Shown: one piece after another, positions 1 to 64,000 of the stretch
Position numbering within the stretch: position 1 is the first letter of the stretch
Layout of the letters: each line of letters starts with the position of its first letter
From: Acidimicrobiales bacterium
GTDB taxonomy: Bacteria; Actinomycetota; Acidimicrobiia; Acidimicrobiales; CATQHL01
DNA: 64,000 bases
Assembly (NCBI GenBank): GCA_965204655.1
Contig: OZ241998.1
Coordinates: 224,464 to 288,463 of the forward strand
Reading direction: 5' to 3'
Program-made: the position numbers and the translations under genes
Notes under the pieces: generated by a model
What the model was told of the DNA's origin: nothing
The model's input: the letters and a program-made list of their open reading frames with translations, nothing else
Database searches by the model: none

Positions 1-717
1 GCCGTCGTTGAGATAGAAACTGCAGCCGGGCTGCGCACCGTCCACATCGGGAACGGTCTCGGTGACTCCGAGGGATGGGAGTTCGGGGAAGCCAAGGTGG
101 GGATGGGGTCGCCGAGCACCGACGAGCGAAAGACCAAAGCCGCGGCCAGCGTCCTGGCTGCCCTGCTGGAGGAGGAGTCCTACTCGCAGGTCGACAGGAA
201 GACGGTCTCAGCCCTGAGCAGAGGGGAGGGGGCGGTCAGCTGTCTGTCGATAGGAAACCCCCATGTGGTGCTGCGCGTGGGCGACCTGGACAAACTTCGC
301 CGTTTCCCCCTTGAAGCGGTGGGCAGTTCGCTGCAGGCAGCTTTTTCCCCTGTGAACCTGGAGGTCATAGCGATTGAGAATCGCGGACGCATGCATATGC
401 GGGTCTGGGAGCGCGGCGTGGGTGTCACATCCGCCTGCGGCAGCGGAGCGTCGGCGGCGGCTTGGCAGGCGTACGCGTGGTGGCTGGTTGACAGCGACTT
501 GAAGGTATGCATGCCCGGTGGGGAGGCCCGGGTGCAGGTCAACCCCGAGACCTACGAGATCTCCCTCGGCGTAGAGGTCTCTTACGTGGGGGATTGCACG
601 CTCCCTTCGTATTGGCGCGACCATTCGATCTACCGATCCCTGACGGAGAAGACGCGGATGATCTTCTGGCGCGGCTCCAAATCTGAGGCTTGGTCACTCC
701 CCGAGCCCCCTGGTTGA
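1..717 (+). CDS. dapF: Diaminopimelate epimerase, C-terminal part. The 5' end lies before the window and the frame is open from base 1.
   Basis: GNPHVV and ACGSGA motifs typical of DapF. Immediately followed by hflX, as in actinobacterial dapF-hflX synteny. Confidence 0.75.
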   Translation, partial: AVVEIETAAGLRTVHIGNGLGDSEGWEFGEAKVGMGSPSTDERKTKAAASVLAALLEEESYSQVDRKTVSALSRGEGAVSCLSIGNPHVVLRVGDLDKLRRFPLEAVGSSLQAAFSPVNLEVIAIENRGRMHMRVWERGVGVTSACGSGASAAAWQAYAWWLVDSDLKVCMPGGEARVQVNPETYEISLGVEVSYVGDCTLPSYWRDHSIYRSLTEKTRMIFWRGSKSEAWSLPEPPG

Positions 718-721
718 CGGC

Positions 722-2080
722 TTGAGCAGGGACGGCACCCAGTCCCACTCGCACAGAGGGGCGCTGGGCGAGTTCGGCATTGACGCCGACGGCTTCATCG
801 AGCGCACTTTCAGGGAAAGGATTGTGCTCGTCGGCGTGGTCGTCCCCCCCGAGGGTCACACTCAAGTTGATTACTCCCTAGACGAACTGGCGCGCCTGGT
901 CGACACCGCCGGAGCCGATCCTGTAAGACGAGTGATCCAGCGCCGCGACCGTATAGATCCCGCAACCTTCATCGGGAGCGGAAAGGCGGAGGAACTCCGC
1001 GAGATATCCGAGGAGTGCGACGCCGACACAGTGGTGTTTGACGAGGAACTGACTCCTGCCCAGCAGTACAACCTTGAGCGCATCCTGGGGAGGACGGCGA
1101 TTGATCGCACCACTGTGATCCTGGACATCTTCGCCCAGAACGCCGCCAGCGTGGCGGGCAAGGCTCAAGTGGAGCTGGCGCAGTTGCGCCACAGGCTGCC
1201 GAGGCTGAGAGGATCCGGCTATCGGCTCAGCCAGCAGGCCGGAGGGATCGGTACCAGAGGCCCCGGGGAGACCCGATTAGAGGTAGACCGCAGACGCCTG
1301 ATGCGGAGGATCGCCCGTCTGGAGTCGGAGTTGCGTGAGATACGGAAACATCGAGCGGTGCAAACCCGCAGCGCACGTCGCAGCGGCTTGGCCAGGGTGG
1401 CCATTGTGGGTTACACCAACGCCGGAAAGTCCAGCCTGCTCAACGCACTCTGCGGAGCGGACGCTCACGTAGAGGATCGCCTGTTCGCCACGCTTGACGC
1501 CCTCACCCGCCGCTTCGAACCCCCTGGTGGAGAGCGTATGCTCCTCATCGACACTGTGGGGTTCGTGAACAAACTCCCCCACGAGTTGGTGGAAGCCTTC
1601 TTAAGCACGTTGGACGTTGTGAGCGGCGCCGACCTTCTTCTTCACGTGGTTGACGCGTCGGCGGGCGAACCTGAAACCCAGTTGGCTGCCGTGCGTTCGG
1701 TACTTGAGCAGATAGGGGCGGGCGGCTTGCCGGAGGTTCTGGTGTTCAACAAGTCCGACGTCTCCGACCGCACCGACCGCCTGCTGAGAGCCCACCCCGC
1801 AGCGGCGGCGGTCTCGGCCAAGACTGGGGAAGGCCTGGATCACCTGGCGGCTCTTGTTTCCGACAGGATTCGGGCGGCTGACAGGATCGTTGAGGTGCTT
1901 GTTCCCCACTCGCGGGGCGACATTATGGCTGGCCTGCACCGCGACGGGCAGGTTCTCTCAACCTCGGCGACGGCAGATGGGATGTGTTATAAAGTCCGCC
2001 TGGACGCAGCCTCCGAGGGCCGCTACGAGGAGTTTTTGAGCGGATCGGCGGCGTTCTCGGGCGTTGCGGGCAGGTGTTAG
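722..2080 (+). CDS. hflX: GTPase HflX
   Basis: G1 motif GYTNAGKSSLLNAL, DTVGF, NKSD. N-terminal HflX domain. Confidence 0.9.
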   Translation: MSRDGTQSHSHRGALGEFGIDADGFIERTFRERIVLVGVVVPPEGHTQVDYSLDELARLVDTAGADPVRRVIQRRDRIDPATFIGSGKAEELREISEECDADTVVFDEELTPAQQYNLERILGRTAIDRTTVILDIFAQNAASVAGKAQVELAQLRHRLPRLRGSGYRLSQQAGGIGTRGPGETRLEVDRRRLMRRIARLESELREIRKHRAVQTRSARRSGLARVAIVGYTNAGKSSLLNALCGADAHVEDRLFATLDALTRRFEPPGGERMLLIDTVGFVNKLPHELVEAFLSTLDVVSGADLLLHVVDASAGEPETQLAAVRSVLEQIGAGGLPEVLVFNKSDVSDRTDRLLRAHPAAAAVSAKTGEGLDHLAALVSDRIRAADRIVEVLVPHSRGDIMAGLHRDGQVLSTSATADGMCYKVRLDAASEGRYEEFLSGSAAFSGVAGRC

Positions 2081-2931
2081 CCTCTCAGGGCATGGTCGAC
2101 GTAAACGACTTGAAACCCCGCATCAAAATGCTCTGGTCGCAGAGGGGGTTTCTTTCCGAGAACGACACCGACGCCCGTGAGACGATTCACGCGGCAATCG
2201 ACTTGCTAGACCGCGGAGAGGTCAGGGTGGCGGAACTCAGCAAGGATGAAGACGACGAAGTGGTCGTCCACAGCTGGCTGATGCAGGCCATCAGCCTGCT
2301 GTTCAAGGTCTCGGCGATGAGTACCATCGAACTCGGACCCTTTGAGTTCGTCGACCGGATTCCTCTCAAGAAGGACTACTTGGACAGGGGGGTGCGGGTG
2401 GTGCCGGGCGCCTCAGCCCGTTGGGGGAGTTACCAGGCCCCGGGAGTGGTGATGATGCCCAGTTACGTGAACATAGGCGCTTACGTGGGCGCCAACAGCA
2501 TGGTGGACACTTGGGCAACGGTGGGGTCGTGTGCTCAGATCGGCGAGAACGTACATCTCTCCGGGGGCGTTGGTATCGGCGGAGTGCTGGAGCCTCCCGG
2601 GGCTGTGCCGGTGATCGTGGGCGATGAGTGCCTCATCGGCAGCCGCTGCATCGTGGCCGAAGGCGCCCGAGTGGGAGAAGGGGCGGTGCTGGGCGCAGGC
2701 TGCATACTCACCGGCTCGGTGCCTGTAATGGACGCCGAGACTGGATGGGAACTCAGCCGAGGCGTCGTGCCTCCGTGGTGCGTGGCCGTATCCGGCAGCC
2801 GCCGCAGGTCGTTCCCGGGCGGCGATTTCGGTTTGCCCTGTGTTCTGGTGGTCAAGCGTCTGGAGCCCGGCGAACGTCATGACAAGGCCCGTTTGAACGA
2901 GGTGCTGCGGGATCACGGTTCGGCCACCTGA
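2074..2931 (+). CDS. dapD: 2,3,4,5-tetrahydropyridine-2,6-dicarboxylate N-succinyltransferase (hexapeptide-repeat acyltransferase)
   Basis: Left-handed beta-helix hexapeptide repeats (GANSMVDTWATVGSCAQIGENVHLSGGVGIGGV...). Next to dapE. Confidence 0.8.
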   Translation: MLASQGMVDVNDLKPRIKMLWSQRGFLSENDTDARETIHAAIDLLDRGEVRVAELSKDEDDEVVVHSWLMQAISLLFKVSAMSTIELGPFEFVDRIPLKKDYLDRGVRVVPGASARWGSYQAPGVVMMPSYVNIGAYVGANSMVDTWATVGSCAQIGENVHLSGGVGIGGVLEPPGAVPVIVGDECLIGSRCIVAEGARVGEGAVLGAGCILTGSVPVMDAETGWELSRGVVPPWCVAVSGSRRRSFPGGDFGLPCVLVVKRLEPGERHDKARLNEVLRDHGSAT

Positions 2932-3021
2932 GATTCTCCGGCGGATTGAAACTGCGGCTGCTACGCGCCTCCGGTTCTGCGCCGCGGGCTGGAACTTTCT
3001 GAAAGTCCAGGGAGCAGGGAT

Positions 3022-4134
3022 GTGAAACCGAACCTGAGAGGCAGCAGCCAGGCGGATCTGCTGGAGTTGACCGCCGAACTGATCAACATTCCCTCGGTCA
3101 GCCATTCCGAATCTGCCATAGCAGATTGGGTGGAGGAGTGGTGCCGCCCCTTGGACTGGTTGGTCGTTGAGCGGGTAGGCGACAACGTCACGGCGCGCAC
3201 TCTGCTGGGGCGTCCCCGCCGTCTGGGTCTGGTGGGACACCTCGACACCGTGCCGCCGAACGGCAACGAGGTGGCCAGGATCAAGGACGGCCGTGTGTAT
3301 GGCTTAGGGGCTTGCGATATGAAAGGCGGTCTGGCGGTGATGCTTGCGCTGGCGGCGTCCGTCCCCGAACCGAGCGTGGACTTGACCTACGTCTGGTATG
3401 CCAGAGAGGAGGTGGCGCGGGAATTGAGCGGTCTGCTCGAGTTGGACGGGCACGACCCTGCTCTGCTGGCCGCCGACGCCGTGGTACTGGGCGAACCCTC
3501 CGGCGCGGACTTGGAGGCAGGTTGTCAGGGCACCATGCATCTGAGGGCGGTTTTGAGGGGTGTGCGTGCACACACCGCCCGTCCCTGGATGGGGCGCAAC
3601 GCCGTCCACAGACTGGCCGCTCTGCTGGAGACGCTGGATCGTTACGAAGCAAGACGTCCAGTCATAGACGGCTGCGAGTTCCGCGAGGCGCTGGTGGCGA
3701 GTTCAGTCTCGGGCGGGACGGCTCGCAACGTGGTTCCCGACGAAGCCGCGCTGGAGATCAACCATCGTTTCGCCCCCGACCGTTCGCCGGAGGAAGCCGA
3801 AGCGCACGTTCGCGACCTGCTCGCTCCCTGTCTGGAGGAGGGGGACGAACTGGAGGTATTGGAAGCCGTGCGGGGTGCGCCGCCCGACCTGGGTCACCCC
3901 CTGATTGCGTCGCTGTTGGAGGCGGTGGGAGGGCTGGCTCGGGTGCGCGCCAAACTGGGCTGGACGGACGCGGCCTTTTTTGCGGAACGAGGCGTGGCTG
4001 CGGTCAATTTCGGGCCGGGTGAGAGCGAACTGGCGCACACTGCGGGGGAGTACGTCACCGCCGAAGCCTTGGAGCGCGTCTATGGGGTCTTGACTGGCCT
4101 GCTCACGGGCGAATCTCAGGGCAGCGAGCCTTAG
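3022..4134 (+). CDS. dapE: Succinyl-diaminopimelate desuccinylase (M20 peptidase family)
   Basis: M20 metal-binding blocks (GHLDTVP, GACDMKGG). Size and context with dapD. Confidence 0.8.
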   Translation: MKPNLRGSSQADLLELTAELINIPSVSHSESAIADWVEEWCRPLDWLVVERVGDNVTARTLLGRPRRLGLVGHLDTVPPNGNEVARIKDGRVYGLGACDMKGGLAVMLALAASVPEPSVDLTYVWYAREEVARELSGLLELDGHDPALLAADAVVLGEPSGADLEAGCQGTMHLRAVLRGVRAHTARPWMGRNAVHRLAALLETLDRYEARRPVIDGCEFREALVASSVSGGTARNVVPDEAALEINHRFAPDRSPEEAEAHVRDLLAPCLEEGDELEVLEAVRGAPPDLGHPLIASLLEAVGGLARVRAKLGWTDAAFFAERGVAAVNFGPGESELAHTAGEYVTAEALERVYGVLTGLLTGESQGSEP

Positions 4135-4188
4135 AGAGCGGAGTCTGCCGGCTTGTCTGAAGGCTTGCCGGCTACTTAAATTACACAC

Positions 4189-4620
4189 TTGTTTTTTAAA
4201 TTACATTCCTGTAACGTAAGGGGTGTGAACAAGGAAACAGGGAGGTTGCCTGGGAGGTCGCCAAGGGGGATGCCGGGGAGCAGATCGCCGAGCAGGAGAC
4301 TGCCTGGGAGTCCGCCAAGCAACCCGCCAGGCGGGCTTTTGGCTGCTGGGGGGCTTTCGCCCGCAGTGATCTCAGCGTCTGTTGTGTCCGTTCAGGCGCC
4401 GAGGGCGCAGGTTCTGCCCCCCGAGGCGCCGATCAGGTTCACTTTTGCGTTGCGGCGTCTGCTGGTGCTGATTGTTGCTGCGGGTATTCTGGCGGGCATC
4501 AGTTTCGGGGTGTGGCATTTAGGGAACTGGGTGGGGGAGACCCTTGCAGGGTCTGCGGGGACGTCCGAAGCGGGCGTTCAAGCCTTCCTCGGCGAAGTGG
4601 GGGAATTCTTCGTTTTCTGA
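4189..4620 (+). CDS. Hypothetical Pro/Gly-rich protein with a C-terminal TM segment. Possibly not a real gene.
   Basis: ORF only. About 60-bp imperfect internal DNA repeat. No recognisable domain. Confidence 0.2.
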   Translation: MFFKLHSCNVRGVNKETGRLPGRSPRGMPGSRSPSRRLPGSPPSNPPGGLLAAGGLSPAVISASVVSVQAPRAQVLPPEAPIRFTFALRRLLVLIVAAGILAGISFGVWHLGNWVGETLAGSAGTSEAGVQAFLGEVGEFFVF

Positions 4621-4643
4621 GCGGATCCCGATCTCGGGGTTCC

Positions 4644-5408
4644 TCATCCACTCCGTAAGTACCTAGTGAAGAGCATTCCTTCAGCCGTGTGAGCGCATTC
4701 CAGGCTCATCTTCAGAGGCAGAGGAAACTCCTCTCCGGCGATGATGCCCCCGCCGCCTCCTACCAGAAGCGGCGAGAAGGTGAGGCAGAGTTCGTCTAGC
4801 AGACCGGCCCGGGCGAAGTGGGAGTTGAGGGTGGGTCCCCCTTCGAGCAGTACCACCGACAGCCCGTCGCCCGTGAGGTCCTCAACGACCGCCTCGGGGC
4901 TCACGACCAACTCGCCGCCGGTCTCTAGGACTCGTACATCCGACACTTCCTGCATTGCTTTGAGACGTTCGGGCGCGGCTGCGGACGTCGTGTAGAGGCG
5001 GTTGCGGCGCGGCCCTCTCCAGACCTCCGAAGTGGGATCGAAGTCGCAAGCAGAACTCACCACTGCCAGCAGAGGAAGTTCGTCCTGTCCGCGTCGGAGG
5101 CGGCGCAGGCGGGCTTCGTCGGAGAGTTGGATCTGCCCGTAGCCCTCAGTGCGAAAAGTTCCCGCACCGACGAGGATGGCGTCAGCCCGCGTCCGCAGGG
5201 CGGTCAGCACGGCGTAGTCGGCCGGGCTGCCGAGGTCGCCGGAACGACCGCCGACGCTCACGGCGCCGTCGAGGGATGCGACCATGCAGCAGATCATCCA
5301 AGGACGTCCCTCCGTTGGCGGACGCTCAACGTGTTCGTAAACGTTGAGGTGGTCGACCGCTGCGAGGTCGGGGTGCTCGGTCGGCCAGAGGCGCTGCAGT
5401 GAGACCAT
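4644..5408 (-). CDS. RibD C-terminal-domain / dihydrofolate-reductase-like family reductase
   Basis: Rossmann-like reductase motifs (MVASLDGAVSVGGRSGDL, LVGAGTF, LLEGGPTL) typical of the RibD_C/DHFR family. Confidence 0.7.
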   Translation of the reverse strand: MVSLQRLWPTEHPDLAAVDHLNVYEHVERPPTEGRPWMICCMVASLDGAVSVGGRSGDLGSPADYAVLTALRTRADAILVGAGTFRTEGYGQIQLSDEARLRRLRRGQDELPLLAVVSSACDFDPTSEVWRGPRRNRLYTTSAAAPERLKAMQEVSDVRVLETGGELVVSPEAVVEDLTGDGLSVVLLEGGPTLNSHFARAGLLDELCLTFSPLLVGGGGGIIAGEEFPLPLKMSLECAHTAEGMLFTRYLRSG

Positions 5409-5534
5409 TTTGAGATTCTGCCCGTCAACCTCGCGGATTTACAGGGGGTGCGCTCAATCGGATGGCATCGGAGCGCGGCGGGAATGCAATCGGAGGGAGA
5501 GGTCGGGCAGAGGCCGGAGTGCGAATGAAGTTGC

Positions 5535-5548
5535 TACTATCGGTAGTG
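5535..5548 (+). promoter_or_regulatory. Candidate NrdR operator (NrdR box) about 200 bp upstream of nrdJ
   Basis: TACTATcggTAGTG is a partial palindrome resembling the NrdR box core (CACTATatATAGTG), 10/14 matches. Only a single box was seen. Confidence 0.25.
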
Positions 5549-5748
5549 CTATGTGGAGGGGGATAAGCAGTCGAGAGAACAGGCGGTTGTCGTCCCAGAA
5601 GCGCTACCCAGAGGAAAGCGAGTTCGCAAAGGGTAATGAACTGGACAAAGCAGGCCGATTGAACGAAGCTATGGTTCTTCCGGTTTGACCCGTTTATTGT
5701 CGGATACTAAACTGAACGGAGGAGGCCAATGAACGAGGCGAAGACGTC

Positions 5749-8499
5749 GTGTCGTTGACGTCGGAAAGCGTGAGCATTGGGCTGTCGCGCTGTTTCACGA
5801 TTCCGGGGGTTCACCCCTACGACGCCGTGGAATGGTCGCTCCGGCGAGCCCTGATAAACGCCGCCGACACTGGGGATCCGATTTTTGATCAGCCCGACGT
5901 TGAGTTTCCAGCCTTCTGGTCGCAGAACGCCGTCAACATAGTCTCCCAGAAGTACTTCAGAGGCCGTATTGGCTCCCCGGAGCGGGAGTCCTCGCTGAGG
6001 CAGGTCATAGACCGGGTCGTGGACACCATTACCCGTTGGGGGGTTGAGGACGGCTACTTCGCCCACGAAGATGAAGCCGACACATTCAGCGCCGAACTCA
6101 CTTATTTGTTATTGCACCAGAGAGCGGCGTTCAACTCGCCTGTCTGGTTCAACATCGGCGTTCCGGACACGCCGCCTCAGTCCTCGGCGTGCTTCATCCT
6201 CTCTGTTGAAGACACGATGGAGTCCATTCTCGACTGGTACGCCGAGGAGGGGATGATCTTCAAGCGGGGGTCGGGGTCGGGCGTAAACCTGAGCAATATC
6301 CGCAGTTCGCACGAGCACCTCTCGGGGGGAGGGCGTCCGAGCGGCCCGGTCAGTTTCATGAGGGGTGCAGACGCCTCTGCCGGGGCGATCCGTTCCGGCG
6401 GCACCACGCGGCGGGCGGCCAAGATGGTGGTGCTCGACGCCGACCACCCCGACATAGAGGAGTTCATTTGGTGCAAGGCGCGCGAGGAAAATAAGGCTAG
6501 GGCGCTAGCCGAGGCGGGTTTCGACATGAGCTTTGACGGCAGCGACAGCGCTTCCGTCCTGTACCAGAACGCCAACAACTCTGTTCGACTCAGCGACGAC
6601 TTCATGCGGGGCGCCCTGGCGGGGTCGGACTGGCCACTATTTGAGCGCACCACGAAGGAAGTCGTATCTACGCTGCCGGCAGCAGGTCTCTTGCGTCAGA
6701 TCGCCGAGGCGGCTTGGCGCTGCGCTGACCCGGGGGTGCAATTTGATACCCACATCAACCACTGGCACACCACGCCGCTGGGAGGCCGTATCACGGCGTC
6801 GAATCCGTGCTCGGAGTATTTTCACGTTGACGATTCGGCCTGCAACCTGGCCAGTCTGAACCTACTGAGTTTTCTCAAGGAAGACGGACACTTCGACGTC
6901 CGTTCCTTCAGGTCGGCAACTCGGGTGGTTTTTGCCGCGCAGGAGATACTCGTGGGGCGGTCGCATTACCCGACGGAGGTCATAGCCGACAACGTCCTCG
7001 CTTATCGTCAGCTAGGGCTCGGCTACACCAACCTGGGGGCGCTGTTGATGAGCATGGGGCGTCCCTACGACTCCCCGCAGGGACGGGCGATGGCGGCGGC
7101 GCTCACGGCGGTGATGTGCGGGGAGGCGTACCTGACTTCGGCGGTGATAGCGGCGCGGATGGGGCCCTTTGAGCACTTCGAGGCCAACCGTCCGCACGTG
7201 TTGAGGGTTCTGGACATGCACCGCCAAGCGGTTTCGGAAATCGATTCCGATTTCGTCCCCGACGACTTGATGGCCGCCGCCTCGGAATCTTGGAACGGAA
7301 CCTGCGACTTGGCTTCGCGTACCGGGGTGCGCAACGCTCAGGCGACGGTGCTCGCACCCACTGGCACCATCAGTTTCATGATGGACTGCGACACCACCGG
7401 GATCGAGCCCGATCTTGCGCTGCGCAAGTCCAAGTCGCTGGTGGGGGGGGGGGCGCTCACGTTGGTTAACAGGTCCGTGCGGCGTGCTCTGTCCGCTCTG
7501 GACTACGGCCCAGCCGAGGTGGAGTCGATCGCCCGGCACCTCGAGCGGAGCGGATCGGTGCTCGACGCTCCGCACCTCTTAGCGGAACACCGTGCGGTTT
7601 TTGCCTGCTCCATCGGAGACAACGCAGTGAGTCCGCAGGGTCACGTGAAGATGATGGCCGCGGTGCAGCCCTTCCTCAGCGGGGGCATTTCCAAGACTGT
7701 CAACGTGGGGGAGCAGACCACGGTTGAGGAGATCGAGGAGTTGATCGTCTCGGCCTGGCGGCAGGGTGTGAAGGCCATTGCTGTCTACCGGGACAACTCC
7801 AAGTGGGTGCAGCCGCTCTCGGCGTCCTCGGATTCCGAGGCTGAGGCTCCTTCCGAAGGCGGGGACTTGTCTGCTCCGGCGCCGGAGCCAACTAGACGCA
7901 GGCTGCCTCGCGAGCGGCGTTCACGCACCCTCGGTTTCCGTGTAGCTGACTGCAAGGGGTATGTGACCGTCGGAGAGTATCCCGACGGGCGTCCGGGCGA
8001 GATCTTCGTGAAGGTGTCCAAGCAAGGCTCGACGCTGGCAGGGATAATGGACGCCTTCGCCATAGCCATCTCGCATGGCCTTCAGTACGGGGTGCCTTTG
8101 CGTTCCTACGTAGACGCCTACTGCGGGATGCGCTTTGAGCCGGCGGGCATCACCGACGACCCAGACATCCGCATCGCTACCAGCCTCATTGACTACCTGT
8201 TCAGAAGGCTGGGGCTCATCTATCTGAGCGAAGAGGAGCGGGCTGCGATGAGCATATTTTCCACCTCCGGAGAGCAGCCCACCCTCCCGGGCGTGGAGGA
8301 AGCCGCAACGCCCTCCGCTCAAGGCTTAGACATCGCCCCCGACCCGCCGATGCGGGGCGACGGAGCGTCGGCTCACGCTCCCGCGCCGCGCCGAGTGGAC
8401 GCCGCCTCCCCGTTCTGCATGACCTGCGGGACGCGCATGGTTCGCGTCGGGTCTTGCTACGCCTGCTCTACCTGCGGGGCTACTAGCGGCTGCGGCTGA
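5749..8499 (+). CDS. nrdJ: Vitamin B12-dependent ribonucleotide reductase (class II), 916 aa, with a C-terminal Cys4 zinc ribbon
   Basis: Class II RNR core motifs (NPCSEY, GGISKTVN). C-terminal CMTCG...CYACSTCG ribbon. Length typical of actinobacterial NrdJ. Confidence 0.9.
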   Translation: MSLTSESVSIGLSRCFTIPGVHPYDAVEWSLRRALINAADTGDPIFDQPDVEFPAFWSQNAVNIVSQKYFRGRIGSPERESSLRQVIDRVVDTITRWGVEDGYFAHEDEADTFSAELTYLLLHQRAAFNSPVWFNIGVPDTPPQSSACFILSVEDTMESILDWYAEEGMIFKRGSGSGVNLSNIRSSHEHLSGGGRPSGPVSFMRGADASAGAIRSGGTTRRAAKMVVLDADHPDIEEFIWCKAREENKARALAEAGFDMSFDGSDSASVLYQNANNSVRLSDDFMRGALAGSDWPLFERTTKEVVSTLPAAGLLRQIAEAAWRCADPGVQFDTHINHWHTTPLGGRITASNPCSEYFHVDDSACNLASLNLLSFLKEDGHFDVRSFRSATRVVFAAQEILVGRSHYPTEVIADNVLAYRQLGLGYTNLGALLMSMGRPYDSPQGRAMAAALTAVMCGEAYLTSAVIAARMGPFEHFEANRPHVLRVLDMHRQAVSEIDSDFVPDDLMAAASESWNGTCDLASRTGVRNAQATVLAPTGTISFMMDCDTTGIEPDLALRKSKSLVGGGALTLVNRSVRRALSALDYGPAEVESIARHLERSGSVLDAPHLLAEHRAVFACSIGDNAVSPQGHVKMMAAVQPFLSGGISKTVNVGEQTTVEEIEELIVSAWRQGVKAIAVYRDNSKWVQPLSASSDSEAEAPSEGGDLSAPAPEPTRRRLPRERRSRTLGFRVADCKGYVTVGEYPDGRPGEIFVKVSKQGSTLAGIMDAFAIAISHGLQYGVPLRSYVDAYCGMRFEPAGITDDPDIRIATSLIDYLFRRLGLIYLSEEERAAMSIFSTSGEQPTLPGVEEAATPSAQGLDIAPDPPMRGDGASAHAPAPRRVDAASPFCMTCGTRMVRVGSCYACSTCGATSGCG

Positions 8500-9656
8500 G
8501 CGGTCTTTTGAGAAGAGCGCTCCCTCCAGCAAAAGTTTTCCATGGGAGGGCGCTCTCGCAGGCTCACTAGTGGGCTCTTCGGCTCCGTTCGGGTGTTGCG
8601 CTCGTTTCGCTCATCGGGCAGCAACGTCTCCCAGATGCCGGAGGGGTGTTCCACCCCTGCCCGCTCCAGTACCACCTGCATGATTTCTAGGGCTTGCGGC
8701 GCTAGTTCGTGAAGCGGACGATTGCGGTGCAGGCGTACGCCGAGGTCAACCTGAATGATGCTCCCAGCGCCGAACTTCGCAGAGAGGTCGATTAGCAGAC
8801 CGACCTCCACGCCGTAACCCTGGACGAAGGGAACTTGCATTGCTGCGCTGCGGAGGACGGCGTATTCGCCGGAGAGCGGCTGGCGGATGTGAGAGAGTTC
8901 AGGGAAGAACATCGCCAGCAGAGGACGGGCAACCAGTTCGGTAGTGCGTCCTCCGCCTTCGGGCTTGTTGTTTAGCCAGCGCTGGTAGCAGCCCTTGACG
9001 AGGACGATCTCCTCTTCGGCGTGGGCGTCGTCGGTTTCCAGGAACGGGGAGAGCAGTTTGGTCACGTAGCCAGGGGAGAAACTCAGCAGATCGGCGTCGC
9101 AGTAGACGATGATGTCGGCGGCGGTCACAGCCATGGCTTTCCAGAGAGCGTTTCCTTTGCCGTGCCCAGGGCCGACTTCTCCCAGTAGGTCTCTCACGTC
9201 GACCACCTTGGCGCCTGCTTCCGCAGCCACTTGCGGGGTGTTGTCTTCGGATTCGTGGAGCACCCATAGTTCGTCCACCAGAGGCGGGGCGTCCGGGGAC
9301 ATCAGGTTCTTTCTCACGGCGTCGCAGATGACGCCGATGGTGGCTGCTTCGTTTAGGGCGGGCAGGCACATGGCAACTCGCTTGCCCGCTTTTCGATCGG
9401 CGAGGGCGGCGGCTTCTTGGAGGTGCGTCGAGTCGCCGTGGCCCAGAGCGCTGGGGGTGTCATTGTTTTCGTGCACTCCTACAGGTTGTCGCCAAGGGAG
9501 GTGTTCCGCAACGCAGTCCCCTTTGCGGGGCTTGGCTAGGCCGCTCCTGCGGGTCGCCGCCGAATTAGGAGGCTGCAGTCGGCGGCTTGTCGTCGAGAGT
9601 GGGGGATGCTTTCGGGTTCTTAGAAGGGGCGCTGCCCGCGAGTAATCTTTGGGCAT
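8457..9656 (-). CDS. gpgS: Glucosyl-3-phosphoglycerate synthase (GT81 glycosyltransferase). The probable true start is the internal ATG at 9371.
   Basis: Strong similarity to mycobacterial GpgS blocks: LPALNEAATI, DADL, GRTTELVARPLL, QPLSGEYA, GYGVEVGLLID, LGVRLHRNRPL. The 3' end overlaps nrdJ by 43 bp, convergent. Confidence 0.8.
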   Translation of the reverse strand: MPKDYSRAAPLLRTRKHPPLSTTSRRLQPPNSAATRRSGLAKPRKGDCVAEHLPWRQPVGVHENNDTPSALGHGDSTHLQEAAALADRKAGKRVAMCLPALNEAATIGVICDAVRKNLMSPDAPPLVDELWVLHESEDNTPQVAAEAGAKVVDVRDLLGEVGPGHGKGNALWKAMAVTAADIIVYCDADLLSFSPGYVTKLLSPFLETDDAHAEEEIVLVKGCYQRWLNNKPEGGGRTTELVARPLLAMFFPELSHIRQPLSGEYAVLRSAAMQVPFVQGYGVEVGLLIDLSAKFGAGSIIQVDLGVRLHRNRPLHELAPQALEIMQVVLERAGVEHPSGIWETLLPDERNERNTRTEPKSPLVSLRERPPMENFCWRERSSQKTAQPQPLVAPQVEQA

Positions 9657-9686
9657 CTCTGGGAGCTATTCGTGAAGGAAGCCTGA

Positions 9687-10820
9687 ATGACATTGCTCAG
9701 TGACGTGGTCGCGTCGATACCTAGTCCGGGCGTGGGGGAACTTCGCCTGGGGCCGCTGAACCTGAGGCTCTACGGCCTGATGGTGGCGCTCGGGGTGATC
9801 GCCGCCGTCTACTTGGCGGGGCGGCTTCTGCGTCACCGCGGGTTGAGTGCGGATCTGATCGTCAATGTTGCGGTCATCGGCGTTCCGATGGGATTGATAG
9901 GCGCCCGCGTCTATCACGTGATTACCGACTGGAAGCTCTACCGGGGGGAGAACTGGGTGGACATCTTCAAGATCTGGGAGGGCGGCCTGGGCATCCCCGG
10001 GGCGATCGCCGGGGGCTTTCTGGGCGGACTGATAGCAATCCGCCTGCGCAAGTTGCCGATGAGGCCCATCGTGGATGCGTCGGCGGCGGCATTTCCCTTG
10101 GGGCAGGCGATCGGGCGCCTGGGGAACTACTTCAACCAGGAACTCTTCGGACGCCCGACCGACTTGCCCTGGGGCTTGGAGATTGATGAGGAGCGTCGCC
10201 CGCCGCAGTACAGAGACGTGGAGACATTTCATCCCACCTTCGCCTATGAGGGGCTCTGGAACCTGGGGGCGTGCGCTGTTTTGGTGTGGGTTTTTCGGCG
10301 GCGTTTGCTGCCTTCCGGGCACATGTTCGTCCTCTACCTCGCTCTCTACTCGGCTGGACGGCTTTGGGTGGAGGCGCTGAGGGCCGACCCGGCTAGCTTG
10401 ATTCTGGGCTTGCGGGTGAACATCTGGGTGATGGGTGTGGTGCTGATTCTGTCGCTGGCGTTTCTCCTGACGTTTACACGGAAGGCGCGCAAGGAGGAGG
10501 CTGAGGGCGGGGGACCAGCCGAGGAGGCTGATGCGGCTGGTGGTGCTGCCGGGGCGGCCGGGGAGGCTGAGGATGATGGCGAGGCTGAGGCGGCTGGGGA
10601 CGAGGGCACCGGGGCTGAGGGGGAGACTGGAGCCGAACAGCCAGCCGGAGAGAGGGAGGCGACCGGGAGCGACGATGGGGACGGTGACCCCGAGGAGAGT
10701 ACGGATGCTGCCCCAGGTGAGGATGTCGGAGATCCCGGCGGCGATGACGCCGATGCGCCTGCCGTGGAGGAGTCGGCAACGGATGAGACCGTGGAGGAGT
10801 CGGCGGCAACGGATGAATGA
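9687..10820 (+). CDS. lgt: Prolipoprotein diacylglyceryl transferase with an acidic E/A/G/D-rich C-terminal extension of about 100 aa
   Basis: Lgt signature region (GARVYHV, NYFNQELFGRPTDLPWGLEI) and multiple TM helices. Confidence 0.85.
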   Translation: MTLLSDVVASIPSPGVGELRLGPLNLRLYGLMVALGVIAAVYLAGRLLRHRGLSADLIVNVAVIGVPMGLIGARVYHVITDWKLYRGENWVDIFKIWEGGLGIPGAIAGGFLGGLIAIRLRKLPMRPIVDASAAAFPLGQAIGRLGNYFNQELFGRPTDLPWGLEIDEERRPPQYRDVETFHPTFAYEGLWNLGACAVLVWVFRRRLLPSGHMFVLYLALYSAGRLWVEALRADPASLILGLRVNIWVMGVVLILSLAFLLTFTRKARKEEAEGGGPAEEADAAGGAAGAAGEAEDDGEAEAAGDEGTGAEGETGAEQPAGEREATGSDDGDGDPEESTDAAPGEDVGDPGGDDADAPAVEESATDETVEESAATDE

Positions 10821-11382
10821 GCCGTTCGCACGTCCCAGCCCGTCCCGCGTAGAGCGCAGCTTTGCCTTTGTAGACCTGTCGGGGTTCACTCGATACACCG
10901 AGAACCGAGGAGATCGCGAAGCGGTGGCCATCCTGGCCGATTTCAGAAACGTCCTGAGGTCGGTGGCGGCAGCCCACGGGGTGCTCATCGCCAAGTGGCT
11001 AGGGGACGGGGCGATGCTCGTCGGGGTGGAGAGCGAACCCTTGATGGAAGCGGTCGTGCACTCCGAGCAGATCATCCTCAATCGCCTGCCCCTCCGTCTG
11101 CGGGCGGGCATGGCGGCTGGGGACGTCATCCTCTTTGAAGGCGACGATCACATAGGCCACACGGTCAACTTGGCGGCTCAGTTGTGCCGCTTGTCCGACC
11201 CCGGCCAACTGCTGGCGCCTGCGGAGATGGTTTCTTCCCTGATGGTCAACCTTTCATTTGCTCCTCTTGGCAAGCTTCAGGTGCCTGGCTTTGAGCGTCC
11301 GGTGGAGGTCATCAACTTGAGTTCGGAGAACGCCGACGTGGATGTCAGGGAGTACGAAGCCGCTAGAGTATCAGGCGCATAA
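10813..11382 (+). CDS. Stand-alone class III adenylate/guanylate cyclase catalytic-domain protein. Its start overlaps the lgt stop (ATGAATGA).
   Basis: FAFVDLSGFTRYTE, WLGDGAMLV and HIGHTVNLAAQLC are characteristic of the CHD cyclase fold. The longer ORF from 10531 was rejected because it overlaps lgt. Confidence 0.7.
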   Translation: MNEPFARPSPSRVERSFAFVDLSGFTRYTENRGDREAVAILADFRNVLRSVAAAHGVLIAKWLGDGAMLVGVESEPLMEAVVHSEQIILNRLPLRLRAGMAAGDVILFEGDDHIGHTVNLAAQLCRLSDPGQLLAPAEMVSSLMVNLSFAPLGKLQVPGFERPVEVINLSSENADVDVREYEAARVSGA

Positions 11383-11553
11383 AGAGTGTCTCGGCCAACT
11401 CGAGCGGCCGAGCCGGCAACCTGGGGCGGACACCCAAGGTGCCAACCCGTTTTCGGGGATGTGGCTTGGCCGTAGGCCGAGCAAGCAAGTGTCCGTGTGG
11501 GCAGGCTGGCGAGCCGCCACTCTTGGTTGCCTCTATCGAGGGAGATATCTCAC
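11382..11553 (+). ncRNA. Putative SAM riboswitch (SAM-I/SAM-IV-like core) leader of metX, with an SD-sequestering hairpin
   Basis: GCCGGCAACC...AAGGUGCCAACCCG core. 7-bp P1 (AAGAGUG 11382-11388 / CACUCUU about 11517-11523). Internal hairpins. CCUCuaucGAGGGAG over the SD 9 nt before a GTG start. Confidence 0.4.
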
Positions 11554-12759
11554 GTGTCAGCACCAAGTTCGCGTCCGCCGGCCGACCCGGCGGCTCGGAA
11601 ACACCCTTCCGACCTGCCGGCTAGCGGCGCCTGGAAGGCCGGGGACGCGCCCGGCGCCCGTCGCTTCTACGAATGGGACACAGGACGCCCCTTCTTGCTG
11701 GAAGCGGGAGGCTCTTTGAGCGGCCTGGTCGCGGCGTATGAGACCTGGGGAGAACTAGCTCCCGACGGGGGCAACGCCGTGCTGATCTGCCACGCACTCA
11801 CCGGCGACTCCCATGTGTGCTCTTCTCCAGAGGTTCCGGGGTCTCCCGAAGGCTGGTGGGAGGAGATGGTGGGACCGGGCAGGTACATCGACACGGATCG
11901 CTACTTCGTGGTCTGCAGCAACGTGCTGGGGGGATGCCAGGGGACGACCGGCCCCGCTTCGGTGGATCCGTCCACTGGCAGGCCGCGGGGTGCGGGCTTT
12001 CCTTCGGTCACCATCCGGGACATGGTCAGGGTGCAAAAACGCCTGAGCGATCACTTAGGGGTGAGAGAGTGGTTGTGCGTGATTGGAGGATCGATGGGCG
12101 GTATGCAGGTTCTGGAGTGGGGGGTGATGTTTCCCGAGCGCGTGCGATCCTTGGCACCTCTGGCTGTGGGTTGCTCGGCCAGCCCCTGGCAGATCGCCTG
12201 GAGCAAGGTGGAGCGTGCGGCCATCCTCGCGGATCCTGCTTGGCGCGGGGGTGACTACTACGATGCCCCGGCGGGCAAGGGGCCGCACGAAGGGCTGGCC
12301 ATAGCCCGGGCCGTCGCTCAGATTACCTACCGCAGCGATGCCTTGTTTCAAGAGCGTTGGGGGCGCAAGTTGGTGGAACCGGGTAAGGAGTTCGGTCTCC
12401 TAGACCGCTATTCGGTAGAGAGCTACCTGGACTATCACGGGGAGAAGTTGGTCAAGCGGTTTGACGCCAATTCTTACTTGTTGTTGAACAAGGCGATGGA
12501 TAGCCACGACCTCGGCAGGGGGCGCGGCGGTCTCAAGCGGGGCGTTGCCATGCTGTCTGCGCCCGTGCTGACGGTGGCCATCAGTTCTGATGTGCTCTAT
12601 CCGCCGCGTCAACAGAAGGAGTTGCGCGACGCAGTGCGTGCGGCGGGCGGCGAGTGTGAGTACGTCTTCGTTTCTAGTCTGGACGGCCATGACGGGTTCC
12701 TGCTGGAGACCGAGGCCGTGGGCGGCGCGCTGGCGGGTTTCCTGAATCGGATCGAGTAG
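11554..12759 (+). CDS. metX: Homoserine O-acetyltransferase (alpha/beta hydrolase). A GTG start at 11554 is proposed; the ORF is open from 11497.
   Basis: MetX blocks: GGSMGGMQVLEW nucleophile elbow, CHALTGDSH, and HDGFL near the C-terminus. Confidence 0.85.
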   Translation: MSAPSSRPPADPAARKHPSDLPASGAWKAGDAPGARRFYEWDTGRPFLLEAGGSLSGLVAAYETWGELAPDGGNAVLICHALTGDSHVCSSPEVPGSPEGWWEEMVGPGRYIDTDRYFVVCSNVLGGCQGTTGPASVDPSTGRPRGAGFPSVTIRDMVRVQKRLSDHLGVREWLCVIGGSMGGMQVLEWGVMFPERVRSLAPLAVGCSASPWQIAWSKVERAAILADPAWRGGDYYDAPAGKGPHEGLAIARAVAQITYRSDALFQERWGRKLVEPGKEFGLLDRYSVESYLDYHGEKLVKRFDANSYLLLNKAMDSHDLGRGRGGLKRGVAMLSAPVLTVAISSDVLYPPRQQKELRDAVRAAGGECEYVFVSSLDGHDGFLLETEAVGGALAGFLNRIE

Positions 12760-12847
12760 AAGAGCCGGACTTAAGAGCCGGACGCAAGGGGCGCCCGAGC
12801 GCCCTAGATGGCCGGGGAGACAGAGAACGGCTAGACTACAAAATCCT

Positions 12848-12921
12848 GCGGGCGTAGCTCAGTTGGTAGAGCGCCACCTTGCCAAGGTGAAGGTCGCCGG
12901 TTCGAGCCCGGTCGCCCGCTC
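12848..12921 (+). tRNA. tRNA-Gly (anticodon GCC)
   Basis: Cloverleaf: acceptor GCGGGCG/CGCCCGC, D-arm GCTCAGTTGGTAGAGC, anticodon loop cuUGCCaa, T-arm GGTTCGAGCCC. Confidence 0.85.
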
Positions 12922-12967
12922 GGAATTTCGTTCGTAGTAGGGAACTTGCTAGAGTTTTCTCGATTCG

Positions 12968-13042
12968 GCATCGGTGCCCGAGCGGACTAAGGGAGCGGCC
13001 TGCAAAGCCGTCTTTTCGCGGGTTCAAATCCCGCCCGATGCT
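12968..13042 (+). tRNA. tRNA-Cys (anticodon GCA)
   Basis: Acceptor GCATCGG/CCGATGC with U73 discriminator, anticodon loop cuGCAaa, T-arm GCGGGTTCAAATCCCGC. Confidence 0.8.
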
Positions 13043-13109
13043 CTAGAGACATGCCCCCCCAGTCGCACCCCGGGTCGCAGGCCGGGGGATGGGGGCTATC
13101 CTGTTGGTG

Positions 13110-13183
13110 GGGCCGTTAGCTCAGGTGGCCAGAGCACTTGCATGACGCGCAAGGGGTCGGGGGTTCAAGTCCCTCACGGCCCA
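13110..13183 (+). tRNA. tRNA-Val (anticodon GAC)
   Basis: Acceptor GGGCCGT/ACGGCCC, D-arm GCTCAGGTGGCCAGAGC, anticodon loop auGACgc, T-arm GGGGGTTCAAGTCCCTC. Confidence 0.8.
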
Positions 13184-13200
13184 CAATCATTTAAAGGGGG

Positions 13201-13596
13201 TCAGCCCCCGATGTTGCCGGCGATGCGGCCGGCTATCTCTTCATTACTTTTCAGCGCCAGATTTTGGTGGCGGCATATGTCCACAATCGTTCCGATGAAG
13301 AGAAAGCCGATGGTGATTACGTAAAGTAGCCCCAGTCCGACTTGTCCTAAGTAAAACCTTCCCCAGCCCGCTAAACCTAGGAGACCTATAGCGGTCAGGA
13401 GTACAAGAATGAGAGGGTCTTTGCGCTGCGTTTGGTAGTGAGACGCAAAAGAACTTGCTGCTTGTTCCGGCATCGGTTCGAGCAATCCCTGTAATTGATG
13501 AAGTTCCTGCCTACGGAGTTGCGGCATGTGTTTACGCGCATCAGCCATCTCATGCTCCTTTTGAATGCGACTAGCTTTCAGCCAACCATAACACAC
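13201..13596 (-). CDS. TM2-domain small membrane protein, first gene of the lower-GC insertion after tRNA-Val
   Basis: GWGRFYLG motif and two TM helices typical of TM2 (PF05154-like) domains. GC clearly lower than the flanks. Confidence 0.55.
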   Translation of the reverse strand: MCYGWLKASRIQKEHEMADARKHMPQLRRQELHQLQGLLEPMPEQAASSFASHYQTQRKDPLILVLLTAIGLLGLAGWGRFYLGQVGLGLLYVITIGFLFIGTIVDICRHQNLALKSNEEIAGRIAGNIGG

Positions 13597-13753
13597 GCAA
13601 GACTTTGGACGTGCGGCTTCGGGATGCTTGCAACTTCTGTGCCGCTAGGAGGAACGCGTCCCTAGCGGTTTTGGCTGCCTGCTGCCGCTTCGTTTACTCT
13701 TTAAGAATGCGCCGAGTTGTGGGTCGGCATAACCCAACGAAGGGACTGAGTGC

Positions 13754-15382
13754 ATGTCCGCATTGATCGGGAAGCGCCTGGAGTCTCTCTGGTGGCAGCT
13801 GCAGGGCAAGAAGCCCCACATGCCCCATTTCCTGTCGGAAATCCGCCTGCAGGGCATCCGCAGCATTGAGGATATCCGAGTGCGATTTGAGTATCCGGTC
13901 AGCGTCATTGCGGGCGTCAACGCCAGCGGCAAGTCCACGGTGCTATTCGCGGCTGCTTGTGCGTATAAGGTGCCGGGGGCAACTCTCAGAGATTTCGCTC
14001 CTTCAACTCTGTTTCCCGATTACCAGCCCAAGGTGGGGGCACGCGGTGACAGGAGGCGCGAAAATGTATTTGAGTTTGACTACTCAACGCCCCAAGGCCG
14101 ATTATCAATGCGGTGGAGGCGCGCCAAGAGTTGGAACCGCAGTTTCTTCGGGCGTCCTGATGCTACGCAGCCGGAACGTCCGGTCTATCTGAGGACGCTC
14201 AGCAACCTCAGCAACCCGGCCGAGGTTCGCGGAGTGTTGGGCATGTCTCGCTTGCGCTCCGCACCGGCTCAGACGCCCCTGGATGCAACTCAGCTCGAGT
14301 TTGCCCAGCAGATGCTCCCGTTCAGATACTCGGAGGTTGTGGATCTCGTTTGCGACGACAATAGTTTGCTGTTTGCGTCTCCAGAGACCGCCTATGCCAA
14401 TGCCGATGCGGATTTTAGTGACGTACTCGGCAAGAGTTTGTTGTTTGCGTCCCAAGAGAGCGGGGCGGAGTATTCGGAACTTCACATGGCTTCCGGCGAG
14501 CGTGTCCTGCTTCGGCTCTCGCAGGAGATCGCCCAACTCGACGGGGCTCTTGTGCTCATTGACGAGGTGGAAGCCAGCCTTCATCCCTGGGTGCAGCAAC
14601 TTCTTATGCAGCATCTTCAACAACTGGCGCTTCGCCGTAATCTGCAGATAATCGTGACTACCCACAGCCATGTCGTGCTTGATTCGGTGCCCGCAATGGG
14701 TCGCATCTTCTTGGATCTCGACGAGGCGGGCAAGGTCAAGGTGCTCCCACCCCATCGTGACTTGGTTCAAGACGCCCTTTACGGACTTGCAAAAGACACG
14801 CTCAACCTGCTTTGCGAGGACGAAACCGCAGAAGGCATCCTGCAAGGCTTGCTTGAGCATCTTCTCCCGCGGGAAGGAATCCCGCTGGGGTCGGTGAGAG
14901 TAGGGCGGAACACGGGCGCCGACGAGTTCCCGACTCACGCCAAGGCGTTCGGGAAGTTTGACTTGTTGTCGAACTTCGTGTTTGTTTTAGATGGAGACAA
15001 GCGCGACAGCGCCGTGGAACGGAAGATACGTGCGGCAGATGAGAGGCTCAAGGTGCTCTTCCTTCCTGGCAACGACGCCCCGGAGGTCTGGGTGTGGGGC
15101 GTTCTGAAGCAGCGCTGCCGCGAGTGCGCGGAGGAATTGAAACTTGCGCCTGAGCAACTTTCTAGACACCTCGGCCGCCTCGACTCGGTATTCAACTTGG
15201 CCTCCGATACACCCTCCGCAATCGCCAAGAGCAAGCTTCGCAGTCTTGGGGAGGCGCTAAGTGTGGATGCCAGCCACATTTGTCGTGCGACAGCCCGGTT
15301 GGAAGCGGCGAGGAGGGGGAGCAGTATTCAACCTTTGCTTGAGGGTCTCGGAGATGAACTCGCAAAGTGGCGCTCCTCTTGA
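13754..15382 (+). CDS. OLD-family / AAA_21-type ABC ATPase fused to a TOPRIM-like nuclease domain (ATP-dependent endonuclease-like defence protein)
   Basis: Walker A GVNASGKST. Walker B plus OLD signature LVLIDEVEASLHP. C-terminal TOPRIM-like Glu (LLCEDETAEGIL) and DxD (FVLDGDKRD). Confidence 0.7.
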   Translation: MSALIGKRLESLWWQLQGKKPHMPHFLSEIRLQGIRSIEDIRVRFEYPVSVIAGVNASGKSTVLFAAACAYKVPGATLRDFAPSTLFPDYQPKVGARGDRRRENVFEFDYSTPQGRLSMRWRRAKSWNRSFFGRPDATQPERPVYLRTLSNLSNPAEVRGVLGMSRLRSAPAQTPLDATQLEFAQQMLPFRYSEVVDLVCDDNSLLFASPETAYANADADFSDVLGKSLLFASQESGAEYSELHMASGERVLLRLSQEIAQLDGALVLIDEVEASLHPWVQQLLMQHLQQLALRRNLQIIVTTHSHVVLDSVPAMGRIFLDLDEAGKVKVLPPHRDLVQDALYGLAKDTLNLLCEDETAEGILQGLLEHLLPREGIPLGSVRVGRNTGADEFPTHAKAFGKFDLLSNFVFVLDGDKRDSAVERKIRAADERLKVLFLPGNDAPEVWVWGVLKQRCRECAEELKLAPEQLSRHLGRLDSVFNLASDTPSAIAKSKLRSLGEALSVDASHICRATARLEAARRGSSIQPLLEGLGDELAKWRSS

Positions 15383-15758
15383 GAATGCAAGTGGGGGGAG
15401 CCAGAGACGAAACGGCAAGCGGCGAGGGAAAGCAAGCGAAAGCCAGAAAGGCAGACGCAGACGAAGCAGCCTGAGATGAGTGGGCGAAGAAGTAATTACC
15501 TTCCTTAGGGATAGGGTGCAAGGGCGCTTGCGGATAGGGTGAATGCGCTCCTAGCGGCAACCCCGCGAGATTCTCGGTATCGACCTATTGAGGGGATACC
15601 CGCTTCCTTTGACGGCTGTTTGTGGAGTGCCGTCGTTGCTCAATGGGCAAGGCACAGACACGCCTCCGCTTGGCTGCTTGCTCTCCGTCGGACTCGTTAG
15701 TTCCCTCACATAGTGAAGTTCCCCCGCATAGTGACTGCACGGCAGGAAAGGGTGACCG

Positions 15759-16496
15759 ATGATCGAAAAACACAGCGTAGAAGTCGGGGAGTTGACCATC
15801 GAATACAAGCTTGTACGCAGCGAGCGGCGCAAGAAGACCATCTCAGTAAGCGTGGACAGGACAGGGGTGCTGGTGAGAGCGCCCGTCATTACGTCGGACG
15901 AGGAGATCCGCGACTTGGTGATCGGGCGCGCCCGATGGATCGCCGAACGCCTAGCGATTGCTGCCGAGGCGCCTGCGCCGAAACGGCTGGTCAGTGGTGA
16001 GACGCTTCCCTATCTAGGGCGCGATCACTATCTGGAGATACAGCATCACGACCTTCAGGCATCAAAGATCTGGCTTGAAGACGGGCGGATTTGTGTTCGG
16101 ATGCCCCCCGATGGGACGGATGAAGACCGATACGAACGCACTCGCTTGACGATCATGGAGTGGTACAAGGCGCAAGCAGCGGTTCTTTTAACCGACAAGG
16201 TCGCCGAGTGGCTGGGGAGGATGCCTGAGCGCTGGGAAGGCCCCCCGCTCAGGGTGCTAATCCGAAATCAGAAGCGGCGGTGGGGGAGCTGCGCCCTCGA
16301 CGGCACGCTGCGTTTCAACTGGCGCCTGATGATGCTGGATCAGGAACTCATCGACTACGTGGTCGTCCACGAACTAGCCCATCTGAGCATCAAGAACCAC
16401 TCTAAGTATTACTGGTGGCAGGTTGCCCAGGTGTTACCCGATTTTAAAGACCGCCGTTCACGGCTGCGGAAGATGGAGATAGGGCTTCCTTTGTAG
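15759..16496 (+). CDS. DUF45/YgjP-like zinc metallohydrolase (HExxH)
   Basis: RWGSC and the VVHELAHLSIKNHSKYYW motif diagnostic of the YgjP (PF01863) family. Confidence 0.75.
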   Translation: MIEKHSVEVGELTIEYKLVRSERRKKTISVSVDRTGVLVRAPVITSDEEIRDLVIGRARWIAERLAIAAEAPAPKRLVSGETLPYLGRDHYLEIQHHDLQASKIWLEDGRICVRMPPDGTDEDRYERTRLTIMEWYKAQAAVLLTDKVAEWLGRMPERWEGPPLRVLIRNQKRRWGSCALDGTLRFNWRLMMLDQELIDYVVVHELAHLSIKNHSKYYWWQVAQVLPDFKDRRSRLRKMEIGLPL

Positions 16497-16829
16497 AGAC
16501 TTGCTTGCGAGGAATCCTGTGTACCCGCTCGCTCGGCGTGTTGAAACGGACTTGTGGCGTTATGCTAAACCGACGCTTGGCTCCCGTTTCTTAGCTTCCT
16601 TCGGCGTTCAATAACTCCGGCGACTAGTCGGCCGCACGTCGGTTCAAAAACAGACCGACGCACGCAGGAAGCGAACGCGGCAGCCAGGACTGCTTGAACG
16701 TGCAAGCCCGCGCGAAAGAGACGGGCTCGCCTGAGCAGAGCGCTCGTCTGGTAGATTGGGTGCGTCCCTAATTCGGCGACAAGGAAAGTCCTACGGCAAG
16801 AGCATGAGAAAGCAACCCGGCAGGGTCTG

Positions 16830-17873
16830 ATGGCACGAGCACTCAACAAAGTCTCAGGTCTGCTAGCCCGCGATATCGCAGTGGATCTGGGTACGTCCAC
16901 CACTGTCGTCTACATTCGTTCTGCGGGCGTCGTCCTTGAGGAACCTAGCGTGGCGGCGGTTCACGCCAACACCGGTCGGCTGCTTGCGGTGGGCCGTTCC
17001 GCCAAGGAAATGATCGGGCGCACGCCTTCGGGTATCAGGGCAGTTAGACCGCTGAGGGGCGGCACTATCTCCGACTTCAGCGTCTGTGAGAAGATGCTGC
17101 GCTACTTCATCAGGAAGGTGCACAACGGACGCCCAGTCAAACCTCGGATGGTTATTTGTGCTCCCTCGGGAATTACTCCGGTGGAACAGCGAGCTGTTCA
17201 GGAGGTGGCAGAGTACGCGGGCGCCCGCAAGCCGGTCTTCATCATTGAGGAACCCCTGGCTGCAGCCATAGGGGCGGGTATCCGCATCGCCGCAGCGAGA
17301 GGAAGCATGGTCGTTGACATCGGCGGAGGCACGACCGAGATTGCCATCATCTCCTTGGGCGGCATCGTCGTTTCACGCTCCTTCAAGATGGCAGGCGACG
17401 CCTTGGACCGTTCGCTCATAGAGTTCGTAGACAAGGAATACGGCCTCGACATCGGAGAACAGACCGCCGAGGTAGTCAAGACTAAATACAGTTCGGCTTG
17501 GCCGCTGACCGAGGAATTGAACTGCGACATTCTCGGACGCGACACGCGCACCGGCCTGCCGAAGACCGTGACAATTCCCACGACCGAGTTCAGGCAGGCC
17601 ATTCTGAGTCCTCTTAATGAAATCGCTGCAGCCATCCGTACGACGCTCGACGAATCTCCTCCGGAACTAGTAGCAGACATCATGGAGAGCGGAATTCACC
17701 TTGCCGGCGGCGGTTCGCTCTTGATGGGAATGACTGAGTTCTTGACCTCAGAGGTGGGCATTGCCTTCCATTTGGTTAAGAATCCTCGTTACGCAGTTGC
17801 GGTCGGGTCTGGACATTCTCTTGAGGAGTTCTCCACTCTGAAGAGCGTGCTGCTTTCTTCCCTTTCCGAATAA
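16830..17873 (+). CDS. mreB: Rod shape-determining protein MreB (actin-like ATPase)
   Basis: DLGTSTT phosphate-1 motif, DIGGGTTE and the ASKH fold. Followed by mreC and mreD. Confidence 0.9.
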   Translation: MARALNKVSGLLARDIAVDLGTSTTVVYIRSAGVVLEEPSVAAVHANTGRLLAVGRSAKEMIGRTPSGIRAVRPLRGGTISDFSVCEKMLRYFIRKVHNGRPVKPRMVICAPSGITPVEQRAVQEVAEYAGARKPVFIIEEPLAAAIGAGIRIAAARGSMVVDIGGGTTEIAIISLGGIVVSRSFKMAGDALDRSLIEFVDKEYGLDIGEQTAEVVKTKYSSAWPLTEELNCDILGRDTRTGLPKTVTIPTTEFRQAILSPLNEIAAAIRTTLDESPPELVADIMESGIHLAGGGSLLMGMTEFLTSEVGIAFHLVKNPRYAVAVGSGHSLEEFSTLKSVLLSSLSE

Positions 17874-17912
17874 CTTCGGAAAGCCCGGGCGCGGGCGTTT
17901 CGCAACGACGCC

Positions 17913-18737
17913 GTGGCAAACCGCACAGGGGTAACTCGCCTTAAACTCGTAGCTCTCATTCTCTTCCCGATCACGCTCGTGAGTCTGGACGTGAACGATT
18001 TCGCTCCGCTCGAGTGGGGCAAGGATGTTGTGCGTGACGCTCTCTCGCCGGCGATCTCGGGGTTGGGACGCATCACCCGTCCTGTCACCGACGCCTGGAA
18101 GGCCGTCGGTAACTACGACGAACTAGAGAGACAGAACGAGCAACTCAGAGAAGAGTTGGAGGAACTGAGGGGCGCGGAACTCGAGGAGGTGAGCGCCTCG
18201 GTGACGCTGCGGCAGGTGCTCGAAGAGTTGGAGATCACTTACCTGAAGGACATCCCCACCGCCAAGGCGCGGGTCATTCGTCAACTCGGCAACTTTCCTA
18301 GTCTCAACGTAGACATAGACAAGGGATCGTCCTTCGGCATAGAGGTGGGCATGCCCGCCGTCACCAGCGCAGGGCTGGTCGGACGCGTGGTGGAGGTCTC
18401 TCGCACCCAGTCCCGGATACGTCTGATAACGGATTCCGACTTTGAGTTGGGAGTCCGGATAGTGGGTTTCGACACGGTGGCGGTGGCGAAAGGGAGCGGA
18501 GCGGGTCGGACGTTGGTGGTAGGCGACGGCATTCCGCTGTCGCTGCCGGTTGAGCCGGGGATGCTCGTGACGACCAGCGGTATAGAGAACAGCGTGTATC
18601 CCCCAGACATTCCCGTGGGCGTGGTGCAGGACGTGCAGGTGGATCCCAATCTGGATCAGGTGCTCTACCTTCAGCCGACTGCTTCTTTGGATGTGCTCAA
18701 TTTCGTTACGGTTCTCTTATATGAGAACGCTTTGTAA
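17913..18737 (+). CDS. mreC: Rod shape-determining protein MreC
   Basis: N-terminal TM segment, coiled coil (LREELEELRG), C-terminal beta domains. Position after mreB. Confidence 0.75.
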   Translation: MANRTGVTRLKLVALILFPITLVSLDVNDFAPLEWGKDVVRDALSPAISGLGRITRPVTDAWKAVGNYDELERQNEQLREELEELRGAELEEVSASVTLRQVLEELEITYLKDIPTAKARVIRQLGNFPSLNVDIDKGSSFGIEVGMPAVTSAGLVGRVVEVSRTQSRIRLITDSDFELGVRIVGFDTVAVAKGSGAGRTLVVGDGIPLSLPVEPGMLVTTSGIENSVYPPDIPVGVVQDVQVDPNLDQVLYLQPTASLDVLNFVTVLLYENAL

Positions 18738-18825
18738 CTGCGTTCCTCGGAGCGGGGACTTAAGAAGCTTGTTGAGCGGCCTCTGTTTAGCCAGGGAACT
18801 AGAAAAGCTAGGAAAGAACTGAGCA

Positions 18826-19356
18826 GTGAATCGCAGGAAGGTCAAGATCGCTCTGAGAGCGGCTGCCGTGGTGCTTGCGGTGGGCGTGCTTCAGATGGGG
18901 TTTTTCAATGAACTGACGGTTGATGGCCGTGTGTGTGAACCGCTGCTCACGTTTTCGGTGGCCTGCGGTCTGAAGGTTGGGGCGAGAAGGGGCCTGATCA
19001 TCGGCCTGTTCGCGGGATTGCTCTACGACGTGCTGTCGGGCCTCCCGCTCGGATTGGCGACGTTCGCCTACACGTTCATAGCGATAGTTGCAGGCTGGGT
19101 GGGGGAGTACGTGTCAAGAATCTGGTGGGGGCTGACGCCGCCTTTGGTTACCCTCGGCTTGTTTTTCTACGTACTCATAGGAGAGATCTTCGGCGAGGAA
19201 CAGTTTTTCAACTCACGCCTCCCTGCGACGCTCGCTGTGGCAGCTGTCGGTGGTGCTATTCTTGCTCCAGGGATGTACTGGTTGTCCGGCTGGATGTGGG
19301 ATCAGCCCAGTCTCGGTAAATCCGGTTCGCAATCCCCCCATTCGTCAAGGGCATGA
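18826..19356 (+). CDS. mreD: Rod shape-determining protein MreD (polytopic membrane protein)
   Basis: About 176 aa with 5 TM helices, between mreC and pbp2. Confidence 0.65.
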   Translation: MNRRKVKIALRAAAVVLAVGVLQMGFFNELTVDGRVCEPLLTFSVACGLKVGARRGLIIGLFAGLLYDVLSGLPLGLATFAYTFIAIVAGWVGEYVSRIWWGLTPPLVTLGLFFYVLIGEIFGEEQFFNSRLPATLAVAAVGGAILAPGMYWLSGWMWDQPSLGKSGSQSPHSSRA

Positions 19357-21485
19357 GCGAGATAGGAGAATCGGGGCGCTCCACGGGCGGGCGGCCCTCC
19401 GGCAAACGCCTCGACTGGAGGGGTTTGAGCGCTCTGCGCCTCAGTTCTCTCGGCATAGTCGCAATAGGGCTGCTTGCTGCTCTCCTTGTGCGTCTCTGGT
19501 ACCTCCAGGTGGTCGCGTCCGACCAACTGGCGGCAGAAGCCGTCGGCAACATCATCCGCACCGTCTACGAACCGGCCCCTAGAGGCCGAATCTATGACAC
19601 CAAAGGGCGCGAACTAGTGGGGAACAGGGTCGTAAACGTGGTCACTGTGGACGCTTTCGTTCTGCGGGACAGGCTCGGTGCCTCAGGGCGCGAGAAGTTA
19701 GCGCTGGACTTGGCGCGCCAGTTTTCCCGCTCCGGCGTGCTGACGAAGGCTGCAGCGCTGGAGGAGGAGATGGCCAACCCCGCCTACGGCCCGTTCGACA
19801 GCATCCCTCTGGCTTATGGGGTCTCTGACTCGTTCAAGGTCTTTCTCGCCGAACGGAACGAAGAGTTTCCCGGCATCGAAGTGGTGCAGCGCACGGTAAG
19901 GGTCTATCCCTACGGGAGCATTGCCTCCCACGTCTTGGGATACATCGACACCATCAACTCCGAAGAGTTGGAGGCCAGGGAAGATCACCGCAAGTTCTAT
20001 TCGGCGGTGGACGTGATCGGCAAGTCGGGTATCGAGCTTTCGTTCGAGGAGATCCTGCGCGGTGTGCCGGGCAAGCGGAGAATCGAAGTCGACAACGTTG
20101 GTGACGTCGTCCGGGAACTTGACTATTCGCTCCCCGAGCCGGGCACCGACGTCCAGCTGACCATCGACATTGATCTGCAGGCGCTCCTAGAAGACGAACT
20201 CAGGCGGGGGCTCTTTGAAGCCCGCGAACGGCAGGACGAGTCGGTGGAGGATAAGTTCGTAACCTTCAACGCGCCGGCGGGGGTGGGTGTGATCTTGAAT
20301 CCGCAGAACGGCGACGTTCTAGCGATGGCCTCCTATCCCGCCTACGACCCTCGGGAGTTCATAGGAGGGATCAGCGAAGCGAGGTTTCAGGCGCTTGTCG
20401 CCTCGGAAGCCCACGCCCCGCTGAACAATCGCGCCATCCAAGGCGTCTACTCGCCCGGCTCGACGATGAAGCCCATCACTGCGTACGGCGCTCTGTCGAC
20501 GGGGATGATCGGCCCCAATGGATTCTTGCGCGTGGATCAGACCACGCCGGATCTCGGTTATCACGTGCTCGGCGACTGCACTGGGCGCTGCGAGTTCACC
20601 AACCCTGACAGGGCGCCCAACGGAGACGTCGACCTGAGGGTGTCCATCACGGTTTCGAGCGACGTTTACTATTACAAACTCGCCGAGCAGTTCTCCATAC
20701 GCAAAGGTTTTGAAGAGGATCAGGTTCAGCAGACGGCTCGTCAGTTCGGTTTCGGCATGCGAACGGGGATTGCGCTGCCGTACGAAAACGCCGGAATCGT
20801 GCCCGACTCGGAAATAAAACGCGAGCGCCATGAGGCCAATCCAGAGGCGTTTCCCGACCCTGAATGGCGCGCAGGCGACACGCTCAACATCTCCATCGGC
20901 CAGGGCGACCTGGGGGTGAATCCCCTGCAGTTGGCAAACGCTTTCACCGCCTTTGCCAACGGCGGGACGATCTATCAGCCCAACATTGCGCGTGCTACCT
21001 ACGATCCGGTGCGCGGCGAGCCTTCCAACGTCATCGGAAGCCGAGTCTCCTCTTGCGTCTACATGCCGAGCAGCTTTAGCGACCCCATCACCGACGGGAT
21101 GATCGGCGCCATCACCTTGCGCACCAGCGAGCGCATTGGTACCGCCGAGAAGGCGTTCTCGGGCTTTCCTCATGAAGCGTGGCCGGTGGCCGGCAAGACC
21201 GGAACGGTGGAAGTCTCCGGAGGCAAGTCCGACACGGCGGCGTTCGTCGGGTACGGCCCCGTGCCGCGAGCTCAGTACTTGGTGGCCGTCCTGCTTGAGG
21301 AGGCTGGTTTCGGTGGTGAGGCGGCTGCCCCGGTGGTGAGGCGTGTCCTTGAACCCTTGGCTAGAGGGACGCTGCCGGAGGTCAAAGCCGAGATGGAGCG
21401 TCTGGACATGAGCGATCCCCTCCTGGAGGTTCCGCCTCCGGCTGTTTGCCCGGGGGACAGGGGTTTGCTTAGCAGGACGAGGTGA
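19353..21485 (+). CDS. mrdA: Penicillin-binding protein 2 (elongasome transpeptidase)
   Basis: PBP dimerisation domain plus transpeptidase motifs STMK, SxN (SSD), KTGT. Context mreBCD-pbp2-rodA. Confidence 0.85.
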   Translation: MSEIGESGRSTGGRPSGKRLDWRGLSALRLSSLGIVAIGLLAALLVRLWYLQVVASDQLAAEAVGNIIRTVYEPAPRGRIYDTKGRELVGNRVVNVVTVDAFVLRDRLGASGREKLALDLARQFSRSGVLTKAAALEEEMANPAYGPFDSIPLAYGVSDSFKVFLAERNEEFPGIEVVQRTVRVYPYGSIASHVLGYIDTINSEELEAREDHRKFYSAVDVIGKSGIELSFEEILRGVPGKRRIEVDNVGDVVRELDYSLPEPGTDVQLTIDIDLQALLEDELRRGLFEARERQDESVEDKFVTFNAPAGVGVILNPQNGDVLAMASYPAYDPREFIGGISEARFQALVASEAHAPLNNRAIQGVYSPGSTMKPITAYGALSTGMIGPNGFLRVDQTTPDLGYHVLGDCTGRCEFTNPDRAPNGDVDLRVSITVSSDVYYYKLAEQFSIRKGFEEDQVQQTARQFGFGMRTGIALPYENAGIVPDSEIKRERHEANPEAFPDPEWRAGDTLNISIGQGDLGVNPLQLANAFTAFANGGTIYQPNIARATYDPVRGEPSNVIGSRVSSCVYMPSSFSDPITDGMIGAITLRTSERIGTAEKAFSGFPHEAWPVAGKTGTVEVSGGKSDTAAFVGYGPVPRAQYLVAVLLEEAGFGGEAAAPVVRRVLEPLARGTLPEVKAEMERLDMSDPLLEVPPPAVCPGDRGLLSRTR

Positions 21486-22630
21486 AGATGCCGAAGACCG
21501 CCCAAAGTGTCAGGAAGATCAGAATTCCGTTCACCTTGACGCACTTCGACGCGCCCCTTCTGGTCTCTACGGGCGCTCTTTCCCTGCTGGGGCTGGCCGC
21601 AATCTTCAGTGCAACTCGGGGGATCGATCCTGAGGACTTCAACCGTTTCTACCTGAACCGCCAGGCCCTCTTTCTGGTGGTGGGCGCCGCTCTGCTGGTG
21701 GCCGTCGCTGGGGTTGACTACCGGAAACTGCGAGTGGCTGCGTGGCCGATCTATCTGGTGGGGATGGTCGTTCTGGGTCTTGTGCTTACGCCCCTCGGAG
21801 TGGAGAGGAACGGGTCGCAGGCTTGGTTCGTCATCGGCGACTACCAAATTCAGCCCTCTGAGATGGCGAAAGTGGTACTGATTTTCAACCTAGCGCACTT
21901 TCTGGCCCGCTGCGGAGGAGTGCTCTCCCTGCGTCAGTTCCTAGCGGCCTTGGCTATTACAGCGGGGCCGGTGGTTCTCATCGCCCTCCAGCCCGACCTG
22001 GGAACTGCGCTGGTCTACGCAGTCGTCTCCCTGGGGATGATGATCGTGTCGGGAGCGCAACTTCGGCACGTAGCGGTTCTTGCGGTTTTGGGCGTAACGA
22101 CGCTCGGGGTGATCCTCAACTCCGGCATCATCCGCGAGTATCAGAGGCAGAGATTGGTGTCGATCATCGATCCGCCGGAGGCGGGGGCGGGCGTCTTCAA
22201 CGTAGAGCAGTCTCAGATCGCCATCGGCAACGGCGGGCTCACTGGTCTGGGATACGGACAGGGCACTCAGACCCGCAGCGGTCTGGTGCCGGCGCAGGAG
22301 ACCGACTTCATCTTCACCGTGATCGGCGAAGACCTGGGTTTTGTCGGAAGCGCGACGGCGCTGGTCGTCATGACCTTGTTGATCTGGCGCATCTGGAGGA
22401 CGGCGCGCGTGGCGGGCGACCTCTTCGGCTGCCTGATCGCCGTGGGCGTCTTCTGCATGATCTTGTACCAGTCGTTTCAGGCTGCAGGAATGTCCGTGGG
22501 CATAATGCCCGTGATCGGGGTGCCTATGCCTTTGCTGTCCTACGGAGGTTCTTCCGCCTTGAGCACATTTCTTGCCCTTGGTTTGGTGTTCAACGTCTCC
22601 CTGCGTCGCGATCGACCGTTGGATGCCTGA
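21482..22630 (+). CDS. rodA: Peptidoglycan glycosyltransferase RodA (SEDS family)
   Basis: FtsW/RodA/SpoVE topology with conserved C-terminal PLLSYGGSS. Start overlaps the pbp2 stop. Confidence 0.85.
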   Translation: MKMPKTAQSVRKIRIPFTLTHFDAPLLVSTGALSLLGLAAIFSATRGIDPEDFNRFYLNRQALFLVVGAALLVAVAGVDYRKLRVAAWPIYLVGMVVLGLVLTPLGVERNGSQAWFVIGDYQIQPSEMAKVVLIFNLAHFLARCGGVLSLRQFLAALAITAGPVVLIALQPDLGTALVYAVVSLGMMIVSGAQLRHVAVLAVLGVTTLGVILNSGIIREYQRQRLVSIIDPPEAGAGVFNVEQSQIAIGNGGLTGLGYGQGTQTRSGLVPAQETDFIFTVIGEDLGFVGSATALVVMTLLIWRIWRTARVAGDLFGCLIAVGVFCMILYQSFQAAGMSVGIMPVIGVPMPLLSYGGSSALSTFLALGLVFNVSLRRDRPLDA

Positions 22631-22729
22631 GGCGGCTCTGGAGGGTTAGGGCGTCCGAGAAGGGGAGCTTGAGATACCCCTGGAGGGGGTTCGTTTCCGG
22701 CGAAGGGTGGGGTTCTGTAATCTGAAAGT

Positions 22730-24688
22730 ATGGAAAGCGTCTGGCCGCGCCTTGAACCTCTCCTGCCTCAGGTTCAGCGACCCGCCCGCTACATAGGCGG
22801 AGAGGAAGGATCTCGCCCGAGCGAATTCACTGCGGAGAAGGTGGCTTGGCTGCTCTGCTATCCAGACAGTTACGAGATCGGTTTTCCTAATCAGGGCCTG
22901 CAGATACTCTTTGAGATTCTGAACGAGCGTCCGGACGCCGTAGCGGAGCGGGCGTACGCCCCTTGGGTGGATCTTGAACTGCTTATGCGCATGGAGGGAA
23001 TCGGTCTCTTCTCGGTGGATAACCATCGGCCGGCCTCCGACTTCGACGTCCTCGGCTTTAACCTTGCCTCCGAACTGGTCTACACGAACGTCTTGAACCT
23101 CATAGATCTCGCTGGCGCTCCGGTGCGCTCGGCGGAACGCACCGAAGGCGACTTGCTGGTCTGCGCCGGAGGGCACTGCGCCTTTAACCCCGAACCCTTG
23201 GCGGACTTCGTGGACTTCTTCGCCCTAGGCGACGGGGAGGAAGTCGTGGGAGACATAACGGAAGTGCTCGTTGAGCATCGCAGCAGCACCAGGGAGGAGA
23301 CGCTGACAGCCCTGGCGGGAGTGGAGGGGATCTACGTCCCGTCCCTTTACGAACCCTCTTGCGACGGGGACACTCTCTCGGAGTTGCGACCTCGGCGTGC
23401 GGGAGTCCCGGCGAGGGTGGAGAAGCGGACGACGGCCTCCTTGGCTGACTGGCCGTACCCTCGGAAGCAGTTGGTGCCGCTCACCGAGGTGGTGCACGAC
23501 CGCCTGAACGTGGAAGTCTTTCGGGGCTGCACCCGAGGCTGCCGTTTTTGCCAGGCGGGGATGATCACCCGACCTGTGCGTGAGCGTCCAGCCGTTCAGG
23601 TACAGGACATGATCGACGACGGGATTCAACGAAGCGGCTACGACGAGGTGGCGCTCACGTCTCTGTCCACCGCCGACTACAGCGAAATCGGCGACCTCCT
23701 GGAGGCAGTGGTGTCGCCTCCGGACGCTGATGCGGGCTGCCCGGCGGTGGCGGTCTCACTCCCTTCTCTCCGGGTGGACGCTTTCACAGTGGGTCTGGCC
23801 GAGCGCATCCGGCAGGCGCGGCGTACCGGGCTCACCTTTGCCCCAGAAGCCGGTACTTGGCGGATGCGCAAGGTGATCAACAAACTCATAAGTTCTGAAG
23901 ACTTATACGCCGCCGTGGAGGGCGCCTATTCGCAGGGCTGGCGGCGGGTGAAGCTCTACTTCCTGATCGGGCTGCCCACGGAGACCGACGAAGACGTGCT
24001 GGCCATAGCCGACCTCGCCAAGCAGTGCGTAGAGGTGGGGGAGCGTTATGTGCGCGGGGCGACGGTCACCGTCTCCGTGGGCGGGTGCGTCCCGAAGCCG
24101 CAGACGCCTTTCCAGTGGTTCGGCCAGAACACCGTCGCCGAGTTACAAAGAAAGGTGAACCTGCTGCGCTCCGACCTGCGCGGCCATCGTCGGGTCAAGC
24201 TGAAGTGGCACGATCCCCAGGCGACACAAATAGAGGGTTTGCTGAGCCGGGGCGACCGCCGCATCGGCGGCGTGATTGAAGACGTCTGGAGGGCGGGCGG
24301 CACGTTTCAGGAGTGGTCGGAGCACTTCGACGTGAGCCTGTGGCATGCCGCCATGGGCAGACGCGGTCTGTCGATGGACGACTACGTCTACCGGCACCGC
24401 ACTCGCGAGGAGGTGCTTCCCTGGGCGCACCTTTCCGCCGGTCTGCACGAGGACTTCCTCTGGGGCGACTGGGAGGACGCCCTGGCGGCTTCGGGGGTGG
24501 AGGACTGCCGCTGGACTCCTTGCTACGACTGCGGCGCCTGCACCGGCTACGGGATTGAGCACGTCGTGGCGTCGAACGTCGCGCCGGCCGGGGGCAGCCA
24601 AGGCACAGGACAAGGCTTCGACTTGGCGCCCGCCGCCGCTCCGGTGCGTCTTCTGCCTAGGGCGGCGCAAGGTGAGCGGGTTCTGTGA
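22730..24688 (+). CDS. B12-binding-domain radical SAM protein of the TIGR03960-like family, function uncharacterised
   Basis: CxxxCxxC (CTRGCRFC) radical SAM core. Conserved partner DUF2344 lies immediately downstream. Located upstream of rne as in many Actinomycetota. Confidence 0.75.
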   Translation: MESVWPRLEPLLPQVQRPARYIGGEEGSRPSEFTAEKVAWLLCYPDSYEIGFPNQGLQILFEILNERPDAVAERAYAPWVDLELLMRMEGIGLFSVDNHRPASDFDVLGFNLASELVYTNVLNLIDLAGAPVRSAERTEGDLLVCAGGHCAFNPEPLADFVDFFALGDGEEVVGDITEVLVEHRSSTREETLTALAGVEGIYVPSLYEPSCDGDTLSELRPRRAGVPARVEKRTTASLADWPYPRKQLVPLTEVVHDRLNVEVFRGCTRGCRFCQAGMITRPVRERPAVQVQDMIDDGIQRSGYDEVALTSLSTADYSEIGDLLEAVVSPPDADAGCPAVAVSLPSLRVDAFTVGLAERIRQARRTGLTFAPEAGTWRMRKVINKLISSEDLYAAVEGAYSQGWRRVKLYFLIGLPTETDEDVLAIADLAKQCVEVGERYVRGATVTVSVGGCVPKPQTPFQWFGQNTVAELQRKVNLLRSDLRGHRRVKLKWHDPQATQIEGLLSRGDRRIGGVIEDVWRAGGTFQEWSEHFDVSLWHAAMGRRGLSMDDYVYRHRTREEVLPWAHLSAGLHEDFLWGDWEDALAASGVEDCRWTPCYDCGACTGYGIEHVVASNVAPAGGSQGTGQGFDLAPAAAPVRLLPRAAQGERVL

Positions 24689-25410
24689 AGTTGCGCATCC
24701 GTTGGGTCAAGGGGGGGCGCATACGTTTCATCAGCCATAGGGACGCCGCCCGCATCTGGGAACGCTCCCTGCGGCGGGCGCGTCTGCCGGTTGTCTATTC
24801 CCAGGGCTTTTCACCGAGGCCGCGCATGTCGTTCGGTCTGGCCTTGGCTACCGGCCAGGAATCCCTGGCCGAGTACCTAGACGTTGAGTTGTCTCTGGAT
24901 TTCGCCCATGATTCCGCCGACGCTGCTTTCTACGCCGCGGAACTGCCTGAGCGTCTTTCAGCCGTGCTGCCGACGGGGATGGACGCCGTGGCGGCTGCTC
25001 CGTTGGAGCCGGGTGCCGAATCCCTGCAGGAAGCGGTGAGCAGCTGCACTTGGGAGTTTGAGTTGGGAGTTCTGCCGTCCGAAGCGCTCGGGGTTTGGAA
25101 AGGGGAACTGGCTCGTCTTCAGGCGGCCTCTTCCCTGCCCATTCTGCGCGAACGCAAGGGGAAAACACGTGAAGCAGACGCAAGAGGCTGTATACTAAAC
25201 GCCGTATTGGCCGACGATTCGAAGGTGCCCAATCGAAGGGTGCCCAATCGATTGGTCGCCGAGTTGGGGACAAAGCCCCAGGCGTTGCGGCCGGATGAAT
25301 TTCTGGGCTTGCTAAATGTTCAGGTCGGCAAGACTCGCCTTATTAGGCGAACACATCAATGGATCACGCGGAACGGCGCAAAGTGCGAACCTCTACAAAT
25401 TGTCACTTAG
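24685..25410 (+). CDS. Radical-SAM-associated DUF2344 (TIGR03936-like) protein
   Basis: Conserved RFISHRD N-terminus. The stop-start region overlaps the upstream radical SAM gene. Contains a 15-bp tandem duplication (KVPNRRVPNR). Confidence 0.65.
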   Translation: MKLRIRWVKGGRIRFISHRDAARIWERSLRRARLPVVYSQGFSPRPRMSFGLALATGQESLAEYLDVELSLDFAHDSADAAFYAAELPERLSAVLPTGMDAVAAAPLEPGAESLQEAVSSCTWEFELGVLPSEALGVWKGELARLQAASSLPILRERKGKTREADARGCILNAVLADDSKVPNRRVPNRLVAELGTKPQALRPDEFLGLLNVQVGKTRLIRRTHQWITRNGAKCEPLQIVT

Positions 25411-25505
25411 CATCAGACGGTATACCCGGGCTCATACTCGGGGTTCGGCGAGTCGTTCCCGCCGCGCAGCAAGAGATTTGCGCATGATGAGAAGGGAACT
25501 CACTT

Positions 25506-27245
25506 GTGACTTTGCAATCAAACACCGGAAACACCGGTGGTCAGGCTAAAAAAACACGACAGTCGACTTCGGTCAAAAAGGGGAATCAGACTTCAGGACG
25601 AGACCAGCGGAGCAGGTCTCGAAAGGGTTCGGGCAGCGGGCGTCAGGACGGAGGCGGCAACACCTCCAGGAGGAGTGCTCCTTCCTTGAGATCGGGCGCC
25701 TCGGGCGCCTCGGCGTACGCCAAAAACCCCAAGAGCACCCCAAAAATCGGGGACTCCCGCCCGGCTTCCGACGTTCCGCAGAGCCGGCCGGATTCGCCGC
25801 GTAGCAGGAACTCCTCGGGCAGGAGTCGTCGCAGGGAACGCGAGCGTCAGCCGCTGCGTCCGGTGGAGGCCACGACTTTCACGGAGCCGATTGAAGTTGA
25901 CGAGGAGGCCTTGGCTCGCCGACGAGGCCGTTCCCGCAAGGGCCGTTTCGTCGGGCGTTACCTGATGGCCATCCATGTCTCGCCCGACGCCACCCATGTG
26001 GCGGTGATAGAGGGGCGTTCACTCATGGAGTACTACGTTTCGCGACCCGCGAACGACATCACGGAGATTCACGGGAACATCTACCTAGGGAAGGTCAAGA
26101 ACGTCCTGCCGGGCATGGAGGCCGCCTTCGTGGACATCGGCACTCCCAAGAACGGGATTATCTACAGCGGGGACGTCCTCTGGGATTCTGACGACCTCGA
26201 TAAGTCCTCCCGTGCCGACCGAATCGAGAAGGTGCTTAGCCAGAACCAACCCGTGCTGTGTCAGGTCAGCAAGAATCCGTTTGCTCACAAGGGGGCTCGT
26301 CTTACCCAGCAGGTTTCGTTGGCCGGACGCTACGTGGTGCTCATGCCGGATAACCCTTCCTACGGGATATCCAATCGGCTGCCGGATCGGGAGCGTCGCC
26401 GCCTGCGTCGAATACTCGAGAAGGTCAAGCCGGATGAGCACGGGATCATCGTGCGGACGGCAGCACAGGGCGTGACTTCTCAGGAGGTCACGCACGACGT
26501 GAAGCGCCTGCTTGCCCAGTGGGAGCAGATCAGCAGATTAGCGAAGCGTTCCAAAGCGCCGGCGTTGCTGTACCGCGAACCCGACATGGCCCTGAGGGTT
26601 ATCCGTGAGGAACTGAACTCCGACTACCGAAGCGTTCTGATTGACGACTGGGAACTCTTCAAGTCGGTGCGCGAATACGTGAAGAGCGTGGCCCCAGAAC
26701 TGGTCGAGCGCGTTGAGTACTACGACGATGAGGAGATGTCCTTGGGACTCTTCGAGCGCTACCACGTGTACAGCCAACTACGCAAGGCGGTGGACAAGAA
26801 GGTGATGCTTCCTTCGGGCGGCTCGCTGGTGATCGAACACACCGAAGCGTTAACGGTCATCGACGTGAACACTGCCCGTAACGTGGGGTCGACTAGTTTG
26901 CGACAGACGATCCTGGCCAACAACCTGGAGGCTGCCGAAGAGATTCCGCGACAGTTGCGCCTGCGCGACATAGGGGGGATCATCGTCGTGGACTTCGTGG
27001 ACATGGACGAAAAGGAAGACCGCAAGAAAGTGGTTGCTACGTTGAGGGAAGCGCTTTCGGCTCAGTCCACCCGAACCTGGGTCGGGGAGATCACCCCCCT
27101 GGGCTTGCTGGAGATCAGCAGGCGAAGGGTTGGCGAGGGTCTGCTCGAATCCCTCTCGCTGGTGTGCGACTCCTGCGACGGGTGGGGACGTGTACTGGAT
27201 GGTGATCCGTTGGGCATGAGGCCGATAGCCGCTAGCGTTGGTTGA
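25506..27245 (+). CDS. rne: RNase E/G-family ribonuclease with an Arg/Ser-rich disordered N-terminus
   Basis: S1 domain (GNIYLGKVKNVLPGMEAAFVDIG), DNase-I-like catalytic core (IVVDFVDM), Zn-link CDSCDG. Confidence 0.85.
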   Translation: MTLQSNTGNTGGQAKKTRQSTSVKKGNQTSGRDQRSRSRKGSGSGRQDGGGNTSRRSAPSLRSGASGASAYAKNPKSTPKIGDSRPASDVPQSRPDSPRSRNSSGRSRRRERERQPLRPVEATTFTEPIEVDEEALARRRGRSRKGRFVGRYLMAIHVSPDATHVAVIEGRSLMEYYVSRPANDITEIHGNIYLGKVKNVLPGMEAAFVDIGTPKNGIIYSGDVLWDSDDLDKSSRADRIEKVLSQNQPVLCQVSKNPFAHKGARLTQQVSLAGRYVVLMPDNPSYGISNRLPDRERRRLRRILEKVKPDEHGIIVRTAAQGVTSQEVTHDVKRLLAQWEQISRLAKRSKAPALLYREPDMALRVIREELNSDYRSVLIDDWELFKSVREYVKSVAPELVERVEYYDDEEMSLGLFERYHVYSQLRKAVDKKVMLPSGGSLVIEHTEALTVIDVNTARNVGSTSLRQTILANNLEAAEEIPRQLRLRDIGGIIVVDFVDMDEKEDRKKVVATLREALSAQSTRTWVGEITPLGLLEISRRRVGEGLLESLSLVCDSCDGWGRVLDGDPLGMRPIAASVG

Positions 27246-27556
27246 GTATGTATGCAGTGGTTGCCGCCGGGGGAAGACAGCACAAGGTGACGCTCGGCGA
27301 GGTCATCAGAACGGACCGTCTAGGGGAGCCGGGCAGTTCGGTCGCCCTGCGGCCGCTGCTCTTGGTGGACGGGGAGACAGTGCTGGCTTCACCCGAGGAA
27401 CTCTCTCCCGTGGAAGTGACCGGGGAGATACTCCGCGAAGCGCGGGGCGAGAAGATTACGGGCTTCAAGTACAAGTCGAAGAGCAATCAGCGGCGCCGCT
27501 GGGGTCACCGCCAGAGGCACTCCTTGGTTCGCATCACGAAAATCGATAGGAGTTAG
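27242..27556 (+). CDS. rplU: 50S ribosomal protein L21
   Basis: [15 protein letters not shown]-terminus. 104 aa. Confidence 0.9.
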
Positions 27557-27558
27557 CT

Positions 27559-27810
27559 GTGTCAAAGACAAAGGGCGGCGGATCAACCCGAAACGGCAGG
27601 GACTCGGCGTCCCAGCGGTTGGGGGTGAAGGTTTATGACGGAACGCAAATAAGGGCCGGAGCAATCATCGTGCGTCAGCGTGGGACGAAGTTCCATCCCG
27701 GCCGCAACGTGGGGCGCGGCAGCGACGACACCCTCTTTGCCACGGCAGACGGACGAGTCAAGTTCGGTTTTCGCAATCGCCGCAAACTCGTGGACGTAAT
27801 CACCGACTGA
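27559..27810 (+). CDS. rpmA: 50S ribosomal protein L27
   Basis: [12 protein letters not shown]...GTKFHPG motif. 83 aa. Confidence 0.9.
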
Positions 27811-27835
27811 ACTCCGCTTCACCTGTTCTTCGTCG

Positions 27836-29227
27836 GTGGGGCGCGCCCCCGGGCTGATTTTGACTCCGCCTAAAGGCGGCAGGGGAGAAGAGGCGGTGAG
27901 CGACAGGGTGTTCGAAAAAACTGGTTTCGTGGATGAATGCGCCATTTGCGTGCGCGGCGGCGACGGCGGGAGCGGCTGCGTATCGTTCCGGCGGGAAGCG
28001 CACGTAGACAGGGGCGGGCCGGATGGCGGCGACGGCGGGAGCGGCGGGGACGTCTGGCTAGTGGCCTGCGAAAGCGTGGCCTCTTTACTGGCGTTGGGGG
28101 ATCATCCCCATCGCCGGGCAGGCAACGGAGCGCACGGTTCCGGCGCAGGCAGGCGCGGTCGCAACGGAAAAGATAAGGAGGTTCCGGTTCCGGTCGGCAC
28201 GATCGTCTTCACGCCGCAAGGAGAGCGGCTGGCGGATCTTTCCGCTGCTGGTGAGCGCTGGTTGGCTGCGCCGGGCGGATCGGGCGGCAGAGGAAACGCC
28301 CGTTTCCTGAGCAACCGCCGCCGCGCCCCTAAGTTCGCCGAGCAGGGCGAGAAGGCGCAGGAGCGCTGGCTGCGTCTGGAGATGAAACTGCTGGCCGACG
28401 CGGCGCTGGTGGGTTTTCCCAACGCAGGCAAGAGCACGTTGATATCCCGCATATCCGCTTCCAAGGCTCGGGTGGCTGATTACCCCTTCACCACCCTGAT
28501 CCCCAATCTGGGGGTGGTCGTGACCGAAGAGGGTGAGGATTTCGTGGTGGCCGACGTGCCGGGCCTGATTGAAGGCGCAAGCGAGGGTAAGGGTCTGGGG
28601 CACCGCTTCCTGCGCCACGTGGAGCGTTCGTTGGTACTGGTGGTGCTGCTGGACATCTCCCCCGACGCCGAACTTCATCCAGAGAAGCAGTTGGACGTTC
28701 TGCTGGGGGAACTGTGCGCCTACCGCCCGGAGTTGCTGGACAGACGCCGTCTGGTGGTCGCCTCAAAAGTCGACGTCTCTTCGCCGCTGGACTGGGCGGA
28801 TATGAGCATTTCGGCAGTCACTGGGAGGGGCGTCAGGGAGTTCATCGGCAGGCTGACCGCACTAGTGAAGGATGCCCGTGAGGAACAAGGCGCTTCCGAT
28901 TCCACCCGGGGTGCTCCGTCAGTGGTGCATCCCGTGGTGCATCGCCCCCTTCCGAAGCATGCCCCCGAGATGGTGCGCTTAGAAAGAGAGGGTGAGGCAT
29001 GGCGGGTTCGGGGACGCCCCGCCGAACGGGCGGTTGCGCTTTCGGATCTCACCGACGCTGGAGCGATGACATACGTCCTTGAGCGTCTGCGAAACCTAGG
29101 GGTGGACAGGATGCTGTCAAGGGCAGCGGCGCGCACCGGAGACACAGTAAGGGTGGGGGAGGCCACCTTTGAGTATGTGGAGGACTCCCTAGCTGAGTCC
29201 TCTGGGGGAGGGGCATCAGAGTGCTAG
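27836..29227 (+). CDS. obg: GTPase Obg/CgtA with a C-terminal OCT domain. A GTG at 27896 is a plausible true start.
   Basis: Obg fold Gly-rich N-domain (FVDECAICVRGGDGGSGCVSFRRE). G1 GFPNAGKST, DVPG, SKVD. Confidence 0.9.
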   Translation: MGRAPGLILTPPKGGRGEEAVSDRVFEKTGFVDECAICVRGGDGGSGCVSFRREAHVDRGGPDGGDGGSGGDVWLVACESVASLLALGDHPHRRAGNGAHGSGAGRRGRNGKDKEVPVPVGTIVFTPQGERLADLSAAGERWLAAPGGSGGRGNARFLSNRRRAPKFAEQGEKAQERWLRLEMKLLADAALVGFPNAGKSTLISRISASKARVADYPFTTLIPNLGVVVTEEGEDFVVADVPGLIEGASEGKGLGHRFLRHVERSLVLVVLLDISPDAELHPEKQLDVLLGELCAYRPELLDRRRLVVASKVDVSSPLDWADMSISAVTGRGVREFIGRLTALVKDAREEQGASDSTRGAPSVVHPVVHRPLPKHAPEMVRLEREGEAWRVRGRPAERAVALSDLTDAGAMTYVLERLRNLGVDRMLSRAAARTGDTVRVGEATFEYVEDSLAESSGGGASEC

Positions 29228-30321
29228 TTGTGGTCAAGATCGGCACTTCGTCGCTCACCGACGACGGAGGACGCGTAGACCGCGCCGAGATACGGCGTAT
29301 CTGCAGGCGGTTGGCCGATCTGCGCCTAGACGGCCACCAGGCGGTGCTCGTAACTTCGGCCGCCATAGGGGTGGGACGCTCCATCATGGGTCTTGAGAGT
29401 CGTCCGGACGATCCGGTGACGCTCCAGGCGCTGTCGGCTGTGGGCCAGGGTCACCTGATGTCAATGTACGAGGAGACCTTGAATCCGTTCGGAATCGTGG
29501 CTGCCCAGATTCTGCTGACGCCTCTGGACTTTTTCGAGCGGAGCCGCTACCTCAGGGTGCGTCACACCATTCAGCGCCTCCTCGAAATGGACGTCCTGCC
29601 GATAATCAACGAAAACGACGCCGTAGCCGACGACGCCATCCGTTTTGGCGACAACGACCGAATAGCGGCGCTGGTTGCTCAACTCATTGCCGCCGACCTG
29701 TTGGTGTTGCTGACCGACACCGAAGGGTTTATGACTGAAGACCCGCGCCTGTCTCCGGGAGCCTCCCTCGTTGCGGAGATAGCGCAAGTCAACCAGGAAC
29801 TGGAAGCGATGGCGGGCGGCATTGGTAATCAGGACGCCCGCGGCGGCATGGCTTCCAAGCTCTCAGCGGCCAAGATCGCAGCCTGGGGCGGCGTGCCCAC
29901 AGTCATAGCTTCCAACGACCGTCGGGGGGTGCTCAGAGACGCCGTGGCGGGCAAGCCCGTCGGGACTTTAGCCAAGCCTCGCGAGCGTCATTTGAGTGCT
30001 CGCAAGCTCTGGATCGGTTTTGCCATGCGAACCTCAGGGAAACTCTTCGTAGACGAAGGCGCCCGTCGAGCGGTCGTGGAGCAAGGCAGGTCGCTGCTGG
30101 CCGTCGGGGTGAAGGCTGTTGAGGGCGGTTTTTCGGCAGGCGATGCGGTAGAGGTCGCAGGGCCCGACGGTGAGACGTTCGCCAAGGGTTTGGTGTCTCA
30201 GACAGCAGACCGTCTGGAGTCGGTGATCGGGAAGCGCTCCGCCGAGTTAGGGGGAGGATCACAAGGAGAGTTGATACACCGCGACAACATGGTCACCTTG
30301 GTGTGGGAGGAACCTCGCTGA
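29221..30321 (+). CDS. proB: Glutamate 5-kinase with a C-terminal PUA domain
   Basis: VVKIGTSSLTD amino-acid-kinase N-terminus. PUA domain at the C-terminus. Confidence 0.9.
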   Translation: MLVVVKIGTSSLTDDGGRVDRAEIRRICRRLADLRLDGHQAVLVTSAAIGVGRSIMGLESRPDDPVTLQALSAVGQGHLMSMYEETLNPFGIVAAQILLTPLDFFERSRYLRVRHTIQRLLEMDVLPIINENDAVADDAIRFGDNDRIAALVAQLIAADLLVLLTDTEGFMTEDPRLSPGASLVAEIAQVNQELEAMAGGIGNQDARGGMASKLSAAKIAAWGGVPTVIASNDRRGVLRDAVAGKPVGTLAKPRERHLSARKLWIGFAMRTSGKLFVDEGARRAVVEQGRSLLAVGVKAVEGGFSAGDAVEVAGPDGETFAKGLVSQTADRLESVIGKRSAELGGGSQGELIHRDNMVTLVWEEPR

Positions 30322-30378
30322 GAGTGGACGCCTGCGCGGCTTCGCTGCGACGCGGGGGCTCGGAGGCTGGGCTTCGCA

Positions 30379-31308
30379 GTGATTCTTGATCTGGTTTTTG
30401 CGGTCGGCGGTCTAGGTCTCCTCCTGCTCGGATCGGAGAACATGGTCACCAGCTCGGCCCGGCTGGCGGAGCGTCGGGGTATCTCCCCGATCGTGGTGGG
30501 TGGTCTGATCCTCGGGTTCGGAACCAGCCTGCCGGAGTTGGTGGTGTCGGGCACCGCGGCCATCCGCGGGGATACCGCTCTGGGAGTTGGGAACATCGTG
30601 GGTTCGAACCTCGCCAACCTGGGGTTGGTGCTCGGTTTTACGGCGCTGCTCACCCCAATAGCGGTGGATAGTTCGACTTGGCGGCGGGTACCTGTGTCTT
30701 CGTTGTCGGTGGTTCTGTTTGCGTTGTTTATGAAGACGGGGGGGCGTCTGGAGCGCTGGGAAGGTGCCGTCTTGCTGGTCGCTTTTGTGGCTGCCACCTG
30801 GTTTTTTCTGCGGGAGACCGATGCCCGTCCCGACTCCGACGCCGCTTCCGGGCAGCCTCTGACGGCTTGGGAGGTGTGGAAAATCCCCCTGGGCCTGGCC
30901 GCTACCCTGGGCGGGGCTCAGTTGGCTGTAGAAGGATTCCAGGACATCGCCGAGCGACTAGGTTGGGATTCCGGTTTTGTGGGGGTTTCCCTGGTGGCGG
31001 TCGGCACGTCCCTGCCGGAACTCTTCATCGGCCTGGCGGGAATAAGGCAGAAACAACCGATGTTGTCGCTGGGCAACATCCTAGGAAGCAACGTCTTCAA
31101 CAGCTTGGCCGTGATCGGGCTGGTGACTTTGGTCAGACCGGGGGGCTACAGCAGCGAGGGCGTTCCCTGGGTAGCGGGCTTCTCTATGCTGGGGATGGTC
31201 GCTCTCTCAGTGGTGCTGTTCGCGAACGGACGCTGCCTGAGACGCTGGGAAGGGGCCTTGTTGTTGGCCGGCTACGCTACTGCTCTTCCTCTGGTTCAGA
31301 TCTACTGA
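30379..31308 (+). CDS. CaCA-family sodium/calcium (cation) antiporter, YrbG-like
   Basis: Two alpha-repeats GTSLPEL...GSN(L/V)(A/F)N. About 10 TM helices. Confidence 0.8.
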   Translation: MILDLVFAVGGLGLLLLGSENMVTSSARLAERRGISPIVVGGLILGFGTSLPELVVSGTAAIRGDTALGVGNIVGSNLANLGLVLGFTALLTPIAVDSSTWRRVPVSSLSVVLFALFMKTGGRLERWEGAVLLVAFVAATWFFLRETDARPDSDAASGQPLTAWEVWKIPLGLAATLGGAQLAVEGFQDIAERLGWDSGFVGVSLVAVGTSLPELFIGLAGIRQKQPMLSLGNILGSNVFNSLAVIGLVTLVRPGGYSSEGVPWVAGFSMLGMVALSVVLFANGRCLRRWEGALLLAGYATALPLVQIY

Positions 31309-32725
31309 GCCCGTCCTCCTCCGGCCTGGCGAGTTCGTCGGCTGCTCGGCGGAGCTTGTCGCTCAGTTCTTCGTCGTTGAGTTCCCCTAGGTAGGAAGGG
31401 AGTTTCACCCCCACTTTTCCGGCCAGATCCTGAATGGGCGGCAGAGCGCCGATCAGACTCGACAGGAAGTTGGCGGTGCTGCTTCCTCCGCTGGAGTTGT
31501 TCCCGTTCCCGTTGCCCGAGTCCCAGACCGTCACCTGGTCGATCTTCAGGTTGGAGATGGCCTTGACCTGCTCCGACACGAGGTTGGGCAACTGTTCGGC
31601 GACGAGCATCAGGGTGGCGTGCTGGGCGTCACCCCCCATCCTGTCCACGAGCGTCCCTAGACCCTCAGCGCGACGCGTCAGCAAGGCCAGGATGCCCAGA
31701 GCCTCGGCTTCCATGAGCAGTCTCTGGCCGTCCGCCTCGCCCGCCTTGACGAGGCGTATCTGCTCGGCCTCGGCGTTTGCGAGGGTGCGTATGCGCTCCC
31801 GCTCGACTTCCGCCGGAACCACCACGTCAGCGTGCTGAGCGGCCTTGTCGCGCTCGGCGCGCGCCCGCTCCGCTTCGGTTTCCGCAGCGAAGGACTCCTG
31901 TTCGGCTTTAGCGGAGGTCACCCTCTCGGCTGCAGCCGCTGCCCTCTCCGCCTCAGCTTCCTTCTGGCGGCGCTCGCTGTTGGAGCGGGCGATCTGCACT
32001 TCGGCTTCGTTCTCTCCTTCGGTCGCGGTGGCGTTTGCCTGGGACACCTGGATGCGCTGTTCCCTTTGGGCTTGAGCGGAGCCGATGTCGCCGTCGCGTT
32101 CCTGTTCGGCCACCTTGATCTTGGCCTCGTTGATCGCCCGGGCGGCTGCTTCTCTTCCCAGGGCGTCGATGTACCCGGACTCATCGGTTATGTCCTGGAT
32201 GTTGACGTTGATGAGCCTGAGACCGACCTTGCGGAGTTCGATCTCTAGAGATTCGGAGATGTTGGATATGAGCTTTTCCCGATCTGCGTTGATCTCCTCG
32301 ATCGGCATGGTGGCGATGACCACACGCATCTGCCCGAAGATGATGTCTCGCGCCAAGTTTTCGATTTCCGTGAGATCCAGACCCAAAAGGCGCTCGGCGG
32401 CGTTCTGCATGACGCCCGGCTCTGTGGATATACCCACCGTGAAGGTTGCCGGGGTGTTCACGCGGATGTTCTGCTGCGAGAGCGCTCCCTGGAGACGAAT
32501 CTCTATAGGGATGGGCGTGAGGTCAAGGAATGCGGAATCCTGGATTATCGGCCACACCAGGGCGCCCCCGCCGTGCATGCATCGAGCCGATTCGCCTTCT
32601 CCGCCGACGCGTCCGTAGACCACCAATACTCGGTCGGATGGACAGCGTCTGTAGCGGGATGCGACCCACAAGAAGGCAATCAGCAGGATTGCTACTAGGC
32701 CGACTACTAGAGCGATTGTCGCCAT
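31277..32725 (-). CDS. Flotillin-like SPFH/band-7 protein (YqiK-like) with a long Ala/Glu-rich coiled coil
   Basis: N-terminal TM segment, SPFH domain, EA-repeat coiled coil. Paired with an NfeD gene. Confidence 0.8.
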   Translation of the reverse strand: MATIALVVGLVAILLIAFLWVASRYRRCPSDRVLVVYGRVGGEGESARCMHGGGALVWPIIQDSAFLDLTPIPIEIRLQGALSQQNIRVNTPATFTVGISTEPGVMQNAAERLLGLDLTEIENLARDIIFGQMRVVIATMPIEEINADREKLISNISESLEIELRKVGLRLINVNIQDITDESGYIDALGREAAARAINEAKIKVAEQERDGDIGSAQAQREQRIQVSQANATATEGENEAEVQIARSNSERRQKEAEAERAAAAAERVTSAKAEQESFAAETEAERARAERDKAAQHADVVVPAEVERERIRTLANAEAEQIRLVKAGEADGQRLLMEAEALGILALLTRRAEGLGTLVDRMGGDAQHATLMLVAEQLPNLVSEQVKAISNLKIDQVTVWDSGNGNGNNSSGGSSTANFLSSLIGALPPIQDLAGKVGVKLPSYLGELNDEELSDKLRRAADELARPEEDGLSRSEPEEEQ

Positions 32726-32795
32726 TTGTTTCCTTTCTTGATGCGGGGCATCCCGCGATCAGTTAGCTGGAGGAATTCCTTAGTTAGAGGGCGTT

Positions 32796-33350
32796 TCAGA
32801 TCGGTTCTACCAACACCGTGGAGGGGTCGACCATTTCTACGACCTTCACTCTTGCCTTAGAGGGGATGAGGTCTTCGGCCTCGGTGTAGGCGTCTATGAG
32901 CCTCAGCCGCCCCTGCACCATTACCTCCACCTTGCCTGGGCTGGAACGGTTGGCCGAGATAGGCAGGTAGACGCTGCCGGTTTCCCCGACGGCGTTTTTG
33001 TAGTCCACCGACCCGCTCTCGTTCAGCTTGGAAAAACGCTTCCATAGAAGCGCCACCGTCAGGTAGATGGCCATCCCCACCGACGCCGCCACTATCACTG
33101 AGACGGTCGTGGATTGGTCTGCTTCCTTCATGATCACCCCGGTCCATCCGAAGGCGAAGAAGAAGGCGGTCAGGCTTCGCAGCGAGAGGAACCCCACGCC
33201 GGTGTCTTCGCTGGCGAAGTCCATGTCGAGGTCCAGCCCTATGCCCAGCGTGAGGAGCACTAGCTGAAGCACTAGCAATACGCCGGAGATGATCCCGATC
33301 AGGTAGAAGACCTGCAGGTCTCCGGTGAGCGCCCCCCACCATTCGCTCAT
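32796..33350 (-). CDS. NfeD-family membrane protein (YqiJ-like), partner of flotillin
   Basis: N-terminal TM helices plus a C-terminal NfeD OB-fold beta domain. Located immediately upstream of the flotillin gene. Confidence 0.7.
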   Translation of the reverse strand: MSEWWGALTGDLQVFYLIGIISGVLLVLQLVLLTLGIGLDLDMDFASEDTGVGFLSLRSLTAFFFAFGWTGVIMKEADQSTTVSVIVAASVGMAIYLTVALLWKRFSKLNESGSVDYKNAVGETGSVYLPISANRSSPGKVEVMVQGRLRLIDAYTEAEDLIPSKARVKVVEMVDPSTVLVEPI

Positions 33351-34848
33351 TTCTCAGTCCTCTTCTTCATTTCAGGCACTCAAGCAGAATATCATGGGTT
33401 GTTCGTCCCCTCGGGCCGAAGTCGCTTGCAGGTCACCTAGGAAAAGAACGGCTCTTGCGTCTTTTTCGGAAAACATCCCAAGGACAGGTTACAGGTTCGC
33501 TGCCGCATGGGCTGAAGACCCCGTCGGATGGCTGCTTTTCCGTACCCTCGGTATTGCGCCTGTACGCTCTGTTATCGTGGCAAGTCGGTATTGGTTGGAA
33601 ACGCTGGGTTGCCCCAAGAACCAGGTCGACTCCGACAAACTAGAAGGCACCTTGCAGGCGGACGGCCATCGCCGGGCATCTGAGGTGTCCGAAGCCGACC
33701 TGATCGTGGTCAACACCTGTGCGTTCATAGACGAAGCCCGCCGCGAGTCCTTGGAGGTGATCGACTCCCTGGCTCAGCGCCGCCGCAGAGGGGGGCGTTT
33801 GGTAGTCACGGGCTGCCTCGCTGAGCGATCCGGCGAGGAGTTGGCTGATCGCCCCGGAGTGGACGCCGTGCGAGGCTTCGGGCAGCCGCTCTCTCCGCCG
33901 ACGCGGCGAAAGAGGCTGCTCGCAGCGTCGGAGACGCCGCCGCTGCTGGACTTGCTGAACCTTCCCCGACCTCCTGCTCAGGTTCCTTGGGCTTACGTGA
34001 AGATCGCCGAGGGCTGCGACCGGCGCTGCGGCTACTGCGCCATCCCTTCTTTCCGAGGTCCGCAGCGTTCCCGTGAGATGGGCGGGGTGCTCGCAGAGAT
34101 CGAAGCGCTTGGGGCGTCCGAAGTGGTGCTCGTAGCCCAAGACTTGGCCTCCTACGGGCGCGACGGAGGCAACGGACGCCGCCGGCTCGTGGAACTCCTA
34201 GAGGCCGCCCGCGAACTGGTGCCGTGGGTGAGGCTGCTGTATCTCTACCCGTCTGACCTCACCGACGAACTCTTGGAGGCGATTCTGGCGACAGAGGTTC
34301 CTTATTTCGACCTCTCGCTTCAGCACGTGTCGCGCCCCCTGCTGCGTCGAATGAGGCGGTGGGGCGACGGGCGGCGCTTCTCCGAACGCATCGCAGAGAT
34401 CCGGCGCGCCGCTCCGGAAGCTGTCTTCCGGTCGAACTTCATCGTGGGCTACCCGGGCGAGACCGAGGAGGATCATGATCAACTGCTGGACTTCGTCGCT
34501 CAGAATCGGCTGGACTGGGTGGGTTCGTTCGCTTACTCCGAGGAATCGGGCACCCACTCGGCGGGGCTTGACCGGAAAGTCCCTCCCGCCTTGGCGTCGG
34601 AGCGCCTGAGGGAACTTCGTGAACTCTGCGACGAGATCACGGAGTCTCTTCGGGACACCCTGATTGGGAAGCGGGCTAAGGTGCTCGTTGAAGGCGAGGG
34701 AAGGGCTCGGAGCTACCGAGAGGCGCCCGAGATCGACGGGATCGTCAAGGTTCCTCCGAATTTGGCGGCGGGCGAGTTTCACGAGGTGGACATCGTTGCC
34801 TCGGAGGGGGTGGACCTGATTGGGGTCCCGGCGGGGTCGGGCGCTTGA
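33325..34848 (+). CDS. rimO: Ribosomal protein S12 methylthiotransferase RimO (MiaB-family radical SAM). The true start is probably the GTG at 33577, because the long ORF overlaps the divergent nfeD.
   Basis: UPF0004 domain LETLGCPKNQVDS. Radical SAM CxxxCxxC (CDRRCGYC). TRAM domain. Confidence 0.8.
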   Translation: MSAPHHSLISQSSSSFQALKQNIMGCSSPRAEVACRSPRKRTALASFSENIPRTGYRFAAAWAEDPVGWLLFRTLGIAPVRSVIVASRYWLETLGCPKNQVDSDKLEGTLQADGHRRASEVSEADLIVVNTCAFIDEARRESLEVIDSLAQRRRRGGRLVVTGCLAERSGEELADRPGVDAVRGFGQPLSPPTRRKRLLAASETPPLLDLLNLPRPPAQVPWAYVKIAEGCDRRCGYCAIPSFRGPQRSREMGGVLAEIEALGASEVVLVAQDLASYGRDGGNGRRRLVELLEAARELVPWVRLLYLYPSDLTDELLEAILATEVPYFDLSLQHVSRPLLRRMRRWGDGRRFSERIAEIRRAAPEAVFRSNFIVGYPGETEEDHDQLLDFVAQNRLDWVGSFAYSEESGTHSAGLDRKVPPALASERLRELRELCDEITESLRDTLIGKRAKVLVEGEGRARSYREAPEIDGIVKVPPNLAAGEFHEVDIVASEGVDLIGVPAGSGA

Positions 34849-35480
34849 ACTCTGTCCTCTCAAGCCTCGGGAACCCTGCCAATCTGGTGACGGTCGGACG
34901 CCTCGCAATCTCGCCCTTGCTTTTCTGGCTGATTCTCGACGCTCCTGACGGCTCCGGCGCTTCCTGGTGGGGGTTCGCGGTGGGGATGGTGCTGGGAGCC
35001 TCCGACGCCTGGGACGGACGCCTGGCGCGTAACTCAGGGCACCAGACGCGCCTCGGCGCGTTCCTGGACCCGCTCGCCGACAAGGTCATGGTGCTGGGAG
35101 CCATGTTCTGCTTTGCGTCGCTGGGGCGTTTCGGTTGGGTGCCCGTGGGGCTGATTACGGCTAGAGAGGCGGCGATCAGCGTCTACCGCATCGGAATCGC
35201 CCGCAGCGGGTTGGTGTTGCCCGCCCGCTATTCCGCCAAGTGGAAGACCATCGTCCAGGGTCTGCCGCTGACGGCGGCCATCCTTCCCCCGCTGGTGGAA
35301 GTGAGCGTGATAGTGCCGCTGCTGCTATGGATAGCGGTGGCGATGACGTATCTGACCGGCTTCCAGTATCTGATCGACGTTCGAGCGGCGGGATCGGCCG
35401 GAGAAACCCTGAAATCCTCGGTGGGCGAACACCCGGTCGGGGAACACCGGCGGGAGGGAGGATCGACCGGTGAAGTGTGA
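34845..35480 (+). CDS. pgsA: CDP-diacylglycerol--glycerol-3-phosphate 3-phosphatidyltransferase (CDP-alcohol phosphatidyltransferase)
   Basis: D(x)2DG(x)2AR...G(x)3D(x)3D motif: DAWDGRLARN...GAFLDPLADK. Confidence 0.8.
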   Translation: MNSVLSSLGNPANLVTVGRLAISPLLFWLILDAPDGSGASWWGFAVGMVLGASDAWDGRLARNSGHQTRLGAFLDPLADKVMVLGAMFCFASLGRFGWVPVGLITAREAAISVYRIGIARSGLVLPARYSAKWKTIVQGLPLTAAILPPLVEVSVIVPLLLWIAVAMTYLTGFQYLIDVRAAGSAGETLKSSVGEHPVGEHRREGGSTGEV

Positions 35481-36732
35481 AGTCGTGGCGGTCGGCACGG
35501 AGTTGCTGTTGGGTCAGGTCACCGACACCAACTCCGCCTGGATAGGAGAGCAGTTGGCGCTGGAGGGCATCGACATCCACTACCAGTGCAAGGTAGGCGA
35601 CAATCTGGAGCGCATCTGCGAGGCGCTCCAAACCGCCCTGGGGCGCAGCGACGCCGTGGTGGTCTGCGGCGGGCTCGGCCCGACACCCGACGACATCACC
35701 CGCGAGGCGCTTGCAGCGGTCATGGGTGTCCCTCTGCGCCGCCGTGAGGATCAGGTGGAGCGCATCCGCAAGGTCTTCGCAGGACGTCAAAGAGGCATGC
35801 CGGATAACAACCTCCGCCAGGCGGACGCCCCTGAGGGCGCCGAGGTCATCCCGATCCTGCCCGGGACAGCTCCTGGTCTCGCCTGTCCGGTGGATGGCAA
35901 GGTCGTCTACGCGGTACCTGGAGTTCCTTGGGAGATGAAGGCGATGTTCAGCGGCTGGATCGTTGATGACCTGCGTCGCAGATTCCCTAGGAGCGGCGTG
36001 ATAGTAAGCCGCACCCTTCGCACCTGGGGCGAATCGGAGTCGGGCCTAGCGGAGAAACTCGACGGGGTCATGCGGCGGCTAGACGAGAGCCGTTCTGCGA
36101 CTTTGGCGTTCTTGGCATCGGGTGTAGAAGGTCTCAAGGTGCGTCTGACCACTAAGGCGGAGACGGAAGAGGAGGCCGCGGACGTTCTTGATGCAGAGGA
36201 GGCCGCAGTGCGCGCCGCCGTCGGCGAGCACCTGGTGTTCGGGGTAGGGGAGGAGACTATGGAGTCTGTCGTGCTGGATCTCTGTCGGCGAAGCGGCTAC
36301 GCCCTGGCTGCGGCCGAGTCCGTGACCGGGGGGATGATTGCCTCCCGCCTCGTGGGAGTGCCTGGCGCCAGTGAAGTGTTCCGAGGTTCCGTGGTGGCGT
36401 ATGAGGGGGAGGTCAAGCGGGAACTGCTTGGAGTGCCCGAGGGGCCTGTGGTCTCCGAGGCCGCAGTCCGTGCCATGGCGGAGGGGGTTTGCCGGCTGCT
36501 GCGGGCGGACTGTTCTGTAGCGGTGAGCGGGGTGGCGGGGCCGGCGTCTTCCGAAGGGGAGAAGCCTGGCACCGTGTGGATGGCGACCGCCGTCGAAGGC
36601 AGCACGCAGGCCCGGAGGGTGGTCTTTCCGTTTGACAGAGAGCGCACACGGCAGTTCGCAACGATCACATCCTTGAACTTCTTGCGTCTTCGCCTGCTGC
36701 ACCTAGACGGCGACCCCGTGCCCTGGCAGTAA
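35470..36732 (+). CDS. cinA: CinA-family competence/damage-inducible protein (NMN amidohydrolase PncC-like)
   Basis: N-terminal MoCF-binding domain (VVAVGTELLLGQVTDTNS) and C-terminal CinA domain. Confidence 0.85.
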   Translation: MKCEVVAVGTELLLGQVTDTNSAWIGEQLALEGIDIHYQCKVGDNLERICEALQTALGRSDAVVVCGGLGPTPDDITREALAAVMGVPLRRREDQVERIRKVFAGRQRGMPDNNLRQADAPEGAEVIPILPGTAPGLACPVDGKVVYAVPGVPWEMKAMFSGWIVDDLRRRFPRSGVIVSRTLRTWGESESGLAEKLDGVMRRLDESRSATLAFLASGVEGLKVRLTTKAETEEEAADVLDAEEAAVRAAVGEHLVFGVGEETMESVVLDLCRRSGYALAAAESVTGGMIASRLVGVPGASEVFRGSVVAYEGEVKRELLGVPEGPVVSEAAVRAMAEGVCRLLRADCSVAVSGVAGPASSEGEKPGTVWMATAVEGSTQARRVVFPFDRERTRQFATITSLNFLRLRLLHLDGDPVPWQ

Positions 36733-36839
36733 CTTCTGCCGTACTTCGGGTGGACGCAGCCCTGTAGCAGGGCACATCATCCGCCCTGGGGTTTGGGCTA
36801 GGCGCCCGGGTGGGCCGACGGGTGGATTGCCCGAGGGGT

Positions 36840-38513
36840 TTACCGCCAGAGGCGGCGGCTGATCGGGCGGAGCAGGTCGCGCGCCGCCGGATGCCCTCCG
36901 GCGCTGGCCGCCAAGAGGTAGACGATCCCGACCGCCGCCAATGACAAGGGGGCAGCCAGAAGAGCGTGGGAGTTTCCCAGCAGTCGGAGCATCACCAGAG
37001 CGACTAGCGAAGCTGCGGCTGCGGCGGGCAGCAGTCGCAGCGCAAGCCTGCCGAAGGGGGCGCGGATGCCTAATTCTCGGCGGATGTGGCGGCGCAGAAG
37101 CCCGAACTCCATCCACGACGCAACCGCCGCCGCTAAAGCCAGCCCGACGGCGCCGAGCCTCCGGATGCCGCCTTCCCCCCTAATGTCAGCGTCCAGCAGC
37201 CAGAAGGCAGGTACGTCTCCCAGGCGGAAGACGGCTCCGTCCACGACTCCCAGCCGGTCTAGCTGCAGCATCAGCAGGAAGCCTCCGCCGGCCGCGAGCA
37301 GCAGTCTGCCTGCGGCTATGCGAGCCGGGGTCTTCACATCGCCCGCCGCGTAGCAGGTGTTCTGCAGCAACCGGGAGAGACCCGCTGCCACGATGCCCAG
37401 GCTGTAGGCGGCCAGCACCAGCCAGACGGCGTAGGTGTCGTCGGTGGTGAAGTTGACGCGCTCGTAGAGAGCCGCCACCATCGGGCGCCCCAGCACCGTG
37501 AAAGCGAGCAGGAAAAAAACGAGGAAGAACATCACCCGCGATCCGCTTACCACCAGACGTTCAGAGAGCATCGCCCTGCTGCGTTGTTCCCGGGATATCT
37601 CCGGGAGGTCGGCGGCGGCCACAGAGATGGCGAAAACGCTGATGGGGAGGAGGTAAAGCACCTGGGCGCGATCCAGGAAGGCCACCGCGCCGGTCGCCAG
37701 CAGAGAGGCGAGTATGACGTCTAAGTAGGCGGATAATGTCACCACGCCGCGGCCTGCCGCGGCCGGCCCGAAACGTCTTAGCACCTCTCGCACGGCTTGC
37801 ATCCGCAGGCTGAGACTGAGGCGCAGCCTAGGAACCAGCCCCAGCACGGAGGGCAGTTGTATGGCGAACTGCAGTCCTCCGCCTATCAAGACCCCCCAGG
37901 CCGCTGCGCTGGCTATATCCGTCTCGCTGCCGCCTGCTATGCCCGCTCCCGCCAGGGCTGCGATGATCGCCAGGTTCCACAAAACAGGAGCCACGTACGA
38001 GAGAAAAAAGCGCCGATGGGCGTTCAGCACCCCCAGGCACCACGCCGCCAGGACTATGAAGCCCACCCCGCCCACCATGATCCGCAGCAGATAAGCGGTG
38101 AGTTCCGCCCTCTGAGCGTCGAAGCCCGGAGCCACGAGCCTCGTTAGCGGGCCGGCTAGCAGTATCGCCATCAGCACCAAGCCGCCGGTTACTGCCGCCA
38201 GAAGACCCGCCGTGGCGCCGGCTAAGCGGCCGGCTTTTTCCTCGTCGCCTTCCTGCAGAACCTGCGAGTAAACCGGGATGAATGAGGCGGACAGAGCGCC
38301 TTCCCCCAGCAGATTCTGAAGCATCTTGGGAATGCGCAGCGCCGCCCCGAACGCGTCCGCTCCTGCCCGCGTGCCTAGAAACGCCCCTAGCAGGATTTCC
38401 CGTATCAGGCCGGCGCAGCGGGAAAGGACGATGCCAGCGGCGACCAACTTGGCGCGTTTTCCGCTAAGTCGGCGTCGTGAACTGAAAGCGTCTCCGGGGG
38501 AAGACGAATTCAT
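36840..38513 (-). CDS. murJ: Lipid II flippase MurJ (MviN)
   Basis: MOP-superfamily 14-TM protein with conserved MurJ N-terminal region (LSRxxGLIREILLGAFLGT). Confidence 0.85.
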   Translation of the reverse strand: MNSSSPGDAFSSRRRLSGKRAKLVAAGIVLSRCAGLIREILLGAFLGTRAGADAFGAALRIPKMLQNLLGEGALSASFIPVYSQVLQEGDEEKAGRLAGATAGLLAAVTGGLVLMAILLAGPLTRLVAPGFDAQRAELTAYLLRIMVGGVGFIVLAAWCLGVLNAHRRFFLSYVAPVLWNLAIIAALAGAGIAGGSETDIASAAAWGVLIGGGLQFAIQLPSVLGLVPRLRLSLSLRMQAVREVLRRFGPAAAGRGVVTLSAYLDVILASLLATGAVAFLDRAQVLYLLPISVFAISVAAADLPEISREQRSRAMLSERLVVSGSRVMFFLVFFLLAFTVLGRPMVAALYERVNFTTDDTYAVWLVLAAYSLGIVAAGLSRLLQNTCYAAGDVKTPARIAAGRLLLAAGGGFLLMLQLDRLGVVDGAVFRLGDVPAFWLLDADIRGEGGIRRLGAVGLALAAAVASWMEFGLLRRHIRRELGIRAPFGRLALRLLPAAAAASLVALVMLRLLGNSHALLAAPLSLAAVGIVYLLAASAGGHPAARDLLRPISRRLWR

Positions 38514-38749
38514 AGGTTCATGGGTTGGCCGGGCGGTGGTCAGGTGCGCGCTCCGGCCAGCGCCTGGGGCCGCGGGGGGCGTTTCGACCTGGAATCGTCG
38601 GGATTATGCGGCAAGTTTAGGAAAAGCCCTCTGCAGGCGTGTAGAACGTCGCCGAGGTGCGGACGACACTCGGGGCTGCGTCAAGCGTCGGGGCTGCGTC
38701 AAGCGGTTCGTTTTGACCGGGAGACCCACCTGGTTGTAGGATTCGGCTT

Positions 38750-40051
38750 GTGGAGGTGGAGGAACGCAAGGTCAAAACGCCGTCCGGGGGCATCCGAGGG
38801 ATGGTCGAGGCGCTGGGGAGACGCGCCAAGGAGGCGGCTGAGGTTCTAGCTCGCGCCTCTACCTCTCAGAAGGACGAGGCCCTTCTCGCTGGGGCTGAAG
38901 CGCTCACAGAGCGCCAGGAAGTCCTGCTAGAAGCCAACGAGGTGGACGTTGCGACGGCCAAGGAGTCTGGGATCTCTGCCGCATTGCTGGACAGGCTGCG
39001 TCTGACGCCGGAGCGCATCGCAGGCATGGCCAACGGCCTTCGGCAGTTGACTGAACTTGACGACCCCGTAGGCAAAGTCGTCGCCCGCTTTGAACGCCCC
39101 AACGGGCTTTCCGTAGAGTTGGTGCGCGTCCCGCTAGGTGTCGTGGGGATCGTCTACGAGAGCCGCCCGAACGTGACTAGCGACGCCGCCGGCCTCTGCC
39201 TCAAGTCCTCCAACGCTGCCTTCTTGAGAGGTTCTTCGGCGGCTTTGCGCTCCAATTTGGCGATCGTCTCGGTTCTTCACGGCGCCTATTCCTCTGCGGG
39301 CATCCCCAGCGACGCCTTGGTCCTCCTAGACGATCCTCGCCGGGACGCCGGAGTGGAGATGATGAAACTCGACGGTCTAGTGGACTGTCTGATACCCCGC
39401 GGCGGCCCGTCGCTCATAGCCACCATCAGGGAGAATGCCACGGTGCCCTACATCCTCGACGGGGACGGCAACTGCCACGTATACGTGGACGCCGCCGCCG
39501 ACCTGAGCATGGCCGAGGCCATCGTCGTGAACGGCAAGACGCAGCGCCCCTCGGTCTGCAACGCAACCGAATCTCTGGTGCTGCACTCTCGGATCGCCCG
39601 GGAGTTTCTGCCGTCGGTGATGCGGGCCATGCCTTCTGTCGTTTTTGTGGGCGACCGCCGGGCGCAGTTGCTAGCGCTCGCCGGCGGCGGGGACGAAATG
39701 GGCGTTGCAACCCCCGACGACTTCGCCACCGAGTACCTCGACTACAAGCTCTCGGTGCGGGTGGTGGACTCCCTGGAGGAGGGCATCGCTCACGTCAACC
39801 GCTACGGGACGGGTCATTCCGAGGTCATAGTCACCTCCGACGATCGGGCGGCGGAGCGCTTCTGTCGGGAGGTTGACGCCGCCTGTGTGCTGGTCAATGC
39901 GTCGAGTCGTTTCGTGGACGGCGAGGAAATGGGCTACGGCGCTGAGATAGGGATCAGCACGCAGAAGCTGCATGTGCGCGGCCCGATGGGTCTGGTGCAT
40001 CTCACTGCGGTGAAGAACGTCATTCGCGGCAACGGTCACGTCCGAAGCTGA
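38750..40051 (+). CDS. proA: Glutamate-5-semialdehyde dehydrogenase (gamma-glutamyl phosphate reductase)
   Basis: Aldehyde dehydrogenase fold with catalytic Cys region (QRPSVCNATESLV). Confidence 0.9.
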   Translation: MEVEERKVKTPSGGIRGMVEALGRRAKEAAEVLARASTSQKDEALLAGAEALTERQEVLLEANEVDVATAKESGISAALLDRLRLTPERIAGMANGLRQLTELDDPVGKVVARFERPNGLSVELVRVPLGVVGIVYESRPNVTSDAAGLCLKSSNAAFLRGSSAALRSNLAIVSVLHGAYSSAGIPSDALVLLDDPRRDAGVEMMKLDGLVDCLIPRGGPSLIATIRENATVPYILDGDGNCHVYVDAAADLSMAEAIVVNGKTQRPSVCNATESLVLHSRIAREFLPSVMRAMPSVVFVGDRRAQLLALAGGGDEMGVATPDDFATEYLDYKLSVRVVDSLEEGIAHVNRYGTGHSEVIVTSDDRAAERFCREVDAACVLVNASSRFVDGEEMGYGAEIGISTQKLHVRGPMGLVHLTAVKNVIRGNGHVRS

Positions 40052-40062
40052 ACCGAGTTCGG

Positions 40063-40950
40063 ATGGAGAGGCGTTTCGCAAACGCTGCTGCAGTGCAGCG
40101 CGCCCTTGCCGAGGTCAACTACTTGGCCTCCGGAGGCGTTTGCGGAGTCGTGCATCTCGGCGAAGCTCTGGGCAAGCCGGTGCTAGTGGAGGGGCCTGCG
40201 GGCACCGGCAAGACGCAGTTGGCCAAGAGCGTGGCTGAGATATGCGGCGCCCGGCTCATCCGCCTCCAGTGTTACGAAGGGCTGGACGAGAGCAAGGCGC
40301 TGTACGAGTGGAACTACAAGAAGCAACTCCTGCGCATCCAGGCCGAGAAGGAGGAGGAGCGTTCTTGGGAGGCTCTCGAGGAGGACATCTTTTCCGAAGA
40401 GTTCCTGCTTACACGCCCTTTGCTGGAGGCAATTCGCGCCAGCGATCCGGTGGTGCTGTTGGTGGACGAGGTGGACCGCATGGAAGTAGAGACCGAAGCC
40501 TTGCTGCTGGAGGTGCTCAGTGAGTACCAGGTTTCCATACCCGAGCTTGGGACGGTCAGTTCCGAACAGATCCCCATGGTGTTCTTGACTTCCAACAGCA
40601 CCAGGGAACTCTCCGAAGCTCTCAAGCGCCGCTGCCTCTACTTGTACATCGACTACCCCGATCCTGAGCGTGAGCGGGAGATAGTGCTGGCCAAGGTGCC
40701 CGGCATCACCGAAGCCTTGGCCGGCGAGGTGGCGCGGGTCGTCGGGGCTGTGCGCAACCTGGATTTGAAGAAATCTCCCTCGATCTCCGAATCGTTGGAC
40801 TGGGCTCGCACCCTGGTGCTGCTGGGGGCTGACTTTGTCGATTCCGAGGTTCTCGCCGAGACCGTCCATGTCCTGCTGAAGCACCGCAGCGACATTGAGA
40901 GATCGCGCAAGGAGTTGGCTGACGCTCCCGCCCGGGGGACAGACGGATGA
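40063..40950 (+). CDS. MoxR-family AAA+ ATPase
   Basis: Walker A GPAGTGKT, Walker B LLVDEVDR. About 295 aa. Followed by a VWA protein. Confidence 0.8.
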   Translation: MERRFANAAAVQRALAEVNYLASGGVCGVVHLGEALGKPVLVEGPAGTGKTQLAKSVAEICGARLIRLQCYEGLDESKALYEWNYKKQLLRIQAEKEEERSWEALEEDIFSEEFLLTRPLLEAIRASDPVVLLVDEVDRMEVETEALLLEVLSEYQVSIPELGTVSSEQIPMVFLTSNSTRELSEALKRRCLYLYIDYPDPEREREIVLAKVPGITEALAGEVARVVGAVRNLDLKKSPSISESLDWARTLVLLGADFVDSEVLAETVHVLLKHRSDIERSRKELADAPARGTDG

Positions 40951-42392
40951 CCCCTTCGGCGATGAACTCGTCTGCGGAGACCCCGTCGCTTCAGAATCTG
41001 CTCGTTGACTTCTCAGGGGCGCTGCGGCGGGTCGGTCTTCCGGTCAGCCTCACCGAGCGCATAGACGCCGTGGAAGCCGTTCGCTGTGTGGATCTCACCG
41101 ACAGGGATGCGCTGAAGTCAGCCCTGGGAGCCGTCTTGGTCAAGAACCGATCCCACTACCCGGCGTTTGAGACCCTTTTTGACGTTTATTTTTCGCTTAG
41201 AGGCGTTGAGTACGAGAGCGCTGACGGCGCTTGGCCGGATGAGTTCGACCCTGCCTACATCCTGGATCCTGACGATCCGCCGGAATCGCAAGGTGAGTCC
41301 CTCAGCGAGGAGGAACTGGCCCGGATGCTGATGGCAGCCTTGGCCGAGGGCAGCGCCGGAGGCCTAGCCGCAGTCGCTAGGCGGGCGGTGCAGCGCTACG
41401 CCGGCATGGAACCGGGCCGACCAGTGGGCGGCACTTACTACCTCTACCGAACTCTCCGCCACCTTCACTTAGAGGAACTCGTCGACCGCCTCGTCGAAGA
41501 GTTGGGGGAGGCTGACCCGCTGGAGAGGAGGCTGAGGCGGGTCGAACTTCAGGATCGGATCGACCGCCTGAGCGCTGAGGTGGAAGCCGAGATACGCCGC
41601 CGACTAGTGGCCGACCGAGGGCATGAAACCATGTCTTCAATGCTCAGCCGTCCGCTGCCTGAAGACGTGGAGTTCATGCACGCCAGCGGCGGGGAACTCG
41701 AGCAAATCCGGCGGGCGGTGACGCCGCTGACACGCAAGCTTGCAGCCAAGCTCGCTCGGAAACGCAAGAGCCGCAGCCGCGGGGCGCTGGACTATCGAAG
41801 GACTTTCCGCGATTCTTTGAGCAGCGGGGGGGTGCCGGTTGAGCCCAAGTTCCGCCGCGCTCGGCCGTCCAAGCCAGAGATGGTGATTATCGCGGACGTC
41901 AGCGGGTCGGTGGCTGCCTTCGCCCGTTTCACCTTGCACCTCATGTACGCCGTGAACAGTCACTTCTCCAAGGTGCGTTCCTTCGTGTTCATTGACGGAC
42001 TTGACGAGGTGTCTCACCTCTTTGAGCGCAGCGAGGAGGTGTCCGAAGCCATCCGCCGGATCAACACGGAGGCAGACGTGGTGTGGCTGGACGGACACTC
42101 CGACTACGGACACGCCCTGGGTGTCTTCTGGGAAAAGTACGAAGGGGCCGTAGGCCCCAGAACCTCCGTGCTTGTTCTAGGCGACGCCCGCAGCAACTAT
42201 CACGCTTCGGGTGCGTGGGTCTTGGAAAAACTGAAAGGCAAGGCGCGTCGAGTGTTCTGGCTGAACCCCGAACCGCGTTCTTACTGGGACACGGGGGATT
42301 CGGTAATGCGGGAGTACCTGCCTCACTGCGACGGGGTACACGAGGTACGGACGCTCCGTCAACTAGAGCGCTTCGTGGAGCGGACGTTCTGA
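40947..42392 (+). CDS. VWA-domain protein (CoxE-like), MoxR partner
   Basis: VWA MIDAS region MVIIADVSGSV. Start overlaps the MoxR stop. Confidence 0.75.
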   Translation: MTPSAMNSSAETPSLQNLLVDFSGALRRVGLPVSLTERIDAVEAVRCVDLTDRDALKSALGAVLVKNRSHYPAFETLFDVYFSLRGVEYESADGAWPDEFDPAYILDPDDPPESQGESLSEEELARMLMAALAEGSAGGLAAVARRAVQRYAGMEPGRPVGGTYYLYRTLRHLHLEELVDRLVEELGEADPLERRLRRVELQDRIDRLSAEVEAEIRRRLVADRGHETMSSMLSRPLPEDVEFMHASGGELEQIRRAVTPLTRKLAAKLARKRKSRSRGALDYRRTFRDSLSSGGVPVEPKFRRARPSKPEMVIIADVSGSVAAFARFTLHLMYAVNSHFSKVRSFVFIDGLDEVSHLFERSEEVSEAIRRINTEADVVWLDGHSDYGHALGVFWEKYEGAVGPRTSVLVLGDARSNYHASGAWVLEKLKGKARRVFWLNPEPRSYWDTGDSVMREYLPHCDGVHEVRTLRQLERFVERTF

Positions 42393-42559
42393 GCGGCTGA
42401 GCGTCCTGTTCGGGGATGGGCTCAGGCGACTCCCAAAACACTTTTCCTAAACTGCTTTGAATGCCAGCAAGCCCCGAAGCGCATCCCAGCGCCCGACTGA
42501 TCATCGCCGGCAAACTCGACCTTGACGCCTAGCGGACTTCAGGAAAGAGGCCAGGACGC

Positions 42560-45274
42560 TTGACAGATCTACTTTTAATAGACGGCCACTCCTTGGCGTA
42601 TCGCGCCTTCTACGCAGTTCCCGAGGAAATGTCCACTTCCTCGGGTCAGGTCACCAACGCCGTTTATGGCTTCACGAGCATGCTCATCAACCTGCTGCGT
42701 GATCACGAGCCCGGATTAATGGCCGTGGCCTTCGACCTTCCTGGCCGGACGTTCCGCCACGAACTCGACGGGGAGTACAAAGCCACCCGAACCAAGCCCC
42801 CGAGCGTGTTCATTTCCCAACTGGGCCTGATCAAGGAGGTGCTCTCAGCTCTAGGAGTGCGGATTCTGGAGGTCGAAGGCGTGGAGGCCGACGACATCCT
42901 GGCAACCCTGTCGGCGCAGGCGAGAGACCGCGAGCGCAAGACGGTCATCGTCACCGGAGACCGCGACGTTTTTCAGTTGGTGGAGGATCCTTTTGTCTCT
43001 GTTCTCTTCACCCGTCAGGGCGTTTCCAACCAGGTGCTCTACGACGAGGCGGGCATCTTTGAGCGCACCGGCGTGCGTCCTGCTGACTACGTGCAGTACG
43101 CCGCCTTGCGGGGTGATGCATCCGACAACCTCCCGGGCGTCCGGGGGGTGGGGGTGAAGACCGCAGCCCTGCTCGTGAACGAATTCGACGGCGTAGAGGG
43201 CATCTACGCTGATCTCAATGCGCACCCTTCCGGGCGCAGCAAGAATCTTGCGGAAGCCGAGGAGAGGGTGCGCCTCAATCTGCAGATGATGACGCTGCGT
43301 CGCGACGTGGAACTTCCGGTTTCCGTTGACGACCTCGCCTTTGAGTACGACGGGGGTGAACTGACCAGGCTCTTTGAGTTCCTGGAGTTCAACAAAATCC
43401 TGCTTTCACTGAGCGAGGTGCTGGACTTAGGGTCGGTTTCCGTCCCGGTTTCTCAGCCCTTGAGCCCAGTTCTGCGGCGTCCATCCGGGGCGGACGACGC
43501 CGCAGAAGTGATAAGGGATATCGCCCGCCTCAAACAGCCAGCGGCGGTCAGCATTGCTCGGGGTGACTCTGCGGATAACGCTTCGGTGATCGGTCTGGCC
43601 TTTGCCGGAGCATCCGAGGAGGAGGTGATGTGGCTGTCCGCTAAGTATCTCAGCGACGACGGCGTGCTGGAGGCTCTCAGGGATTTGGTCAAGGAGGACG
43701 GGGTTCCTTTGGTGGCGCACGATTCCAAGGACATAATGCGCTTCTTGTTGCTCCGGGAGGTGGACGTCAAGAGCTTGAGTATGGACACCGCCATCGCCGC
43801 CTATCTGCTCAACCCGACGGGTCGGCGGCCTCTTGTAGGGGAACTGCTGGAACGCCACACGGAATTCCACCTTGTTTCGGAATTGGAGGGTGAGGAGAAC
43901 GCAGACGACGCGGGGGAGCAACTCTCTTTGGGGGGAATGGGGTCTTCGGAAGAGGAGAGCCGTCGCGAGCAGCAGGCCGCCGCCGAAGCCTTGGCAGTTG
44001 CTCGTCTAGAGGCACCTATGCGGACGGCGCTCGCCAAGGCCGGGCAAGAGAGGTTGCACGACGATATTGAGACGCCCCTGGTTCGGGTGCTGGCGCGCAT
44101 GGAGCATCGGGGGATCGGCGTTGACCTAGAGGGTTTGCGCGATCTCACCAAGAGTCTGGAAAAGAGGGTAGAGGAACTCCGCAAGCAGATCCTGGCCGAG
44201 GCTGGGGTGGAGAATCTGAACCTCGACTCTCCGAAGCAGTTAGGCAGGCTCCTGTTCAACGAACTGGGTTTGATTCCCCGGAAGAAGACCAAGACAGGGG
44301 CGTTTTCTACGGCGGCCCGCGAGCTGGAGAAGTTGCGCGGCAAGCACCAGGTGGTGAATCTCCTTCTGGACTACCGAGAGGTCAGCAAACTCTGTTCTAC
44401 CTACGGGCATGGTCTGCAGAAAGAGGTGGATCCTGGCACAGGGCGAATCCACGCCACCTTCAACCAGACGGTGGCGCGCACCGGGAGGCTCAGTTCGGAC
44501 GCTCCCAACCTGCACAACATCCCGGTTCGCACCGAGACAGGAAAGGCTTTCCGCAGCGTCTTCGTGGCAGAGGAGGGCAACGCACTGCTAGTGGCTGACT
44601 ACAACCAGATTGAGTTGCGCTGCATCGCCCACCTGTCCGAAGACGAGGGTCTGCTTGAAGCCTTCAAGGCCGGAGAGGACATTCACCGCTCCACCGCAGC
44701 ACGGGTTTTCGGTGTGGAGGAGGAAGCAGTCACCTTTGAGCAACGCAACGTAGCCAAGATGGTTGCTTACGGACTCTCCTACGGCATGGAGTCCTACGGT
44801 CTGTCTGAAAGGCTGCACATTTCCACCGAGGAGGCGCAGGAGATACTTGACGCCTACTTTGATGCGTTCCCGGGCGTCATGAGTTACATGCACCGCTCGG
44901 TGGTTGAAGCCCGGGATCGGGGATACACGGAGACCCTTTTCGGGCGCAGAAGGCCGATACCCGAACTGCGTTCCGAGAACGTCCGCATACGTCAGGCTGC
45001 CGAGCGTCAGGCCATGAACGCGGGAATTCAGGGGTTGGCGGCCGACATCTTTAAGGCGGCCCTGGTGAACCTAGACCATTCCCTTGAGAACGAAGGGTTG
45101 GCTAGCCAGATCATTCTTCAAGTGCACGATGAGGTAATCCTTGAGGTGCCAACCTCCGAACTGGAGGCGGCTGGCTCACTGGTGGAAAAGGAGATGTCCG
45201 GAGCCTGTGAACTGAAGGTGCCTCTCGCCGTGGACATGAAGTCCGGGCGAACTTGGCTGGATGCCAAGAATTGA
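42560..45274 (+). CDS. polA: DNA polymerase I
   Basis: 5'-3' exonuclease N-domain, 3'-5' exo-like region, polymerase motifs A (DYNQIELR) and B (RRxxKxxNFG-like RRPIPEL / KMVAYGLSYG). Confidence 0.95.
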   Translation: MTDLLLIDGHSLAYRAFYAVPEEMSTSSGQVTNAVYGFTSMLINLLRDHEPGLMAVAFDLPGRTFRHELDGEYKATRTKPPSVFISQLGLIKEVLSALGVRILEVEGVEADDILATLSAQARDRERKTVIVTGDRDVFQLVEDPFVSVLFTRQGVSNQVLYDEAGIFERTGVRPADYVQYAALRGDASDNLPGVRGVGVKTAALLVNEFDGVEGIYADLNAHPSGRSKNLAEAEERVRLNLQMMTLRRDVELPVSVDDLAFEYDGGELTRLFEFLEFNKILLSLSEVLDLGSVSVPVSQPLSPVLRRPSGADDAAEVIRDIARLKQPAAVSIARGDSADNASVIGLAFAGASEEEVMWLSAKYLSDDGVLEALRDLVKEDGVPLVAHDSKDIMRFLLLREVDVKSLSMDTAIAAYLLNPTGRRPLVGELLERHTEFHLVSELEGEENADDAGEQLSLGGMGSSEEESRREQQAAAEALAVARLEAPMRTALAKAGQERLHDDIETPLVRVLARMEHRGIGVDLEGLRDLTKSLEKRVEELRKQILAEAGVENLNLDSPKQLGRLLFNELGLIPRKKTKTGAFSTAARELEKLRGKHQVVNLLLDYREVSKLCSTYGHGLQKEVDPGTGRIHATFNQTVARTGRLSSDAPNLHNIPVRTETGKAFRSVFVAEEGNALLVADYNQIELRCIAHLSEDEGLLEAFKAGEDIHRSTAARVFGVEEEAVTFEQRNVAKMVAYGLSYGMESYGLSERLHISTEEAQEILDAYFDAFPGVMSYMHRSVVEARDRGYTETLFGRRRPIPELRSENVRIRQAAERQAMNAGIQGLAADIFKAALVNLDHSLENEGLASQIILQVHDEVILEVPTSELEAAGSLVEKEMSGACELKVPLAVDMKSGRTWLDAKN

Positions 45275-45416
45275 GCTTACTATATTTGTACTGATATAAA
45301 ATATATTGATAATACTTTAAATACTATATAATAAGCACTGCTTCCCCAAAGTACAAGCGGCCTGTCGTCCCCGAGGTTAAGGCGGCGCGAGCAACCGCAG
45401 GAGGAGGCAGAGGACT

Positions 45417-46154
45417 GTGGGGGAGCCCGGAGCAGCGAGGGGGCCGGAGGGTTTCGAACCTGAGAGCGGAGCCCCCGGACTCGGCGGGGAGTTCGGCAGC
45501 AAGGAATGGCTGAGGACTGCTCTGCGCGACCGGGTGCAGAGCTTGGGGCTCGCTAAGGGTCGTATTCTCGGCGCGTTGGCCGTTCTGGTTGTGCTGGCGG
45601 CGGGAGGTTATTTCCTGCTCAGACCGGAGCCTGCACCCCCCGTCGTGCCCAGGGCGCTGCCGATGCCGCCGCCGGAACTCATTGAGGTTCCAGAGGCTGG
45701 CGAAGAGATGGGCGAGGAGATGTTTGTGCACGCCGCCGGAGCGGTTCGGAATCCTGGCGTGTACCGCTTCGCCGATGAAGCGCGAGTGGTGGATCTCCTG
45801 TTCGCGGCAGGAGGGTCGGCGCCCAACGCCGACCTAGCGAGGGTGAACCTTGCTTCTCTGCTGAACGACGGCTCGCAGGTCTTCTTTCCCTTTGTGGGTG
45901 AGGAGCCTCCCCCTCTGGCTGTCGGTGGGGAAACGGCAGGCGAATCGGAGACGAGCGGCCCTGTTGACATCAATACCGCCGCGGCGGCAGCCCTCCAAAA
46001 TCTGCCTGGGGTGGGGCCGGTTATCGCCGCAGCCATTGAGGAGCACCGCGCCAACCACGGCCCTTACGACTCAGTGGACGCTCTGCTGGATGTCACCGGA
46101 ATCGGTCCTGCCAAATTGGATCAACTCCGCCCGCACGTAAGCGTCGGACCGTGA
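45417..46154 (+). CDS. comEA: ComEA-family DNA-binding protein (SLBB domain plus tandem helix-hairpin-helix)
   Basis: VNLNTA-like VDINTAAAAALQNLPGVGPVIAAAI HhH motif. N-terminal TM helix. Confidence 0.8.
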   Translation: MGEPGAARGPEGFEPESGAPGLGGEFGSKEWLRTALRDRVQSLGLAKGRILGALAVLVVLAAGGYFLLRPEPAPPVVPRALPMPPPELIEVPEAGEEMGEEMFVHAAGAVRNPGVYRFADEARVVDLLFAAGGSAPNADLARVNLASLLNDGSQVFFPFVGEEPPPLAVGGETAGESETSGPVDINTAAAAALQNLPGVGPVIAAAIEEHRANHGPYDSVDALLDVTGIGPAKLDQLRPHVSVGP

Positions 46155-46188
46155 GCGGAGCGGACTAGCCGAACGGAGCGAAGGGGTA

Positions 46189-48030
46189 ATGTCCGACCGC
46201 TGGTCGTACGCCATGGCCGTCTGCGCCCTGGCTGGTGCGTTGATACCGGTAGCCGGCCCTAGATTGGTGGCAGCGGCGTTTCTGCTCCTTGCCCTGCTGC
46301 TGCGGCGCCCGCTTCTGTTGTGCGCGGGGGTGGCAGTTCTGGCCTCTTTTCTCTCGTCTGCTGCCGCGACGGCTGCCGCCCGCGACGTAGAAGCGGGAAT
46401 CTTTGAAGGCGAACTTCGGCTGGTCAGCGATCCTGAGTATCTCAATCCGGGCACACGCTTCTTAGCCGATTCGGACGAGGGACGCCTGGAGGTCTGGGGC
46501 TGGGGGTCGGCTGGGGGGCGTCTCTCCCGCCGTCTGGCGGGGGAGAAGGTTCAGGTCGCCGGACGCCTTTCTGAACTGCCCGAGGGCCGCGACTGGCTGC
46601 GCAGGGAGGGCGTGATCGGACGCCTGAGCGTGGAGAGTGTGCTTGGGTTTTCCGGGCCGCCTCCTCACTACGGCATCGCCAACAAGATACGGGCCACCCT
46701 TGAGCGAGGAGCGGAATCCATGAGCCGAGATGACCGGGCGCTCTTTACGGGCATGGTCTACGGAGACGACCGCGCCCAATCTCCGGTTACCGCCGACGAC
46801 TTCCGGGCGGCGGGTCTGACGCATCTGCTGGCGGTGTCCGGGCAGAACGTGGCTTTCGTGCTCTTGCTCTGCCGTCCGCTGCTCTGCCGGCTGGGGTTGC
46901 GGGTGCGCTGGGTGATCGTGCTGGGCGTGCTGCTGCTTTTTGCCACAGTCACGCGCTTTGAGCCGTCAGTGATGCGCGCCACAGCGATGGCCGCCCTGGC
47001 AGCCACTGCGGGCATGCTGGGACGGGAGTCGACTGGCCGGAGAAACCTGGCTCTGGCGGTAACCGCACTGGTATTGCTGGACCCGCTGCTGGTGCACTCC
47101 CTGGCGTTCCGGCTCTCGGTGGCGGCTTCTCTGGGCATCCTGTTCTGGAGCAGCAGGATGGCAGACGGAGTGCCCGGCCCTCGGCTTCTGGCGTCCGCCC
47201 TGGCGGTGACGGTGGCGGCGCAACTTGCCGTCTCCCCGCTTCTCATAGCTACTTTCGGCGGAGTTCCGGTGGCTGCGCTTCCCGCTAACCTGCTGGCTGC
47301 TCCGGCGGCTGCCCCTGTGATGCTCTGGGGGATCACAGGCGGGTTCTTGGCCGGCCTGGTGGGCGGGCCTGTTGCGGGAGTGCTGCACTGGCCCACGCGG
47401 GCTCTCGTCTGGTGGGTGAGCAGCGTGGCAGAGGCCATGACGCAGTTGCAGATGGGGGAGTTGGGGGCGGTCCACGTCGCCGTCCTGGGGCTGACGCTGG
47501 GTTCAGTGGTCATGATCCTGCGCCGCCGTTTACTCGTGGTCTCCGCTTGGGCGTTGGTTGCGGTTGTGCTGCTCCTCCCCGCAGTTGCGCAACGCACCTC
47601 GCCGCCCGATCTTCAGACGGAGGTGGGATGGGAGTCCACGCTTTGGAGCAGCGACGGGGCGGCCGTCCTGCTCTTAGGATCGAGCGAGAACTCTGAACGG
47701 CTTCTGGGGGACGTCCGGGCGGCGGGGGTTCGCCGGGTAGATCTGATAGCCGCCCGCTCAGGGGGCGTGAAGTCGGCTCGCGTGGCAGCCGACCTCAAGG
47801 AGAGACACCACAAGGCAGTGGTGTGGGCTCCCGTTGACAACAAAATCCCCTTTTCAGTCGTCCCGCCCGACGGCAGCCTGGTAGACGTAGGCAACCTGGA
47901 GGTATACGTTGCTGAAAACGAGCCGCGCCTGGAGGTTCTGGTAAGCAGCCGGGGAAGCCCCCAGAGCCGCTCTGCTACTGGAAAAGAGCAGGTTACGGGG
48001 CTGTCAGCAGATCCGAGCGGATGGGGCTAG
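46189..48030 (+). CDS. comEC: ComEC/Rec2-family DNA internalisation channel protein. The C-terminal metallo-beta-lactamase motif is not recognisable.
   Basis: DUF4131 plus competence-domain TM core (LTHLLAVSGQNVAFVLL). No HxHxDH seen in the C-terminal 150 aa. Confidence 0.75.
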   Translation: MSDRWSYAMAVCALAGALIPVAGPRLVAAAFLLLALLLRRPLLLCAGVAVLASFLSSAAATAAARDVEAGIFEGELRLVSDPEYLNPGTRFLADSDEGRLEVWGWGSAGGRLSRRLAGEKVQVAGRLSELPEGRDWLRREGVIGRLSVESVLGFSGPPPHYGIANKIRATLERGAESMSRDDRALFTGMVYGDDRAQSPVTADDFRAAGLTHLLAVSGQNVAFVLLLCRPLLCRLGLRVRWVIVLGVLLLFATVTRFEPSVMRATAMAALAATAGMLGRESTGRRNLALAVTALVLLDPLLVHSLAFRLSVAASLGILFWSSRMADGVPGPRLLASALAVTVAAQLAVSPLLIATFGGVPVAALPANLLAAPAAAPVMLWGITGGFLAGLVGGPVAGVLHWPTRALVWWVSSVAEAMTQLQMGELGAVHVAVLGLTLGSVVMILRRRLLVVSAWALVAVVLLLPAVAQRTSPPDLQTEVGWESTLWSSDGAAVLLLGSSENSERLLGDVRAAGVRRVDLIAARSGGVKSARVAADLKERHHKAVVWAPVDNKIPFSVVPPDGSLVDVGNLEVYVAENEPRLEVLVSSRGSPQSRSATGKEQVTGLSADPSGWG

Positions 48031-48042
48031 TAGTTTTGAAAC

Positions 48043-48939
48043 GTGAGAAACATGGTGTTGCGGCTGGGCGAGCGCCGCTACGACCTCTCAGAGAGGTGCT
48101 TGGTGATGGGCATCCTGAACCGCACCCCGGATTCCTTCTACGACGCCGGCGTTTGCTGGGATTTCGACGACTTCCTTCGCAAGGCGGAAGAACTGGTTTC
48201 GTCTGAAGCCGACATTCTCGACGTGGGAGGTGTCCGGGCAGCACCGGGCGAGGAGATCTCAGGCGATGAGGAGGCGTCGAGGGTGCTGCCCGCAATTGAA
48301 GCGCTGGTTGAACGCTTTGACGTTCCCCTCTCGGTGGACACCTGGAGGGCGTCGGTGGCAGAGGCCGCCTTCGCGGCGGGAGCCATCCTGGGCAATGACA
48401 TCAGCGGGTTTGCTGACCCCGACTACCTTGAGGTGGCCGCTTCCGCCGGAGCAAGCGTGGTCGCCTGCCACGTTAGGCTGGCCCCGCGTCTAGCTGACCC
48501 CGACCCCAGCTACGGAGACCTGCACGGAGAGGTTCGCAGCTATCTGCTCGAACGGGCGCTCTGGGCGGAAACCGCAGGGCTGGAGAGGGCGCAGATACTG
48601 CTCGACGTCGGGCTCGACCTCGGCAAGACGCCCGAGATGTCGGCCGATCTCCTGAGAAAAAGAGAGTGGTGGAAAGAGACGCAATACCCCGTGCTGCTCT
48701 CGGCGTCCAACAAGGGGTTCTTGGGCTGGCTCTGCGGCAGGGAAGTAGGGGATCGGAGAGCTGCGACCACGGCGGCGCACTTTCTGGGGGCGCTGGGAGG
48801 TTGTGCTGTGATTCGAGCTCACGACGTCCGCCGGAGTCGTTACGCGGCGGATATTGCGTGTGCGCTTAAGCGCCGCCGGGCGGAGTTGCTTGACAGCGGA
48901 GACGCCGTCGGGGGCTGCGCTTCCGCCGAGCGTCGGTGA
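48043..48939 (+). CDS. folP: Dihydropteroate synthase-like (pterin-binding TIM barrel) protein
   Basis: MGILNRTPDSFYD and DILDVGG motifs of the DHPS/pterin-binding fold. Confidence 0.75.
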   Translation: MRNMVLRLGERRYDLSERCLVMGILNRTPDSFYDAGVCWDFDDFLRKAEELVSSEADILDVGGVRAAPGEEISGDEEASRVLPAIEALVERFDVPLSVDTWRASVAEAAFAAGAILGNDISGFADPDYLEVAASAGASVVACHVRLAPRLADPDPSYGDLHGEVRSYLLERALWAETAGLERAQILLDVGLDLGKTPEMSADLLRKREWWKETQYPVLLSASNKGFLGWLCGREVGDRRAATTAAHFLGALGGCAVIRAHDVRRSRYAADIACALKRRRAELLDSGDAVGGCASAERR

Positions 48940-48984
48940 CGGCCGCGATGGGCGAGTAGTAAAGGACGACCGGATGAAGTCCTT

Positions 48985-50079
48985 ATGAACTCCGACGCTT
49001 CCGGAGTCGGCATCCTGCTCTTGTCAGGGAGCGACCCTTCGGCGCTCTCGCGCCTCGTGAGCGAAACCCAAAGCGAGTTGTTGGGAAATCAGGACTCGAG
49101 CTTGGCAGTGACGCGGTTTTCCCTAGCGGAATACGTCGCTGAGGGCGCCGCTGCGCCCCTCGGCATAGTCGTGGAGGCGTGCATGACGCCGCCGATGTTT
49201 ACCCCGTACCGAGTTGTCGTTGTCCGCGAGATGGGAATCTGCAAGTCCGCAGACCTGGAACCTCTGCTGGACTACCTGAAGAACCCGATGCCGACCACGA
49301 AACTCCTTCTGGTCTGGGAAAAACCGGCCGCCGGCGGCAGGTCGGAGAGGCTGCCCGCAGCCCTTTCCAAGGCGGTGAAATCCGCCGGCGGGGAATTCCG
49401 TGCGGCAGATCCGGCTCAGGGCAATGTGACCGGGAAGGCGTGGCTCAAGAAGCAGCGCAAACAGGCAAAGGTCGAGCTGGACGATGAAGCCTTCGAGCTC
49501 CTCGTGGATCGGCTCGGGGAGGACAGAACTCGCATCTGGGGAATCCTCGACGCCCTGTACGGGACCTACGGAGAGGGCCCAAAACTGAGCAGTGAGGACG
49601 TCGCCCCTTTCATCGGGGAGTTGGGCTCTGGTCCTCCGTGGGAGCTCACGGACGCCATCTCAAAAGGCGATTACGTAAGGTCACAGGATCGGTTGGAGCG
49701 CCTGCTCTCTTCGGGGGGGCGTCACCCGCTGCAGATACTTGCGGTACTGCATGGCTACTTTGAACGCATCCTTCGATTAGACGGAGCAGGCGTTCGCAAC
49801 GAGGCTGACGCCGCGACTCTGCTGCGAAAAAGCGGCGCAATGAACAAAAGCGGTTCGACGTATCCCGCCAAGATCGCCTTGAATGCAGCTAGACAGCTGG
49901 GCGGCTGGAAGATACGCAGGGTGTACGAGTTGTTAGCCGCCGCCGACTTGGATCTGCGAGGGCGGTCAGGCGCGCCTGCCAGTGTGGTCTTGGAAGTGCT
50001 GGTGGCCCGCCTCACCCAACTGCACCCCAAGCAGCATTCCGTGGCGCGGGGTCGGACTAGTGGCGCGAGGTCGGACTGA
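48985..50079 (+). CDS. holA: DNA polymerase III delta subunit
   Basis: Position between comEC and rpsT(-)/lepA, as is typical. Size and weak delta-subunit similarity. Confidence 0.6.
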   Translation: MNSDASGVGILLLSGSDPSALSRLVSETQSELLGNQDSSLAVTRFSLAEYVAEGAAAPLGIVVEACMTPPMFTPYRVVVVREMGICKSADLEPLLDYLKNPMPTTKLLLVWEKPAAGGRSERLPAALSKAVKSAGGEFRAADPAQGNVTGKAWLKKQRKQAKVELDDEAFELLVDRLGEDRTRIWGILDALYGTYGEGPKLSSEDVAPFIGELGSGPPWELTDAISKGDYVRSQDRLERLLSSGGRHPLQILAVLHGYFERILRLDGAGVRNEADAATLLRKSGAMNKSGSTYPAKIALNAARQLGGWKIRRVYELLAAADLDLRGRSGAPASVVLEVLVARLTQLHPKQHSVARGRTSGARSD

Positions 50080-50102
50080 AGGTGAAAAACCTTTTTGCCG
50101 GG

Positions 50103-50375
50103 TTATTCCTTGCCGGCCTGGATACGGGCGATGCGGCGGGTAAGGCGTGATTTCTTGCGCGCCGCTGTGTTTCGGTGAAGCATTCCTTTGGCTGCGGCGG
50201 TGTCGATGCGCTTGATGGCTAGACGCAGGAGTTTCTCGGTGTCGGCGTCGCCTGCCTCGGCGGCCCTCACGGCGGAGTTGGTGCGCGTTCGCACTTCCGA
50301 ATTGGCAGCGCGGTTGCGCTGGCGCCGCCTTTCGTTCTGCCGGTTTCTCTTTATCTGGCTCTTGATGTTGGCCAA
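50103..50375 (-). CDS. rpsT: 30S ribosomal protein S20. A TTG start at 50375 is proposed; the longer ORF to 50471 is unlikely.
   Basis: ANIKSQIKRNRQNERRRQRNRA N-terminus, classic S20. Confidence 0.85.
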   Translation of the reverse strand: MANIKSQIKRNRQNERRRQRNRAANSEVRTRTNSAVRAAEAGDADTEKLLRLAIKRIDTAAAKGMLHRNTAARKKSRLTRRIARIQAGKE

Positions 50376-50642
50376 TTCAAAGCCTCGGTTGTGATTCGGT
50401 TCGCGATTGGTGTGCTGGCACTTGGCGGTCACCCCGCCTGGGGGGAGTGCCTGGGGTCTATCGACCTGCATGCGTATGATACTTGATGCCTGCTTCCCTC
50501 AGACGCCTCAGGCGCCGCCGCCCGAGGTCGCTGGTCATCCGACCCGCTGGTCGTCGGAGCCTGCTGTCTGGATCCCGACTGGAATCCCGTCCGCTGGGAG
50601 CAGTACGCCAGGTTATGAGCCTAAGTTCCTTATGAATTCCGC

Positions 50643-52439
50643 ATGAAACAGTCCTCCATACGCAACGTGGCCGTCATCGCTCATATCGATCACGGAAAGT
50701 CCACGCTTGCCGACCGCTTCCTGGAGGTCTGCGGGGCGGTCGATCCCCGTCTCATGCGCGCCCAGTACCTGGATTCCATGGATCTCGAGCGTGAGCGCGG
50801 GATCACCATCAAGCTTCAGAGCGTTCGTTTGTCTTTCGGCCCCTGGACGATCAACCTGATCGACACGCCGGGGCACGTGGATTTCGGCTACGAGGTCTCC
50901 AGATCGCTGGCAGCCTGCGAGGGCGTGATACTGCTCATAGACGCGGCGCAGGGTATTGAGGCGCAGACCCTGGCAAACAGTTACGCGGCCTTGGAGGCAG
51001 ACCTGCAGATGGTGGTGGCGGTGAACAAAATCGACCTTCCCGCCGCCGACCCCGACGCAGTCTGCCGTGAGGTGGAGCAGGTTTTAGGAATACCAGCCGA
51101 GGAGGTCTGCCGGGTTTCAGCCAAGACCGGTGAGGGGGTCAAAGAATTGTTGGAGGTAGTGGTGGAACGCGTGCCTGCACCCGTAGGCGATCCGGAGGCA
51201 GCCCTTCAGGCGCTGGTGTTCGATTCCTACTTCGACCAGTACCGGGGGGTGATCAGTTCGGTGCGCGTCTCGCAGGGGAGGCTGCGCGCCGGGATGCAAG
51301 CCATTCTCATGCACGCCGCTAGCAGTTACGAAGTTCAGGAGTTGGGCGTTCGCACGCCCCTTCGGGAACCGACCGACTCCCTGGGGCCAGGGGAGGTGGG
51401 GTATCTGATCATGGGCGTGAAGAACACGTCCGAGGCGCGTTCGGGGGAGACGGTCACCGATGCCGCCAACCCTGCTTCCGAACCTCTAGCGGGTTACCAG
51501 GAGCCGAAGCCCATGGTCTTCTGTGGTCTCTACCCAACCGACGGCGAGGAGTACCCGAACGTGCGGGATGCTCTGGATCGGCTGAGGCTGAACGACTCCA
51601 GCTTCAGCTACGCGCCTGAGGTGTCTACAGCCTTGGGTTTCGGATACCGCTGCGGTTTTTTGGGTTTGCTGCACATGGAGATCATCGTTCAACGCCTTGA
51701 GCGGGAGTTCGACCTGGACATAATCGCCACGACGCCTTCCGTGGAGTACCGAGTCACGACCGCGGGGGGGGAGGAGGTGTCGGTGGAGAGCCCCAGCATG
51801 ATGCCGCCAGCGGGGGAGGTCAAGAGCATCGCCGAGCCGTACCTGCTGCTGAGCATCATTGCCCCGTCAGATCACACGGGCACACTCATCGATCTGTGCC
51901 AGAGCCGACGAGGACGGCTGAAGAGCCTGGAGTACGTCTCCCCCGAACGCATCGAACTGCGCTATCGAGTGCCGCTCGCCGAAGTCGTGACGGGTTTCTA
52001 CGATCAGCTCAAGAGCCGCACCCAGGGCTATGCCAGCCTGGACTACGACCCTGCTGGCTACGAGGAATCCGACTTGGTGAAGGTGGACCTGCTCCTGCAG
52101 CACGAATCGGTTGACGCTTTCAGTGCCATCGTTCACCGCGACCAGGCGTACTCCTACGGCCGCAGGATGACAAACAAACTGCGCGAACTCATTCCCCGTC
52201 AGCAGTTCGACGTTCCCATCCAGGCGGCCATCGGGGGACGGATCATCGCTCGTGAGACTGTCAAGGCTTTCCGCAAGGACGTCACGGCAGGCCTGTATGG
52301 GGGCGACGTGACACGCAAGCGTAAGTTGTTGGAGCGTCAGAAGGCCGGCAAGAAGCGCATGAAGTCTGTAGGACGGGTGGAAGTGCCTCAGGAGGCGTTC
52401 GCGGCGGCCCTCAAGATGGACAACGCTGCGGGCTCCTGA
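50643..52439 (+). CDS. lepA: Elongation factor 4
   Basis: G-domain [21 protein letters not shown]. LepA C-terminal domain. Confidence 0.95.
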
Positions 52440-52496
52440 CCTGTCCTTGCCAGCGTGCGGCTCTTGCCAGCGTGCGGATTGTAATATCGGGGTTGT

Positions 52497-53513
52497 ATGA
52501 GCGAATACACGGAGGTTCTCTCGCCGCGCCGAGAGGCCGTTCTGCGCGCAGTGGTGGAGGACTACATAGCTCATTCCTTGCCGGTGGGTTCCTTGCGGGT
52601 GTGCCACCTGGAGAACTTGAAGATTTCCCCGGCGACCATACGAAAAGAGATGCTTCTTCTTGAGCGCGTCGGCCTCTTGAGGCAGCCTCACGTTTCGGCG
52701 GGACGGGTGCCGACCGAAGCGGGCTACCGCTACTTCGTGGATTCCCTCATGGATCCCTTAGAGATATCGGAGGAGTCTTCCCGACAGATCAGCGAAATTT
52801 TGCACAGCGCACGAGGCGAGTTGGTCTCTTTGTTGGATTCGCTTAGTTCGTTCCTAGCCCAGTTGACCTGCTGTGCAGCCGTGGTGGTTGCCCCTGAAGT
52901 CGAGTCGGCCGCGGTTCGTTCTGTCCAGGTGGTTGAGTTGTCTAGCCGGATCATCCTTGTGGTTGCGGTTTTGTCTACGGGTTCCGTCGAGCGCAGGGTG
53001 CTGGAATGCGAAGAGGCGCCCCTCCCCGACGTTTTGGTTTCCGCCAGCGAGGCGTTGAGTGCTGCGCTTGTTTCGCTCCCATTCGGAGCCGAGGTGGAGG
53101 TGACCGCTCCCGACGCGGAATCGCAGGCTGTTGCGGAAAGAGCCGTTGCTGCCTTGCAGTCGCCGGTAGGAGGAGCAGTCGAGCAAGTCTTCGTGGGCGG
53201 ACAGTCGACTGTGGCGAGCGCGTTCGTGGAGGTAGAGAAGATTTCCCAGATGCTCTACTTGCTCGAGCAGCAGTACGCTCTGATCTCCATGCTGCGGAAC
53301 ATCATGGATAGGGGGATGCAAGTGGCCATTGGAGAGGAAACGGGTTTCGAACCGTTGGCGGATTGTTCTGTGGTCGTGTCGCCGTATGAGGTGGATGGGT
53401 GTAGGGCGGGTTCCGTTGCCGTGCTCGGCCCCACGAACATGGACTACTCTGCCAACCTTGCTGCGGTGTCCGACATGAGTTCCCAACTCACTCGGCTGCT
53501 CAGCGGAGACTGA
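52497..53513 (+). CDS. hrcA: Heat-inducible transcription repressor HrcA
   Basis: N-terminal wHTH ([12 protein letters not shown]) plus HrcA C-terminal domain. Followed by dnaJ. Confidence 0.85.
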
Positions 53514-53532
53514 GAAGACGCTCCGACCCGCT

Positions 53533-54612
53533 GTGACGGTAATCGATTACTACGATGTGCTCGGTGTCTCCCCGCAGGCGACCTCGGAGGAGATCAAGAC
53601 CGCCTATCGTCGGTTGGCAAGGGAATACCATCCAGATCGCAACCCAGACGACCCTGAGGCTGAGAAGCGCTTCAGGGAGGTTGCGACTGCGTACGAGGTG
53701 CTGAACGACTCGCAAAAGCGCGCTCACTACGACCGTTTCGGCACGGCGGACTCCGTGTCTGATCCTTTTGATATTTTCTCCACGCTCTTCGGGGGTCTTG
53801 GTTTTGACGTCGACCGCCGAGCCGCATCCAATGTCGGCGAAGACGTCGAAGTTCTGCTTGAGTTGGACTTTGCTGACGCTGTCTTCGGAGGCACTCAAGA
53901 AATCAGTGTGAACCTGCCCGTGCCTTGCGGGGAGTGTGAGGCCACCGGCTCTCAGCCGGGCACCGAGGCGCTCTCGTGCGAGGAGTGTTCCGGCACGGGT
54001 CGTGTGAGGCAACTGACTCAGTCGATCCTAGGGCAGATGATGACCACCGGTCCTTGCAGGCGTTGCAAGGGGACGGGACGTCTAATTCACAACCCGTGCA
54101 GGGCCTGCAGGGGGAGAGGACGGCTCCGAGGCGAACGCACTTATCCGCTCGAGGTTCCTCCAGGGGTGGACAACGATACGATTTTGCGGCTTCCAGGCAA
54201 AGGGGGCGTGGGGCCGGTGGGGGGTGCCTACGGCGACCTGTACGTGACGATAAAGGTGCGCCCCCATCCGGTTTTCCAGCGTGAGAAGTACAACCTCATC
54301 ACCCGTGCGGAGGTCTCTTTTACGCAAGCCGCTCTTGGCGGAATCCTGAAGCTTGACACCCTCGATGGATGCGAGGAGATACGCATCAAGCCGGGTACGC
54401 AGTCCGGCGAGGTCGCCGTTTGTAAGCGCAAGGGAGTTCCGTCTCAGCGGGGAGGCGGCCGCGGTGACCTGATCGTGGAGATCAGGGTTGCTACCCCGAC
54501 TGACCTCGACGACCGCCAGTCGGAACTGTTGCATGAACTGGCGCTTCTGCGCGGCGAGCAGGTCGATGCCGGGCGCAGGCTCAGACGTCTGCGGTCATCT
54601 TTCAAGCCTTAG
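53533..54612 (+). CDS. dnaJ: Chaperone DnaJ (Hsp40)
   Basis: J-domain with HPD ([10 protein letters not shown]). Four CxxCxGxG zinc-finger repeats. Confidence 0.9.
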
Positions 54613-55976
54613 GGCTGGGAGAATGTAGGCAGTTCCCAGGTGCCCTGTCGGTGGACAGCCTCGAGTCGGTCGCACGCGCCGTTGGGGGTTTTCTTGATCC
54701 GGAGGGGAGGTGCCAGTTCTTCCACCAAAGCAGGGGCGAGCGGTTCGTCTTCCGGCCAGGAGTCGAATACGTACACCTTGCCCGAGGCTTCGGCCAGAGC
54801 CAGAGTGGATACCCCGTCGCAGTTCCAGTCCCCCACGAGCAGTTGGTCGTTGGGGCTTCCTACCGGAAAGGGGTCGTCGTTGATCGAGACGAATCCGGCG
54901 CCGACGGTGACCCGCTCGGCGCAGCCGTCCCCGGTGACGTCGAGATATCCAGGAGATACCGGACGGCATTGTTCGTCCTGCGGAGTCAAATGATCGGCTG
55001 CGGCAGCGTTCAGCGGCTGAGTAGTGGCCGCCGCTTCCTCCCGGGAAGGTTCACGTTCAACGTAGGGGGCGTATCCCCCCGTTTCGCCTGTGATCGCATT
55101 GGGTGGGTCGTCTCTTTTCAGGAGTTGCAGGGTCATGAAAGCAAGAGCGAGGAGACCCGCAAGAATTCCTGCTGCCTTCAGCAGGCTGCGGCGCTTCACC
55201 GGGCGGAGGTTCTTGAGGCGGCCTCTAGCCGCGCCCGGCATCGCGTGCCCAGAACTCCTATAGTGCTCTGCCTCTTCAGGGCGGCTTGATTTCGGGCTAG
55301 CGCGCGGGGCGGCGACGTCCTCCACTTCGCTTGGTGAACTTCGTGTTGATGTCTCCCGTCCGGCCAAACTTCGCAACTGACCTTCCAGGTTGGGGGCGGA
55401 GCGCACCCGTCCTTCCGCAGCCGCTTTAGCCACACCCCTTATCCGTTCAAAAAGGCGTTTGTTATGCCGTCGCAACCTCTGTGGGGCGCCGTCGATTACC
55501 TTGAGCAGCGTCTTCCCCAGGGCGGCTATGTCTTTTGCCGCTAGGTCGCTAGACACTCCTGATTTCTCGGTTTTCCTAGCTGAGGAGAAGCTGCAGAGGA
55601 GAGGCTGCTGGGATGCCCCTATGAGTACATGGTCAGAGCAGACGTTCAGGTGAAAGAGGTTTTCCCCATGCAAGTAGGCGAGAGCGGCGGCCAGGGCTTC
55701 AAAGACGGCTAGCAGGTCTTCCGTTCTCCTGGGTTGCCAGGTGCTCAAGGAGTGTCGCCCGGCGTAACGGGTCAGTAAGCGCGGGCCTTCTTCTCCGTCC
55801 TCCAGAACAGCGAGAGAGACCACGCCCGGGTGCTCGAGCTCCCTGAGCAAGTCTGCCTCTCTGCGCAGCGCTGCGGGATCTCCTCCAGTCTTGGCGGTGA
55901 CAAGTTCGCCATTCCAAAGATCTGTCCTAATTTCCATATATTTAGCATATATATAATCATTTTCAATCAAATACAA
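54609..55976 (-). CDS. Membrane-anchored protein-kinase-fold protein, probable pseudokinase, with an extracellular FG-GAP-like C-terminal domain. The likely real start is the ATG at 55937.
   Basis: Kinase-like N-lobe with VAIK-like Lys (LVTAKTGG). Catalytic loop degenerated (HLNVCSDH in place of HRDLKPxN). No DFG. One TM helix. GDWNCDG repeats. Confidence 0.5.
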
Positions 55977-56000
55977 TACTAATGCAGAAAATTAGAACCT

Positions 56001-59000
56001 TCAGATGCTGGAAAATGGATTGGGGGTGGCTGGACGGGTGTCCTTTCCGCCATGAACGGTGGGTTCGCAACACCACTGCCAGCGGAGAGCATCTAGGGGA
56101 TCCAGAACAGACTTGGGCAACCCCAGGATTTCAAGCACAACGGCTTTATCCAGGGCGCGGCGGGTCGGGTCATTCCAAGCCTCATTGGCAGGAAGGAACT
56201 CCTCGGAAGCGAAGTAATTGAAAATGCATCTAGCAGTTGCGATTTCCTTCTCTGACAGGCGACGGGGATCTAGCGTGGGGAGTTCCGGAAGTCGGGAGAT
56301 CGTGATGTTGGCCCGGCCTTGGTGCTGCCGGGTTCCTAGCCACCAGAATCCGATAAGACCGAAAATCGAGTTTGCCCACAGAACAGCGAGGGGCTCCCAG
56401 TCGGGGTTGTCTAGGGTAAAACTCGGCCAAGCAGCTCCACCGATGCTCTTCTCGGGGGTCAAACAAGCCGCTAGTGGCTGAGAATTGAGCCGAAAGTTGC
56501 GAGTGAAATGCAATCGTGATGCCGTTTCCCAGACTTTCGCAGCTAACTTTTTGCAACCTTCACGGGTGCGGCCTTGAGCATCAATTCCAACGAATAAGCG
56601 GGTTTCGCGTAGGGCGTCGTGTCCCCATAGAACGGGGAAGGTGGCTCTCTCGCCGCTAGCGAGAGGGTGGATGTTGAACGGCCCGCGCGGGGAGCCATCC
56701 GAGTTCGTGCCATCAATATCTCTATCAACGAGACCGCGTTTGCCTAGTTCCGCTAAGCACGCCATGGGTATTGGGCAATCCTGTCCGAGACGCGGTAACG
56801 TCAGCGTGCCGGAGTTGAGCCCAAGCGCCGCTTCTGCTACGTCCACTTCCTTTACCTGAGCGCAGCCACCCTCGTCCAAGGGGGCTTGAATGAAGCTTCC
56901 CACTTGTTCCTCACCGATTAGAAGATGCCCTTTTCTGGTGTTGGTTCCCGTGGAATGGATAGCCTTTCCAATCTCCACTGCCTCGGGAATACTCTGAGGG
57001 CGTCTATTCAGGTTCACCCACATCACGAGGTCGTCTGCCCGAGCGCGGTCTTTGCAACTGCGGGTCGCAACCAACAGGGCTTCCGCCATTCCCGTGTCGG
57101 CGGAAAAGGCGCGCTCGGTTGAGCCGGCCGAAGCAATCGTTATCACCGTTACGTCGCTGTATTGAGACGCAATCAGACTGCGTGCTGATTTCCAGGACGC
57201 CCCTCTTGTAAATGCGGCGGGCAGAACCAGGGCGAGTATCCCGCCGGGTTTCACTTTGGAGTGTGCGAGGTCTATGAAGTTGGATGCCAGCCCCGCGTTT
57301 CCATGGCCTGCTCGGGACTTCGGGTACGACTTGTAGATCTTGCGCAGTCTGTCCGACATGGCGCGCTGTTCCTCATCTGTGGTCCCGAATCCTGCGAAAG
57401 AAGGCACGGGTACCCCTGCTGCTTCTGCCCTTGCGTGATTGGTGGGACTAGTGAACGGAGGGTTCATTATCAACAAGTCGGCGCTCTGATGCTCGCAAAC
57501 AGTTTCCGACGCTATTTCGCCTTTACCTGACGCTGCAGTACGCCCGCTGCCCCATAGGGGTCGCGGCGAAAACTCGGAGTCGAGCAGGTCGAGCGACCCT
57601 ACTGAAATTTCCCCCGCAGTTCCGGTTCGCTCACCGTAGGGGAGCAGGTGAACGCAAGTCTGCTGGAAGGTGGTGTCCGGGTGCACGCTCGCGAGCATTG
57701 AGGCGGTGAGGTGCACCGCCGCGGGCATGATGTCTGCGCCGATGAGAACGGACTCCATCATTTTTGCGTGCAGGTCTGCGTCGTCGATTCCTCTCCTGCG
57801 CATCCGCGCCCCGACGCGGTGGTAGACGGCTGAGAGCAGTGCGCCTGTGCCGCACGCTAGGTCTGCGAAACGAAGTGAGGCCAGAGCGGTCTTGAGGCAT
57901 TCCGAGGACTTGACGCGCTCGGTGGCATTCAAGGGTGCTAGGCGGGTGACTGCCAATTCGGCTAGCAGATGAGCGGACGCTGGCAGCGTGTAGAAGGTTG
58001 CCAAGAATTTGCGGTCGCCTATCAATGTGCCAAACATTTGACCGGAGAGGTCGCCGGTAGTGGTGGCCCCCAGACCTAACAGATCGGTGGCCACTGCATT
58101 GAGGTGTGTGATGATTTCGGCAGCCACGCCTGCGGGTACTTCCCGAAGCACGTCCCGTGCCACGGAGAATATTGGCCAGTAATTAATTTCAAGTATTGAA
58201 GCCCAGGTATTGAGGAGTTTCTCGTGGTTGATCAGCCCGTCTGTGGAGCGTCGCAGTTCGTCGGCCGAAGGTCTTAAAATCTCTCCTCTCTCGGAGGCGA
58301 TTGAGTAGTTGAAAACGAGGGCGTTGGTGATTATGGCGCATGCCATGCGCCAAACATCCACCCCTGCTTCTTGATGGAGAGACGCTGCTACGGCGCGCCC
58401 TGCTGAGGTATATGACGATCTCTCCGAAGGGTCGGCGAAGGTTTTGTTCAGCAGGGCTGCCGCGGTCTCCACTCCATCGGCAAATTGCTGAGCCGCGGCT
58501 TCTACAGTCGCTTGGGAGACGGCCGCCCTTTCTATGAAACCGGCAAGGTCATCCAGGCTTCCTGAGATCCAGCCGCTGGCAGGGAAGCGACGTGTGCTGC
58601 CCGGATCACGTGAATGAAGAGAGTGGATGCAGTATTCAAATCTGGGTGCTTGCTCCTCGGAACTGGGCATATCGAGCAGTTCTGTGAGGTGTTTCTGTTC
58701 GGCGCTGCGCAGCGCTTCGGGGATTCTGACTGCAACGGCCTGGTCTACCGGCACTCCCCCGAATTCCGGGGAATAGCGTTCACCCAAGCGGGTGATTGCA
58801 TCCTCTTCCACTTCTCTGGCTGGGTGGTACTCGGTCTCTATGAGCACAGGCCGCCAGCCAGGCGGCCTGGCCACAATGTCTGGCTGCTTAGCCGTCTGCG
58901 CGCTCAGCACGCCAGTGCTCTCGGCCTGCATTCTCCACCCGCTAGTAAACCGCTTGGCTAGGGCTGTGCTTAGACAAGCGTTCAGCGCCTGTTCGGATGT

Positions 59001-59015
59001 TCTTGCTTCTCGCAC
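56001..59015 (-). CDS. Type IIG (Eco57I-like) restriction-modification fusion candidate: N-terminal PD-(D/E)xK-like module plus gamma-class N6-adenine DNA methyltransferase plus a long C-terminal (TRD-like) region. 1004 aa.
   Basis: Motif I FADLACGTGALL then motif IV LIMNPPF (gamma-class order). N-terminal PD-x13-ETE matching Eco57I spacing (PD-x13-EAK) but with K replaced. Size about equal to Eco57I R-M (997 aa). Confidence 0.6.
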   Translation of the reverse strand: MREARTSEQALNACLSTALAKRFTSGWRMQAESTGVLSAQTAKQPDIVARPPGWRPVLIETEYHPAREVEEDAITRLGERYSPEFGGVPVDQAVAVRIPEALRSAEQKHLTELLDMPSSEEQAPRFEYCIHSLHSRDPGSTRRFPASGWISGSLDDLAGFIERAAVSQATVEAAAQQFADGVETAAALLNKTFADPSERSSYTSAGRAVAASLHQEAGVDVWRMACAIITNALVFNYSIASERGEILRPSADELRRSTDGLINHEKLLNTWASILEINYWPIFSVARDVLREVPAGVAAEIITHLNAVATDLLGLGATTTGDLSGQMFGTLIGDRKFLATFYTLPASAHLLAELAVTRLAPLNATERVKSSECLKTALASLRFADLACGTGALLSAVYHRVGARMRRRGIDDADLHAKMMESVLIGADIMPAAVHLTASMLASVHPDTTFQQTCVHLLPYGERTGTAGEISVGSLDLLDSEFSPRPLWGSGRTAASGKGEIASETVCEHQSADLLIMNPPFTSPTNHARAEAAGVPVPSFAGFGTTDEEQRAMSDRLRKIYKSYPKSRAGHGNAGLASNFIDLAHSKVKPGGILALVLPAAFTRGASWKSARSLIASQYSDVTVITIASAGSTERAFSADTGMAEALLVATRSCKDRARADDLVMWVNLNRRPQSIPEAVEIGKAIHSTGTNTRKGHLLIGEEQVGSFIQAPLDEGGCAQVKEVDVAEAALGLNSGTLTLPRLGQDCPIPMACLAELGKRGLVDRDIDGTNSDGSPRGPFNIHPLASGERATFPVLWGHDALRETRLFVGIDAQGRTREGCKKLAAKVWETASRLHFTRNFRLNSQPLAACLTPEKSIGGAAWPSFTLDNPDWEPLAVLWANSIFGLIGFWWLGTRQHQGRANITISRLPELPTLDPRRLSEKEIATARCIFNYFASEEFLPANEAWNDPTRRALDKAVVLEILGLPKSVLDPLDALRWQWCCEPTVHGGKDTRPATPNPFSSI

Positions 59016-59192
59016 AGCCGGGAAACGTCCTTCCTTGCGGGTTGTTACTTTTCCGGTCTTTCCGCCAGATGCCGTCGCTCAAATTAGGTGCAGCCGGCGC
59101 CTAATCGGGCGCTCAAGCGGAACTAAGCATAAAGCAGATCTGAGAAGGAGTCAGGTATTTACGTTAGAGGAAGCGGAAAATATTAAAAAATA

Positions 59193-59423
59193 ATGAAAAT
59201 GTATGGAAACAAGAGCTTGAGGGAATTAGCAGGAACTGGAGAGCATCCTCCTTGGATGCAGGCAGCAGATGAGCAATGGACTTTTTTGTACCGCTGTTAT
59301 AGATTGCTATGTTTTAAGGGCAGTCGAACTTTGGCGGCAAAAAAGTTAATAGCTATTGCTCCAATATATGGATCTAGACGGCACGTATGGAGAAGTCGTA
59401 GAGACACTAAACGCAATAGCTGA
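59193..59423 (+). CDS. Small hypothetical ORF (76 aa) inside the about 45% GC spacer
   Basis: ORF only. Lys/Arg-rich. No recognisable domain. Confidence 0.15.
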   Translation: MKMYGNKSLRELAGTGEHPPWMQAADEQWTFLYRCYRLLCFKGSRTLAAKKLIAIAPIYGSRRHVWRSRRDTKRNS

Positions 59424-59563
59424 GACCGCCGAAGTTGTCATGTCCAATAAAGGAAGCAATCCAGTCGACTCGGGTTTTAGAGCATTTGATTAAATTTTTT
59501 GTGTGCAGAAGATTCAAACAATAGCGCCTGCTAGTGCTGACAAAAAATAATTAGCCGTAACGC

Positions 59564-61184
59564 CTAGAATGCTTTGAGTTGTTTGGAGTCCTCTTGCCCG
59601 GTGAGTGGGTTTACCATTGGGGGCACTTTGGCTGGGCGATTGTCAAAGTACAGGTCGATAGACCAGAGTTGGAGGCGCGGGTAGTCCATTGCGCCGATTT
59701 TGAGATCGGCCATGCCTAGCGCAACTTTTTTAGCCGTGGGGCTTGAAAATGGTTCCAGAGTGATGAAGATACCTGCTGCCGCCTCTTGGTCTTCTATCTC
59801 CCTAGCGAAAGCTTTTACTTGATCAACGTTTGGGACGCCACCCTTCACCTGAGCAAGTAAGAGGGTTGAATCATGATTATCAGGGGTAGTGACAAGGTGC
59901 CCCCTGCCATCTATTCCACCGTCTGCAACTTGTCGGTCGTTTGGCGCGAGGCCGGGGATTCTTGTTATCGCCCATTTTTCAAAGTCAAATGGACGATCTT
60001 TGGCTAAGCGACGGGCTGCGGCGAGATTGACAGGGATGCCGTGAATTGGGAATTCAACACCGGGAAATCTCTCCTTGCGAATAACATCGATAGCAAGAGG
60101 CGAAATGTCAATCCCAACCCAGTCCAGACTTAAATTTCTTGCTGCTTCTATAGTTGTTCCGCAACCACAAAATGGATCTAAGACCAGATTTCCTCTGGCG
60201 GAAGAAGCTTTGATGATTCTTTCAAGCAGCGCGACGGGTTTCTGAGTGGGGTAATCAAGGCTCTCATTATCATTTGTTAAATTGTTTATATCAGTCCATA
60301 AATTTCCAAGTGGCTTGCCCTTGTAGTCTCTTGCATATGACTTCCTCAATGGACGCTTGCCATCTCTCCAGATAATCTCGCCCTTATTGTCCATTTCAAT
60401 CAGCTTTTCTTTTGACACTCGCCATCCCGAGGGATGAGGATTGCTCACCCCCTTGTATTCGTAGCACAAGTTTGGCCGTGCCCCCATTGACGGCTGACGA
60501 AAAAGCGGAGTACCTGTGTTATATCGGCCTCTAGAGTCTTCTTCAGGAAATTTTACCTTCATTTCTTCTTCTGAGAGAATTCTGTATATTCCATTGAACT
60601 GCGATTTCGCAGACTTGCCGTAGAACAGGATGATGTCACAGTCATTTCCGAATGTCTTTGGAGCGTGCTGGCTTCCCTTTGCTCTGCCTGCTGCTCGCTG
60701 CCAGGTGATCTCATTGCGGAATTGCTTCGCTCCGAACACGGCGTCCATTACCGCTTTGAGGTAGTGAGAGGCTGTCGGGTCGCAGTGGAGATAGATGCTG
60801 CCTGTACCTTTTAGTACCCTGTGGCATTCTGCGAGGCGCTCTGCCATGTACGACAGGTATGCCAGCATTCCTGTCTCCCCAAGGGCTATATGTAGCCCCT
60901 AATAACATCGTGAGCAGGGTGGCTCACGGCTTTGCTCAAGCTTTCGACTCTTTGAATGGCTGCTTCGTCCCACTTCCATGTATCGGTGAAAGCTTGTGTT
61001 TGGGCCGTTTTGTCACCCCTGTTACCGAAGAGAATGTTGTAGTTGGCGTTTGAGTTAAAGGGTGGGTCTAGATAGATGAGGTCTACACTCTCAGATTCCC
61101 ACTGCCTTTGGATATCTAAGCAATCTCCGTAGTAAAGACTGTTTCTAGCGGGGAGAGATCCGGGGGGGGGGGGGGGGGGGGCAT
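59564..61184 (-). pseudogene. Beta-class (N4/N6, DPPF...DPFCGCGTT) DNA methyltransferase, companion of the RM fusion. Disrupted as assembled: ATG followed by a C20/G20 tract that is out of frame, an N-terminal fragment (61160-60886) containing LYYGDCL...DLIYLDPPFN, a frameshift at about 60870-60900, and then the main ORF 60868-59564.
   Basis: N-fragment frame gives NSLYYGDCLDIQRQWESESVDLIYLDPPFNSNANYNILFG... and ends in TAG at 60886-60888. The main ORF carries RVLKGTGSIYLH and motif I LDPFCGCGTTIEAA. Eco57I-type systems have a separate MTase of about 540 aa. Confidence 0.6.
61162..61181. repeat. G20 (C20 on the coding strand) homopolymeric tract immediately after the ATG of the beta-MTase. 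Candidate slipped-strand phase-variation switch.
   Basis: Counted 20 consecutive G at 61162-61181, followed by CAT (ATG on the minus strand) at 61182-61184. Confidence 0.8.
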
Positions 61185-61221
61185 TAGATTAGAGACTAGA
61201 TGAAAGCTAGTACTCTTGCGG

Positions 61222-61259
61222 GAATTAAATCGCGCGACTGCAACAATTAAATCGCGCGA
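61222..61259. promoter_or_regulatory. Two exact 16-bp direct repeats (AATTAAATCGCGCGAC) spaced 22 bp apart, 40-75 bp upstream of the beta-MTase ATG. Candidate regulator binding site.
   Basis: Exact repeat at 61222-61237 and 61244-61259, separated by TGCAAC. Lies in the presumed promoter region of the minus-strand MTase. Confidence 0.4.
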
Positions 61260-61466
61260 CAGACCAATTCGTGTGTTGGGGTAGAAATAAAAGGGGGACT
61301 ATACAAATGGCTGCGGTAGCGCCTGGTGTCTTAGACGGGTTCTTGGGGAGGGTGTGTGGTTAACTGGCGGAGAGTTCTGGGAATTCTTCCGTTTTCAAGT
61401 CTGCGATGGTTTGCGGGTGTGCTGAGCCGGACGTGGACGCCCCTGCGACGGGCGGGCGGTGGCGCC

Positions 61467-62735
61467 TCAGCGGTCCTGGATTTTGATGTAATCGCGCTTG
61501 GGGTGACCTACGTAGAGTTGGCGCGGGCGCGCTATGCGGGAGTTCCGCTCCATCATCTCGTTCCAGTGCGCCAGCCAGCCCGAAGTGCGCGGGATAGCAA
61601 ATAGCACGGTGAACATGGTGGTGGGGAAGTTGAGGGCTTGATAGATGAGCCCGGAGTAGAAGTCCACGTTGGGATACAGACGGCGGCTCACGAAGTAGTC
61701 GTCGGCCAAGGCCACTTCCTCAAGCTTGAGGGCGATGTCCAGCAGCGGGTTCTTGCCAACGTGAGCGAAGACGTCGTCTGCGGCCTCCTTGATGATCTTG
61801 GCCCTCGGGTCGTAGTTTTTGTAGACCCTGTGGCCGAAACCCATGAGGCGGGTCTTCCCGCTCTTGACGTCGGAAATGAAGCCGTCCACGTTCTCGAATG
61901 AGCCGATTTCGTTCAGCATCTTCAGCACGGCTTCGTTCGCTCCGCCGTGACGAGGGCCGTACAGCGCCGCACAAGCTGCAGCCACCACCGAGTAGGGGTC
62001 GGCGTGCGAACTCCCCACCACTCTTGCTGTGGTGGTTGAGCAGTTCTGGCTGTGATCGGCGTGCAGGATGAACAAAATATCGAGCGCGCGGCTTATCGCC
62101 GGGTGGCATTCGTAGCGCGGTTCAGCTACACGGAAAATCATAGAAAGGAAGTTCGTGGCGAAGTCCAGATCGTTGTCGGGATAGACGAAAGGCATCCCGA
62201 TAGAGAAGCGGTGGGCGGCGGCGACCATCGTCGGCACTTTGGCGATGAGCCGCACTATCTGGTTTCTCCTGATTTCCGGGTCGTCTACCTGCTTGGCCTC
62301 GGGGTAGAAAGCAGACAGCGCCGCAATTGAGGAGATGAGCATCCCCATCGTGTGAGCGTCGTATCTGAAGGCCTCAATAAAGCGCTTGAGGAAGTTCTCG
62401 TGGATATAGGTGTGGAGGGTGATTTCTTCTTGCCAGGCTTCGTATTCCTGCTTGTTGGGGAGATCACCGTTAAGAAGGAGGTAAGCCACCTCTAGATAGG
62501 TGGAGCGCTCCGCGAGTTGTTCGATGGGGTAACCCCGATAACGCAGGATTCCTTCGCTCCCTACTATCTCAGTGATTGCGCTTTTTCCTATGGAGGTATG
62601 GCTGAAGGACTCGTCAGAGAACCAGATGCCGCCTAGGAGTTTCGCCCACTCTTTGGATTCCACGCCACCGTTTTGGATCGGAATTTCCACGGAACGGCCG
62701 TTCCTGTTGTCTGTGATGGTGATGGACTCGGTCAA
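61467..62735 (-). CDS. gltA: Citrate synthase (type II, hexameric-type)
   Basis: LHADHSQN...GHRVYK..DPR motifs. 422 aa. Confidence 0.9.
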   Translation of the reverse strand: MTESITITDNRNGRSVEIPIQNGGVESKEWAKLLGGIWFSDESFSHTSIGKSAITEIVGSEGILRYRGYPIEQLAERSTYLEVAYLLLNGDLPNKQEYEAWQEEITLHTYIHENFLKRFIEAFRYDAHTMGMLISSIAALSAFYPEAKQVDDPEIRRNQIVRLIAKVPTMVAAAHRFSIGMPFVYPDNDLDFATNFLSMIFRVAEPRYECHPAISRALDILFILHADHSQNCSTTTARVVGSSHADPYSVVAAACAALYGPRHGGANEAVLKMLNEIGSFENVDGFISDVKSGKTRLMGFGHRVYKNYDPRAKIIKEAADDVFAHVGKNPLLDIALKLEEVALADDYFVSRRLYPNVDFYSGLIYQALNFPTTMFTVLFAIPRTSGWLAHWNEMMERNSRIARPRQLYVGHPKRDYIKIQDR

Positions 62736-62868
62736 GAATCCTCCTGCTTCTTCGGCTGGCCTGCTTCAGCCTCGTTGTTGGAGACTTCGACTTGAACTAC
62801 GTTCATCCAAGTCAGACAGATACTAGTCGCGACTAGCGGATGGGAATTGGAACGATGAGACATTGGAA

Positions 62869-64000
62869 CTACAGAGGAATGTTCTCGTGGCGGCTCGTGG
62901 GGACGTCCTCCCGTTTAGTGCTCAGCACCTCGAGCGATTCTGCGACGACTCTGCGTGTCTGCGACGGGTCGATGACAGCGTCGATCGAGCCGCGTTCCAC
63001 CGCTCTGTAGGGGTTCAGCAGGTGCTCCGTGTATTCGTCTTCCAGGCTCTGTCGGTCTTCCTCTGCGACGCTGCGGTGCAAAATCTCCACCGCCCCCTTG
63101 GCTCCCATGACCGCAATCTCGGCGGTCGGCCACGCATATGCCAGGTCGTTGCCCATCTGCTTGGAATCCATCACGATGTAGGCCCCTCCGTAGGACTTTC
63201 TCAGAGTCACGCAGACGCGGGGCACAGTGGCGCGCGCATAGGCAAACGCCAACTGAGCACCGTGACGGATCATGCCCCTCCACTCCAGGTCCTTCCCAGG
63301 CTGGAAGCCCGGGGTGTCTACGAAGGTGACGATGGGCAGGTTGAAGGCGTCGCAGAAACACACGAAACGAGCCCCTTTCTGCGAGGCGGCGATGTCGAGC
63401 GTTCCGGCCAGCGACTGGGGCTGGTTGGCCACCATCCCCACAGTCCATCCGTCGATCCGGGCCAGAGCGGTCACCAGGTTTGACGCCCACCCGCCTCGTA
63501 CCTCAAGCAGTGTGTGTGGGTCGGCTACCTCTTCTAGGATCCTTCGCACGTCGTAGCTTCCGGTCGGAGAGTCCGGCACCTTCTCGGCGATGTTCGGCGT
63601 GTCCCAGTCATGATTTTCCCCCTCGCCCTCGTAATATCGCTGCGGCAACTCGTCCACGTGGGATGGAAGCAGCCGCAAGAGACTTTCAACGGCGGCCTTG
63701 GCAGCGTCAAGATCCGCTACCAAGAGCGAGGCGACCCCGCTGCTTGCGGCGTGAACGTCCGAACCCCCGAGACGATCCACCTCTATCTCCACGCCTGTGA
63801 ACAATTTCACCATCCCCGGCCCGCTTACAAAGGCATAGCTCTCCTCAACCATGATCACGAAGTCGGCCAGCCCCAGCAGCAGAGCGGGACCTGAAACCGC
63901 TGGACCTTCAACGCACATGATCACCGGCACCACGCCAGAGCACTTCACCAGCGATCTGGCAGCCAGCCCCCAGCCGTGCACGGCGGTGACGCCTTCGCCG
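62869..64000 (-). CDS. Acyl-CoA carboxylase carboxyltransferase beta subunit (PccB/AccD-like). The N-terminus lies beyond the window end.
   Basis: Carboxyltransferase domain blocks (VIMVEESYAFVSGPGMV, GGAYIVM). The ORF runs to the window edge. Confidence 0.8.
   Translation of the reverse strand, partial: GEGVTAVHGWGLAARSLVKCSGVVPVIMCVEGPAVSGPALLLGLADFVIMVEESYAFVSGPGMVKLFTGVEIEVDRLGGSDVHAASSGVASLLVADLDAAKAAVESLLRLLPSHVDELPQRYYEGEGENHDWDTPNIAEKVPDSPTGSYDVRRILEEVADPHTLLEVRGGWASNLVTALARIDGWTVGMVANQPQSLAGTLDIAASQKGARFVCFCDAFNLPIVTFVDTPGFQPGKDLEWRGMIRHGAQLAFAYARATVPRVCVTLRKSYGGAYIVMDSKQMGNDLAYAWPTAEIAVMGAKGAVEILHRSVAEEDRQSLEDEYTEHLLNPYRAVERGSIDAVIDPSQTRRVVAESLEVLSTKREDVPTSRHENIPL

Follow-up and report, generated by a model that had tools for sequence, protein, structure and literature searches.

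Do neighboring genes on one strand, of suggestive size and content, make up a single restriction system? The question is raised by the stretch between dnaJ and gltA in the window, the 64,000 nucleotides of Acidimicrobiales DNA analyzed here. This stretch encodes a 1004-aa nuclease-methylase fusion (gene A), a methylase upstream of it (gene B) and a kinase-fold membrane protein directly downstream. The original prediction took them for a horizontally acquired island with one Eco57I-like system, in which the fusion is paired with a companion methylase of ~540 aa and the pseudokinase is a new accessory. The ORFs were located where that prediction had placed them (Table 1). Same-strand neighbors of suggestive size do not make a system, however, and we consider it likely that the gltA-to-dnaJ stretch is a variable defense locus with two separately acquired DNA-modification genes, each alone.

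Table 1. Features of the gltA-to-dnaJ stretch, in positions of the window.
Feature	Position	Strand	Remarks
Membrane-anchored pseudokinase with FG-GAP-like C-terminal domain	54609..55937	-	Core gene outside the island
63-bp AT-rich gap, GC 0.21	55938..56000	no strand	From the stop of gene A to the start of the pseudokinase
Gene A, intact, for a restriction-modification protein of 1004 aa in a single chain (Type IIG/IIL kind)	56001..59015	-	ORF, Foldseek, family alignment
Gene A, C-terminal region, aa 661-1004	56001..57035	-	Presumed target recognition; ends in invariant QWCxEPxVHGG
Gene A, gamma-class N6-adenine methylase core, ~aa 340-660	57036..57998	-	RKFLATFYT, D385-L-A-C-G-T-G391, N518-P-P-F521
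Gene A, PD-(D/E)xK nuclease-fold domain, aa 1-168	58512..59015	-	Candidate catalytic D46, E60, E62
548-bp AT-rich spacer, GC 0.445	59016..59563	no strand	Species-only DNA between gltA and gene A
Gene B, 3' ORF, 434 aa	59564..60868	-	Motifs V-VIII, F339-x-G-x-G343, Mrr_cat (E403, D426, Q446, K448)
Gene B, 5' part	60869..61184	-	ATG 61182-61184, DPPF 61057-61068; other frame than the 3' ORF (three-frame translation)
G4 run in gene B, -1 frameshift	60896..60899	-	Private to the window genome; G5 in L001, L011 and L099
Poly-C tract C20 in gene B	61162..61181	-	Right after the ATG; out of frame; C18 or C21 would be in frame
Two perfect AATTAAATCGCGCGAC copies, starts 22 bp apart	61223..61260	no strand	Upstream edge of the transferred methylase module

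The gene beside dnaJ was assigned from its orthologs. These begin at M14 of the ORF (54609-55976), which gives the gene start in Table 1. The protein matched the Pfam model PK_Tyr_Ser-Thr (PF07714) with 27.2 bits against a cut-off of 23.1, and its kinase fold, membrane anchor and position agree with what had been described. None of the 11 orthologs has an HRD aspartate, a catalytic-loop asparagine, a DFG motif or a glycine-rich loop, and their kinase motifs read HLN/HRS, xxH and C-S/G-F-S. With every catalytic motif absent, the protein is therefore a pseudokinase, as predicted, though the fold model passes its threshold. The proposed role as partner or cargo of the restriction genes did not hold up. 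Orthologs of 35–41% identity lie convergent with dnaJ-hrcA-lepA in L004-L006, where no restriction gene is present. Since the pseudokinase stands beside dnaJ even without restriction genes, it belongs to the core genome and is no partner, and the locus is thus mostly ordinary. As a core gene it is probably specific to the lineage and simply borders the variable region.

The island itself was redrawn. Horizontal acquisition was supported by synteny, GC3 and divergence for the segment from gltA to the pseudokinase, which is variable, but not for the pseudokinase as a core gene. Both spacers named as its bounds are indeed AT-rich, but they lie inside the segment, between its genes. Likewise, the supposed deficit relative to dnaJ and gltA is not found in raw GC, where gltA (0.569) is below gene A (0.583) and the pseudokinase (0.600); it appears as an anomaly in GC3. 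Against a background of 0.739 ± 0.035 (41 ORFs), GC3 is 0.619 in gene A, 0.638 in the pseudokinase and 0.499 in gene B. Because, in three genomes, the pseudokinase follows gene A at 63 bp on the same strand, and because its GC3 is low as well, read-through transcription may occur. A promoter and terminator scan returned sites at no more than the level of shuffled sequence, with none in either spacer, including the 63-bp gap, and Rfam gave zero matches across positions 54000-62000. The 548-bp spacer had no similarity by tblastx to L002, L011 or L007 and none to L003, and its broken plus-strand ORF pieces had no Pfam match.

At this position, relatives carry other contents. L002 has two copies of the gene A family, one intact and one frameshifted, together with an AAA_15 gene of low GC, its fellow sister species L003 has a truncated copy of which only aa 331-1003 are left, and in L006 the position is occupied by an M16 peptidase and an oxidoreductase instead. 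The interval between gltA and the core pseudokinase-dnaJ pair is probably a hotspot of defense-gene turnover in a small Acidimicrobiales clade, with gene A as the older resident and gene B (59564-61184) as a very recent low-GC arrival. The synteny of relatives is what tells the three genes apart, as a core pseudokinase, a restriction gene of long standing and a methylase inserted very recently, and the gltA-pseudokinase junction is a handy marker locus for tracking such turnover in the clade. An origin from one cassette was considered for the AAA_15 gene in L002 and the ATPase beside the methylase in L011, and was rejected, as the two are unrelated.

Gene A had been called a nuclease-methylase fusion, and a Foldseek search with its predicted structure upheld the Type IIG kind. 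The full-length model (pLDDT 76, pTM 0.85) gave BpuSI (E=2e-12), LlaBIII, DrdV and PglX as its best matches. Within an alignment of 55 sequences, RKFLATFYT, DLACGTG (motif I) and NPPF (motif IV) are invariant. The motifs follow the order X, I, IV, Foldseek matches gamma-class methylases, and motif I aligns to BrxX. In the nuclease domain, D46 is invariant or nearly so, and E60, T61 and E62 are invariant in the family. The chain thus joins an N-terminal PD-(D/E)xK nuclease domain (D46...E60-x-E62) to a gamma-class N6-adenine methylase domain (DLACGTG...NPPF), which a C-terminal region follows. Compared with strain L001, the gene has a pN/pS of 0.38 and the same pS as the flanking genes.

Searches at the level of sequence matched gene A to no characterized enzyme or nuclease family. 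Pfam matches to Eco57I, MTS and MmeI_Mtase were all sub-threshold; Eco57I (PF07669), whose cut-off is 25.3 bits, reached 16.5 bits with the whole protein and 19.6 bits with the middle third, and the N- and C-terminal thirds gave nothing in Pfam. Sequence and profile searches of the PDB with the whole protein and with the N-terminal domain yielded nothing significant. PADLOC models matched as MTase_II (E=1e-9) and REase_MTase_IIG (E=3e-4).

Gene A resembles Type IIG/IIL enzymes (BpuSI, MmeI, DrdV and, broadly, Eco57I) in its order of nuclease, helical linker, methylase and C-terminal domain, and resembles MmeI and DrdV in being solitary, with no separate methylase. Unlike the solved or Pfam-modelled members, it has no significant sequence similarity to any of them. 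Its nuclease motif also differs in ending, like that of BamHI, in Glu where Lys is canonical, and its C-terminal part differs in being strongly conserved and carrying the family-specific QWCxEPxVHGG. Conservation over this region is even (majority fraction 0.57–0.78), which is unusual for a specificity domain and speaks against a swappable one. The Foldseek alignments to BpuSI and PglX cover ~1,090 columns, a length that includes gaps and is given without residue ranges, and are long enough to reach aa 661-1004. We infer that this region recognizes the target. The enzyme would then methylate its own asymmetric site and cut unmodified incoming DNA with no separate methylase.

The same features invite another reading, in which gene A encodes an adenine methylase that acts alone, as an orphan or a regulator, and whose nuclease-fold domain no longer cuts and serves DNA binding or regulation only. 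A motif of the form D...ExE in place of ExK, the missing match to a nuclease family in sequence and the even conservation across the whole protein would all suit such a methylase. So would the presence of several paralogs per genome and the annotation of nuclease-less relatives as 'N-6 DNA methylase'. However, the acidic triad and its neighbors E32 and R76 are invariant across phyla at ~50% overall identity, which fits a catalytic site, and the closest structure is a real Type IIG chain. Nuclease-less derivatives also recur, both in L003 and among several family representatives that begin near aa 210-230; recurrent loss of exactly this domain is the pattern expected of a toxic nuclease. Given as well that gene A is located among defense genes, we regard a non-cutting protein as distinctly unlikely and retain restriction-modification as its putative role.

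Members of the gene A family are proteins of ~970 aa that are ~50% identical over their full length. An exact look-up of the 1004-aa protein gave no match, and the 98%-identical protein P0001 took its place. The family comprises at least 938 clusters (at 50% identity) at E<=1e-30. At least 569 loci were confirmed, and the best 80 were inspected for neighbors. In the 79 other loci, which span many phyla, the family member is solitary and has no conserved neighbor; the biggest neighbor cluster comprises 11 loci, no kinase is nearby except for same-genus ones, and no beta-methylase homolog lies within 5 kb. In L007-L010, it stands alone, surrounded by other defense genes. No relatives were found among viral contigs. 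The family has no Pfam model, is mostly labelled 'hypothetical' and appears to be concentrated in the genomes of sponge symbionts, in agreement with a report that restriction systems are enriched there (PMC5649159).

Gene B is of another kind. Its call as a beta-class methylase upstream of the fusion on the same strand was confirmed by Pfam N6_N4_Mtase (PF01555; E=3e-39, 135.7 bits against a cut-off of 26.7). With both frames repaired, the protein is 540 aa long and aligns over 96–97% of its length to homologs of ~530 aa. In the repaired chain, DPPF (aa 40-43) precedes FCGCG (aa 339-343), and both are invariant. Judged by these motifs, gene B is a beta-class DPPF methylase that probably makes m6A. 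It also scores 23.5–26 bits with Mrr_cat, for which the cut-off is 21, and has an insert of ~140 aa between motifs VIII and X. Across 40 homologs, conservation extends to the Mrr-like residues E403, G424-x-D426-G427 and Q446-x-K448, with D426, Q446 and K448 invariant. All 80 of the 80 viral homologs retain D426 and K448 and have S or Q at position 446; most of these differ at two of the four Mrr motif positions (Q403, S446).

The family of gene B includes 449 relatives on viral contigs as well as solitary copies on plasmids. Gene B shares with the solitary beta-class methylases of phages and plasmids the order DPPF...FxGxG, and it matches the CcrM, MboIIA and RsrI chains. It differs from them in the extra Mrr_cat domain (D...QxK), in the ~140-aa insert and, within its sub-lineage, in a putative poly-C switch. 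The gene is also present in L011, at 87% nucleotide identity and in a different genomic context. Similarity to L011 spans window positions 59561-61236 and stops at the upstream edge, 61236; the sequence AATTAAATCGCGCGAC, perfectly duplicated at this edge in the window, occurs as one copy in other gene B alleles. Strain L001 differs from the window by only 2 substitutions across 2451 bp at gene B, while the flanks are ~0.9% diverged (Poisson P ~4e-8). Gene B is a separate, very recent, low-GC insertion.

This history bears directly on the single Eco57I-like system. Several features do favor it: all three genes are on one strand, the sizes resemble those of Eco57I and M.Eco57I, gene A has a weak Pfam Eco57I match, and further weak model matches tie the kinase domain to MAD6 and PglW and the methylase to mad2. 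Yet the three genes are not co-inherited, as judged from synteny in relatives, and have three compositions and two ages. L002 and L003 lack gene B while keeping the 1004-aa gene, and a companion methylase, which we take Eco57I proper to have, accompanies none of the 79 other family loci (0/79); same-genus kinases excepted, neither partner is found there. The methylase belongs to a beta-class, phage/plasmid-type family whose members occur solo, and a companion would not be expected to bring an Mrr-like domain of its own. The match to Eco57I stays under its threshold, the kinase has no catalytic residue, and the NCBIfam scores are 26.6 bits against a cut-off of 460 for MAD6 and 21 bits against 990 for PglW. 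We therefore find a single system of this kind extremely improbable and take the size match (1004 and ~540 aa as compared with 997 and 544 aa) to be a coincidence.

A kinase-fold gene adjoining an adenine methylase gene is also seen in BREX type 2/Pgl (PglW, PglX) and MADS (MAD6, mad2). Unlike in those systems, the scores here are far under the cut-offs, and the kinase is dead and remains dnaJ-syntenic with or without a methylase. No further BREX or MADS component was found from dnaJ to gltA. A kinase-methylase defense system, considered on the basis of the weak MAD6, PglW and mad2 matches, was rejected on synteny and scores.

The split of gene B and its odd 5' end, both noted in the original prediction, trace to two frame changes, one at C20 after the ATG and one at the G4 run. 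A tract of 20 C is far beyond chance; across the 64 kb, G11 comes second in length and no other homopolymer exceeds 8. Tract length also varies among alleles. The reading frame is lost with C20 (window), C17 (L001), C9 (L011), C10 (L099, L100) and C11 (L098), and is kept with C11 in L092 and L093, which encode 538 aa. P0256 (538 aa) is this natural in-frame allele and begins MTPPPD... at the equivalent ATG. The C9, C10 and C11 alleles belong to the same 90%-identity protein cluster, and C20 and C17 differ in length despite the near identity of the window and L001. A poly-proline N-terminus is found in 0 of 39 more distant gene B homologs. Slippage of the poly-C directly after the ATG may gate gene B expression. 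The 434-aa gene call in L001 stems from the out-of-frame poly-C alone, as L001 has G5.

In the window genome, C20 is out of frame and a private -1 frameshift is added at G4; gene B is therefore silent here, and it is probably a fresh pseudogene. The homopolymer lengths, above all C17 and C20, and the difference between G4 and G5 could be assembly errors, and homopolymers are the chief error class of long-read assemblies. Gene B could be no pseudogene at all if G4 and the precise tract length were introduced by the assembly or represent a minority, with some cells of the population making the full 540 aa. Both defects lie in homopolymers and each is one base short of its in-frame state (C21, G5), of which G5 is seen in strain L001, and an in-frame allele occurs naturally. 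Against this, the window and L001 differ over 11 kb by only two single-base indels besides the 3-nt difference in the poly-C, and no other gene is frameshifted, so the general indel error rate is low. Moreover, five of the six distinct gene B alleles are out of frame. We consider an intact gene B somewhat unlikely and favor the pseudogene. The proportion of distinct alleles in frame (1/6) would suit a gene in decay and a switch alike.

In Campylobacter jejuni, the Type IIG gene cj0031 is phase-variable under the control of a homopolymer tract (PMC4889913). As in the cj0031 type, gene B is a restriction-type methylase gene with a long G/C homopolymer in the 5' part of its coding sequence, and tract length varies among near-identical alleles, some in frame and some out of frame. 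Unlike cj0031, gene B is a beta-class methylase with an Mrr-like domain and has a second, non-reversible-looking frameshift. Its host differs too, being an uncultured high-GC Acidimicrobiales and not a host-adapted pathogen, and the switching is putative. To our knowledge, such phase variation has not been described in uncultured, probably sponge-associated actinobacteria.

Two bolder proposals follow the two genes, and we think it unlikely that either one is correct. In the first, gene B would restrict and modify DNA by itself, with its domains in the reverse order, methylase before nuclease, and under a poly-C switch; this would amount to a phase-variable epigenetic or defense switch in an uncultured, probably sponge-associated actinobacterium. 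In the second, the gene A family would be a restriction enzyme that sponge symbionts of many phyla have exchanged by horizontal transfer, and it would shield the whole community from foreign DNA. The poly-C alleles of gene B, which occur naturally both in and out of frame, allow phase variation to be tested outside pathogens.

Between dnaJ and gltA lie four minus-strand genes, which the original prediction read as a single Eco57I-like restriction-modification (RM) system combining a 1004-aa fusion with its companion methylase and a partner pseudokinase. The arrangement was found as claimed, with a kinase-fold gene downstream of the 1004-aa ORF and a beta-class methylase upstream, all on the minus strand. 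This observation was largely correct, but the single-system interpretation was unsupported: the locus is a variable defence locus, in which a core pseudokinase is neighboured by two genes that are unrelated to each other, belong to known kinds and were acquired independently. Both AT-rich spacers are present (55938-56000 and 59016-59563; GC 0.21 and 0.445). The expected lower GC relative to dnaJ and gltA stood only in part; raw GC is not below gltA for every gene, while GC3 is clearly anomalous at 0.638 (pseudokinase), 0.619 (1004-aa gene) and 0.499 (beta-methylase), against a background of 0.739 +/- 0.035 (41 ORFs). An ORF block at 13000-19400 also falls under the window average (GC 0.58-0.59, GC3 0.66-0.72); it is perhaps a further segment that was acquired or is atypical.

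Features of the dnaJ-gltA locus (window coordinates)
Feature	Coordinates	Strand	Remarks
dnaJ	53533-54612	plus	one flank of locus
Pseudokinase	ORF 54609-55976 (455 aa); gene 54609-55937	minus	orthologs start at M14
1004-aa ORF	56001-59015	minus	
Beta-methylase 3' ORF, 434 aa	59564-60868	minus	Pfam N6_N4_Mtase E=3e-39, also Mrr_cat
Beta-methylase N-terminus, other frame	upstream of 434-aa ORF; DPPF at 61057-61068	minus	
gltA	61467-62735	minus	other flank of locus

The pseudokinase is a core gene and not cargo. It is convergent with dnaJ-hrcA-lepA in every genome recovered, and in three more distant relatives (L004, L005 and L006; 35-41% identity) it adjoins dnaJ with no restriction gene at the locus, which speaks against a role as RM partner. 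Gene order in L006 is gltA, M16 peptidase, FAD oxidoreductase, pseudokinase, dnaJ. The pseudokinase call itself was borne out in all of the only ten detectable homologs: HLN or HRS replaces HRD, C-S/G-F-S replaces DFG, and the catalytic asparagine and glycine-rich loop are absent. A membrane segment is also common to all of them, as is an FG-GAP-like domain at the C-terminus (DVTGDGCAE...GDWxCDG). Identity as a MAD6 or PglW kinase was rejected, as the weak matches reflect generic kinase-fold similarity: 26.6 bits for MAD6 (cut-off 460) and 21 bits for PglW (cut-off 990). Throughout this Acidimicrobiales clade (window, L003-L006), dnaJ-hrcA-lepA has as its fixed neighbour a conserved membrane pseudokinase whose outer domain is FG-GAP-like.

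We conclude that the 1004-aa protein is built as a Type IIG/IIL restriction-modification enzyme, solitary and single-chain, and presumably acts as one. Its family keeps the methylase motifs RKFLATFYT, DLACGTG and NPPF invariant, and P45-D46 and E60-T61-E62, at strand positions, invariant or nearly so; BamHI is known to have such a D...ExE site. By sequence methods, the only similarities were to BrxX, at motif I, and, below threshold, to Eco57I or MTS around NPPF. Family proteins are ~970 aa with ~50% full-length identity, giving more than 2100 matches in a word-indexed search and 938 clusters at E<=1e-30 among 1.84 billion representatives. Almost none of the members listed has a Pfam domain on record, and their sole source-given name is 'hypothetical protein'. 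This is a modest novelty: Pfam does not cover this restriction-enzyme family, whose members look concentrated in sponge symbionts. A near-invariant motif, R-x-Q-W-C-x-E-P-x-V-H-G-G-K (aa 978-991; window 56001-56080), closes the family proteins and matched no known domain.

We surveyed 79 loci from GTDB species representatives of many phyla, taken from among the 80 best-ranked of at least 569 matches. No neighbouring gene family recurred, the largest cluster reaching 11 of 79 loci. Within 5 kb, the sole kinase match was in the window's own genus, and the beta-methylase had no homolog, the two matches seen being marginal (E about 1e-4); its nearest match across whole loci was a 62-residue stretch ~10 kb away, in L030. 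The beta-methylase is also absent from both sister species, L002 and L003, and together these results argue against it as companion in one Eco57I-like system. No viral-contig relatives of the 1004-aa protein were found. Record titles of many of these 79 best loci point to marine-sponge symbionts of many phyla, including Ca. Latescibacterota, Ca. Poriferihabitaceae, Ca. Spongiisociaceae, Ca. Synechococcus spongiarum and Ca. Palauibacter rhopaloidicola, and several of the genomes carry 2-4 paralogs.

Compared with the near-identical strain L001, the 1004-aa gene has a pS of 0.021, equal to its flanks, and a pN/pS of 0.38; thus, it is vertically inherited at this scale and under constraint. L003 retains only residues 331-1003 (L003:7902-9944, the same as L045), the nuclease and linker being cleanly deleted. 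Many family representatives start near residue 210-230, and with the L003 copy this suggests that nuclease loss is recurrent. In L002, an intact copy adjoins gltA, followed by a split AAA_15 gene of low GC (0.40) and a second, frameshifted and internally deleted copy adjoining the pseudokinase (the latter two at L002:13029-17679). The gltA-pseudokinase locus is a turnover hotspot.

The beta-methylase arrived separately and very recently. Two substitutions and homopolymer indels are all that separate the window from L001 over 59016-61466, while 0.92% of the surrounding 8.5 kb differs (Poisson P about 4e-8). In L011 the gene (87% identical in nucleotides over 59561-61236) occupies another chromosomal setting, with a HIT-family gene on one side and, on the other, an AAA_15/21 ATPase that is convergent with it. 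Outside the window genome (L098:6001-9466; L099:6001-9233; L100; L011; L092), the poly-C methylase has a HIT-family gene and DUF2079 on its two sides and in every case is convergent with this ~640-aa ATPase, at times overlapping it; the ATPase resembles AriA, AriAB and GajA. Methylase and ATPase may form a two-gene module; the ATPase is absent beside the window gene.

As predicted, the beta-methylase is split and has an unusual 5' end. Its ATG (61182-61184) runs directly into 20 C (61162-61181), in frame only at 18 or 21 bases, and a G4 run (60896-60899) that is in frame as G5 causes the second of two frame changes. Repairing both yields 540 aa, aligning over 96-97% of length to ~530-aa homologs at ~50% identity. 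The tract is out of frame in the window (C20), L001 (C17), L011 (C9), L099 and L100 (C10) and L098 (C11). L092 and L093 carry an in-frame C11 allele of 538 aa (MTPPPDRALPSKNSLYYGDC...), which confirms the ATG as the true start. A poly-proline N-terminus was absent from all of 39 more distant homologs. Across these alleles the tract behaves as a contingency repeat would, and a likely phase-variable methylase hosted by an uncultured actinobacterium is also modestly new. The closest precedent is cj0031 of Campylobacter, a Type IIG gene under poly-G control (PMC4889913). Only the window genome has the G4 frameshift (L001, L011 and L099 carry G5), which reflects either a recent inactivating mutation or an error in assembly. 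Just upstream of the start (61223-61260), the perfect 16-nt direct repeat AATTAAATCGCGCGAC occurs in two copies 22 bp apart, one copy in other alleles, followed by a conserved CTAGCTTTCATCTAG. The window's only other long homopolymer is G11 (7443-7453), inside a class II ribonucleotide reductase gene (5749-8499).

The C-terminal domain of the beta-methylase scores above the Mrr_cat threshold. Its G-x-D-G...Q-x-K motif is kept in 40/40 cellular homologs and the D and K in 80/80 viral homologs, most of which have Q and S for E and Q at two motif positions. Because of this match and these conserved residues, the domain may be a nuclease. On plasmids, members of the wider family stand alone, and one genome carries three tandem methylase-plus-Mrr_cat paralogs (527, 471 and 482 aa) head to tail (L091:6001-10477). 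There are 449 relatives on viral contigs, where full-length methylase-plus-Mrr-like forms are common (L101-L180), many within ~2 kb of an end of 37-53 kb contigs.

Follow-up and report, generated by a model that had tools for sequence, protein, structure and literature searches.

The minus strand of the window, i.e. the entire stretch of 64 kb analysed here, harbors a solitary DNA methyltransferase gene, the full enzyme of which would comprise about 540 amino acids. Its start codon ATG (positions 61182–61184) is preceded by CTA and followed by exactly 20 cytosines (61162–61181; G20 on the plus strand) and then by GGA TCT CTC CCC GCT AGA AAC AGT CTT TAC TAC GGA GAT TGC. The frame 3' of the tract yields the product GSLPARNSLYYGDCLDIQRQWESESVDLIYLDPPFNS. 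The minus-strand sequence thereby bears out a preliminary description of the locus, according to which an ATG is followed by a run of 20 C and then, in a different frame, by the N-terminus of a methyltransferase. The N-terminal coding segment (GSLPARNSLYYGDC...DLIYLDPPFNS...HDVIRGYI*), identified by translation and by Pfam family PF01555, extends over positions 60886–61161 of the minus strand and includes the catalytic motif IV (DPPF). The rest of the methyltransferase, with the target-recognition region, motif I (FCGCGTT) and a C-terminal Mrr_cat-like domain, follows in a third frame at 59564–60895 on the same strand. The gene is carried on a cassette of 2.2 kb (59202–61400, minus strand), which with about 50% is low in GC compared to the window as a whole (61%).

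The reconstructed protein matches PF01555 (N6_N4_Mtase) with 147 bits (E = 8e-43, cutoff 26.7) over residues 34–369. DPPF is found about 40 residues from the start, DPFCGCGTT at about residue 340 and the recognition region in between, which is the motif order of beta-class enzymes. Family match and motif order thus agree with the class originally assigned to the N-terminus 3' of the tract. Sequence matches in the PDB comprise CcrM, M.MboIIA and M.RsrI as well as EcoP15I Mod (E = 5e-9). The top PADLOC model is of Type II (PDLC03354, E = 9e-62), with the top Type III model at E = 5e-32, and no res gene adjoins the methyltransferase, its neighbours in the window being citrate synthase and a 1004-aa methyltransferase-like gene. 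Consequently, an assignment as Mod subunit of a Type III restriction-modification system was rejected and the earlier framing as a mod gene was given up. Full-length homologues of about 50% identity begin 0 to 10 residues before LYYGDC, and the start position is therefore as expected.

The methyltransferase frame joins the ATG solely when the number of C's is divisible by three (18 or 21); with C20, a stop is encountered in the ATG frame after 22 codons. From the upstream TAA to the DPPF motif, the methyltransferase frame of the window contains no ATG, GTG or TTG, and in-frame codons of this kind before DPPF are also missing in all but one of the seven relatives that are out of frame. The exception, L038, has a TTG just 3' of LYYGDC, which is used by its gene caller. 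For the in-frame allele P0131, gene calling gives a protein of 538 aa (MTPPPDRALPSKNSLYYGDC...) that starts with MTPPPD. The ATG is therefore the real start codon and the tract is translated as poly-proline, in line with the leader predicted beforehand. This in-frame allele and the missing alternative starts rule out that translation begins elsewhere and leaves the tract untranslated, a scenario that would have made the tract irrelevant. The C20 tract is the longest homopolymer of the window, where the sole other run of more than 8 nt is a G11 at 7443–7453. By our own arithmetic, a zero-order model with p(G or C) at about 0.31 predicts about 5e-6 runs of at least 20 nt over the two strands of 64 kb; C20 is thus not a chance run. 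A survey of phase-variable mod genes defines the relevant mononucleotide repeats as tracts of at least 9 nt (PMC5909438), a length exceeded by C20, which lies within an open reading frame and sets its frame.

A tract of 18 or 21 C would indeed restore the frame, as stated initially, but not the full product. A run of four G's at 60896–60899 (minus strand), 283 nt 3' of the tract, introduces a second, −1 frameshift that is present in this genome only. Five G's are found in L037, L001 and L039/L040, the relatives that share the local sequence around this site. Even with an in-frame tract the window copy would give rise to a 99-aa fragment only. The N-terminal segment stops early at TAG 60888–60886, in the same frame as the methyltransferase N-terminus, and the ORF 3' of DPPF comprises 60 codons compared to 501 in every relative. 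Gene callers report the third-frame part as a 434-aa ORF (59564–60868) starting at ATG 60868, and relatives with an out-of-frame tract are likewise annotated with this 434-aa ORF. The combination of an OFF tract and a second frameshift indicates that the window copy is probably dead, and most likely it belongs to a phase-variable family and was inactivated recently. We therefore advise annotation as a frameshifted pseudogene and not as a 434-aa protein.

In all nine related loci compared (the cluster members P0129, P0134 and P0138 lie outside this comparison) the ATG is kept and is followed within 0–4 nt by a poly-C tract of 9, 10, 11, 12, 17 or 20 nucleotides. The forms C20, C17, C11, ACTG-C9, ACTG-C12, A-C11, AG-C11 and AGCA-C10 are embedded in conserved flanks. 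Identity between the window and L037 is 99.14%, with no more than 4 indels over 14.4 kb; the methyltransferase gene contains two of them, namely in the tract (20 versus 17) and in the G run (G4 versus G5). Close strains with conserved flanks thus display the length polymorphism expected of a simple-sequence repeat (C20 versus C17, the exact length of a homopolymer of 17–20 nt in an assembly being uncertain by one or more bases). Tracts of 9–12 C are found in alleles that are 86% identical at the nucleotide level, and tract lengths are reproducible between independent assemblies, with C11 in both L035 and L036, which carry the in-frame allele, and C10 in both L039 and L040.

The body of the ORF, i.e. 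the 501 codons 3' of DPPF, is intact in eight of the nine loci, seven of which are devoid of an in-frame start; the window copy is the one that is frameshifted, at 60896–60899. In the 89-codon stretch from the tract to MLAYL, pairwise dN/dS amounts to 0.04–0.19 (about 0.1) at dS values of up to 0.67. The alignments show both tract length polymorphism between strains and alleles and purifying selection 3' of the tract. Purifying selection despite the missing in-frame start of most copies fits a reversible contingency switch and not decay. The proportion of OFF copies (8/9 distinct loci; P of about 0.14 if two thirds are OFF, own arithmetic) is compatible with random phase and also with loss of use. 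Related alleles that differ by 3 nt share the OFF phase (17 and 20; 9 and 12), which could be chance (about 0.11).

Alleles differing in the central recognition region exist, as illustrated by P0010–P0012 compared to P0001. When this alternative recognition-domain allele (P0010–P0012, P0127, P0128) was checked for a tract, all copies found turned out to be 5'-deleted remnants. Together with the second frameshift of the window, these remnants in other lineages suggest that the gene is often lost. A search of species-representative genomes returned only relatives of at most 63% identity, and JGI metagenome contigs contained relatives of at most 56% identity and no further tract alleles. No relatives were found in viral contigs, and the gene is therefore not evidently phage-borne. 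A 56%-identical homologue in a Thermodesulfobacteriota genome of 37% GC carries a C9 at the equivalent codons; a Shine-Dalgarno sequence precedes a TTG start there, with which the C9 is not in frame.

Upstream of the ATG, alignment of the relatives reveals a conserved region (CTAGCTTTCATCTAGT..CTA; 61185–61216, minus strand) without a Shine-Dalgarno sequence, which might serve as promoter. The layout in the relatives is TTGCA(A/G), 17 nt, TAGTAT, 7 nt, ATG. Based solely on these conserved −35-like and −10-like hexamers, it is possible that transcription starts from a promoter within 61185–61216 and yields a leaderless or near-leaderless mRNA. A scan for consensus sigma-70 promoters 5' of the ATG in the window gave nothing that reached the threshold. 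Adjacent to this region, a tandem duplication of a 22-bp unit, GTCGCGCGATTTAATT(GTTGCA/CCCGCA), was identified at 61217–61260 (minus strand) by alignment with relatives, which carry one copy of the unit (GC[CT]GCGCGATTTAATT...TTGCA). A known RNA element was rejected for positions 58800–61700, where Rfam at permissive thresholds gave a single chance-level match (E = 0.94).

The cassette is missing in the 95%-identical strain L044, in which citrate synthase is joined directly to the 1004-aa gene. Within the cassette, a 3'-end remnant of an AAA_15/AAA_21 ATPase gene (59246–59470, plus strand) shows 75% nucleotide identity over 230 nt to positions 7304–7532 of L039. In donor-type loci such an ATPase gene is convergent to the methyltransferase gene, and a HIT-family gene also adjoins. 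Between two hosts LepA is 74% identical, versus about 90% for the methyltransferase. Judged from these comparisons, the cassette is a horizontal acquisition from another Acidimicrobiia lineage, and the gene has spread horizontally together with its tract. An obligate partnership with the 1004-aa methyltransferase-like gene was rejected, as L044 possesses both the 1004-aa and the kinase-like gene without the cassette. Membership in a Pgl/BREX type 2 or MADS system was likewise dismissed, since a full gene set with matches above cutoff is not present: the 1004-aa protein gives weak sub-threshold matches to mad2 (3e-7) and PglX (6e-3), and the kinase-like protein to MAD6 (26.6 bits, cutoff 460) and PglW (21 bits, cutoff 990).

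With a probability of roughly 70%, we consider C20 to be a hypermutable simple-sequence tract that acts as phase switch of a solitary beta-class N6/N4 methyltransferase gene. Slipped-strand mispairing during replication would add or remove C's, so that one length in three would bring the ATG in frame and give rise to the enzyme of about 540 amino acids with a short poly-proline N-terminus, and the remaining two lengths in three would lead to termination after about 20 codons. The predicted outcome is a heritable and reversible ON/OFF expression of the methyltransferase and hence of the methylation pattern. Tract-length heterogeneity within a clonal population, the property that defines phase variation, is predicted, as are enzymatic activity and a possible effect on phage defence or gene regulation.

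Several of the features described above would also be expected if a horizontally acquired cassette were unused in its host and eroding, with the poly-C tract being just a mutational hotspot and no adaptive switching taking place. These are the two frame breaks of the window copy, the sister strain without cassette, the 5'-deleted remnants in other lineages, the out-of-frame state of eight of nine distinct loci, and the ATPase neighbour reduced to 230 nt. Such decay is nevertheless unlikely for the family, in which dN/dS is about 0.1 over the whole gene, including the stretch left without a start codon when a copy is OFF, the ORF body stays intact in all but one locus in spite of dS values of up to 0.67, and ATG and tract are kept in every 5'-intact copy, one of them in frame. 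Taken by itself, the window copy may well be decaying, which the phase-switch reading allows for. A different objection concerns the sequence itself, as errors in consensus sequences, whether from long or short reads, most commonly affect long homopolymers. Sequencing error, named at the outset as the main alternative, does not account for the origin of the tract, which recurs in independent assemblies and is accompanied in the same window by a G11 that is read in frame; the tract is not a sequencing artefact. Its length might still have been miscalled, in which case 18 or 21 C, and perhaps G5, would leave the gene intact and constitutively ON, with no switch implied. Both breaks of the window gene sit in homopolymers and each requires one additional nucleotide. 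A miscall is very unlikely, however, since the few indels between the near-identical genomes of the window and L037 indicate a low indel error, and the G11, situated inside an otherwise intact 916-aa ORF, as well as a G8 of the window are read in frame in long intact ORFs. Furthermore, the C17 of L037 was obtained in a separate assembly and has the same OFF phase, and the short-tract alleles (9–12 C) are reproducible in independent assemblies and mostly out of frame, too.

Other bacteria are known to undergo transcriptional slippage on long homopolymers. RNA polymerase slippage on the C run or ribosomal frameshifting on the CCC codons could produce some in-frame product at any DNA length without a heritable change, and the tract would tune the expression level instead of switching it; in a leaderless transcript, the C run might lie right at the 5' terminus. 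The missing Shine-Dalgarno sequence and the −10-like TAGTAT 7 nt before the ATG of the relatives, a spacing that would put the tract near position +4 of the transcript, are consistent with this, and recoding would account for mostly out-of-frame copies that are still under purifying selection. We regard such recoding as extremely improbable, though, because it is deduced from sequence and from a weak promoter assignment, known cases of slippage mostly involve A/T runs, and the window copy would not be rescued owing to its second frameshift.

Beyond the phase switch as such, it is possible, if tentative, that the solitary methyltransferase, its own promoter and the start-proximal poly-C switch constitute a mobile contingency cassette that moves among distantly related uncultured Acidimicrobiia. 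The different identities of LepA and methyltransferase and the equivalent C9 in another phylum point in this direction. The host Acidimicrobiia appear to be sponge symbionts, apparently obtained from sponge metagenomes. If the cassette is mobile, animal-associated uncultivated bacteria without MutS/MutL-type indel repair would have in common a transferable capacity for stochastic switching of epigenetic state or phage defence, and with tracts of 17–20 nt at the 5' end of a possibly leaderless mRNA, transcriptional slippage, and not DNA length alone, might also set expression. To our knowledge, work on phase-variable methyltransferases has been confined almost entirely to host-adapted pathogens in culture. 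In uncultured Acidimicrobiia, a methyltransferase gene with a frame-setting homopolymer at its 5' end is now seen on a cassette that was passed between lineages and kept its tract. Should the tract switch within populations, the symbionts would gain heritable but reversible methylome variation, which would bear on phage defence and gene exchange in dense host-associated communities.

The locus resembles the Type III mod phasevarions (Helicobacter pylori modH with poly-G; Haemophilus/Neisseria modA) in the beta-class N6-adenine-type fold, the tract in the 5' coding region, ON/OFF control by frame and the occurrence of alleles with differing central recognition regions. In contrast to these systems, it has no adjacent res gene, scores better with Type II models and includes a C-terminal Mrr_cat-like domain. 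Moreover, the tract is located immediately 3' of the start codon and reaches 17–20 nt, and the host is an uncultured member of the Acidimicrobiia, with an at most putative regulon, instead of a host-adapted pathogen. The preliminary description knew of no documented example in a high-GC actinobacterium, but precedents exist. According to the account in PMC4365076, which cites Sumby and Smith 2003, the G tract of pglX in Streptomyces coelicolor phase-varies at 1e-2 to 1e-4; an SSR-bearing mod gene of Corynebacterium casei is included in the survey mentioned above (PMC5909438); and homopolymer-tract phase variation is documented in Mycobacterium tuberculosis, e.g. for the 7C tract of glpK (PMC10334774; bioRxiv 10.1101/717272). 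As far as that account goes, pglX of the Pgl system (BREX type 2) is likewise an actinobacterial DNA methyltransferase gene with a homopolymeric G/C tract, whose changes in length turn a phenotype on and off. However, PglX belongs to the gamma class, is large and acts together with PglW, PglY and PglZ, whereas the protein described here is a 540-aa beta-class enzyme on its own cassette, next to genes whose PglX/PglW and MADS matches remain below threshold and which occur without the cassette in L044. Campylobacter jejuni cj0031 (Type IIG, poly-G) is, in the description given by PMC4889913, a further non-Type III methyltransferase with homopolymer frame switching and an altered methylation pattern, but in that enzyme restriction and modification are fused and the tract is internal, and here the Mrr_cat-like domain is at most a weak match for a nuclease. 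The tracts of M. tuberculosis, such as that of glpK, share the reversible frameshifts in short G/C runs of an actinobacterium; they measure about 7 nt and are located in metabolic or virulence genes, whereas those described here comprise 9–20 nt and are located at the start of a methyltransferase gene.

On the minus strand of the window, TCTAATCTA is followed by an ATG codon (61184–61182), a run of 20 cytosines (C20, 61181–61162) and GGA TCT CTC CCC GCT AGA AAC AGT CTT TAC TAC GGA GAT TGC; the frame behind the tract encodes GSLPARNSLYYGDCLDIQRQWESESVDLIYLDPPFNS. With C20, the ATG frame terminates after 22 codons. Only a tract of 18 or 21 C would join the ATG to the methyltransferase frame, in which ATG, GTG and TTG are all absent upstream of the DPPF motif in the window. 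Due to this early stop and the lack of another in-frame start before DPPF, the preliminary description of an out-of-frame ATG and C20 ahead of a methyltransferase N-terminus, restorable to frame by 18 or 21 C, proved accurate. At a GC content of 61.4%, about 5e-6 runs of 20 nt are expected in the window (arithmetic, zero-order model), and C20 is thus not a chance occurrence. Just two further homopolymers exceed 7 nt, G11 (7443–7453) and G8 (51764–51771). The G11 run is read in frame on the plus strand as GTG GGG GGG GGG GCG (V G G G A) within a 916-aa ORF (5749–8499) which, judged by eye, resembles a class II ribonucleotide reductase; the run is prone to slippage and the gene probably essential.

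Translation is expected to start at this ATG, since full-length homologues (about 50% identity) begin 0 to ~10 residues ahead of LYYGDC. The 434-aa ORF representing the remainder of the window gene falls into a cluster of 14 proteins at 90% identity (ten of 434 aa, two of 251 aa and one each of 518 and 538 aa). The 538-aa member, P0131, starts with MTPPPDRALPSKNSLYYGDC and is encoded by CTA ATG A C11 GAT AGA. Here the same ATG is followed by an in-frame tract translated as Pro-Pro-Pro, which bears out the predicted poly-Pro leader.

The tract was compared between nine distinct 5'-intact loci, window included, with L035 = L036 and L039 = L040 each counted once. About 60 nt of upstream and the downstream coding sequence align well across these loci. 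The ATG is followed by C20-GGA in the window, C17-GGA in the near-identical genome L037, C11-AGA in L041, ACTG-C9 in L001, ACTG-C12 in L042, AG-C11 in L038 and AGCA-C10 in both L039 (= L040) and L043, which leaves the ATG out of frame (OFF); only A-C11 in L035 (= L036), the locus of P0131, places it in frame (ON). Eight OFF copies out of nine do not depart significantly from the two thirds of random phase (P ~0.14, arithmetic). A homopolymer sequencing error had been named as the main alternative. However, tract length agrees between independent assemblies (L035 with L036, L039 with L040), and the in-frame reading of G11 provides an internal control for 11-nt homopolymers in the window assembly. 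The tract is thus real and differs in length between strains; as counts were taken from assemblies, the exact number in a run of 17–20 nt is uncertain. Over 14.4 kb, the window differs from L037 (99.14% identity) by 118 substitutions and only four indels; two of the indels lie in the methyltransferase gene, at the tract (3 nt) and at a G4/G5 site. Pairs sharing the same prefix differ by exactly 3 nt, both members being OFF (20 versus 17 in window and L037, 9 versus 12 in L001 and L042). This same-phase spacing could be due to chance (~0.11); simple random slippage does not explain the pattern.

A match to PF01555 (N6_N4_Mtase, E = 8e-43) and a weak C-terminal one to Mrr_cat were obtained with the reconstructed protein. 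Its motif order is that of the beta-class, with DPPF located N-terminally and FCGCGTT C-terminally, and by sequence the nearest solved relatives are CcrM, M.MboIIA and M.RsrI, followed more weakly by EcoP15I Mod. In the window, the N-terminal frame meets a TAG at 60888–60886, and the gene continues in the third frame as the 434-aa ORF (59564–60868) reported by gene callers. The break is situated at a G4 run (60899–60896, minus strand) that is G5 in L037 and in the more divergent alleles L001 and L039/L040, all of which read through as HDVIRGLHIALGETGMLAYL. Because of this break, C21 in the window genome would yield only a 99-aa fragment. The window copy is OFF and additionally frameshifted, so that the OFF state was correctly described, but 18 or 21 C alone would not restore the gene.

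All eight relatives, seven of which lack an in-frame start, have an intact ORF of 501 codons between DPPF and the stop codon. For the 89 codons from the tract to MLAYL, the portion untranslatable in OFF copies, pairwise Nei-Gojobori dN/dS is 0.04–0.19 (dS up to 0.67), compared to 0.03–0.13 in the remainder of the gene. Selection on this segment, in combination with the intact ORFs, indicates that it has been translated over evolutionary time, as predicted by a reversible frame switch and not by a dead gene. Nevertheless, the gene is clearly lost frequently, given the second frameshift in the window, its absence from the 95%-identical strain L044 and 5'-deleted remnants elsewhere. Judged from these sequences, the tract is genuine. 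Taken as a gene family, the locus makes a sound candidate contingency switch, whereas the window copy, with its second frameshift, probably does not work as one.

A variant allele distinguished by its central target-recognition region was found in L002 (4610–5836), L003 (270–1498) and L045 (3880–4756), the proteins being P0010–P0012 (387 aa) and P0127 and P0128 (251 aa). All its copies are 5'-deleted remnants joined to the end of the HIT-gene intergenic region, with the DPPF motif and the tract gone. In L038 (7595–9466), the convergent ATPase gene, elsewhere a single gene of 627–643 aa, is split into ORFs of 334 and 247 aa, which suggests from this one donor-type genome that the partner gene is decaying too.

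In the best-supported reading, which is of the classical type, slipped-strand mispairing in the coding homopolymer would change tract length, and one length in three would give the full enzyme. As an unlikely alternative, slippage could occur during transcription, on the C-rich start of the transcript. A Shine-Dalgarno sequence is absent upstream of the ATG. The relatives display TTGCA(A/G), 17 nt, TAGTAT, 7 nt and ATG, a hexamer spacing that hints weakly at a leaderless mRNA; the hint is weak because a promoter consensus scan gave no match upstream in the window. There, a 22-bp unit, GTCGCGCGATTTAATT plus GTTGCA/CCCGCA, is tandemly duplicated upstream of the start (61217–61260, minus strand) and includes the palindrome TCGCGCGA. 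The relatives carry a single copy overlapping the -35-like TTGCA, and the duplication could represent an operator or a promoter rearrangement.

Known phase-variable methyltransferases share this design: the Type III mod genes of Helicobacter and Campylobacter, which carry G tracts (PMC5909438), and Type IIG cj0031 (PMC4889913). Identity as a Type III Mod was ruled out by gene context and the best-scoring model. That no high-GC actinobacterial example was known is contradicted by the pglX G tract of S. coelicolor, switching at 1e-2 to 1e-4 (PMC4365076), phase variation by homopolymer tracts in M. tuberculosis (PMC10334774) and an SSR-bearing mod gene in Corynebacterium casei (PMC5909438). The type of switch is therefore known; the present member occurs in an unusual host and on a mobile cassette.

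The 2.2-kb segment that carries the gene (59202–61400) has a GC content of about 50%, against 61% in the genome. L044 has citrate synthase immediately next to the 1004-aa gene that neighbours the cassette in the window. From ~61236 to the stop codon, the segment shows 85–87% nucleotide identity to loci in which the gene is flanked by a HIT-family gene on one side and by a convergent AAA_15/AAA_21 ATPase gene on the other. A 230-nt remnant of the 3' end of this ATPase gene (59246–59470, plus strand, 75% identity) is retained; an overlapping 76-aa ORF (59193–59423) has no family match. The LepA of the window is 78–79% identical to LepA of MAGs named Acidimicrobiia and only 74% identical to P0220, taken as LepA from the contig carrying L039, compared to ~90% between the methyltransferases of window and L039-type host. 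This discrepancy argues for horizontal transfer of the cassette, including promoter region, ATG and tract, among Acidimicrobiia lineages. Sponge metagenomes are suggested as the source by the sample labels (PANK22-1) and by the relatives identified; a reef-microbiome resource with 371 reassembled public sponge metagenomes cites the Pankey 2022 sponge study (PMC13083261).

Adjoining the cassette is a low-GC gene pair (54609–59015, minus strand) encoding proteins of 1004 and 455 aa. The former has no Pfam match; its motifs ADLACGTGALL and NPPF resemble those of gamma-class methyltransferases, and its matches to Type II/IIG, mad2 and PglX are weak. The latter combines a weak Ser/Thr kinase domain with weak MAD6 and PglW matches. 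These matches to Pgl and MADS are sub-threshold only and do not support membership in either system. The pair, present in L044 without the beta-class methyltransferase, may possibly constitute an uncharacterised defence module.

In 47 of 48 more remote homologous loci, the 220 nt preceding the DPPF motif are free of homopolymers of 7 nt or longer. In L018 and L029, the nearest of these tract-free loci, the corresponding codons specify QPPD or QPPE, and the tract may accordingly have grown from a Pro-Pro codon pair. The Thermodesulfobacteriota MAG locus L026 (37% GC) carries a 56%-identical homologue in which the corresponding position is occupied by C9; its TTG start, preceded by AAGGAGG, is out of frame. 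This second instance of the design is probably independent. L026 harbors three C9 tracts in 12.9 kb (at 2320, 8681 and 8750), one of them at the 5' end of the methyltransferase homologue. The frame of this homologue stays open for 178 codons, and the match to its C-terminal part lies 3 kb further downstream, so that the gene seems to be interrupted.
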